This document shows, one piece after another, positions 1 to 64,000 of a stretch of 64,000 nt of DNA. The translations under genes were made by a program, and so were the position numbers. Source of the DNA: Macrostomum lignano. Its lineage: Eukaryota. The stretch covers positions 1-64,000 of the forward strand of contig NIVC01000017.1 of NCBI GenBank assembly GCA_002269645.1, given 5' to 3'. The notes beneath the pieces were generated by a model. The model did not search any database. It was not told the origin of the DNA and was given only the letters and a program-made list of their open reading frames with translations. Each line of letters opens with the position of its first letter. Positions within the stretch are counted from its first letter, which is position 1.

Positions 1-1805
1 ACAACCTAGATCAAGATCCCGAATCCATAGATCAAGATTCCGAATCAATAGGTCAAGATCCCACAATCATAATATCAAGATCCCGAATCAAATAGATCAA
101 GATCTCAAATCCTTAGATCAAGATCTTAACACTAGATTAAGAATCTTAACACCTAGATCAAGATCCCGATCAATAGATCAAGATCCCGAATCAATAGATC
201 AAGATTCCGAATCAATAGATCAAGATCCCGAATCAATAATCAAGATCCCGAATCAATAGATCAAGATCTCCAATCCCTAGATCAAGATCCCAATCCCTAG
301 ATCAAGATGTATAACCCCTAGATCAAGATCTCCAATCCCTAGATCAAGATCCCAATCCCTAGATCAAGATCCCGAATCCCTAGATCAAGATCCTAATCCC
401 TAGATCAAGATCTCTAAACCTAGATCAAAGATCCCAAATCCGTAGATCAAGATCTCTAACTCCTAGGACCTAGATCAAGATCCCGAATCAATAGATCAAG
501 ATCTCGAATCAATAGATCAAGATCTCCAATCCCTAGATCAAGATCCCAACCCCTAGATCAAGATCTCAAATCCTTAGATCAAGATCTTAACACCTAGATT
601 AAGATCTTAACACCTAGATCAAGATCCCGAATCAATAGATCAAGATTCCGAATCAATAGATCAAGATCCCGAATCAATAAATCAAGATCCCGAATCAATA
701 GATCAAGATCTCAAATCCTTAGATCAAGATCTTAACACCTAGATTAAGATCTTAACACCTAGATCAAGATCCCGAATCAATAGATCAAGATTCCGAATCA
801 ATAGATCAAGATTCCGAATCAATAGATCAGATCCCGAATCAATAAATCAAGATCCCGAATCAATAGATCAAGATCTCCAATCCCTAGATCAAGATCCCAA
901 TCCCTAGATCAAGATGTATAACCCCTAGATCAAGATCTCCAATCCCTAGATCAAGATCCCAATCCCTAGATCAAGATCCCGAATCCCTAGATCAAGATCC
1001 TAATCCCTAGATCAAGATCTCTAACCCCTAGATCAAAGATCCCAAATCCGTAGATCAAGATCTCTAACTCCTAGGACCTAGATCAAGATCCCGAATCAAT
1101 AGATCAAGATCTCGAATCAATAGATCAAGATTCCGAATCAATAGATCAAGATCTCGAATCAATAGATCAAGATCTCCAATCCCTAGATCAAGATCCCAAT
1201 CCCTAGATCAAGATGTCTAACCCCTAGATCAAGATCTCAAATCCTTAGATCAAGATCTTAACACCTAGATTAAGATCTTAACACCTAGATCAAGATCCCG
1301 AATCAATAGATCAAGATTCCGAATCAATAGATCAAGATCCCGAATCAATAAATCAAGATCCCGAATCAATAGATCAAGATCTCCAATCCCTAGATCAAGA
1401 TCCCAATCCCTAGATCAAGATCCCGAATCCCTAGATCAAGATCCTAATCCCTAGATCAAGATCTCTAACCCCTAGATCAAAGATCCCAAATCCGTAGATC
1501 AAGATCTCTAACTCCTAGGACCTAGATCAAGATCCCGAATCAATAGATCAAGATCTCGAATCAATAGATCAAGATCTCCAATCCCTAGATCAAGATCCCA
1601 ACCCCTAGATCAAGATCTCAAATCCTTAGATCAAGATCTTAACACCTAGATTAAGATCTTAACACCTAGATCAAGATCCCGAATCAATAGATCAAGATTC
1701 CGAATCAATAGGTCAAGATCCCGAATCAATAAATCAAGATCCCGAATCAATAGATCAAGATCTCCAATCCCTAGATCAAGATCCCGAATCCCTAGATCAA
1801 GATCT
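1..1805. repeat. About 21-bp GATC-rich satellite (GATCAAGATCCCGAATCAATA / GATCAAGATCTCCAATCCCTA) with higher-order blocks, in an SMC2 intron
   Basis: Direct tandem periodicity; the rare variant TCCTAGGACC recurs at 461, 1069 and 1513. Confidence 0.95.
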
Positions 1806-2045
1806 AAGTATTATGGGCTATAAGGTTATAGGTTTGTCATCTCTAACTGTTCAAACCCTACAATCAATCATTACAACCCTAAAACCCACAATCCAAAGTC
1901 TGAAAAGTATTTGACCTCATCGTCATTATTCCTTAATCCTTAAATCATAGTCTTTGATCCCAAATCCTGAGAAATCACAATACCAAATATGTCGCTTTAC
2001 TAACGCATTTCTCTCAATTGAAAAAAATGTTTTATTTTCCTGCAG

Positions 2046-5000
2046 ATTCTCTCTCTACTAGAGGAGGCGGCCGGCACGAAACTCTACGAGACCAAAAAGG
2101 AGCAGGCGCAGAAGACTATTGAGAAGAAGGACTTTAAACTGCGGGAAATTGAATCTGTAAGTTATAATATTGCTCACATTTTTCTAGCTTTGAGAAGCTA
2201 CCAGCTAGCTGTTAATTAAATATTGAGTATCTGATCTTTTTTGAGTATTTTTTGAGAGTGTACAGGCCTGATGATTAGAAAGCCAGGGCCGATGTACACT
2301 CTGTGTGAGCGTGTGCATGAGTGCCGTGCCTGAGTACAGTATTGGCGCGCTGGCATGTGCCCAGGAGTCAACGGAATGTGCAGAATTGCAGTCAGCGCTG
2401 GCTGTGGGACCATGTCACCGAAGGCGGTGCACCATTGTGCCACCGGACACTTAAATTTGTGCTTAATAAGTTCAATCGCCTATATTGCATTGAATTTCTG
2501 TTTATATAATCGCTATATGCCTCTCGCAGTAGTCTATCAGATGCCAATAGCCTTGCCTCTTCTGCCCATCATATGATCCCTCCTCAGCTCCTAGCATCGG
2601 AGATTCTCCCAACTCTGACTAAGCTGCGCAAGGAGCGACACGTGTATCAGGAGTATCAGCAGGTTTGCCGCGAGGTGGAGTTCCTGCAGCACTTCACCGT
2701 GGCCTACAGGTACTACTGCTACGAGCAGACTAAGGAGAAAGCCGATATTGAAGTGGTTGAGGCTCGGGAGAAGACTGCCCTGCTGCAGGTGAGGTTTTTA
2801 TTTGCTCTACTGTCTTAAATTTTTCATACCTGAAATCCGAAGTCTTTTTTAATTATCTTCACTGTGAGAATAGAATTCTTCATTTCTGTTACGGGGCAAT
2901 CTGAAGGTGGTGGGGGGGAACAATCTGAAGGTGGTAGGGGGACAATCTGAAGGTGGTGGGGGGACAATCTGAAGGTGGTGGGACAATCTGAAGGTGGTGG
3001 GGGCAATCTGAAGGTGGTGGGGGGGACAATCTGAAGGTGGTAGGGGGACACTCTGAAGGTGGTGAGGGGGACAATCTGAAGCTGGTGGAGGGGACAATCT
3101 GAAGGTAGTAGGGGGACACTCTGAATGTGGTGAGGGGACAATCTGAAGGTGGTGGGGGGACAATCTGAAGGTGGTGGGGACAATCTGAAGGTGGTGGGGG
3201 CAATCTGAAGGTGGTGGGGGGCAATCTGAAGGTGGTGGGGGGACAATCTGAAGGTGGTGGGGGGGCAATCTGAAGGTGGTGGGGGGACAATCTGAAGGTA
3301 GAGGGGGGCAATCTGAAGGTGGTGGGGGGACAATCTGAAGGTAGAGGGGGGCAATCTGAAGGTGGTGGGGGACAATCTGAAGGTAGTGGGGAAGGGCAAT
3401 CTAAAGGTAATGGGGGGACACTGAAGGTAGAGGGGGAAAAGGTAAAGGTAGTAGGGAACAATCTGATGGTATTCCGAGCTCCCATTTCGCCGGCGCCACC
3501 CGAAGGAGGAGCAGCAGCAGGCCCAGAAGCAGCTGTCGGCCCTGTCAGAGGAAGCCGACCGTCTTTGCCGGGAGCGCGACGAGCAGAGCGGCCGAGGCCT
3601 GGAAGAGCGCGAGGAGCTGCACAAGGCCGCCCTGCAGGAGGAGGCCCTGGCCCAGTCGGCTCTGGTGGCCGCCGCTGACGCCGTGAAAGCCGAAGAGAAA
3701 CGAATGCGCGAACTGGACAAAGCTTTGCTGGCCAGACAGAAAGCCCTTGCCGGCAAGGAGAAAGACTTCGAACGGGTTCGCGACAGTTTCCAAGAATTGG
3801 AGCAGCGAATGGCCGCGGCCGAGGCCGAGATGGCTGCGGCTGAGAAGCACCTGCAGGCTGTCAGCTCCGGCCTGGCCGCTAATGAGGAGGGCGGTGAAGC
3901 CGCCTCGCTTGAGATGCAGCTGTGCAGTGAGTTCACTTACCAGCTAGTGTGGTCTGTTTAGATAGGTAGTTGGGTGCACTGATGTGGGGTAGTTTAGGGG
4001 TGCACTGATGTGGGGTAGTTTAGGGGTGCACTGATGTGGGGTAGTTTAGGGGTGCACTGACAAGGGTAGAGGGGTGCACTGACAAGGGTAGAGGGTGCAC
4101 TGATGAGGGGTAGAGTGGTGCACTGACAAGGGTAGAGGGGTGCACTGACAAAGGTAGAGGGGGGGGCACTGACAAGGGTAGAGGGGTGCACTGACAAAGG
4201 TAGAGGGGGGGCACTGACAAGGGTAGAGGGGTGCACTGCACTGACAAGGGTAGAGGGGTGCACTGCACTGACAAGGGTAGAGGGGTGCACTGATAAGGGG
4301 TAGAGGGGTGCACTGACAAGGGGTAAAGGGGTGCACAGATAAGCGAAAGCCAAGGATTGCAAAGCCACGACACGGTGAATTGAATTTCCTTTCAGCCACT
4401 CGCAACGAGATTAGCGAGGCGGAGAGCCGAATCAAGCGCAGCGAATTGAAGTCGCGCCATCTGCAATCGGAGATCAAAGAGAAAAGATCTCAGCTAGGCC
4501 GAATGCAGAGCTCTGCCAGCACGGAGCAGAAGCAGCTGGATAATTATAAGCGTAGCGTGGCTCACCTTGAGGTAAGCGGCCCGCGTGTTGGTAGCAAGCA
4601 TGAGCCCTGTATGCATTCGCTTCACTTGCTACTTGCTTCACTTCGTTTAGTAGAATAAAGTACAGTGGCTGATTCTAGTAAGCTTCGATCTTAGTTAGTG
4701 CAAGCCTTGATGCCCTGTTTATTTTCCCCGTGGAGGAGGAGAGGGGTGTTTCGATTCATGCTTCTGTCCAATGGGTGACAGAGGGCACTGACGCCCTTGA
4801 CCGGATCTTGCTCGCGTGAGTTGGCTAGAAGCTGCATCTTTTTCAGACCTTATTTAGTCGCAGTTCCTCTTCAGCCTCAACAACAAGTGAGGCAAAACAA
4901 ACAGGATTCGGTCGTATTTTTGCTAGAAGTGCTCAAAAATATTATTCTAGTTTATTGTTTTTAATCTCTGCATTCGCCTCCGTCTAAAGGCCGGGATTAC

Positions 5001-8000
5001 TTCGGGTTTGTTTGCTGATGCAGAAATGTGGTGATAAGATGTGCAGAGATGAAGCGTGAAGACGTGTGGGTAAAAGTACATCAAGTGAAATATCAACGGA
5101 TATAATAGAGAGTCGGTTGAACTTTTAGTCCGAGGACTGGGGGGTCTCCACACAGCCTCAATTACCCTAGTTAATGCTGGCACCCATTTTACAGCTGGCT
5201 GGGTGAACTGAAGCAATGCAGAGCTGAGTGTCTTGCTAAAGGACACAAACTGTTCCGATTCTGAGTCGTGAGTCCGACGCTCTAGGCTACAATCTCCAAT
5301 TTGAATCCTTAACGAGTGGCAGCCTTTCAGTGCGAGAGTGACAGATATTCAAAAAGGGGGATAGACAGTTATTAGTAGTAGTGATATACCGTAGATGCAA
5401 TAACAGAGCAACAGAAAATCAACAGGCGAGTGACAGACAGTCAATAGAAGAGTGACAGACAGTCAATAGAAGAGTGACAGACAGTCAATAAAAGAGTGAC
5501 AGACAGTCAATAGAAGAGTGACAGACATTCAATAGAAGAGTTACAGACAGCCAATAAAAGTGTGACAAAAATTGATAGAAGACTGACAGATACTCGATAG
5601 AAGAGTGACAGGCATTCGGCAGAAGAGTAACAGGCAGCTGTGCATAAAAAGAGTGACAGGCAGTCAATAGAAGAGTGACAGGCATTCAGTAGAAAAGTGA
5701 CAAAATTTATAGATTGACAGGCAGTGCATAGAAGAGTGACAGGCAGTACATAGTAGACTGACAGGCAGTTAATAGAAGAGTGACAGGCAGTGCATAGAAG
5801 AGTGACAGGCAGTACATAGTAGACTGACAGGCAGTTAATAGAAAAGTGACAGGCAGTGCATAGAAGAGTGACAGGCAGTACATAGTAGACTGACAGGCAG
5901 TTAATAGAAGAGTGACAGGCAGTACATAGTAGACTGACAGGCAGTTAATAGAAGAGTGACAGGCAGTTAATAGAAGATGACAGGCAGTACATAGTAGACT
6001 GACAGGCAGTTAATATAAGAGTGACGGATATTCGATAGAAGAGTGACAGGCAGTGTATAGAAGAGTGACAGGCAGTGCATAGAAGAGTGGCAGATATTCG
6101 ATAGAAGAGTGACAGTCAGGCAGGCGGCTAGCCGTCACCGCGGTGACTCGCCCTCCCCCCCCCCGCAGAAGCAGCTGGCCGAGACCGGCTTCGACGAGGC
6201 CGCCGAGCAGCGACTGCTCGAGCGCCAGTCGGCCCTGCAACGCGAGCTGCATGAGACGGGCCGCCATCTGGAGGAATTCCAATCCGCTAATCCCCGGCTG
6301 GGATTCGACTACACGGACCCAGAGCCGCGGTTCGATCGCCGCCGCGTGCTCGGACCCGTATGCCAGCTGCTCGAAGCTGTTGACGAGAAATTCGCCGTGG
6401 CCCTTGAGGTCACCGCCGGCGCCAAGCTGTTCAACGTTGTGGTCGACACCGAGGCCACGGCCAAGCTGCTGCTGCAGCGGGGCCAGCTCAGGCAGAAGAC
6501 AACGTTTATACCGTTGAATAAGATCTCGGCCAGGTGCCTGCCTAAACACCAGGCCGATTTGGCTGTCCAGGTGGCCGGACAAGGCCGAGCTTATCCGGCC
6601 CTGGATCTGGTTAGGCGGGACAAATCCGTTGAGGCCGCCGCTCAGTTTGTGTTCGGCGCCAGCTTTGTGGTGCAGGATGATGAGGCCGGCAGGAAGGTGC
6701 GTTTCCTGGGTTTATGTCTATGGTCTTTTCTCATACTGTTGAGGTTATCTCTGATCCTCTTAGATCGCCATTTAGGTCACCTCTATGACCTCCCAGATCG
6801 TCATTAAGGTCATCTTTACGACCTCCCAGAAAGTCTTTAAGGTCATCTCTATGACCTCCCAGAAAGTCGTTAAGGTCATCTCTATGACCTCCCAGAAGGT
6901 CGTTAAGGTCATCTCTATGACCTCCCAGATCGTCATTAAGGTCATCTCTATGACCTCCCAGATCGTCATTAGGGTCATATGACCTCCCAGATCGTCATTA
7001 GGGTCATCTCTATGACCTCCCAGATCGTCATTAGGGTCATCTCTATGACCTCCCAGATCGTCATTAGGGTCATCTCTATGACCTCCCAGATCGTCATTAG
7101 GGTCATCTCTATGACCTCCCAGATCGTCATTAGGGTCATCTCTATGACCTCCCAGATCGTCATTAGGGTCATCTCTATGACCTCCCAGATCGTCATTAGG
7201 GTCATCTCTATGACCTCCCAGATCGTCATTAGGGTCATCTCTATGACCTCCCAGATCGTCATTAGGGTCATCTCTATGACCTACCAGATCGTCATTAGGG
7301 TCATCTCTATGACCTCCCAGATCGTCATTAGGGTCATCTCTATGAGACTCTCATACAGGGCATCTCTTTGACCCTCCCAGATCCTCATACTGCGCCATCT
7401 AAATGATCTAAAGCCTCAAGGGATCATGGCCATCCTCACCCGCAGGTGGCCTTCCATCGGGACATCCGCCGCCGGGCGGTGACCCTGGAGGGCGAGGTGT
7501 ACAGCCCGAGGGCACTCTCTCCGGCGGTTTTCGCGGCAGCCGCGAGCCGACGCTGCTGAAAGCCGCCAAGCTGCGCCAGCTGCGGGAGCGCGCCGAGGCG
7601 ACGCGGCGACAGCTGGCCGAAGTGGCCGAATCGGTCAGGCAGGCGGAGGCCTCGGCCGGCCGCTACCAGCAGCTGCGGCAGGACTTGGACCAGAAGCGGC
7701 ACGAGCTGGCTCTGCTGGAGCAGCGAATTGGCAACACGGATCACCAGCAGCTGGCCAAGCACCTGGAGGAGCTGCAGGCTGAGCTGGACAGCGAGCAGAC
7801 TGCAGCAGCCGAGGCCAACGCCGCCTTGAAGCGGCTGCGCGAACGGGAGGCCAGTCTGGCCGAGCAGGTCAAGGATGCCGCCGCTGTGCAGGAGCGAGAG
7901 ATGAAGGCGGCGCAGGTGAGAATGCTAGTCTAGCCAATAGGAGATGAAAAAAGGAATCTCAAAGATGATGATGAAGAAAGAGAATGGGCTGCTAATCTAG

Positions 8001-8674
8001 CCCACATCAGTGATAGAATAGAATGGATTGCTAATCTAGCCTACATTAATGATGAAGGAATAGAATGGATTGCTAATCTAGCCTACATCAATAAATGAGG
8101 GAATAGAATGGATTGCTAATCTAGCCTACATCAATGATGAAAGAATAGAATGGATTGCTAATCTAGCCTACATCAATGATGAAAGAATAGAATGGATTGC
8201 TAATCTATCCTAAATCAATGATGAAAGAATGGAATGGATTGCTAATCTATCCTAAATCAATGATGAAAGAATAGAATGGATTGCTATCTAGCCTACATCA
8301 ATGATGAAGGAATAGAATGGGTTGCTAATCTAGCCTACATCAATGATGAAGGAATACAATGGATTGTTAATCTAACAATCAAGCTCTACGTGGGCTCTAC
8401 TCCCATTATTTGCATCGGGACTTGAATTCAAAGTGGTTCAATTTGAACCCCAATCGCCCCCCTCCAGGCTCGCATAGCCAAGGCCCAACACGAACGGGAG
8501 GCGCGACGAGCCGATGTGGAAAACTGGCAGCCGCAGCACGACACCCTGCAGCTGGAGATCGAGGAGTTGCGCAAGGAGGCCGCCAGCCTCGAAGAGCAAA
8601 TCGCCGCCGCCAAGGAGTCCGTCGAGGCCCGCTCTGGAGAGGTTCAGGAGAAGCGGGTGAGTCGCTTGCTAGTG

Positions 8675-8747
<73 letters not shown>

Positions 8748-8844
8748 TTCCGTCTGTCTGTCTGTCTGTCTGTCTTTCCGTCTGTCTGTCTGTCTGTCTG
8801 TCTGCCTGCCTGCCTGCCTGCCTGTGTCTGTCTGTCTGTCTGCC

Positions 8845-8880
<36 letters not shown>

Positions 8881-11629
8881 CGCTATCTATTTATTTTGTG
8901 CAGTGTATTGTCCTGCCATACTCGTCTGATCTATCGAAGCTTAAGCGCTTTGAGTACTCCGGAAGCTCTCTAATCTCTCTAATTAACTCTATAACAACCC
9001 CTGGATCCCCAGGCCGAGGCGGAGGCGCTCAAGCAGGCCCTGGATGAGGCAAAGCGGCAGCTGGAAGAGAAACGGGCCGAGATCAAGGCCCGCAATCAGG
9101 CTATCCGGGATCTGGAGGAGCAGGCGAAGGCGCTGCAGTCGGAGGTCAGCCAGCGAGAGCTGCGGCTGGCCAACCTGCAGCACCAGCTGGCCGACCAGGC
9201 CAAGGAGGCAGCGGATGCGCAGCACAAAGTCAACGAGCTGCTCGCCTCTCACCCGTGGATCGAGTCGGAGAAGCGGCACTTTAATCAGCCCGGCGGTCAT
9301 TTCGACTTCCAGGTGAGACCGATCGACAAGTGCATGGATTCACGGGCCTTCAAATCCTAGTCTCCGCATATCTCCATATCCCAGATTCTTCCCAATCTTT
9401 AAATCCCGAATTCTTCCCAATCTTTAATCCCAGATTCTTTCCTATCTTCAAATCCCAGATTCTTCCCGATCTTCAAATCCCAGATTCTTCCCGATCTTCA
9501 AATCCCAGATTCTTCCCGATCTTTAATCCCAGATTCTTCCCAATCTTTAATCCCGAATTCTTCCCAATCTTCTTAACCATGAATCTTCCCAATCTTTAAA
9601 TCCCAGATTCTTCCCAATCTTCAAATCCCAGATTCTTCCCGATCTTCAAATCCCAGATTCTTCCCGATCTTTAATCCCAGATTCTTCCCAATCTTTAATC
9701 CCGAATTCTTCCCAATCTTCTTAACCATGAATCTTCCCAATCTTTAATCCCTGATTCTTCATAATTGGCAGATTCAGATAGTTACCAGGGTAAGTGCCGG
9801 ATTGCCGGTTCAGATGGTAGCCTCAGGTGACAAGTTAAACTACTTCAGGATCAGATGGCAGATTCGGCTACTTCAGGATCAGATGGCAGATTTTGCTACT
9901 TCAGGGTCAGATGGCAGATTCGGCTACTTCAGGATCAGATGGCAGATTTTGCTACTTCAGGGTCAGATGGCAGATTCGGCTACTTCAGGGTCAGATGGCA
10001 GATTCTGCTACTAAAGCCCCGCTATTTCCCCAACCGCACCCATCGCAGGGCAACAATCCCAAGGAGCAGCGAGCCCGGCTAACCAAGCTGGAGGAACGCA
10101 AGGAGCGATTGGGCAAGTCTGTGAACATGCGAGCCATGAACATGCTGACCACTGCCGAGCAGCAATACGCTGATCTGGTTGGCAAGCGGGACATTGTGCT
10201 GACTGACAAGGCCAAGATACAGGGCATTATTGACGAGCTGGACAAGAAGAAAAATGAAGCTCTGATGACTGCTTACAAAAAGGTTTGAGTCGCTTTCTAT
10301 TTTATTACATACCCATCCGAACTCCCCATTTTATCCCCATCTCCACCCCATATCCTCAGTGTATCCTCATATTCATCCTAGCTCCCCATTTTATCCCCAT
10401 CCCCGTCCCAGCTTCCCATTTTATCCTCATTCCCGTCCCAGCTTCCCATTTTATCCCCATTCCCGTCCCAGCTTCCCATTTTATCCCCATTCCCGTCCCA
10501 GCTTCCCATTTTATCCCCATTCCCGTCCCAGCTTCCCATTTTATCCCCATCCCCGTCCCAGCTTCCCATTTTATCCCCATCCCCGTCCCAGCTTCCCATT
10601 TTATCCCCATCCCCGCCCCAGCTTCCCATTTTATCCTCATTCCCGCCCCAGCTTCCCATTTTATCCTCATTCCCGTCCCAGCTTCCCATTTTATCCCATC
10701 CCCGTCCCAGCTTCCCATTTTATTCTCATTCCCGTCCCAGCTTCCCATTTTATCCTCATCCCCGCTCCAGCTCTCCATTTTATCCCCATCCCCGCCCCAG
10801 CTCCCCATTTTATCCTCATATCCATCTTAGCCCCGCATTACGAGTATACGTATTACGTATTACGTATTACGTATTACGTATCCCCATCGCCGTCCAGCTC
10901 CCCATTTTATCCTCATCCCCGCCCCAGCTCTCCATCTTATCCCCATCCCCGCCCCAGCTTCCTATTTTATCCCCATCCCCGTCCCAGCTTCCCATTTTAT
11001 CCTCATTCCCGTATCAGCTTCCCAATTTATCCCCATCCCCGCCCCAGCTCCTCATTTTATCCTCATTCCCGTCCCAGCTTCCCATTTTATCCCCATCCCC
11101 GCCCCAGCTCCTCATTTTATCCTCATATCCATCCCAGCTCCCCATTCATCCCCAACTCCATCCCAGCTCTCCAGCTGTTGAACGCCAGCCAATTCATGCA
11201 CTGCCGCAGGTGAACGCAGACTTCGGCAAGCTGTTCTCCACCATGCTGCCAGGCGCCAACGCCAAGCTGGTGCCCTCCGCGGGCCGGTCGGTGCTGGAGG
11301 GCATCGAGTTTCGCATCGGGTTCGGCCAGCAGTGGAAGGAGTCGCTAAGCGAGCTGAGCGGCGGCCAGCGCTCCCTGGTGGCCCTGTCGCTCATCCTGGC
11401 CCTGCTGCTGTTCAAGCCGGCGCCAATTTACATCCTTGACGAAGTCGACGCCGCCCTTGACCTGAGCCACACCCAGAACATTGGCCAGCTGATTAAGGAG
11501 AACTTCGGCCAGTCTCAGTTTATTGTAGTCTCGCTCAAGGACGGCATGTTCAACAATGCCAACGTGCTGTTCAAGACTAAGCTGGTGGATGGGGTGTCCA
11601 CGGTCACCAGGCACACCAGGGACAAGTGA
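2046..11629 (+). CDS. SMC2: Structural maintenance of chromosomes protein 2 (condensin subunit), 5'-partial, 10 exons in window, apparent -1 frameshift at about 7506
   Basis: Exons 2046-2156, 2588-2788, 3506-3926, 4396-4571, 6169-6696, 7446-7915, 8468-8656, 9013-9312, 10049-10282, 11210-11629, all GT-AG and phase-consistent. Translation is colinear with SMC2: [15 protein letters not shown], hinge [34 protein letters not shown], signature [13 protein letters not shown], Walker B/D-loop [20 protein letters not shown]. The Walker A exon(s) lie upstream of the window. The 3506 acceptor is weak (AAG) and was chosen because it keeps the protein colinear. Confidence 0.97.
2255..2445 (+). mobile_element. 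SINE family 1, 5'-truncated copy
   Basis: Shares GTGTACA(G/T)GCCTGA(T/C)GATTAGAAAG and CAGGAGTCAACGGAATGTGCAGAATTGC...AGCGCTGGCTGTGGGACCATGTC with the copies at 42110-42410 and 21800-21965. Confidence 0.8.
2894..3470. repeat. About 22-bp G-rich minisatellite (GGGGGACAATCTGAAGGTGGTG), SMC2 intron
   Basis: Tandem periodicity with variable G-run length. Confidence 0.95.
3970..4336. repeat. 22-23-bp minisatellite (GGGTGCACTGACAAGGGTAGAG), SMC2 intron
   Basis: Tandem periodicity. Confidence 0.95.
5140..5296 (-). mobile_element. SINE family 2 (tRNA head plus CORE-like domain), copy with the B box deleted
   Basis: Reverse complement reads GAGATTGTAGCCTAGAGCGTCGGACTCACGACT...GGAACAGTTTGTGTCCTTTAGCAAGACACTCAGCTCTGCATTGCTTCAGTTCACCCAGCCAGCTGTAAAATGGG and matches the copy at 47651-47880. 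Confidence 0.75.
5420..6115. repeat. 22-bp minisatellite (GACAGGCAGTCAATAGAAGAGT), SMC2 intron
   Basis: Tandem periodicity. Confidence 0.93.
6765..7345. repeat. 33-bp minisatellite (GTCATCTCTATGACCTCCCAGATCGTCATTAGG), SMC2 intron
   Basis: Near-perfect tandem copies. Confidence 0.97.
7985..8380 (+). repeat. 42-bp dispersed satellite family A (AATAGAATGGATTGCTAATCTAGCCTACATCAATGATGAAGG), SMC2 intron
   Basis: The same unit forms four other arrays in the window. Confidence 0.95.
8673..8880. repeat. (TCTG)n microsatellite, SMC2 intron
   Basis: Direct. Confidence 0.98.
9375..10010. repeat. Two adjacent minisatellites in one SMC2 intron: 24-25 bp (CTTCCCGATCTTCAAATCCCAGATT, 9375-9760) and 28 bp (TTCAGGATCAGATGGCAGATTCGGCTAC, 9835-10010)
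   Basis: Tandem periodicity. Confidence 0.93.
10320..11170. repeat. 30-bp C-rich minisatellite (CCCAGCTTCCCATTTTATCCCCATTCCCGT) interrupted by (TATTACG)n at 10849-10881, last SMC2 intron
   Basis: Tandem periodicity. Confidence 0.95.
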
Positions 11630-11931
11630 AGCGGTTTTAAAGCTGTCAAAATCACTCAAGTTTGCGCGAATATTTTTTATAATTATACATTTAGTTATTC
11701 AATTTTATGCTTTTATAGGCTTGCATATTTATCTCATTTGTCCCTGTACTGTTGTTGCATCTCTATTGCATTGCATTTTATTTTTCTACGCCTAGGCATA
11801 AGGCATTTCCAACTTGTATTATCCAATCTAATTAGACCTTTTTGGGATTTTCAATTCTTAATCCTAAAACTGTAGCTCGGGATCTGCTATTTCCTTACTA
11901 TGAGCTGCATAATCTGCTTCTAGTTTCTGCC

Positions 11932-11937
11932 AATAAA
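11932..11937 (+). promoter_or_regulatory. Candidate polyadenylation signal AATAAA for SMC2
   Basis: AATAAA about 300 nt after the stop codon and just before a satellite array; not verified by transcript data. Confidence 0.45.
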
Positions 11938-11949
11938 ATGCTAGCGGTT

Positions 11950-13130
11950 TCGGGATTCGAGTTCAGGTAGTTTTGGGATTCGAGTTCAGGTAGTTTTGGG
12001 ATTCGAGTTTAGGTAGTTTTGGGATTCGAGTTCAGGTAGTTTAGGGATTAGAGTTCAGGTAGTTTAGGGATTCGAGTTCAGGTAGTTTAGGGATTAGAGT
12101 TCAGGTAGTTTAGGGATTCGAGTTCAGGTAGTTTAGGGATTCGAGTTCAGGTAGTTTTGGGATTCGAGTTCAAGTAGTTTTGGGATTCGAGTTCAGGTAG
12201 TTTAGGGATTCGAGTTCAGGTAGTTTTGGGATTCGAGTTCAGGTAGTTTAGGGATTCGAGTTCAGGTAGTTTAGGGATTAGAGTTCAGGTAGTTTAGGGA
12301 TTCGAGTTCAGGTAGTTTAGGGATTCGAGTTCAGGTAGTTTAGGGATTAGAGTTCAGGTAGTTTAGGGATTCGAGTTCAGGTAGTTTAGGGATTCGAGTT
12401 CAGGTAGTTTAGGGATTCGAGTTCAGGTAGTTTAGGGATTCGAGTTCAGGTAGTTTTGGGATTCGAGTTTAGGTAGTTTTGGGATTCGAGTTTAGGTAGT
12501 TTTGGGATTCGAGTTCAGGTAGTTTTGGGATTCGAGTTCAGGTAGTTTTGGGATTCGAGTTTAGGGATTCGAGTTTAGGTAGTTTTGGGATTCGAGTTCA
12601 GGTAGTTTTGGGATTCGAGTTTAGGGATTCGAGTTCAGGTAGTTTTGGGATTCGAGTTTAGGGATTCGAGTTCAGGTAGTTTTGGGATTCGAGTTTAGGG
12701 ATTCGAGTTCAGGTAGTTTTGGGATTCGAGTTCAGGTAGTTTTGGGATTCGAGTTTAGGTAGTTTAGGGATTCGAGTTCAGGTAGTTTTGGGATTCGAGT
12801 TCAAGTAGTTTTGGGATTCGAGTTCAGGTAGTTTAGGGATTCGAGTTCAGGTAGTTTAGGGATTCGAGTTCAGGTAGTTTTGGGATTCGAGTTCAGGTAG
12901 TTTTGGGATTCGAGTTTAGGTAGTTTTGGGATTCGAGTTCAGGTAGTTTTGGGATTCGAGTTTAGGGATTCGAGTTTAGGTAGTTTTGGGATTCGTGTTC
13001 AGGTAGTTTTGGGATTCGAGTTTAGGGATTCGAGTTCAGATAGTTTTGGGATTCGAGTTCAGGTAGTTTAGGGATTCGAGTTTAGGTAAGGTAGTTTAGG
13101 TATTCAAGTTAAGGTAAGGTAGTTTAGGGA
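11950..13130. repeat. 23-bp minisatellite (GGGATTCGAGTTCAGGTAGTTTT)
   Basis: Tandem periodicity. Confidence 0.97.
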
Positions 13131-13595
13131 TTTAAATGTTGGATAAACTTTAGATTGAATATTACGAAAAGAGTAAATTTAAATAATAACAGTTATGAAT
13201 GTTGGCATTTTTTATCCCAAAAGTCAGTGCCCATCTACTATTGTAATCCACGTGCTGTACCTGAAACCAGTTTAAACCGGTTTTCTTCAAGTCTTTTTTG
13301 TGTATGCTGCACTGCTCAGCCCTACTCAAGCATGTGCTCATTCTTAATTATCACCTGCCCCCACTTCGTCTTTTGTACTTATATAATTGTTTTCTACATT
13401 ACTTGTACTTTTAATTACACCTATAGCAGCTGTTTTCTCTGCTAATTGAATAATTCCCATCTACCCGTTTGCAATGAAATAAGCAGTTATGTACGCTTTT
13501 GTTTAACTCATTTCATTGAGAAGACTTCTTATGAGTTAAGTCGATGGAGTATTGCTGTTTCAAAGCGGTGAAGCTCTTAGTGTTTTATAGACAGA

Positions 13596-14995
13596 CTGGG
13601 ATCTGGGAGGCTGGCCCAGCAACTGAGGATCCGGGAGGCTGATCCAGCAACTGAGGATCTGGGAGGCTGGCCCAGCAACTGAGGATCTGGGAGGCTGGCC
13701 CAGCAACTGACACTCTGGGAGGCTGGCCCAGCAACTGACACTCTGGGAGGCTGGCCCAGCAACTGAGGATCTGGGAGGCTGGCCCAGCAACTGAGGATCC
13801 GGGAGGCTGATCCAGCAACTGAGGATCTGGGAGGCTGGCCCAGCAACTGAGGATCTGGGAGGCTGGCCCAGCAACTGACACTCTAGGAGGCTGGCCCAGC
13901 AACTGACACTCTGGGAGGCTGGCCCAGCAACTGAGGATCTGGGAGGCTGGCCCAGCAACTGAGGATCTGGGGGGGGGCGCTGTCCCAGCAACTGAATGAT
14001 CTGGGAGGCTGGCCCAGCAACTGAGGATCTGGGAGGCTGGCCCAGCAACTGAGGATCTGGGAGGCTGGCCCAGCAACTGAGGATCTGGGGGGGCTGTCCC
14101 AGCAACTGAGGATCTGGGGGGGCTGTCCCAGCAACTGAGGATCTGGGAGGCTGGCCCAGCAACTGAGGATCTGGGAGGCTGGCCCAGCAACTGAGGATCT
14201 GGGAGGCTGGCCCAGCAACTGAGGATCTGGGAGGCTGATCCAGCAACTGAGGATCTGGGAGGCTGATCCAGCAACTGAGGATCTGGGAGGCTGGCCCAGC
14301 AACTGAGGATCCGGGAGGCTGGCTGCCCAGCAACTGAGGATCTGGGAGGCTGGCCCAGCAACTGAGGATCTGGGAGGCTGATCCAGCAACTGAGGATCTG
14401 GGAGGCTGGCTGCCCAGCAACTGAGGATCTGGGAGGCTGGCCCAGCAACTGAGGAGCTTGGAGGCTGGTCCAGCAACTGAGGATCTGGGAGGCTGGCCCA
14501 GCAACTGAGGATCTGGGGGGGGGGCGCTGTCCCAGCAACTGAATGATCTGGGAGGCTGGCCCAGCAACTGAGGATCTGGGAGGCTGGCCCAGCAACTGAG
14601 GATCTGGGAGGCTGGCCCAGCAACTGAGGATCTGGGAGGCTGGCCCAGCAACTGAGGATCTGGGGGGGGGGGCGCTGTCCCAGCAACTGAACGATCTGGG
14701 AGGCTGGCCCAGCAACTGAGGATCTGGGAGGCTGGCCCAGCAACTGAGGATCTGGGAGGCTGGCCCAGCAACTGAGGATCTGGGAGGCTGGCCCAGCAAC
14801 TGAGGATCTGGGAGGCTGGCCCAGCAACTGAGGATCTGGGAGGCTGATCCAGCAACTGAGGATCTGGGAGGCTGGCCCAGCAACTGAGGATCCGGGAGGC
14901 TGATCCAGCAACTGAGGATCTGGGAGGCTGGCCCAGCAACTGAGGATCCGGGAGGCTGGCCCAGCAACTGAGGATCCGGGAGGCTGGCCCAACAA
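13596..14995 (+). repeat. 28-bp minisatellite family B (CTGGGAGGCTGGCCCAGCAACTGAGGAT)
   Basis: About 50 tandem copies; the same unit occurs inverted at 24675-25040. Confidence 0.97.
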
Positions 14996-15419
14996 CAGGA
15001 AATGAGGAGCTGACTATTCATGATTACTATCAACTGAATTGAATAAGTGACAGAAAAACTGAAGAATTGTCCATTTATATGCGTTCTCTTGTTCATATCG
15101 TTCTCTAATGTGCTAGAAGCAAGAAAAGAGTAATTTAATCCTCTCAATCCGGACCCACCCGCAGGGCGTTTTCTTATTTGATGGAGACGCGACATCCGAA
15201 TGGAAACTGAGCCTAGAGCAGCCATTGATGGGCTTCGTGATAAAAGTATTGTCTAGTATGGCCTGCTTATAAGACTCAATCCGTGACCGGAGTCTTCTTT
15301 ACTTGGAGACAGGTCACGCGAAGCTTTATGGGGATAATTTTATGCATTGTTTTTGGCCGACTTGGATGCCAAATTAAGCATTGGCATTTCAGTAGTTTGA
15401 ATCTAAGAGCTCTGGCTTG

Positions 15420-15745
15420 CAATGGCAACAAGCGGGCGCAGTTTGATTCCAAGCCCAGGCTCGATTGCTAGTGCAGTCGCATTAATTTGGGGCTAAATTG
15501 GAATCTCGGCTTGGCTCTGCTCGTGCAATTAGCGCCCCCTGAGGGCCAACCACCAAGGCACAGTGAGGTGTACATGCCTAATGATAAATAAAGTCATACA
15601 TGTAAAGAGCCGCTGTACACTCCCGTGTGTGTGCCTGTGTATGACTGCGTACAGCGTACGTATCCGCGCGCTTATGTGCCTGCTCAGGGGAGTCGGCGGA
15701 ATGGGCAGTAAAGCCTCTCGCCGGTTGTGTGACAATGTCGCTTAA
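15420..15745 (+). mobile_element. SINE family 1, diverged near full-length copy
   Basis: AATTTGGGGCT, CCAAGGCACAG..GTGTACATGCCT and GGAGTCGGCGGAATGGGCAG..GCCTC blocks are colinear with 42110-42410. Confidence 0.7.
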
Positions 15746-15753
15746 AGTGCGCC

Positions 15754-16176
15754 AACTAGAATAACCAAATGGGCCACTCAGGCATATATACTTAGCAAAA
15801 CAACTCTCTACTTTCAGTTCAGTAGCAAAGGAGAATACATAAGCTATTTTATAAAAATAAAGGCAGAGCTGAAACGACTTTGATAAGTTTACAAGCCCAG
15901 CTTGCAGACGTAAACAGCTTGCTAATTGGTTCAGCCATAATGTACATTAGCCACTGAATGTACATGGCAGATTTAGGCTGGACCAACTGAGGAAGGTAAT
16001 AAAAATTGGGTGGCGGGGCGGGGGTGGATGTTCTGTGTGTAGTTGGAGGGTCTAAATTTGCTGGGGGTGAGCCAATAGATAAGCCTTGTCTTAAAAAAAT
16101 TAAAATGCTTCAGTTCAAGTTACTACTGAACTAAAAGTAGCTAGGACGCAAATGTGCTGAGTGGCCCATCTAGTAT
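15754..16176. mobile_element. MITE-like element with imperfect terminal inverted repeats
   Basis: ATGGGCCACTCAG near 15769 pairs with CTGAGTGGCCCAT near 16157; CTACTTTCAGTTCAGTAG near 15808 pairs with CTACTGAACTAAAAGTAG near 16123. No clear TSD. Confidence 0.6.
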
Positions 16177-17319
16177 CTGTGCGGATGACACAGACAGCCC
16201 CCTGACTTTAAGAAAAAGCCCTTTAATACGAGTAACCCTAACCCTTACTTAAATTGCTTTGAGTTCATTTTTTCAAACAAAAAGTAAAAAAAGATGCTGA
16301 ATTATGCATAGATAAATAATAAATTGCAACAAACATAAGCCGGTAATCAAGCCGTCTTTAGAGATCGAACTGCGGGTTGTATTTTTTTCTGTCAAGTTTC
16401 ACATCTACGCAAATCTACACATTTCTAGGTACACAAAGCTACACAATGCAGGGCAAGATCAACGACAGCTATTGATTACTGTTTCTCAGTATAACAGAGT
16501 TTTTAGAGTGTAACAATTCTCATAAAAAAATCATGGCGCTCATTCACGACAAGATGTAACCAGGATGTGTCGGCCAAGAAACCTCAGCAGTCAGTCTGAG
16601 TAGTTCTCTGTGGCGGAGTGGTCGCCAACTCCGACATTTTCACGGCCTCGACGACAACCTCGGTCTCCAGCACGCCCGCCACTGCAGCGACGTCTTCGAC
16701 CGAGTGGCAGCGACGGGGGCCTCGCAACGGCGCCCTGGCGTCGTCAGCTTCAATCGGGACGGCGTCCACCTGGCCGGCAGGTTCGCGCTAAGAAATTGCT
16801 CGATGCTAAAGGCATTAAATATTCGCGCTAAGAAATTGCTCGATGCTAAAGGCATTAAATATTCGAAAAACATGCTTTTTTGCAAAGGTCAAGCAAACTT
16901 TTCGACTTGAAATGCATTGTAAGAATGCTAGAGAAAAAACTGACTGGTTGAATTCTGGTTCTGAAATAGATTGCATCATCACTGAATTGTAACTCCGACT
17001 TGAATTGAAAATGCAGTGTGGAAGCGTAGCACCAGACTTGATTTAAATTGCGTAACCATATTGTTAACTGATACTGACTGACTGAGAAACTGATTATGTC
17101 ATAACTGCTTCGTGTGATTTACTCTATGCTTGGATTTTAAACTGTTGAATTATATATATATATAAGTGCAAAATTTGATGTTATCAAAAAGATGAGAACT
17201 AGCCTAGAGGTGAACAGACTGAACTGCTAAATGCAGCGACGATGGTTCGAATTTTCATAGAGTATAATTTTTTTAATTAAAGCTTTTCAACGTCAGGAAA
17301 ACTAAAAGACTTTTTAAAA

Positions 17320-18290
17320 AGAAGCGTCATGTAAAAATCATAGTAGCGTCATGTAAAAAATCGTAGAAGCGTCATATAAAAAATTATAGAAGCGTCATAT
17401 AAAAATCATAGATGCGTCATTTAAAAAATCATAGAAGCATCATATAAAAATCATAGATGCGTCATTTAAAAAACCATAGAAGCATCATGTAAACAATCAT
17501 AGAAGCGTCATTTAAAAAATCATAGAAGCATCATATAAAAATCATAGAAGCGTCATGTAAACAATCATAGAAGCGTCATGTAAAAAATCGTAGAAGCGTC
17601 ATTTAAAAAAATCATAGATGCGTCATTTAAAAAATCATGGAAGCGTCATGTAAACAATCATAGAAGCGTCATGTAAAAAATCATAGAAGCGTCATATAAA
17701 AATCATAGAAGCGTCATGTAAAAAATCATAGAAGCGTCATGTAAACAATCATAGAAGCGTCATGAAAAAATCATAGAAGCGTCATGTAAACAATCATAGA
17801 AGCGTCATGTAAACAATCATAGAAGCATCATGTAAAAAAATCATAGTAGCGTCATGTAAACAATCATAGAAGCATCATGTAAACAATCATAGAAGCATCA
17901 TGTAAAAAAATCATAGTAGCGTCATGTAAACAATCATAGAAGCGTCATGTAAAGAATCATAGAAGCGTCATGTAAAAAAATCATAGATGCGTCATTTAAA
18001 AAATCATAGAAGCATCATGTAAACAATCATAGAAGCGTCATTTAAAAAAATCATAGAAGCGTCATATAAAAATCATAGATGCGTCATTTAAAAAATCATA
18101 GAAGCGTCATGTGAAAATCATAAAAGCGTCACGTAAAGAATCATAGAAGCGTCATGTAAACAATCATAGAAGCGTCATGTAAACAATCATAGAAGCGTCA
18201 TGTAAAAAATCATAGAAGCGTCATGTAAAAAATCATAGAAGCGTCATGTAAAAATCGTAGAAGCGTCATTTAAAAATCATAGAAAATCAT
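17320..18290. repeat. 22-23-bp minisatellite (TAGAAGCGTCATGTAAAAAATCA)
   Basis: Tandem periodicity. Confidence 0.96.
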
Positions 18291-18299
18291 AAAAATCAA

Positions 18300-19410
18300 A
18301 AATTAAATGCAGCTATAATGCTGTGCTGGGGAGAAAAACTGAGACGTAAAGGCTCTCAGAGAATAACTGCTGAGATTACGGGGGGGGTTTCTGAGATGTC
18401 AAAGCAAAAGTCAGAAGCTACTTCAAAGTTCATGTACTTTACTCAATTTTTTTATTGCATTCTTTGTTGGCTCGCCACGGGAGGCGCTTATAGAAGAAGA
18501 GTCATGTAAAAAATAAAAGTAGCACTACGAGCGTATGTACGAGCTATACATAAAAGAAAAGTCATGTTCAAGTTAAAAGATTCATTTGGGAATTGCTACG
18601 ATGTCAAAGCTTGGTGGAAATCGTTATAGTGCTGTGATTCTTAAAGAAGGAATCACTAAAATGTCAAGGCTTAGGGGAGAAGAATTGCTGAGATTTCAAG
18701 GCTTTAGGTTGGGTTAAAGTTAGGTTTAGGTCAGGTGTGGGTTGAGGGTTATATTTTATCGGGTTTCAAGGTTAACAGAATAACAGGGGATTTTTTAGAT
18801 TTCAAGGTTTATGGAGGCCATCGCTGACATGTTAAGGCTTACGGGGGGAATAGCTGAGATGTCAAGGCTCACGGGGTATAAATGAGATTTCAAGGCTAAA
18901 GTCAGAAGCTACATGTAGTTTATTGAAAACTTTTTATTACATTATTTGATGCCTCCTCAGGGGAGGGATCGCTGATAAAAAAAGCGTAATGTAAAAAATA
19001 AAAGAAGCTTCATGTCGAAGTTAAGAGATTCATTTGGGAATCCCTACGATGTCGAGGCTTGCAGGAAATCGCTATAATGCTGTAGTAGTGCTATAGTGAC
19101 TCTTAGAGAGAATTACTGAAATTTCAATGTTAGGTTAGGGTTAGGGTTAGGGTTAGGGCTAGGGTTAGGGTTAGGGTTAGGCTAGGGTTAGAAGGTTGAC
19201 AGATATTTTTAGATTTCCAAGGCTTATTGGGGGCATTGCTGAGATGTCAAGGGGGGAAGTTGATATGTCAAAGCTTGTGGGGGGGGAATTACTGACATGT
19301 CAAGGCTTACAAGGTTTGACAGGAGATTTTTTAAGATTTCAAGGATACATGTAGCTTATTAAAAAAACGTGTATTGCATTTATTTGGCTCCCCAACGGGG
19401 GGCGTAGATT
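18300..19410. repeat. Diverged tandem duplication of about 490 bp with GAGATGTCAAGGCT sub-repeats and an interstitial (TTAGGG)n tract at 19128-19192
   Basis: AGTCAGAAGCTAC at about 18409 and 18900; GATTCATTTGGGAAT..CTACGATGTC at about 18579 and 19028. Confidence 0.8.
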
Positions 19411-19656
19411 GCTAGTCAAAACTATATCTTATACTTAAGAATTTAGAATTTAATTAATCCTTACTGCTATAGCAGATACCTGCTATTTTAACCTTTTTCT
19501 GACCAGGATTCAGCAATGTGTGCGCAGCCGTAGGTAGGACTGGGGGACGAGTCAGTCATGTGATCTGATGGCTTCAGCCTGTATTTCTACGTTCATGCCA
19601 AAATTCTCTTTGAAACTGGCCTTGCTGTCTATGGTCACGTGATCATTCACTCTGAT

Positions 19657-20100
<444 letters not shown>

Positions 20101-20237
20101 GACACTGGTCCCTCAGTGGAGAACATCTTAAGAATGGTGAGGCGGGTTGCAATTAGTACCAGTACTGATTAACTTATTGTTGGATGGCCTTTTGATCATC
20201 AAAGATTAAAGAAGCGTCTCAGAATCCACTGATACCC

Positions 20238-20602
20238 CCCAGCAAGCTACCCTCCAGCAAGCTACCCTCCAGCAAGCTACCCTCCAGCAAGCTACCCTCC
20301 AGCAAGCTACCCTCCAGCAAGCTACCCTCCAGCAAGCTACCCTCCAGCAAGCTACCCTTCAGCAAGACACCCGCCAGCAAGCTACCCTCCAGCAAGCTAC
20401 CCTCCAGCAAGCTACCCTCCAGCAAGCTACCCTCCAGCAAGCTACCCTCCAGCAAGCTACCCTCCAGCAAGCTACCCTCCAGCAAGACACCCACCAGCAA
20501 GCTACCGTCCAGCAAGCTACCCTCCAGCAAGCTACCCTCCAGCAAGCTACCCTCCAGCAAGCTACCCTCCAGCAAGCTACCCTCCAGCAAGCTACCCTCC
20601 CG
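20238..20602. repeat. 15-bp minisatellite (CAGCAAGCTACCCTC) just upstream of the GH13 gene
   Basis: Tandem periodicity. Confidence 0.96.
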
Positions 20603-20788
20603 CAAGGACCCGCTGTGCTCGCCATGCAGCAGCTTCAAGCCACGCACTCGCCAGTGAGAGCCCTCCCAGTAAATTCTGACTTTGTCTTATCAGTATTAGT
20701 AAATAAAGATAAGAGGCAGCCATGCTTTTGGATTCAATGAAGTCTGCGCTAATCGAAAGAGCAATAAATTTGGGGGGCAAGAGCGTGA

Positions 20789-25366
<4,578 letters not shown>

Positions 25367-25589
25367 CAATGCTTTCATTTAAACTGGGCTGAAATTTTGT
25401 TTTAATCATTAAAAAGTTCCGGATTTATCGCGCGAATTCAAAATAAAATTTGGTGCTTTTATGGTTTTACTGAATATCTTTTAAGATGCAGCGCATAAAC
25501 AGATTTGTCTCCGCTTGTAGTGGAATTAAATCAACTCATTTTTCCGTTGCTATGGTTATTATAAAACAATAGAGTGTCAATGAACTCGT

Positions 25590-25720
25590 ACACAGGGCCA
25601 CAGGCATTTGCACTCCCTGTGCCTTGGGGGCTGGCCCTCAATGGGAGTATCGCACGGCAACCCACCAGGCGAGAGCTGCACTTCCCCAGCTCACGTATTA
25701 AGCTATGCACTAACCGCAAC
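25590..25720 (-). mobile_element. SINE family 1 fragment
   Basis: Reverse complement GAGGGCCAGCCCCCAAGGCACAGGGAGTGCAAATGCCT matches 15542-15580 and 42255-42290. Confidence 0.6.
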
Positions 25721-25869
25721 TAACTCTGCTTAACTTGCTGTCGGCATAGCAACCTCGAGCCATAGACTAATTTTCATTTGCAAGGATTTGCGAAGTCCAA
25801 AATAAAAATTGAGATACTTTTAATCTTCCTTATTGACTGAATGGCAGAAAATGTTTTGCAATCTAAAAT

Positions 25870-28800
25870 ATGCTTAAACTCGGCAGAGTTGCACTTTTAG
25901 CACAGCCGCTAGTTGCCATGGTAATCTGGCTGCGCCTGCTCTCCGCGGCGGCTTCGTCACCACTGATTGGACCGGCAATTGGCCAGAATCCTCAGCTGCT
26001 CAGCGACATCATCCAGGTCACCCGGGCCAACTGGGAGCTCGCCTTCGCGCTCGACCTGGATGAATTTGATGGAACTTCTTCCGAGAGGTGACAGCGGGAT
26101 CGGATGGGATCAGATGGGATCGGATGGGATCGGATGGGATCAGATGGGATCGGATGGGATCGGATGGGATCGGATGGGATCGGATGGGATCAGATGGGAT
26201 CGGATGGGATCGGATGGGATCGGATGGGATCGGATGGGAGCAGATAGGATCGGATGGGATCAGATGGGATCGGATGGAATCAGATGGGATCGGATGGGAT
26301 CAGATGGGATCAGATGGGATCGGATGGGATTAGATGGGATCGGATGGGATCGGATGGGATCAGATGGGATCGGATGGGATCGGATGGGATCGGATGGGAT
26401 CGGATGGGAGCAGATAGGATCGGATGGGATCAGATGGGATCGGATGGAATCAGATGGGATCGGATGGGATCAGATGGGATCAGATGGGATCGGATGGGAT
26501 TAGATGGGATCAGATGGGATCGAATGGGATCGGATGGGATCGGATGGGATCAGATGGGATCAGATGGGATCGGATGGGATCGGATGGGATCGGATGGGAT
26601 CAGATGGGATCAGATGGGATCGGATGGGATCGGATGGGATCGGATGGGATCGGATGGGATCGGATGGGATCAGATGGGATCGGATGGGATCAGATAGGAT
26701 CGGATGGGATCGGATGGGATCGGATGGGATCAGATGGGATCAGATGGGATCAGATGGGATCGGATGGGATCAGATGGGATCGGATGGGATCAGATGGGAT
26801 CGGATGGGATCGGATGGGATCAGATGGGATCGGATGGGATCAGATGGGATCGGATGGGATCAGATGGGATCAGATGGGATCAGATGGGATCGGATGGGAT
26901 CAGATGCCTGAGATAGGATCGAATGGGATCAGATAGGATCAGATGGGATCGGATGGGATCGGATGGGATCAGATGGGATCGGATGTGATCGGATGGGATC
27001 AGATGGGATCAGATGGGATCGGATGGGATCAGATGGGATCGGACGGGATCGGATGGGATCGGATGGGATCAGATGGGATCAGGCGGGATCAGATGGGATC
27101 AGATGGGATCAGATGGGATCAGATGGGATCAAATAGGATCAGATGGGATCGGATGGGAGCTCTCTGGCTCACAGACGGCGGGATAAAAGGTGTCCCACTG
27201 GCTATTCCGCTCGGCACAGGCTGTCCTATCTAATGAAGAAGGTGCTCATGGGCGGCAAGACAGTTCTAAAGCTGTTCGATCTCAACTCCATGCCCGGCTC
27301 CAACTCCTCGTCCTCAATGGCTTTGTCATATCGGCTGCTCGAGTCGCGCACGAAGCTGGACCAGCTGCATCTGGACGCCGTCAACAACATGAGCAACCGC
27401 ATGGATTTGGTCTGGAGAAGAAAATTTGAGCGCTCCTGTTTGCTAGCGATGGCGGGCAGCCGGATGCTGGACAACTCCATCGGTCTGCCACCAGCCGAGC
27501 GGGCCCACGAGCTCACGCGCCTGCGGCAGATGATTTCCTCCGAGTCGCAGGAGCTGCTGGCGATCTGGCGGTCGATGTCCGGCACCGACAAGGCGTCGGC
27601 CAACAGCCTGCTGGAGCTGGCGATCAACTCCACTGACGGCAAGGACTGGCGAGGCTCGCTGACCTTCCTGCTGGCGATGGCGCGGACGGTGGTGCGCAGC
27701 GGCGAGCTGTCCATCGTGTCCGTGATGATCTCGCAGCAGGGCGGGATGCTGCAAAACAAGCAGAAGCTGGTGAGGACTCTGCTGCACACCTGGTCAATGC
27801 GGATGGAGTCCATCGTGGAGATTTTGAAGCGATGGAGCGAAGAAATCAGGAAGCTGTATGAGACGAATCTGGAGCCGATGGTCAGGAAGTTTGTTAAGGA
27901 TAGCGGGCGGATCGACAGCCGGTTGTTAACGCTGGGGTGAGCGCAGCCTGTGCCGTTGAGTCTTTGTGGACGTTGACCTGCTCGTTCCGCTGATGCTGCA
28001 CCTGGCGAGACTGAGGGGGATTGGAAAGTGATCTGGAGGACTGGGAGGCGTTATGGCAGACTGTGAGGTGTTATGATAGACTGGGAGGTATTATAATAGA
28101 CTGGCAGGTGTTATGGCAGACTGGCAGGTGTTATGATAGACTGGCAGGTGTTATGGCAGACTGGCAGGTGTTATGGCAGACTGTGAGGTGTTATGGCAGA
28201 CTGGGAGGTGTTATAATAGACTGGCAGGTGTTATGATAGACTGGCGGGTGTTATGATAGACTGGGAGGTGTTATGATAGACTGGCGAGTGTTATGGCACA
28301 CTGGCAGGTGTTATGATAGACTGGGAGGTGTTATGGCAGACTGGCAGGTGTTATGGCAGACTGGCAGGTGCTATGGTAGACTGGGAGGTGTTATGGCAGA
28401 CTGGCGAGTGTTATGGCACACTGGCGAGTGTTATGGCAGACTGGGAGGTGTTATGATAGACTGGGAGGTGTTATGATAGACTGGGAGGTGTTATGGCACA
28501 CTGGCGAGTGTTATGGCACACTGGCGAGTGTTATGACAGACTGGCAGGTGTTATGGTAGACTTTCAGGTGTTATGGCACACTGGCAGGTGTTATGGCAGA
28601 CTGGCAGGTGTTATGGCAGACTGGGAGGTGTTATAGCAGACTGGCGAGTGTTATGGCACACTGGCGAGTGTTATGGCAGACTGGCAGGTGTTATGATAGA
28701 CTGGCAGGTGTTATGGCAGACTGGCAGGTGTTATGGCAGACTGGCAGGTGTTATGGCAGACTGGCAGGTGTTATGGCAGACTGGCAGGTGTTATGATAGA

Positions 28801-29391
28801 CTGGAAGGTGTTAGGGCAGACTGGCAGATGTTATGGCAGACTGGCAGGTGTTATGATAGACTGGCAGGTGTTATGGCAGACTGGCAGGTGTTATGATAGA
28901 CTGGCAGGTGTTAGGCCAGGGATCCACTAGAAACCGAGGCCTGTTTGCCCCCATACAGATTGCAGGCACTGCTGTCCGATACGTTTCCCTGGCGGCACTG
29001 GATTGTCTTGGCCTACTTGGAGCAGAAAAGCTACGGCGGCAACACGGGCACCAGCGTGTTCTTCTGCGAGGGCCTTTACTTGTCTAAAGTACTTTTTGGC
29101 GGGCAAACCCTTGTCGTGGCCAGCTCTCAGAAGTCCAAGACTAAATTTAGGGCCGACTCGGCTTTGTCAGTCCTCGAAAGCGCTGAAGGCGACGGCCCGA
29201 AGAATGACGACGCCTTCCTGTGGCAGCAGCACGCGATGCCCCGGTTCGGCACTCCCTGCGTCACGGCCGCGTTTTTCGGCGCCCTCTGCTACGGCAGGTG
29301 CTTCATGGTGTGGGCGGCGAGGCCTGACCGGGTGGCCTACAGGCTGATGCGCACCGCCGGCTTCATGACTCACGCGTTGGCGTTTGGCTAG
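25870..29391 (+). CDS. Secreted 470-aa precursor protein, 3 exons; probable SE-cephalotoxin/rapunzel-like family member
   Basis: Exons 25870-26087, 27175-27936, 28959-29391. Both introns are phase 2 and GT-AG, and the total of 1413 nt is an exact number of codons. Hydrophobic N-terminus, RRRDKR furin-type site, long helical segment, then LSDTFPWRHWIVLAY...FCEG...GQTLVVASSQK and a terminal PDRVAYRL...HALAFG. The gene model is solid; the family call is from recalled motif patterns only. Confidence 0.65.
26094..27158. repeat. 10-bp repeat (C[A/G]GATGGGAT) filling essentially the whole of intron 1 of the secreted-protein gene
   Basis: Runs from a few nt after the donor to about 16 nt before the acceptor. 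Confidence 0.98.
28025..28915. repeat. 20-bp minisatellite (GACTGGCAGGTGTTATGGCA), intron 2 of the secreted-protein gene
   Basis: Tandem periodicity. Confidence 0.97.
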
Positions 29392-31675
29392 GGAGTGTGA
29401 CTCACGGCTGGGGTAGGGAGTGTGACTCACGGCTGGGGTAGGGAGTGTGACTCACGGCTGGGGTAGGGAGGGTGACTCACGGCGGGGTAGCGAGTGTGAC
29501 TCACGGCTGGGGTAGCGAGTGTGACTCACGGCTGGGGTAGGGAGTGTGACTTACGGCTGGGGTAGGGAGTGTGACTCTCGGCTGTGGTAGGGAGTGTGAC
29601 TTACGGCTGTGGTAGCGAGTGTGACTTACGGCTGTGGTAGGGAGTGTGACTTACGGCTGTGGTAGGGAGTGTGACTTACGGCTGTGGTAGGGAGTGTGAC
29701 TTACGGCTGTGGTAGGGAGTGTGACTCTCGGCTGTGGTAGGGAGTGTGACTTACGGCTGTGGTAGCGAGTGTGACTTACGGCTGTGGTAGGGAGTGTGAC
29801 TTACGGCTGTGGTAGGGAGTGTGACTTACGGCTGTGGTAGGAAGTGTGACTCTCGGCTGTGGTAGGGAGTGTGACTCTCGGCTGTGGTAGGGAGTGTTAC
29901 TTACGGCTGGGGTAGCGAGTGTGACTCTCGGCTGTGGTAGCGAGTGTGACTCTCGGCTGGGGTAGGAAGTGTGACTCTCGACTGTGGTAGGGAGTGTGAC
30001 TCTCGGCTGTGGTAGGGAGTGTGACTTACGGCTGTGGTAGCGAGTGTGACTTACGGCTGTGGTAGGGAGTGTGACTCTCGGCTGGGGTAGGGAGTGTGAC
30101 TCTCGGCTTGGGTAGCGAGTGTGACTCACGGCTGTGGTAGGGAGTGTGACTCACGGCTGGGGTAGGGAGTGTGACTCACGGCTGGGGTAGCGAGTGTGAC
30201 TCACGGCTGGGGTAGGGAGTGTGACTTACGGCTGGGGTAGGGAGTGTGACTCTCGGCTGTGGTAGGGAGTGTGACTTACGGCTGTGGTAGCGAGTGTGAC
30301 TTACGGCTGTGGTAGGGAGTGTGACTTACGGCTGTGGTAGGGAGTGTGACTTACGGCTGTGGTAGGGAGTGTGACTTACGGCTGTGGTAGGGAGTGTGAC
30401 TCTCGGCTGTGGTAGGGAGTGTGACTTACGGCTGTGGTAGCGAGTGTGACTTACGGCTGTGGTAGGGAGTGTGACTTACGGCTGTGGTAGGAAGTGTGAC
30501 TCTCGGCTGTGGTAGGGAGTGTGACTCTCGGCTGTGGTAGGGAGTGTTACTTACGGCTGGGGTAGCGAGTGTGACTCTCGGCTGTGGTAGGGAGTGTTAC
30601 TTACGGCTGGGGTAGGAAGTGTGACTCTCGGCTATGGTAGGGAGTGTGACTTACGGCTGTGGTAGGGAGTGTGACTCTCGGCTGTGGTAGGGAGTGTGAC
30701 TCTCGGCTGGGGTAGGGAGTGTGACTTACGGCTGTGGTAGCGAGTGTGACTCTCGGCTGGGGTAGGGAGTGTGACTCTCGGCTGGGGTAGGGAGTGTGAC
30801 TTACGGCTGGGGTAGGGAGTGTGACTTACGGCTGTGGTAGGGAGTGTGACTTACGGCTGTGGTAGGAAGTGTGACTCTCGGCTGTGGTAGGGAGTGTGAC
30901 TCTCGGCTGTGGTAGGGAGTGTTACTTACGGCTGGGGTAGCGAGTGTGACTCTCGGCTGTGGTAGGGAGTGTGACTTACGGCTGGGGTAGGAAGTGTGAC
31001 TTACGGCTGGGGTAGGGAGTGTGACTTACGGCTGTGGTAGGGAGTGTGACTCTCGGCTGGGGTAGGGAGTGTGACTCTCGGCTTGGGTAGCGAGTGTGAC
31101 TCACGGCTGGGGTAGGGAGTGTGACTCACGGCTGGGGTAGGGAGTGTGACTCTCGGCTGGGGTAGGGAGTGTGACTCTCGGCTGTGGTAGGGAGTGTGAC
31201 TCTCGGCTGTGGTAGGGAGTGTGACTTACGGCTGTGGTAGCGAGTGTGACTTACGGCTGTGGTAGGGAGTGTGACTTACGGCTGTGGTAGGGAGTGTGAC
31301 TTACGGCTGGGGTAGGAAGTGTGACTCTCGGCTGTGGTAGGGAGTGTGACTCTCGGCTGGGGTAGGGAGTGGGACTCTCGGCTGTGGTAGGGAGTGTGAC
31401 TCTCGGCTGGGGTAGGGAGTGTGACTCTCGGCTGTGGTAAGGAGTGTGACTCTCGGCTGGGGTAGGGAGTGTGACTCTCGGCTGGGGTAGGGAGTGTGAC
31501 TCACAGATGGGTTAATGGTGTGACTCACAGATGGGTTAATGGTGTGACTCACAGATGGGTTAATGGTGTGACTCACAGATGGGTTAATGGTGTGACTCAC
31601 AGATGGGTTAATGGTGTGACTCACAGATGGGTTAATGGTGTGACTCACAGATGGGTTAATGGTGTGACTCACAGA
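29387..31675. repeat. 25-bp G-rich minisatellite (GGGAGTGTGACTCACGGCTGGGGTA) switching at about 31495 to a 24-bp unit (GTGTGACTCACAGATGGGTTAATG)
   Basis: Tandem periodicity; both units share the core GTGTGACTCAC. Confidence 0.97.
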
Positions 31676-32769
31676 TTAAGCCCCTAAGATGTACCCTGCA
31701 ACAGGGTAATCAGTGTAGTGAATTAAGTAACCCTCTAGGAGTAGTCATGGGAGACAAGTAATTAGTATATTAAGAGTAGTAGTTTTATTTTTTAATTTTT
31801 TTAAATCTTTTTTATTTACACCATGTGTCCTTGCTTTTCTGTTCGGTGATAATTTTCAAAGGCGATGATATTCAAAGCTAATTTTGAATATAAGCAAAAT
31901 ATCTGTACAAAGTTATATTGCGAAGGAAAAGTACAAGTTTATATAACACTTGTACTAAACGAGTTACTAAGTGAAATTAATGAAGTCTCATAGTGGAGTC
32001 TCATGGGTGAGATTCGTTTATGCAGAGATTTTCTCAGTGGAGTCTTGTGGGTGAGATTCCTTTGGAGCTGAGATTTGCTCAGGGGAGTCCCACAGATACT
32101 CGTACTGAAGTAAGATCAGTTGGAACATTAAAAGCTAAAATAAATTGAAACTAACAAAGCGGCTAAAATAAATTACTGAGGTAATTCTCGAGTCAGTCGA
32201 AGACTGATTTCAATAAACAGTTTATTTTATCTGTAAACGTTGTCATGGTTACGAGTGTACAAACACAGCTGGTTTCAGCCTTTAACATGCAGCTGTATAG
32301 CCAAAACGAATCCAAGAGAGGATACCCTCGGGTATCGAAACAGGAAACAGGCGAAAAAAAGCTATCATTTCTACTGTCAGTAAACAGCTGTGTACATAAA
32401 GGTAAAAATGTATCAAAATCTTAAAAAAATCTTCTAAAATCGTTTTGATTTTTTTTAGCAATTTACCATGGCAGCTGAAGTAGAACTACGGACGCAAATC
32501 GTATATGTTATGCTGGAGGCCGCTTAGTCAATGTGTTCATGGATCGGTTATTTAAAAATCTAGTTAAGAATAACAAAAAATCCTATTTTGCCAATAGCCC
32601 ATTGTTGCTGGCGAACTGTTTTTTCCTGCCGAAAATTTCATCAGTCCTAGAATTTCAGATTTTCAGCATCTGGACTGGAAGTTATTTATAGAACTCCATG
32701 GTACAGAATGATCTCTTCGAGTTGTCTATGGGTGAACCCCCCGCCTCTGCACGAGCGTCTCCTCCAGCA

Positions 32770-40045
<7,276 letters not shown>

Positions 40046-41643
40046 GTAGAATTGTGATCTGAAAGTTTTATATATTCGGTAAAGTAATGAGATTAATAGA
40101 CGTTTCTAAAGACTTAAATTACTTGACTAATTTATATCATTTATATCCAATATCTTATTACTGATAAGAGTTTACAATGTTTGGTAAGGAATTATTTATA
40201 CTTTAGGTAGTATTCTCAGTCATAACTCTAGAAATTATGTAATTAAATAGATTCTTTAGGAATAATATTTTTAAATTGCAAAAAAATTAGTTTCGTTTCT
40301 ACACAACACTGAAAAATATTGAATAATTTCTTCTTTGCCTTGAAAAGGCTAGAAGCCGATAAATATTCATTCAATTAATATTAATCACATCAACCTGTTC
40401 GCATAATGATATATTAATTGTCATGAGAACTAGAAAGAATCAAAGACCACTGTATATAGCTATGCAGTGGTCCTTGGATTCGCTTGGAAAGAATTTAATA
40501 GAAAATGACGTCCATGCAGCTATTTTAGTTTTCGCCAATGTGGCAATGTCAATTTTAATTAATTTGCTATTGAAATTATGAACAATTTATTAAAGAATAG
40601 AATTAAAGAAAGATTTGAAAATTAAAACGAAACATTAAAAAGAATAAAATATAATTCATTGCTTTGTTATTTAATTTAAATCTAGAGGATGCGCCTTAGG
40701 CATGGTGTTGATAAAAAACGGCAGTAAAATGACAAGTTGAATTCTTTAACGAAGCGAGTCAATCAACGTTCATTTTTGTAATGAAATAACAAAAAAGTGA
40801 ATCATTTTGCCATTGTACCTCATTATTCTGTATTTTTATTTGAATTCATATAGTTAATTTTACATGCACTAATATAAAAGTATGATATTTCAGACCGTTC
40901 GAAAACGCAAACTTGTTTGTGTTGTTGATTTGCCGGCTGTAGATCTAAACCACCACAGAATATTCTGTGGATCTAAGCAGAAAAAGCTTTTTGTATATTC
41001 TTCAAAATTGCCAGAGTGAGGCCATCCTGTCAAACCTTCCATCATCGTGCTGGGGAACATGACGCAAAGACGTGTTGGCGTAATGTATATGTACCTCCCA
41101 ACGTGGGCTCCCTAATTCTCTTTTATTGTTCAATTCGAAGCCTTAAAGCGTTCTAAATCAAACGCAATTTAAAGTGTCGGAAATGTAGTATTTTTCTCAG
41201 AGTGAGGGTACCGATTCTATACCCATAACACGTAGGATACATGATACTGTAGATTTTTTGGAAAAAAAAGAAAAAAATTATTGCATTTTAGAAGCTTATT
41301 AAAATTCACCTACACCAGACAACTTTTGCATTGCTCATGTAACACAAATAACGTATATGTGAATAGATATTTTATTTCATGAATGGTAATCGGCCTAAAT
41401 GAGCATTTAGTGATGTTTTAAGATACATTTATTTAGAGAAAAAAATTATTTATTTATAAAAATGTCAACCTAATCACATGTACGAACCTCGTATGTAAAA
41501 AATCCGTAAAAAGTGCGAATACTAAATTAGAGTGTACGTTTTAATTTACATGCAGTCCATGCAAAGATGGTAACTGTTGCGATTTTCTAAAGTAAATCTC
41601 GTTTAGTTAAGTACATGTATATATGTACATGTACAGATGGAAA

Positions 41644-44600
41644 TCAGAAGCTTGTATTTTGCATTGCCGGGGAATAGGTGCAACCACCCGCTGTGTCATA
41701 GTAATAATTGTAGTAATGTCCTGTATCGAAGGACGGAAATTGCTGCTGCTGCGTTAGATTCTGCTGCGGTTGCAGTTGAGGATAAAAGTACATTTGATGC
41801 TCGCCCTGTGAGGGAAACTCCTGTTCAAGCAGTTTCGATTCATTATAGTAGTTTGGATGCTGCTGCGTGCTTGAGTGAAACCCATACTGATCGCGCTTTA
41901 GCTTTTGATCGTCAAAGCAGTCTGTGTTGTAACCGCATGCGCCTGTGCCTGCAGCGCTCGTCGGCATCGGTGTGGCTGCAGCGGCCGGTTCCATCGCGTC
42001 CGACGCGGCAGACGATGCTCCCTAAAAAATTTCAAGCATATTTATTCCTGAAGAAGAACTATTAATTGGATATCTATAGCCCAGACCGTATGACATCTAA
42101 ATTGAATCTGACGGTGATGACAGTGGCAGAGCGGTAAAGCGCCAGACTCGCGCGCCACGACCCCTCTGGTTCAATTCCGTACGCGGTCACATCAATTTGG
42201 GGCTTGTGAGTCCATAAGAATTTACAGGGGCCTTGTCATGCGATTGTGCTCCAACCCCCAAGGCACAGAGAGTGTACATGCCTGACGATTAGAAAGTGTA
42301 CACCCTGTATGAGCATGAGTATGAGTGCTGTGCCTGCGTCAGCTCAGGAGTCAGCGGAACGGGCAGACTTGCCTCAGCGCTGGCTGTGGGACCATGTCGC
42401 CAGGGTGCCTTCCTGTGAATCTTATTCTTATTATTGTTGACTTTCATAACCAGCAGTAGCAATGTCAAAGAAAACAAACCGCCTTGTCGTTCGACTTCCT
42501 CGCTCCCTCCTCTGTGACCGTCTTGTCCTGACGCTGCCGTCTGAACCGCTTCCGCCTGCGCAGGTAGCTGCCATTGTCGAACATGCTGTAGGCCTCCGGG
42601 TGCAGCGTCCAGTAGCTGCCTTTGCCCGCCTTAGCTGAATCGCTTCGCGGCACCTTCACGAAGCACTCGTTCAATGACAGATTGTGCCTGATGGAGTTCT
42701 GCCAGCCCTGCTTGTTGTCCCGATAGTAAGGGAAGCTGCGGGCCAGAGTCGGTCAAGTGCAGTGGATCTGTGTCATTTTCATATCATTAATATCTCTGAT
42801 CCATTGTACATTCTTATCTCTGATTCTAAGTACTATCTTATCTCTGATCCTGAGTACTATCTTATCTCTGATCCTGAGTACTATCTTATCTCTGATCCTG
42901 AGTACATTCTTATCTCTGATCCTGAGTACATTCTTATCTCTGATCCTGAGTACAATCTTATCTCTGATCTAATTCCATATCTAATGTACTTTAGATTCAT
43001 TTTTCTACTTCTGGAACCCAAGCACTATACTTGAACACTATCAGAGAATAGACCCTGATAGTGTTCGTTGAACCAACGTTTTGCCTAATTTAACTAATTA
43101 AGCACTTTGATTCATTAGAAACGTCTATGAAGCGGTATATCGTCAAAGGAGCGTCTCAGCTTCTAGCAGGCGGCCTCTTAATTGCCAAGAGAGGTGTGGA
43201 AGCAACCGCGGCAATATTTGCCAACTTTAGCAAAGCAGTTTGGTATCGTCTCTTAAAAAAGGCGGTCTGCTGTGGTTTCCACTTTATCACGATAAACCCG
43301 AACCCACCCTGCTCTCAGGCTATTGTACTCCGGCTTATGTGACATTCATCAACTGACGCACCTGTCAGAAATGACGCCTCACAGTGAAGATGATGGGGGT
43401 ATTTTTTTCATTATTCGAGTTTTGCGCTTTCTAACTGAGTTGCAGACCCAGCAGTATAATGTGCTGCTGTAAGGCCACTAATTCGCGCAAAAGTAGGCTG
43501 GCTTTGAGTAGGCTTGCGCATTTGCAGCTGGTCTTTCTGAGTGCCTCGAATAGACAGCTATTTCTATTTTAAAGCTGCGACCTTCTGCACCCCCAAATTA
43601 CTCAGAAAGCGAAGTGAGATCGAAGCATTCAATAAAGAGGGAGTTGCTTTCAGAGCAAAGACACATTAACTGTATTAGAACTAGATTAGCGATCCATTTT
43701 ATCCTTGATTGATGTAGGCTAGATTAGCAATCCATTCTATTCCTTCACTGATGTAGGCTAGATTAGCAATCCATTTTATTCCTTCACTGATGTAGGCTAG
43801 ATTAGCAATCCATTCTATTCCTTCACTGATGTAGGCTAGATTAGCAATCCATTCTATTCCATCACTGATGTAGGCTAGATTAGCAATCCATTCTATTCCT
43901 TCACTGATGTAGGCTAGATTAGCAATCCATTTTATCCTCGATTGATGTAGGCTAGATTAGCAATCCATTCTATTCCTTCACCGATGTAGGCTAGATTAGC
44001 AATCCATTCTATTCCTTCACTGATGTAGGCTAGATTAGCAATCCATTCTATTCCTTCATTGATGTAGGCTAGATTAGCAATCCATTTTATCCTCGATTGA
44101 TGTAGGCTAGATTAGCAATCCATTCTATTCCCTCATTTATTGATGTAGGCTAGATTAGCAATCCATTTTATCCTCGATTGATGTAGGCTAGATTAGCAAT
44201 CCATTCTATTCCTTCACTGATGTAGGCTAGATTAGCAATCCATTATATTCCTTCATTGATGTAGGCTAGATTAGCAATCCATTCTATTCCTTCACTGATG
44301 TAGGCTAGATTAGCAATCCATTCTATTCCCTCATTTATTGATGTAGGCTAGATTAGCAATCCATTTTATCCTCGATTGATGTAGGCTAGATTAGCAATCC
44401 ATTCTATTCCTTCACTGATGTAGGCTAGATTAGCAATCAATTCTATTCCTTCACTGATGTAGGCTAGATTAGCAATCCATTCTATTCCATCACTGATGTA
44501 GGCTAGATTAGCAATCTATTTTATCCTCGATTGATTTAGGCTAGATTAGCAATCCATTCTATTCCTTCACTGATGTAGGCTAGATTAGCAATCCATTCTA

Positions 44601-45638
44601 TTCCCTCATTTATTGATGTAGGCTAGATTAGCAATCCATTCTATTCCTTCATTGATGTAGGCTAGATTAGCAATCCATTCTATTCCTTCATCACTGATGC
44701 AGGCTAGATTAGCAATCCATTCTATTCCTTCACTGATGTAGGCTAGATTAGCAATCCATTCTATTCCATCACTGATGTAGGCTAGATTAGCAATCCATTC
44801 TATTCCTTCACTGATGTAGGCTAGATTAGCAATCCATTCTATTCCTTCACTGATGTAGGCTAGATTAGCAATCCATTCTATTCCTTCATCACTGTTGTAG
44901 GCTAGATTAGCAATCCATTCTATTCCGTCATCATTGATGCAGGCTAGATTAGCAATCCATTCTATTCCGTCATCATTGATGTAGGCTATAGATTAGCAAT
45001 CCATTCTATTCCTTCATCATTGATGCAGGCTAGATTAGCAATCCATTCTATTCCGTCATCACTGATGTAGGCTAGATTAGCAATCCATTCTATTTCTTCA
45101 CTGATGTAGGCTAGATTAGCGATCCATTCTATTCCTTCATATCATGCAGGCTAGATTAGCGATCCATTCTATTCCTTCATATCATGCAGGCTAGATTAGC
45201 GATCCATTCTATTCCTTCATATCATGCAGGCTAGATTAGCGATCCATTCTATTCCTTCATATCATGCAGGCAAGATACGCACCGGTCCTTGATGAACTGA
45301 TAGATACCGCTGAGGGTGGCCCTGTGCTCAGGCTGAGCAGTGATAGCCATGCTGATCAGAGCAATGTAGGAATACGGCGGCTTGGCCAGCTCCTGATTTT
45401 GGACAGCGACAAAATGCTCCAGCTGCAGGTTGAGCTGCTCCATCGGTCCCACTGCTGGAAGCTGGGTCCGTCCTAGATGAAGCTGGCAAGCTGGGGCAAC
45501 AAGGTCTTGCGCATAGCTGCATGCAGGAACTGGTGGCGGTTGCTGCGGTTGCTGGGCCGTTGTCAAGGTGTCCCAGGTGATTCGATCAAAAGTTTGCACA
45601 GTTTCTGTTGCTGCCTCCAGTAGATTGAGCTGCTCCAT
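41644..45638 (-). CDS. FoxC: Forkhead-box transcription factor, most similar to the FoxC (C/S/L1) group, 329 aa, 3 exons
   Basis: Exons on the minus strand: 45638-45283, 42735-42480, 42021-41644 (990 nt). Forkhead domain [34 protein letters not shown]|[30 protein letters not shown]...GKGSYWTL...[14 protein letters not shown]. The Fox family call is certain; the subfamily call is moderate. Confidence 0.85.
42110..42410 (+). mobile_element. SINE family 1, most complete copy (tRNA-derived head), in Fox intron 2
   Basis: A box TGGCAGAGCGG at 42124-42134 and B box GGTTCAATTCC at 42168-42178, followed by a body shared with four other copies. It does not close a proper tRNA acceptor stem. Confidence 0.8.
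42835..42968. repeat. 24-bp minisatellite (TATCTCTGATCCTGAGTACTATCT), Fox intron 1
   Basis: Tandem periodicity. Confidence 0.9.
43678..45270 (-). repeat. Satellite family A array (reverse orientation on +), Fox intron 1
   Basis: Reverse complement of the 42-bp unit; begins about 12 nt from the donor. Confidence 0.97.
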
Positions 45639-46549
45639 CTCTTCCGAAATGCTCAGTGTCGTACATGTGTGAGATTTCAGAATTCAGAACTTTGCAACAT
45701 TTCTAAGGTCTTTAATATGACCTGATGGAGGTGAGCCAATGAAAATATAGCACTGCAAATTGTCCAATTGTTGCTTCTGAAAGCAGAAAAAGCACGCCTG
45801 CTTCCAAATTCAACTGAACTAGGGCTGTTTTCAATTTATTAACTATGCATTGAAAGACAATAACAGTTTGTTAGCTATAGTGACGCTTATGATTCACGCA
45901 GATCATGTGGAAACTCCGACAGCTAATAATATTCCCACACGGTTTGTTACACACTTTTTCTCAAGACCCCGTGTAGATGAATAAAGAGACACAATAGTAC
46001 CTTTATGGAGATCTGCCACTTTCTGCAGCTTTTCATATTCTGTATTTTATGAAATATTTCATTCTTTTCATATTTCATATTTTCATATCATTATTCTGTT
46101 GGTGTTGATCAACTTTGAGCATCCGTTATCAGACATTTGAGTTTAGGTTGATAAAAGAATTTGGATTTTCCTGCGAGTCTAAGTGAATGTGGATCTTCAA
46201 TATGATATAGAATAAAAAAACTACAAAAAATTAATTCCTTCTGCTATTTGCTATTTATAATTGTTTTTCATACTCATAAGAACTAGTAACTGAAAAAATT
46301 AATGAAGTCAGAATAAATATTACGTCATTTTGAATAGGTCTCTATGCCTCTATTCAAGTTTTAGGTTGATATATAAAATAAATCCCCATAAAGAATCTCC
46401 CTACGTTAAAACCCCATTCCGTATGCCTCGGTGATTGACTTGAAAAATAATCCATAGAAATAAAGACTTTCCGTGACAATATTTGCGTTCTCCGGGATTT
46501 TATTTGGTAATATTCAATAATATCCCGCAAAGTCTTAATGTCTATGGTT

Positions 46550-46663
46550 TATACGAGATTACACATGCCTTTTTCGGGAGTCATTTTCATAAATCCCTCG
46601 GGCCTCAGGCCCTCGTGATTTATACAAATAACTCCCTCAAAAGGCATGTTTAATCTGATACGT
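46550..46663. mobile_element. Imperfect palindromic element of about 110 bp with a central GC hairpin (non-autonomous DNA element-like)
   Basis: GATTACACATGCCTTTTTCGGGAGT pairs with ACTCCCTCAAAAGGCATGTTTAATC; the inner ATAAATCCCTCGGGCC pairs with GGCCCTCGTGATTTAT. Confidence 0.65.
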
Positions 46664-47059
46664 ACCGCTAAGTCTATGGTCACGTGACTCTGGCTTTCCA
46701 CTAGCTCCTGAGTGTTAGCTCGCACCTTAGGCGCTCGCAAGCTAAGAAGCTGATGTGTACAGTTTTTATTTCAATCGTCTATGCCCAGCCTACTCTGCGG
46801 CTTGTCTGTTAATAAGTAAAATGATTGTCATTAATATTCAATACTAATTTATCAACTTAGCTTTATCACAATCGTCAGGCTTTAGCATGGCTGGAGCGCC
46901 TACGCCAAAGTCGAGCAGGTCTCGCGGTCGACAGTCAAAAATCATTGATTTTTTAAATCAGACTACCGCTGGGTCGAGTCTTAACAATCAAGACCGGCAA
47001 TTACCAGCTCGCGAGCAGATGTCTGATGCGACTGTAAATCAAGTAACGTCGCGTTCGCA

Positions 47060-47429
47060 TCAGCGACTACTCGCCGCCGCGTCAATTACAACACTGGTCA
47101 ACGCCGCGGTGCGCAGCAGATCCAACCGACAGCGGACGGCCACCTGGACAAGAGCCGAGCGGGCGGACTACGCACAATTCCGCTCAGGAAAACACGCAAG
47201 GCTGCGAGTGAATGCCCATCGTATTGGCTGGACAGCGGATCCGACATGCCGGAGGTGCGGTGACGAACCAGAGAACCTCCAGCACGTCCTTCTCGACTGC
47301 CCGGCTACGGAAGTGGACCGCCGCACTCTGGGCATCACGGCCCTCGCGGGCCTCTGCAAGATGCCAGTAGAATGTCGCAAGCTCTGGCATAACTTTCTAA
47401 GGCATCGTAAACGCAATGCCAAGCGTTGA
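47060..47429 (+). mobile_element. 3' fragment of a non-LTR retrotransposon ORF2 (C-terminal CCHC zinc knuckle)
   Basis: YAQFRSGKHARLRVNAHRIGWTADPTCRRCGDEPENLQHVLLDCPA fits the QxRxGH...CxxC(x8)H(x4)C tail of I/R1/Jockey-type LINE ORF2. No RT domain is present. Confidence 0.75.
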
Positions 47430-47650
47430 ACTTTCGCTTGTTTAGGTCACTCCTTTGCCTGGTTTTGTCGATCATTTGGCGACGAATTCAACGTCAAAGC
47501 CAAATATCAACCGATCGTGAAGGAGAGATGGAACAAGCCGGCGCTAAGCATCGCGGCATTCGCTGACACCAGACACTGTGGCGTCCAATATTTTGTTACC
47601 TCAGCTGCACACCTTTCTGTTAGCTACGCTCGTACATTCAAAATTTCGTA

Positions 47651-47880
47651 CTTGAGGTTGTAAGCCTAGTGGTTATGAGCTTTGGACTCACGACTGAAAG
47701 GTCGGGGGTTCGATTCTCCACCCACTTGGAACAATTTGTGTCCTTTGAGCAAGACACTGAACTCTTGCTTCAGTTCCCAACACTGTCCCTCAGTCTGTGG
47801 ACTGAACAGCCGTACGCAGCGGCTGAGCTGTCGGTTGCACATCTGGCCCAATTGGGGCAGGTGTAATCAATTATTATCAT
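47651..47880 (+). mobile_element. SINE family 2 (tRNA head plus CORE-like domain)
   Basis: A-box-like TAAGCCTAGTGG at 47661-47672, B box GGTTCGATTC at 47707-47716, then GTGTCCTTTGAGCAAGACACTGAACTC..TTGCTTCAGTTC, with an AT-rich tail. Confidence 0.78.
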
Positions 47881-48594
47881 AGTTATTATTTACATAAATG
47901 CCATAAACTCATAACTCCCCAGTTACGAATTTAAACGCACTTTTCTGGTCGAAAATATACTGCTTTAAGTAATGTTCAAGGGTCGTTCATAGTTCGTCGA
48001 CTAATTGACGCAACTGAAAGTAGTTCGTTTACGTTTTAGATTCACTATAACATTTCTAATTATAGTTAAATGATTAATAGCTTGAGACTCCGACTGCAAC
48101 TCCAAATGAATAGCTAAAATTGTTCCATTGCATAATATAAAAATGCCAACTATACTACTCCAGTTAAGTAGCTAGTAGCATATTGATATACAGCACCTTT
48201 CTATGAAAAACAAAATGTTGACGAACCAGATCAGAATTGACTTTGGAAAACTGGATTTCAATCCCAGCGGATTAGGAAAATTTTGATTATTAAAATTTAA
48301 AAGTTTTGTGTTCATAGAATTGAGAGTTGCTAGCCATTTCCTAACTGCCTAGCCAGTGTGTGAAGCTCGAAACTTAATTGCTTTATCTCTCTCGCTCACA
48401 GAATAGCAGAATAGCAGAAAAATTTCTGCCCCAAAAAAGAAGAAGATGGACATTTAAGAAAAAGAAATTTGCAGTCTCAGGCACTGAGAGCCAGGCTCAA
48501 GCTCAGGTGAGCGAAACCCTGATTGCAGAAGCGCTCTTGTTTGCACTCGTGTAGTTTCAGCTCCGAGCTTGCCCAAGGAAATTTCTTCTTCTAA

Positions 48595-50557
48595 ATGACA
48601 CAAAAAGAAAAAAAAAGCAGTACAACTGGCGTGAGTAATTTTATCTTGATGGACGCCGCGCTGGTCTACGCAAGGCGGGGACGAGTCGGGAGGCCCTCCT
48701 GCAGTGCCGACCTCGCCAGTTGCCAGCTGCTCCGAGCCAGCGTCGTGCTCAGCGGCCGCAGGGCGACGCCGAAACTTCGACTGACTCCGCCGCCGCCGCT
48801 GCCGGGACTGCGCGAAGCGCGTCGATTCCGTCGACTCGGCGGCGACATATCGGCGACCTTCGAACGACAGTCGGCTGGAGGATGTCGACTTTTTTGCCAG
48901 GCGCGTCGAAAAAAATGCCGCCGATGTGGCGACGGCTGGCAGCTTGATGAGGATGCTTCGGAAGTGCAGCTGTCGCTGCCGCGGCGACCGAGGATGCGGC
49001 TTGTCGAAATTGGCGCCGGCGTCTTCGCCCTCAGACTACGCTGCGGCCGGCCGGCGCCGCTGATTGGCCGGCGCTGGCTAAGCTTGTACAGCAGCGGTGC
49101 CGGGCAGATCGACAAACTGTGCTGCCTGATCGAGGCGGCCGCCTGCGGTGCTGTTGCTAAGGTGTGCATATTTTCTTCTGAATTTTTGCTGCATTTTTTT
49201 ACCTTTCAAATGGCATTTTCAAATTGCTTGTTTTAGTTCTAGTTCTAGAACCAGATTCAATTTGTGAAGTACAACTTTCTGTCTCCCAAACTAGAGGGAT
49301 ATACATGCTCTAAAGTTGTAATTATTGAATGGCAATAGCCAAGAAGAAAGTGAAACATTGTGCAAATTGAGGCTGTTAAGGCAGTCAAACAGTCATTCAA
49401 CAAGGTTAAACAATTATACTGCTTTTTTTCTGGTTCTGGAATTGGTAATGTGAAAGCCTAAAAAAGAGCTCCCCTTTTTAAATTAGAATATAATATATAA
49501 AACATAAAATACCTTCAAATCTATAGAATATAATTGCATTGTATTATTTAAATTTACAAAAGTAAATTTATAAAAAAAGCAAAGAACAGATTTAAATACA
49601 AATTTAGATAAACGAAATAATTGTTTTAAGCAAATTAAGAAACAAAAAGAAAATATTAATTTGTTTTTCTTTTAACGTTACATTTGATAATGACTTCAAT
49701 TTGTTTCTTTGTGCATTGAATCGAATTCTGTTGTTTTAGTACAATATTGATAATTTTAATAATTGCAGATATTTGTATTTATAGTTGCGAATACTTGCTT
49801 ATAAAAAAACTTTTTAATCTCTATTTGTTAAAACACTGCGCAAACGTATCATTATTTTTTGTTATGATTACTGTTACGATTTTTACTATATAACTATTAG
49901 TACTATTACTATATATGAGAAATCACACAGTATATAGTCTTTATATTGATTCTGTAATTTAAATTTTTTTATAAACTTTACTATTTATTCGTTTAATTTA
50001 TTAATATTCCTTTTTAATAAGAGTAGCTACTGTTAACTCAACCAGCTCATCACCACCGCTTTCAGGTGCTCATCTCCCCCGATATCTGCTCAGCTGCCGC
50101 GCCAGACGAGCAGCCAGCATGCACAGTGTGGACAGTCCGGCCGGTCCGCAATTTCACCGCTCAAATGCTCGGCCTGCCGCCGGGTCACCTGCACGGCCTC
50201 CGCCTGAGCACCCGGGCCGGCCTGGAGCTCATCGACGTCAATTCAACCAGCCGGCTGGTCTGCCCGCCGAGGTGCATCGTCGGGTTCGGCGTTGTGAACG
50301 CCGGCTGCCTCGTGCTGCAGTTCGCCGGCTTGGACAAGGACACCGGCAGGCCAGTTCAAGGACTCCTGGGCTTGGCCTGCCCGACAGCGACGAGGCTGCG
50401 GGCTGCCGTTGAGCGCCTGCTGGCAGAGGACGGCTGTTGCTATGCGGGGCAGCGCCGGCTGAGCCGCCGGTGGCCCAGCGACCCGGGTGAATGGGAAGAG
50501 CGCCGCCGAGGCCTGGCTTACTGCGGGGGTCAGCAGTCCACTCTGTCGCTGCGCTGA
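48595..50557 (+). CDS. Divergent 2-exon protein of about 352 aa; exon 2 resembles an IRS/DOK-type PTB domain, exon 1 possibly a degenerate PH domain
   Basis: GC-rich exons 48595-49161 and 50066-50557 joined in phase 0 (AAG|GTGTGC...TTTCAG|GTG). Exon 2 pattern VWTVRPV...LGLPPG...LRL...GLELID...CPPRCIVGFG...LVLQFAG. The start could instead be the ATG at 48649; a possible 5'UTR intron lies at 48508-48560. Confidence 0.5.
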
Positions 50558-50777
50558 ACTCTCCTGTCTTCTCCGGGCCAGGAGACCAAAATGTGCATTT
50601 CTTGGAAACTTCTAGGAGTTTTAAAGAAAGCATCTGCAATTGACTGCAAGCATGTTTTAAACTTGCGAACCCCATTTATCGTATTTTCGCATTGATTGGA
50701 ATCTGTCAAATATATACATATCAACTGACAAAAAACTAAATTCAACGAAAAAATATATTTGTGTCACGTAAACTTAG

Positions 50778-51716
<939 letters not shown>

Positions 51717-52314
51717 TGCCAATGCCTGGGGTCCCTGCCTACCCAATCGGACAAAGAGGCAGCTGTAGTCCATTGTTCAGCAGCAATTACCTACTGACAG
51801 GCAGGTCAAGAGCCAAGTGGCTGTAGAAGGAACCGCTGGCAGTTATCCGGCATCCAAGTCAGTTTGGCAGCGACAGTTTTACTCCCCTGGAGAATCCCTC
51901 GACAAGGCATGGATAGATATGCCCCAATAATGATTGCGCAACCTTCAACGCTGCAATTTCTGTATTTCTGTAGGCCGGCACAGATTTTACTCTTTGGGGG
52001 TCTGGATTGATTGAGGTCACGAGAAAAAAGCATTGAGAGTTTTGGGGCCAAAGTGATTACGCAATGCTTTGTAATTGGCGTCGGTCACGGCTCAGAGCTG
52101 ATTGGCTGGGCACTGGGGTGTGGAACAGAGGAAAAGAGGTCACTTGTTTATTATGCCCACCTCTACCTGTCATCCCGACTGCACCGGCACTCCCACCTTC
52201 CTCATCGCAGATTCCTTAAGCGAAGGCAAAAAATATGCCTGCCTCTGCTGATTAAAGCACTGCTGCATCTGGGACTCTGCAACACGAACACCGGTACGTA
52301 CTCGGATGATGTCA

Positions 52315-52895
52315 GCTAGACTAGCAATCCATTCTATTCCTTCATCATTGATGTAGGCTAGATTAGCAATCCATTATATTCCTTCATTGATGTAGGCTAG
52401 ATTAGCAATCCATTATATTCCTTCATTGATGTAGGCTAGATTAGCAATCCATTCTATTCCTTCATCATTGATGTAGGCTAGATTAGCAATCCATTCTATT
52501 CCTTCATCATTGATGTAGGCTAGATTAGCAATCCATTCTATTCCTTCATCATTGATGTAGGCTAGATTAGCAATCCATTCTATTCCTTCATCATTGATGC
52601 AGGCTAGATTAGCAATCCATTCTATTCCTTCATTGATGTAGGCTAGATTAGCAATCCATTCTATTCCTTCACTGATGTAGGCTAGATTAGCAATCCATTC
52701 TATTCCTTCACTGATGTAGGCTAGATTAGCAATCCATTCTATTCCTTCACTGATGTAGGCTAGGTTAGCAATCCATTCTATTCCTTCATTGATGTAGGCT
52801 AGATTAGCAATCCATTCTATTCCTTCATTGATGTAGGCTATAGATTAGCAATCCATTCTATTCCTTCATCATTGATGCAGGCTATATTAGCAATC
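52315..52895 (-). repeat. Satellite family A array (reverse orientation on +)
   Basis: Reverse complement of the 42-bp unit. Confidence 0.96.
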
Positions 52896-53407
52896 CTGGG
52901 GTAAGCAGATCACGGCAGTTAGAAGAGGAGAGGCCACAGCGATCAGCCGGATTAGCTGTAGAATCACACGTACACAACAGCCTCATGTGGCAGTCTTCAA
53001 TGCAGTTTGCCCACACGAGCGTAGTTTGCGCCGCCACTGCAGAGCGGCAGGGGAAATCTTTAGCTATCGATAACATGGATCGGCTCCCGTCCACTATGCT
53101 ACAATAGATTAGACGCAATTAAAACGGAGAACGAGGGAGTCGCAAAAAAGAAAGATTCCAGGAAAAAGAAGTGCCTAGATGACCTCGAGTGGCCGACCTT
53201 CTATTGCGAATGAGAGTTACGCAATCCGGCAAGGGTAGGGTAGGGAAATGCTGCCATGCAGGTCGTCTCCAGGGATTAGTAGAGCTCTCCATGCAGCCGG
53301 TCAGATGAGGCAAGGGAGGCGCAGCTGAGGGAGAAAAATAGAGCCTGTCTTGACACGGGATGACCTCAGCCGGCTAGGAGAGAGAGAGAGGACAGGCCCA
53401 GAAAGGC

Positions 53408-53417
53408 ATTACGTAAT
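53408..53417. promoter_or_regulatory. Perfect palindromic D-box/E4BP4 site ATTACGTAAT upstream of the bZIP gene
   Basis: Exact match to RTTAYGTAAY; function untested. Confidence 0.35.
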
Positions 53418-53664
53418 CTGTGAGACCTAAAAAACGGGGGAGAAGTCTCTTGACAGTGTTTACCCCTACTCTCTTGGAGACAAAAAATCAGTAATAAGAT
53501 TTGAAAATATTTTTTTGCGACCAAGGAAACTTAATGAGACTTGCCTGCAGTCATTTTTCTGATTAAGTGAAAAAAGTTAAATAATAAATTCAAGTGATTT
53601 TTTCTGCCAAATACGCTTCTCCCGGAGAAAAATCAAGCAAGCCCGTTCCAGACAAAGACCTCAT

Positions 53665-53674
53665 ATGACGTCAT
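53665..53674. promoter_or_regulatory. Perfect CRE palindrome ATGACGTCAT upstream of the bZIP gene
   Basis: Exact TGACGTCA core; function untested. Confidence 0.35.
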
Positions 53675-54892
53675 GCACTTCCCACAGTGTGGGGATTTGA
53701 GCTTTTTATGTAGATAGATTCACAGAAAGAAGTCTTGCATCTTTATAGAAGCAAGCATAGGTAGAAAAAATTGCTTTTTTTCTGTCAAGTTTTTTACAGT
53801 CTTTGTGCCTTTGCGTCTTTTGCCGGGCGAGAACTGGGTGAGCCCGAACTCCCCGGGTTCCCCAAATAATTAAGTCTGCGAGACAGTTGAGCATAATTAA
53901 CAGGCATGGATTGTTGACTTGCCGATGACATAAAATAAAAAGTGAGAATCTCTCTGTCTGCTGGATAATATTTGATGAGGCAATGCGGGGGCCGTTTTTT
54001 ACAATCGGATCGATTGCGTAACACTCGCGACCTGGCTCCTCGTCCTTTGTTTGAGCCCAGCATGCAGTTGTCACAGCCTCAGCTGCTATTATTAGCTATA
54101 TACAAAGGGCGACTTTTGTGGTGAAAAAACATTGTAAACTTTTTGAGGTGAAGCAGCGTATGTGTGCGGCTTGCGTGCTCCACTTCCTGCGCACCTTCTG
54201 ACCTCCGCGCGGTTACGCTGGAACCCCCTCCCCCGGCCAAAGTTAGCCATGCAGCCGTTTCCTACATCCGTTTCTCACGCTGAATCCGATTCTACACCAA
54301 TATTCCCTCAGTTCTAATTTCTAATTCCTATGGGTCGCGTCGCTAGGCGGGCCAGGGACTTCTAGAGAGGGAGACGGTATCTGGATTGGAAGGCTCACTG
54401 TTTTTTTTTCAGGAAACTCTCAGGCATTTGCACACAAACTCTGAATTTTTTTCCGAAACTTTTCAGCTTTCTAGCACCAAATTCCTGATCTCTCACCTGG
54501 AATTCTGGAACAGGTTTATTAAAAATTTAAGTAATAAAACGTGAATTTATTCTGAACTGTCAACAATTTTCGGCAGTTAAACACAGTCAAAGCCTGGCTT
54601 AGACCGAGCCCAGGTGGTTCCTGTCTAGATTTCAACCTTCAGGCGTCCATGGGCTAGGATACTGCCGAGCCGACAGTAAGGGAATATTTTTGCTTAATTT
54701 TATTATAGCCTGGATGTTGTTGTATGCATGTAATTTGAACAGAACACAGAGTGCGGGATGCTGGGCGGGCTTGATACATTAAAAGAGGGAGAGCGCATGA
54801 GAATGCGTCATCATGGAATCCCGCAGTTCCTCTTTAGTTGTTCCCATATTGATACACTCAGTCAGGATTGCTTGGTTGTCATCGTGTGGAGT

Positions 54893-55036
54893 GAGTCAGT
54901 CAGTCAGTCAGTCAGTCAGTCAGTCAGTCAGTCAGTCAGTCAGTCAGTCAGTCAGTCAGTCAGTCAGTCAGTCAGTCAGTCAGTCAGTCAGTCAGTCAGT
55001 CAGTCAGTCAGTCAGTCAGTCAGTCAGTCAGTCAGT
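54893..55036. repeat. (TCAG)n microsatellite ending about 30 nt before the bZIP exon acceptor
   Basis: Direct. Confidence 0.97.
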
Positions 55037-55070
55037 CTGTCAGCTATCATTTCTCAATCCCCTCAGGCTG

Positions 55071-56415
55071 ATGGCAACTCAGCCAACTTCTTCAAGTGCC
55101 GATGATGTTCAAAGCGTAGACACCAGCGAGGGGGCCGCCGCGTACACCGAGGAGGAGCAGGGGCCGGACAAGGCGAAGTACCTGGCCAGACGGATGAAGA
55201 ACAACGAGGCGGCCAGGCGCAGTCGAGAGAAGCGCCGACTCAACGACGCAGCGATGGAGCGAATGATCGCCGATTTGACGCAGGTTTGGCTTCGTATACT
55301 CTGAGACAGAAAATACACATGATGCTACTCAGTAGCGGCATCAGTAGTCTAAAAAGAATGTTTGGTATTACTGTGGAGAAATTAAATTTTCAACAAGCTT
55401 TAACTAATAATTGCAGGAGAACAAGCTGTTGCAGATGGAAATTCGTTATCTGCGCAAACGGCTCTGCATCTCGCGACCGGCCGTAGCTGAGCGACAGTCG
55501 GACGCAGGTGCGAATGCAGCTAAATTTGTATTTCAATTCTTTGCGGTGCGGTAAACACTTGACACCCAAGTTCTCACGTCAGAAGGAACAAGAGTCTGTA
55601 TGGTCAGGAGCATCAGTAGTCAGTGAGTCAGGAGCATCAGTAGTCAGTGTGTCAGGAGCATCAGTAGTCAGTGTGTCAGGAGCATCAGTAGTCAGTGTGT
55701 CAGGAGCATCAGTAGTCAGTGTATCAGGGGCATCAGTAGTCAGTGTATCAGGGGCATCAGTAGTCAGTGTATCAGGGGTATCAGTAGTCAGTGTATCAGG
55801 GGCATCAGTAGTCAGTGTATCAGGGGCATCAGTAGTCAGTGTATCAGGGGCATCAGTAGTCAGTGTATCAGGGGCATCAGTAGTCAGTGTATCAGGGGCA
55901 TCAGTAGTCAGTGTGTCAGGAGCATCAGTAGCCAGTGTATCAGGGGCATCAGTAGTCAGTGTGTCAGGGGCATCAGTAGTCAGTGTGTCAGGAGCATCAG
56001 TAGCCAGTGTGTCAGGAGCATCAGTAGCCAGTGTATCAGGGGCATCAGTAGTCAGTGTGTCAGGGGCATCAGTAGTCAGTGTGTCAGGGTATTAGTGTCA
56101 GGAAAGCCTCTAGTGTCGGGTGACAGTGTCAGGAAAGCGTCTAGTATCAGAGTGTTAGTGTCAGGAATGCCTCAGTGTGTCAATAATAAAAGCCACAGTA
56201 ATAAAAAATGCAGGAGTTATAGGCAATAAGATCAAATCCGCTTAAATTAAAAGAGTGCAATTCAAATCAACAATTCAGACCCGCCTCAGCCAGCGTCACC
56301 GGCCCTTCATTACTCGAAGCAACAATCAGACTCTGCAGAAGCAGCAGCAGCAACAACAGCATCTACAAAATTGGATGACCCGCTTGTGTCTGATGGAACT
56401 GCTCAAGTGCAGTAA
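55071..56415 (+). CDS. NFIL3: bZIP transcription factor, NFIL3/E4BP4/vrille-like, at least 146 aa
   Basis: Exons 55071-55283, 55417-55507, 56279-56415, phase-consistent. Basic region and zipper KYLARRMKNNEAARRSREKRRLNDAAMERMIADLTQ|ENKLLQMEIRYLRKR; the SREKRRLND segment is characteristic of NFIL3/vrille. An acceptor at 55066 implies an upstream exon or trans-splicing. The third exon is less certain. Confidence 0.82.
55600..56100. repeat. 24-bp minisatellite (GTAGTCAGTGTATCAGGGGCATCA), bZIP intron
   Basis: Tandem periodicity. Confidence 0.96.
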
Positions 56416-57230
56416 AGCAATCAGACACTCAGTAACTCCACTTGCTTATTACGGTGCCTTCAGAAAGGCACCGCATCTGTTACACGCTGTGTTCTAATCT
56501 GTTATACCGTACGCACCGCAAGTCTTCAGCTAAAAATATACTTTTTCTGCTTAGCTAACTGCATGCTAAAGCTGTCTTACCGCGGCGATATTTTGTCATA
56601 TCTATTTCTACTTTGTTTATTCAGCATGCAATTACACATCTATTCATGTATTTATTTATTAGCTTATACAACAATACACGCGTCTGGTAGCCGAACTGCA
56701 CGTACACCGCGGCAAAAACTGTAATTAAACAATTTTTTATTATTTATCGAATAAATACACTTGTACGCATTTTCTACTTATTTATGCAACTAACTTATGT
56801 TTTATCGTTTAGGAAAGCAACTCTGCATGGGTCCTACATGATATGTACATGTGCTATTACTATATAATGCATATTTAACATAAAGTGCTATGCAGTATGT
56901 AATTGTACATCGCACTGTTTACAGGAATCCTTAAAAGACAGATACATGTAGCGGTGTCGGAACATATTTCAAAGTGAGGGGGGGGCTTATTGGTCAGAGG
57001 GCACATTGCACATGATTTTGTTCTAGTCTAAGGGCACCCAAACAACTCCTGCTGTTATGTCAGTTTGTGACATTAATTGTGACAACCAGGCCGATATTCA
57101 ATTCTGTGTTGGAAGTGGCCAAAAATCTGAATAATGTTCGAATTTTCAACTGATTCAAACATTGCGCAACTGCACTGCACTATCAATCTATTGATCAGAG
57201 ATACCAAAGTAAAAGGGCTGAATACTAAAA

Positions 57231-58218
57231 CAGGGCTTGGCAAACTCCGGCCTGAGGGCCAAATGTGGCCCGCAAAGCCTCTCTATCCGGCCCTTGGCTT
57301 CTATGAATCTTCACAATAGCCTGCTCGATGTTTGTGTCCCTTCTCAGCTCTCTTCCCTCACCTATCTCTTCTCGTCTCCTCTCCTCTCTCCTCTCCTCTC
57401 TCCTTTCCTTTCCTCTCCTCTCCTCTCCTCTCCTCTCCTCTCTCCTTTCCTCTATCTCCTCACCTCTCCTCTCTCCTTTCCTTTCCTCTCCTCTCCTCTC
57501 TCCTTTCCTCTATCTCCTCACCTCTCCTCTCTCCTTTCCTCTCCTCTCCTCTCCTCTCTCCTTTCCTCTCCTCTCCTCTCCTCTCTCCTCTCCTCTCATC
57601 TCCTCTCCTCTCCTCTCTCCTTTCCTCTCCTCTCCCCTCCTCTCTCCTTTCCTTTCCTCTCCTCTCCTCTCTCCTTTCCTCTCATCTCCTCACCTCTCTC
57701 CTCTCCTCTCATCTCCTCACCTCCCTCTTTTCCTATCCTCTCCTCTCATATACTCTTCTCACCTCTCTCCTCACCTCTCCTCACCTCTCTCCTCGCCTCT
57801 CATCTCCTCACCTCTCTCCTCTCCTTTCATATCCTCTCCTCTCCTCTCCTCTCCTCTCCTCGCCTCTCATCTCATCTCCTCACCTCTCTCCTCTTCTCTC
57901 CTCTCATCGCCTCTCATCTCCTCACCTCTCTACTCTCCTTTCCTATCCTCTCCTCTCCTTTCATCTCCTCACCACTCTCCTCTCCTATTTATCTCTCTTC
58001 TCGTCTACTCTCTTCTCCTTTATTCCTTCGCCTCTCCTTTCTCCTGCGCTCGTATTTCTCTTCTCTATTCCCTATCCTCTCTCCCTATAGCCAGCAGTCA
58101 TCGATCAGGGACTCCTGGGCGCGCGTTTTGCTTAGGGGGCCCATCGAAGCGGACCCAGAAGGGCAGTCATGCTCTGTTCTCAATCTGGCCCTTGGGGTAA
58201 AAAGTTCGCTGACCCCTG
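57231..58218. mobile_element. hAT-type (Charlie/Buster-like) MITE inflated by an internal CT-rich microsatellite at 57345-58085
   Basis: TIRs CAGGGCTTGGCAAACT (left) and CAGGGGTCAGCGAACT (right, reverse complement); 8-bp flanks TACTAAAA / CACTAAAA (7 of 8, central TA); GGCCC subterminal motifs. Confidence 0.8.
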
Positions 58219-58611
58219 CACTAAAAGCACTAGGCTTAGGCACATTAGATAAAAACTGTAGTGGAATGGGTTTGAAAACAACATGAGCTATACATATGCA
58301 TATCAGCTGGTGGTACCCTTAGCTTCCAATTCAAGACTCAGAAAAGCCAAAGCCGAAAACCGGCCGACACTTGCTTAGAATTCAAAAAGGGCACTTGCCC
58401 TTTAATGTAAGGGTATACGAAATGTCACACAATCGATATGCAGCTAGTAGTAGTGTGCTGGTTAAATGTCGTTTTCTACATACATGTAGCTCCAGGACAG
58501 AATTCAGCTCAAACTTTTGGTCATTGTGTACTTGGCCTCGAAAGTACATGTAGCTATACATGTAAGTCATGCCTTCATGCATGCAGGGACTCGATTAATT
58601 ACGTGGGTACG

Positions 58612-58800
58612 CAGTGGCGCAAACAGCGGGGGCGGGGGGCGAGGGGTCGCTCCCCTTGGGCGGAGAGAGACCAGAAAAAAAGCAATGGAGGGATAAAGCG
58701 AATTTTCGCCAAAATACAGAGCCGCATCCCCTCCGCCCCCCTTGGGTCTTTACCCTCGAGAACCCGCCCCCCTCAACAAATTTCTGGCTGTGCTATACTG
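58612..58800. mobile_element. Decayed MITE-like element (CAGTGGCG...CTG ends)
   Basis: Starts CAGTGGCGCAAACAG, ends TTTCTGGCTGTGCTATACTG, with G-rich and C-rich subterminal arms. TIR and TSD are both imperfect. Confidence 0.4.
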
Positions 58801-60231
58801 TGGGGTATAAGTCGTGACACACAGTAGCTAGGTTTGGAGTGACTGATCGATACCACTCCTCTACTGTCACCTATCTAAATCAGCATTACTAATCCTGGAT
58901 TTCCTCAGAATTAGGGAGTGAGCTCTAGGGCACCTAGAGAGTAAGACTTGAGCCAGACAGTGACAGTGTAGTTACATATTAATCCAGCTGTAGGAACTAT
59001 TGCGAAATGATATGATTTTTTTCTATATGTTATGATCGAGATGCCTGATGCGTGGCCGACTTCTTAGCTACGCGATCTGCTAAGAAAAAATAAATATTGA
59101 TTGACTCTAAAATAGCGAATGCTATAAGGATTTAGGATTCTAGAAGCTTCCGAGTTTAATTACTCTGGTGCGTCTTAACAAAAGACATAATAAAAGTTCT
59201 TAAATAAATCTAACTATACAATCAAAGGAAAGTTTCCGTATTCAAATAAAATAGGTGACAAAACTTTGTTGTTTTATGCAATTAATAACATTTTGACTTT
59301 TATTAAGCATGGGTTCCGTTCAAATGCTTCGAAGAGACAAATTCGGTCCGCGATCCCGATCAGTCCGATCGATCGTACGTACGTACGGATAGTCAGATCA
59401 TCGTTAGAGATATGATTCTAAGTTGGTAGTTTAGTTTTCTATTGGCTGATAAAAGTTCTAAAAATTGATTTTGCAAGTTCCACTTGTTTCTTGTCAATAT
59501 TGTGTCACTGTTTAATCTTTAATAGCTTGCACATCAAAACGACACACTATTAATTTATTTTGGTGCTGACTTTAGAGTCAGTTTATTCGTGGTCATACGA
59601 AATCATCAGGTCAAAGAGGCAACGCGTACTAAAATGTCAAAACAAAATTTTTCTCACACAATCTGGATGGGTGATGTAAGTAACTACAATTAAAAGTGTA
59701 ATAGCAAAAACTGTTACAATACATTCTATACTTTCTTCCAATCATAAAACCGATCATGGAACATCACATGGATTTAAAATGTTTATTTTGTAAGCTCTAG
59801 AGCCTATTTATGTTTTGTATGAAAGTTAATAAGTGGTAGGTACCATTGAAGTTATCAGAAATTAATCTAAACTAAAACTAGTAATTTTTGGCAATCCTTC
59901 AGTTTCCTGCTCTAAATTATTTAATCCCTTTTTTGAACTTTTCATAGTCCAACAAGCTCATAGAGTTCTCACAAGAGTTCACAGAGTTCTATATAGGGTA
60001 ATAGTGTGTTATAGTAGAGGATATTGCCAAAGTGCTGATGGGGGAAAGCTTGGCGAATTGTTGACCATTAGATGGTTGGCCAACATTTTCTAGATGGCCC
60101 ATTGGTCTAGGGTTTAAATAATTTAGAGTATGAAATGAAGGGATTGCCATTTCTTCTTTATTATATAATGTTAACAAATATCTACCTTATTAATATCAAT
60201 GTAATATTAGCTAGGCATTTGGTATAAGTAC

Positions 60232-60819
60232 CAGTTGTTTTGGTGACAAGATGTTTCAGTGACAAGTTGCTATTGTGATAGACACACTTCATTTTCAGTG
60301 AAAAATCAAAGATTTCATGAGTATTGTCATTTTAGTGATAAGAGGCATTTCATAATATTCGGTTGTAGTTATTTTGTTAAGATTTATGTTTTGTAATATA
60401 TTAAAAAAATTTTGTTGAAAGAATATTAAGAAAAGAAATCAGACTAACTATATTGCTTTCTTCTTGTGCAGATCGTTTTGAACTGTCCCAGAATATTCAG
60501 ACACATAAACCATAAACCTAGGCCTATAGAAAATCCTCATGAAATGCAGACCATGAGAAATGTGGAGATATTCACTCATTGACACTTTTGTATATTTAAA
60601 TTAGAAAACATAATTCAAAAGACTGCAACTCTATAATTGTAAATAAACAAAATTAAATACAGAAATACTTAAGGCCTAAAAATTTTAGGCTCCAAATACC
60701 TTAAGATTTTCAAAGTAATTTTCTATTTAAAAACAGAATGGCTATAACTAAAATTGTATTTTTCTTGTCACTGAAATGACTTTTGCTTGTCACCAAAAGG
60801 ACTGTCACCAAAACAACTG
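60232..60819. mobile_element. MITE with a perfect 17-bp TIR (CAGTTGTTTTGGTGACA)
   Basis: 60232-60248 is the exact reverse complement of 60803-60819; GTGACAAG subterminal repeats occur at both ends; TA flanks the right end and TAC the left. Confidence 0.75.
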
Positions 60820-60854
60820 TAATCCATTTGGTATCTATTATATAGATATACACA

Positions 60855-62150
60855 AATTTGGCGACAAACAAATTCTGTAACAGAAATTTAACTTGGACAA
60901 ATTCGGCAAAAGCAAATTTAGCAATAGATCTTTTTATAGTAAAGACAAGTTAAAGCAAATTACATATAATGAACACTTTCTTAAAATGCTCATGAAAGTT
61001 TATAAATATAAAATAATGGCCATATAAGTGTGTTAAAATAAACAAAAAGTGTGTTGTTAAATTGGATATCTCGCATATTTGAGAATGTGGTATGTGGTGC
61101 ATGGGGGCCATTTGGTAAATAGATACGTTTTTAGGACTAGGATGGAATTCTTGCTTGGGGGTAAAAAAACGCATGTGCAGGTTTTTAGAACAGTGCGTAA
61201 ATGCGTATGCCAGCTATAAAAAAGTCATAATACAGATCATAGTAGGCCCATGCACAAAAAAATGAAATTTCTAGTTTTTCAATTTTTATACCAACGTAAA
61301 TTAGAAAGTTGTACTTTAGATGTAAAGTAGCTTGAACACTAAAATTTTTAGAGAAAATATTCTTAAAAAATTAAGAGTTTTACTAAACTTTAAAGTAACT
61401 GTTTTTGCTAAAAACTATTATTCTTTGTTTTACTTTTGTTTAAAATTTTCCAGCATAAAAACAACCTTTCGGACTATGAAAAGTAGGAGAACTTGAGCAC
61501 ACATATACTACATGGCACATAACCATGTTGAATGCATGTAGAAGTCAAATCCTATCTGTGATTCTGTGGCAAACAGCTTCTTTGCAAGCACATACAATTG
61601 GGGGCGCACCAACGCACATACCTTCTTTAAAAGTGCTCAAGTAGGCTCCTTTTCAGTGCGCAAGTGTGCACAAATTTGACAAGTGCGCACAAACGCATAA
61701 TACCTTTTGTGCAAGAATTCTATCCTGGTTTTTAGATTTTGTCATTTTTCCTTGCATGGCATATTTTTGCAAATCCCTTTTACCAACATTGTAACCAATA
61801 GAAGGGACCTTATTAGGCATACAAAAAAATTGTTTTTCTCATTTTTTCCAAGTCTCAAAGGTTTTTGATTATTACAAGGCCAGGCCACCCAACCTTAAAT
61901 TAATCAACATTTCTTGGAAAGGAGTTTTAAAACTTACAAGGATAAATGATAGATAAAACAAACTTAATTAAAAGGGAAAGCTAATATACATTGAGAAATA
62001 CCATTGTACTAAAGGAATTATCCAAATCATACAATTTTTTCCTTTATTAATTGTTGCCAAATTTGCCTAGATTGATTTGCTTTTGCCGAATTGGTCCATT
62101 GTGAATCTCTGTCACCAAATTTGTTTGTTGCCAAATAGGTCAGCACTCCA
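60855..62150. mobile_element. Element of about 1.3 kb with long imperfect inverted arms
   Basis: ATTTGGCGACAAACAAATT and GGACAAATTCGGCAAAAGCAAAT (60855-60920) pair with ATTTGCTTTTGCCGAATTGGTCC and AATTTGTTTGTTGCCAAAT (62075-62137). Confidence 0.6.
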
Positions 62151-63498
62151 TCATATATGCAACTTAGCAATTAGACAATTAATAATGAATAGAGGTTTTG
62201 GTTAGTAGTATATCATAAAGCAATTGAACAATTTGTTTAAAGACTAGGTTCCAGTTAAAAAATTATGAAATAAAAAACAAGATTAAGAAGGATAAAACTA
62301 ATTAAAATAGATGCAAGTCACAATCAGGAGAATGGCCTTTTTTACAGAAAATTCCAGTGCAAAAGAGGGTTGGACATGCATCTCGCCAGACTAGTGCAAT
62401 ATGGCGCAAGACAAAAAATAGCACAATTTGGTGCAAAAAACTTCCAATAAGACAATATTTTCTCTGACAGAAAATTAGTATATAAAATTTCTTGTTATTA
62501 AGGCTAGTAATAATAAGGCTAGTTAGGCTAATAATAATAAGGCTAGGTCTATATATTTCACTCATTTTTTTGGTAGTAATTAGGGAGATAGATGTTGTAA
62601 TATAGAATTGTATTATATTATAGGGCCTAAGCATTCCCTTTGGCCTTAGCTTTTATTGTAGCCTGACCTAGGGGCCTATAAATATTTATCCACTATATAA
62701 AGCAAGTAACCTAACATAAAATAAGTACCTTATTGCATATTTATCCCAAATTTTTGCATAGCTAGCATTACCACTAGCAATGGTTTCTTGATAAACTGAT
62801 AGTGATAGGTTTTATAGATGTAATGATAAAGAATAAATTAGCATAAATACTAAAAAATATTTAGGTTTTTGTATTATAGGTAATTAGTTTCAAATCTATT
62901 ATTGCATCAGTATTTATGAATATGATTGATTAATAGCTATTATATTGCTAATTAATGATAGTAAAAGAGTAGATATAATAGAGTTTCAATATTGTGGCTA
63001 TCTTAGTGGATGGCCATCTTGGTCTTATACCAAAATAAGAGATTCAATAAGCCTTAGACATAGTCAGGAAGACGGCTGTAATGTGCTTGTGTGGGTGCAA
63101 TATTTTTGCAAACAAAACACTAACATATATTTTTTATTAGCATTTTTTCTTCACCAGTGTTTGTATATTGATGGCTTTTTAATTAAAATAAATTAACATT
63201 GCTATTTCTATGAAACAGATTCAAATTTAAGTTTTAATAGTATCTTTCAAATATAGACATATAAAAATTATAGAAAATATAGAATTTTCTGTTTTTATTT
63301 CTTTAAAAAAGTTCTAGCATACAATGCAAGCAGACTTATTCAATAAAAATAGTTGCAGTGCATAGCATAAGCAAAATCTTTGATCAGATTTGTTCTGGCA
63401 CATGGCACAATCAATTAAATCAAACTTTTTTGATAGGATTTGTTCCAGTGCAGGTGTGCCATGATCCTGAATATGGTCAGTAAGTTGGTCATTTTAGT

Positions 63499-63797
63499 CA
63501 TACATGCGCAACAGTCGGCCGAGTCGGCCGATCCGGCCGACCGATTTGGCGGCCAACCAAGGAAGTCGCAAAAATGCCCACCCGAAAAAATAACCAAATA
63601 GTAGTACTAAGTAGCTGACGAGGCATTTTGGATTAATAACACAGTTATAGTTACTCCTGCCGTTTACCTAAAGTTGCGTTAATTTTGCTTTAGGGTTTTT
63701 TTTACATGTAAGTCGCATTTTTGGCCAAAAACTACGTCACATTTTTGTTAAAACTAAGTCGCATGGCCGACCGAATTTTGGAGGTTGCGCATGTATG
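63499..63797. mobile_element. 299-bp hAT-type MITE with a perfect 14-bp TIR and a perfect 8-bp TSD
   Basis: TIR CATACATGCGCAAC / GTTGCGCATGTATG; TSD ATTTTAGT at 63491-63498 and 63798-63805. Confidence 0.92.
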
Positions 63798-64000
63798 ATT
63801 TTAGTGATAAAAGGCTTTTTTTAATAACTGTGTTTAGTTTTTTGTGAAGATTTACAATTTACATGTATGTTTTGTATATTTTAAAATAATGTTAGAAGAT
63901 ATATATATATACTGTGTATACAAAAGTATATTAAGGAAAGAATCAAACTATCATATTGTTTTTTGTATAAGAGGATGAGAATACATGTGTACTCAATGAG

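Follow-up and report, generated by a model that had tools for sequence, protein, structure and literature searches.

In the 64,000-nucleotide window of Macrostomum lignano DNA that we analysed (contig NIVC01000017.1, positions 1 to 64,000), the locus is limited on its 5′ side by the last exon of an alpha-amylase-family (GH13) gene on the + strand (25130 to 25366, with its stop at 25364-25366 and an AATAAA at ~25442). Downstream of this stop and AATAAA lie three open reading frames (ORFs), at the positions given by an earlier sequence-only reading, which had proposed that they splice in phase into one protein of 470 aa. Joining 25870-26087, 27175-27936, and 28959-29391 on the + strand yielded a spliced ORF of 1413 nt and 470 codons with one stop, which is terminal, and the translated join was the protein quoted in that reading; it contains SSERRRDKRCPTG and LSDTFPWRHWIVLAY and ends HALAFG-stop. 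Exon 1 (25870 to 26087, +) starts at the ATG and ends two bases into codon 73, after residue 72, and is preceded by an in-frame TAA at 25864; an out-of-frame ATG is also present 18 nt 5′ of the start ATG. Exon 2 (27175 to 27936, +) covers residues 73-327 and encodes a body predicted to be helical, with homology to the core of cephalotoxin-like proteins. Exon 3 (28959 to 29391, +) encodes the remainder, from the third base of codon 327 to residue 470 and the TAG stop, and comprises the C-terminal domain.

The two introns, on the + strand, are both GT-AG and in phase 2, and both are satellite-filled, as had been claimed: minisatellite makes up 98% of intron 1 and 86% of intron 2. Intron 1 (26088 to 27174, 1087 nt; GAGAG/gtgaca ... 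ctcacag/ACGG) holds a 10-bp minisatellite, (GGGATCGGAT)n, at 26096-27158 and only ~24 nt of unique sequence, and intron 2 (27937 to 28958, 1022 nt; CTGGG/gtgagc ... ccccatacag/ATTG) holds a 20-bp minisatellite at 28039-28913. Such introns are normal at this locus, since the conserved GH13 gene directly upstream is built likewise, three of its introns holding (ACCT)n, 20-mer, and 28-mer arrays. A 25-bp minisatellite (29389 to 31504, no strand assigned) starts at the stop codon itself, and nothing but minisatellite follows the stop up to ~31.7 kb; 3′ of the stop, no variant of a polyadenylation signal was found before ~31887 and no canonical AATAAA before 32139. Tandem repeat accounts for 41% of the window, which gave no matches when scanned for Rfam families and tRNAs.

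The exon arrangement goes beyond what chance would produce, because the proposed frame is biased in codon usage, the second junction aligns without gaps to paralogues, and exon 3 has a match of its own. Codon-usage log-odds in the proposed frame were +0.03 to +0.11 per codon in all three exons, as against -0.35 to -0.87 in their other frames. GC3 was 0.62, 0.83, and 0.80 in exons 1, 2, and 3, respectively, and the flanks have 34-43% GC. Across the exon 2/3 junction, the spliced product aligned gaplessly to intronless paralogues, and exon 3 by itself matched the paralogues P0007 or P0005 by tblastn with an E value of 1.4e-11. For exon 1, homology was not detected.

The description of the gene as hidden was borne out by the databases. 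The four possible splice products are absent from 15 billion database proteins, and the protein set deposited at NCBI for M. lignano does not include the gene. The sole database model is a UniRef entry of 773 aa (P0001), which is chimeric and frameshifted and takes its N-terminus from the last exon of the amylase gene. The overall BLASTP identity between this M. lignano entry and the 470-aa query is 79%, and the shared exon-encoded stretches contain long identical runs, which confirms the earlier suggestion of a flatworm gene. P0001 contains the bulk of the query protein and has no precomputed Pfam match, a sign of how far the query has diverged. The exact look-up of the four splice variants says nothing about expression, because the paralogue clusters likewise consist only of NCBI and UniRef entries. 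Nothing relevant to "CTXL" or to the transcript IDs of M. lignano was found in the literature.

In a phmmer search of 1.84 billion representative proteins, only P0001, which is the same gene, and P0002 matched the query (P0002: E value of 2.3e-17, 79.5 bits, 26% identity, with query residues 119-463 aligned to P0002 residues 10-340). Word-indexed homology searches with the query, with P0002, and with a two-sequence profile recovered M. lignano proteins only, and metagenome scans with full-length and C-terminal-domain alignments recovered no relatives. The paralogues are deposited as "hypothetical proteins": PAA54936.1 (P0007, 457 aa), PAA78885.1 (P0002, 346 aa), and PAA47548.1 and PAA54935.1 (336 aa each). 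They are colinear with the query over residues 114-470 at 24-27% identity and have in common with it the KLD helix, FLLAM, the (F)xxRxW motif, VVAS, four invariant Cys, and an ...FG C-terminus. P0007 also resembles the query in its signal-like start, with an N-terminal extension of 121 residues compared to 119 in the query. At locus L001, P0007 and its 336-aa neighbor are encoded by two convergent genes without introns, whereas the query has its two satellite-filled introns and is the only member of the family found in the window by tblastn. The query further differs from the paralogues in having an RDKR motif, two extra Cys, and a degenerate hydrophobic helix before the KLD helix. A weak tblastn match of the C-terminal domain at 63761-63982 on the - strand was dropped as chance, as the paralogue queries did not reproduce it.

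The sequence-only reading had called the protein cephalotoxin-like, and this assignment was supported, with a direct match to a cephalopod profile for the paralogues but not for the query when searched alone. Precomputed matches to PF27742, whose short name CTXL_M may be read as "cephalotoxin-like, middle," are present on P0002, P0003, P0007, and the 336-aa neighbor of P0007. We built a cephalopod profile from nine published DECA-CTX/SE-CTX sequences of cuttlefish and squid, taken from the supplement of bioRxiv 10.64898/2026.04.09.716377. P0005 and P0007 scored 27.4 and 24.8 bits, respectively, compared to a maximum of 6.3 bits among 3000 shuffles, and the paralogue match to this profile has a P value of ~1e-10. 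The query alone scored 4.5 bits, inside the shuffle range. In the reverse direction, an M. lignano profile with the query among its sequences scored cephalopod sequences at up to 24.0 bits (CTX2_DPEA, P value of 7.9e-10), and when the M. lignano and cephalopod CTX alignments were compared by hhalign, query residues 115-343 matched over 198 colinear columns (E value of 1.1e-4, probability of 56%). A local Pfam copy, which does not contain PF27742, left the query, P0001, and even P0002 unmatched, and PDB sequence and profile searches with the query and the family alignment gave no match. AlphaFold2 models from the single sequence and from a 5-sequence alignment had pLDDT values of 38.7 and 36.6 and are unusable as fold evidence.

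The helical body closes in FPWRHW (F336-W341, 28984 to 29001, +), as had been predicted, at a colinear position where both hmmsearch and hhalign superimpose it on YPWYSW or FPWYSW of the cephalopod proteins ((Y/F)PWY(S/T)W in general); the paralogues carry FDHRNW or FDRRYW there. Membership of the query is transitive, because the paralogues match the cephalopod profile and the query alone does not, and by this transitive homology, backed by the FPWxxW motif and the colinear hhalign alignment, its placement as a putative cephalotoxin-like protein is supported. The family itself is already known; the query is a new, divergent, and unannotated member of it. We consider it likely that the interval holds a real and intact M. 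lignano gene of three exons, which encodes a 470-aa, highly divergent member of the cephalotoxin-like/Rapunzel family (PF27742, CTXL_M).

The C-terminal 130 residues, which comprise a four-Cys domain (residues ~344-470), are matched only in the two types of M. lignano paralogue. C363, C427, C437, and C441 are invariant among these, and the query retains all paralogue-invariant residues, including the four Cys, several W, and the FG end that it has in common with them. The query reads FPWRHWIVLAY...FCEG...GGQTLVVAS and the paralogues have GxRNVVVAS; the pattern proposed for Rapunzel-like proteins in the earlier reading is ...YPWRxWxVxxY...CxG...GxNxVVAS. A likeness of this domain to the cuttlefish toxin, which had also been suggested, was not supported: against cephalopod CTX, only a 15-column stretch at the PW motif aligned (E value of 0.043), with nothing alignable beyond it, and the cephalopod proteins have G(S/V)N(F/L)VV(I/T)W where the query has VVAS. 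The further claim that the protein has no EGF-type tail agrees with the end of the ORF at residue 470, without EGF-like or further modules (SE-cephalotoxin has ~1050 aa).

The family extends from cephalopod venom and coral skeleton matrix to nemerteans, fish fins and immunity, and the goblet cells of the planarian gut. We know of no cephalotoxin-like/Rapunzel member whose biochemical mechanism has been worked out or whose structure has been solved. SE-cephalotoxin (B2DCR8) and the decapodiform salivary-gland proteins DECA-CTX1/2 resemble the query in their signal-like N-terminus and have a helical body of ~230 residues, from the ...KLD... helix to (Y/F)PWY(S/T)W, whose homology to the M. lignano family shows at the profile level. 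Unlike the query, which stops at residue 470, these ~1050-aa proteins continue after ...FWVAAGFK with a Cys-rich EGF-like module and further domains; paralytic activity has been shown only for the cuttlefish protein. Outside the cephalopods, the cnidarian Acropora millepora has a secreted cephalotoxin-like protein of the skeletal matrix (B7W114) that resembles the N-terminal part of SE-CTX with 50% similarity (BLASTP E value of 8e-43; PMC3748352), an example of a form that corresponds to this part of the toxin. Rapunzel proteins have been treated as relatives of SE-cephalotoxin-like proteins (PMC6315956); those of zebrafish (rpz1-5) and Schmidtea mediterranea (RPZ1-7) are compact, without toxin-type tails, and have roles in fin-ray growth and IRF7/TBK1 regulation or as goblet-cell markers, not as toxins. 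Signal peptides and/or TM domains are predicted for all seven planarian homologues, and goblet cells are where these are expressed (PMC13563047, PMC10715919, PMC7117911). These secretory products and markers of intestinal goblet cells, linked to TBK1 signaling, are the nearest studied flatworm relatives (PMC13563047, PMC10715919).

The N-terminus of the query could, by inspection, be of a secretory kind. MLKLGR is followed by a hydrophobic stretch at residues 7-25 (Kyte-Doolittle mean of 1.89) and then by AAASS, so that residues 1-29 are signal-like or anchor-like, and residues 30-72 are acidic, with 7 D/E and 1 K/R. Given its length and the Q, P, and R within it, the hydrophobic stretch could, judged by inspection only, be a signal anchor. 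Downstream of it are six Cys and three NxS/T sites. Our assessment leans slightly toward a protein whose hydrophobic N-terminus would route it for secretion, acting either as a signal that is cleaved off or as a signal anchor; the same build is seen in the cephalopod cephalotoxins, the 457-aa paralogue, and the planarian Rapunzel proteins. It is possible, although tentative, that gland or goblet-type secretory cells make the protein and release it to the gut lumen or outside, where it might have a defence, immune, or digestive-secretion role and its helical body might engage a target, possibly a membrane. A furin-type RX[KR]R site had been described across the first splice junction, and R75-D76-K77-R78 (27179 to 27190, +) is indeed present directly before Cys79, the first Cys. 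However, one such motif is present where 0.39 would be expected by chance in a protein of this composition, the paralogue P0007 lacks it, and it depends on the acceptor used. Removal of the acidic pro-segment at RDKR78 by a proprotein convertase seems rather doubtful as a step of maturation.

An alternative in-frame acceptor (ggcacag/GCTG, with 27220 as the first base of exon 2, +) is used by the UniRef model P0001 and would remove RRDKRCPTGYSARH and with it the RDKR site, and a second in-frame pair, donor 27880 with acceptor 28966, would remove 21 residues. We think it very unlikely that the gene is real but spliced in this UniRef-like way, at 27220 and/or 27880/28966, to a product of 434-455 aa that does not contain RDKR. 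The alternative sites are all in frame with GT/AG and were picked by an automatic predictor, but the UniRef model is a chimera with the last exon of the amylase gene and has frameshifted stretches. Moreover, the donor GTGAGC fits the consensus better than GTCAGG does, the first AG past a long pyrimidine tract is acceptor 28958, and the 21 residues lost in the alternative are present in the intronless paralogues and in cephalopod CTX. A silent or decaying copy in satellite-rich DNA, with the ORF intact and expression absent or lost, is a further reading that we regard as unlikely. The absence of the gene from the deposited NCBI protein set and from 15 billion proteins, the kilobase satellite introns in a window rich in tandem repeat, the ~2.5 kb past the stop that hold no poly(A) signal, and the upstream out-of-frame ATG are consistent with it; 470 stop-free codons over three exons with GC3 of 0.8 and canonical splice sites, the retention of every paralogue-invariant residue, and a conserved GH13 neighbor with the same intron architecture all argue for an intact gene instead.

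Two readings of function compete with that of a secretory family member. The protein could be an intracellular, signal-less Rapunzel-like protein, with exon 1 outside the gene and the start in exon 2 at M92, M97, or M120, a reading that we also hold to be improbable. The 336-aa form of the paralogues has no signal, P0004 and P0006 begin right at the residue that aligns with M120, and exon 1 combines a lack of detectable homology with a weaker GC3. In addition, zebrafish RPZ5 is reported, as cited in PMC8113963 and PMC13563047, to degrade phosphorylated IRF7 and also to have TBK1 as an interaction partner; we read this as intracellular action. Against this, the exon 1 ORF is in phase and has a good donor and frame-specific codon bias, it supplies an N-terminal extension matching in length that of the signal-bearing P0007, and a start in exon 2 would need a promoter within the 1-kb minisatellite. 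Secretion is not universal in the family, given the signal-less 336-aa form and the intracellular reading of RPZ5. Still less probable, in our judgment, is a secreted pro-toxin, activated by furin at RDKR/C, that serves prey capture, defence, or reproduction, and prey-capture toxicity in particular is speculation. This possibility draws on the signal-like N-terminus, the acidic segment, and the position of RDKR directly before the first Cys, and on a family that includes SE-CTX, the sole sequenced cephalopod salivary toxin, which paralyses crabs (10.64898/2026.04.09.716377). However, the single RX[KR]R is near its chance expectation, missing in P0007, and lost with acceptor 27220; the toxic region and mechanism of SE-CTX itself are not established (10.64898/2026.04.09.716377); and other members are non-toxins, namely the planarian goblet-cell Rapunzels and zebrafish rpz, which acts in fin growth and IRF7 control. 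The helix before the KLD helix, moreover, is hydrophobic in SE-CTX (KD 2.08) and P0007 (1.75) but lysine-rich and only weakly hydrophobic in the query.

By itself, the gene leaves existing knowledge of the family unchanged. M. lignano is tractable to transgenesis, and a compact, core-only member could aid localisation and knock-down studies beside the signal-bearing and signal-less paralogues. We also considered whether both introns are recent gains, since the L001 paralogues are intronless and the query introns are both in phase 2 and consist very largely of minisatellite. That minisatellites carrying or creating GT...AG ends split a formerly intronless cephalotoxin-like gene strikes us as quite unlikely; the data equally allow old introns to have been invaded by satellites, as in the amylase-family neighbor, with the paralogues being retrocopies. 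In either case, the locus shows gene predictors failing at kilobase minisatellite introns, the sole model being one that fuses the gene to its neighbor.

We analyzed the candidate gene at 25870-29391 on the forward strand, where the sequence-only reading had claimed three ORFs that splice in phase. These were present, and the spliced protein was identical to the strings that reading had quoted. Joined exons 25870-26087, 27175-27936 and 28959-29391 gave 1413 nt, that is, 470 codons with one terminal stop. Both introns are phase 2 with GT...AG ends, intron 1 (GAGAG/gtgaca...ctcacag/ACGG) spanning 1087 nt and intron 2 (CTGGG/gtgagc...ccccatacag/ATTG) 1022 nt. The exons have a GC content of 57-61%, compared to 34-43% in the unique flanks, and GC3 is 0.62, 0.83 and 0.80 in exons 1, 2 and 3, respectively. 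When two intronless paralogue genes served to train a log-odds score of codon usage, the proposed frame was the only one with a positive score in each exon. The ORF is intact and keeps every paralogue-invariant residue, which argues against decay, and we conclude that the locus is a real gene.

Intron 1 consists to 98% of a 10-bp minisatellite (26096-27158), and 86% of intron 2 is a 20-bp minisatellite (28039-28913). The conserved alpha-amylase-family (GH13) gene immediately 5′ of the query (21781-25366, +; Pfam PF00128) provided an internal control. Its exons lie at ~22012-22215, 22707-23133, 23874-24632 and 25130-25366, with PF00128 matches at ~22012-22200, 22707-23132 and 23895-24557, a stop at 25364-66 and AATAAA at ~25442. 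Three of its introns are likewise filled with tandem arrays, namely (ACCT)n at 22375-22704, a 20-mer at 23140-23643 and, in the last intron, a 28-mer at 24673-25052; satellite-filled introns are therefore normal here and no sign of gene disruption. That the minisatellites gave the query gene its introns by recent intron gain is unlikely, since this neighbor shows satellites invading pre-existing introns at the locus. The 28-bp satellite ACTGAGGATCTGGGAGGCTGGCCCAGCA in the last GH13 intron also forms an array at 13595-14996, ~10 kb away and in the opposite orientation.

The best database match of the query was a 773-aa Macrostomum lignano protein (UniRef A0A1I8FN62), so the earlier guess of a flatworm was right. 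This model, the sole one of the gene in the databases, shares long identical runs with the query over common exon-encoded stretches, separated by obviously frameshifted segments, and it is a chimera, as its N terminus derives from the last exon of the upstream GH13 gene (25130-25366). It uses alternative in-frame sites at both introns: an intron 1 acceptor 45 nt downstream (exon 2 from 27220), with loss of RRDKRCPTGYSARH, and donor 27880 with acceptor 28966 at intron 2, with loss of 21 residues. At intron 2, the sites of the 470-codon model are better supported, because the donor GTGAGC is nearer consensus than GTCAGG, the acceptor at 28957-58 is the first AG past a long pyrimidine run, and both the cephalopod cephalotoxins and the intronless paralogues match the 21 residues one for one, with no gap. 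The support for acceptor 27174 at intron 1 consists of its being the first AG and of an N-terminal extension of 119 residues, compared to 121 in the 457-aa paralogue P0007 (PAA54936.1). The gene had been described as hidden, and indeed a look-up of its four potential splice products among ~15 billion database proteins found no match, nor did any NCBI M. lignano protein correspond to it.

An exhaustive phmmer search of 1.84 billion representatives matched only the chimeric model and P0002 (PAA78885.1), a paralogue of 346 aa (E 2.3e-17, 26% identity, query residues 119-463 on P0002 residues 10-340). No matches were found in the PDB or in a local Pfam copy older than PF27742. The small M. lignano family that includes P0002 has two forms, one of 457 aa, of which P0007 begins MRILLLCLLSLCAAATDG, and one of 336/346 aa that lacks a signal and whose starting Met aligns to query M120. 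At the sole paralogue locus read (NIVC01002837.1, 10001-13032), convergent intronless genes encode a 457-aa product with a signal-like start and a 336-aa product without one, both carrying Pfam PF27742, shown as 'CTXL_M'. Adjacently numbered protein accessions suggest that the pair may recur on two further contigs.

We scored the helical body with a cephalotoxin profile built from nine sequences (columns 81-480) of a decapodiform alignment that includes cuttlefish SE-cephalotoxin (SE-CTX) of Acanthosepion esculentum (supplement of bioRxiv 10.64898/2026.04.09.716377). The paralogues P0005 and P0007 reached 27.4 bits (P 6.5e-11) and 24.8 bits, respectively, against a maximum of 6.3 bits in 3000 composition-matched shuffles. 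In the reverse direction, a profile of M. lignano proteins (query, P0007 and P0005) gave cephalopod sequences up to 24.0 bits. With hhalign, the two alignments matched at E 1.1e-4 and a probability of 56%, the 198 colinear columns extending from the ...KLD... helix to the (Y/F)PWxxW motif that the query shares with the cephalopods. Because the query by itself reached just 4.5 bits, below the shuffle maximum, its probable membership of the CTXL family is transitive, by homology to the paralogues, with the colinearity and the motif as further support; by that route, the earlier assignment was correct. Past the PW motif, no alignment was achieved between the M. lignano C-terminal domain, which features VVAS(S), four invariant Cys and a terminal FG, and the cephalopod proteins. 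As a family member, the query is new, very divergent and unannotated; the family itself was already known.

The most hydrophobic stretch of the query, residues 7-25 (Kyte-Doolittle 1.89) between MLKLGR and AAASS, looks like a signal or, given its length, a signal anchor. The acidic segment reported to follow is present, with 7 D/E versus 1 K/R at residues 30-72, and six Cys and three NxS/T sites lie beyond the hydrophobic start. The helix preceding the KLD helix is hydrophobic in SE-CTX (KD 2.08) and P0007 (1.75) but lysine-rich in the query. Two AlphaFold models of very low confidence (pLDDT 38.7 and 36.6) agreed only loosely, on a helical body to about residue 335 and then a mixed segment.

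SE-CTX is a crab-paralysing salivary protein (10.64898/2026.04.09.716377), and transcripts similar to SE-CTX-like as well as Rapunzel proteins are highly expressed in the stingray venom gland (PMC6315956). For the query, the reading as a furin-activated toxin for prey capture is possible but unsupported. RDKR75-78 does match RX[K/R]R, but this motif is expected by chance 0.39 times per protein of this composition, is absent from P0007, and hinges here on the intron 1 acceptor used; furin processing and toxicity are speculation. Other relatives have other roles: a coral member is a skeleton-matrix protein (PMC3748352), zebrafish rpz genes have a role in fin growth, and RPZ5 is reported to act in phospho-IRF7 degradation (as cited in PMC8113963 and PMC13563047). 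In the flatworm Schmidtea, seven Rapunzel homologues have predicted signal peptides, TM domains or both (PMC13563047); they mark intestinal goblet cells, are TBK1-responsive and are found outside the producing cells after challenge (PMC13563047, PMC10715919). By analogy, the best-supported role for the query would be in defence, immunity or digestive secretion, as a protein that gland- or goblet-type cells route through the secretory pathway.

At 25852, an ATG that is out of frame with the query begins a uORF of 8 codons, which overlaps the query start codon. A 2.1-kb satellite with a 25-bp unit (84.7 copies from 29389) has the TAG stop as its first triplet, and the 24-bp array that comes next (31494-31676) is perfectly homogeneous, with 100% matches. 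Going 3′ from the gene, there is no variant of the poly(A) signal up to ~31887 and no AATAAA up to 32139. Tandem repeats make up 41% of the window, spread over dozens of different arrays of mini- and microsatellites such as (GACA)n at 19659-20100, (AGAC)n at 33032-34584, (ACAG)n at 50782-51716 and a 21-mer at 5-1804. Five arrays (7968-8374, 34984-36682, 39015-39555, 43681-45259 and 52307-52896) belong to one 39-43-bp repeat family (GAATAGAATGGATTGCTAATCTAGCCTACATCA...), with three of them oriented one way and two the opposite way, which suggests a dispersed or mobile satellite. Elsewhere the window encodes an SMC hinge domain (6109-6807, +; E 5e-20), a TTC39/Iml2 TPR fragment (36787-37287, −; E 2e-10), a zf-RVT retroelement fragment (46887-47429, +; 26.3 bits, just under the Pfam cut-off of 27.5) and a bZIP_2 domain (54813-55304, +; E 5e-9).
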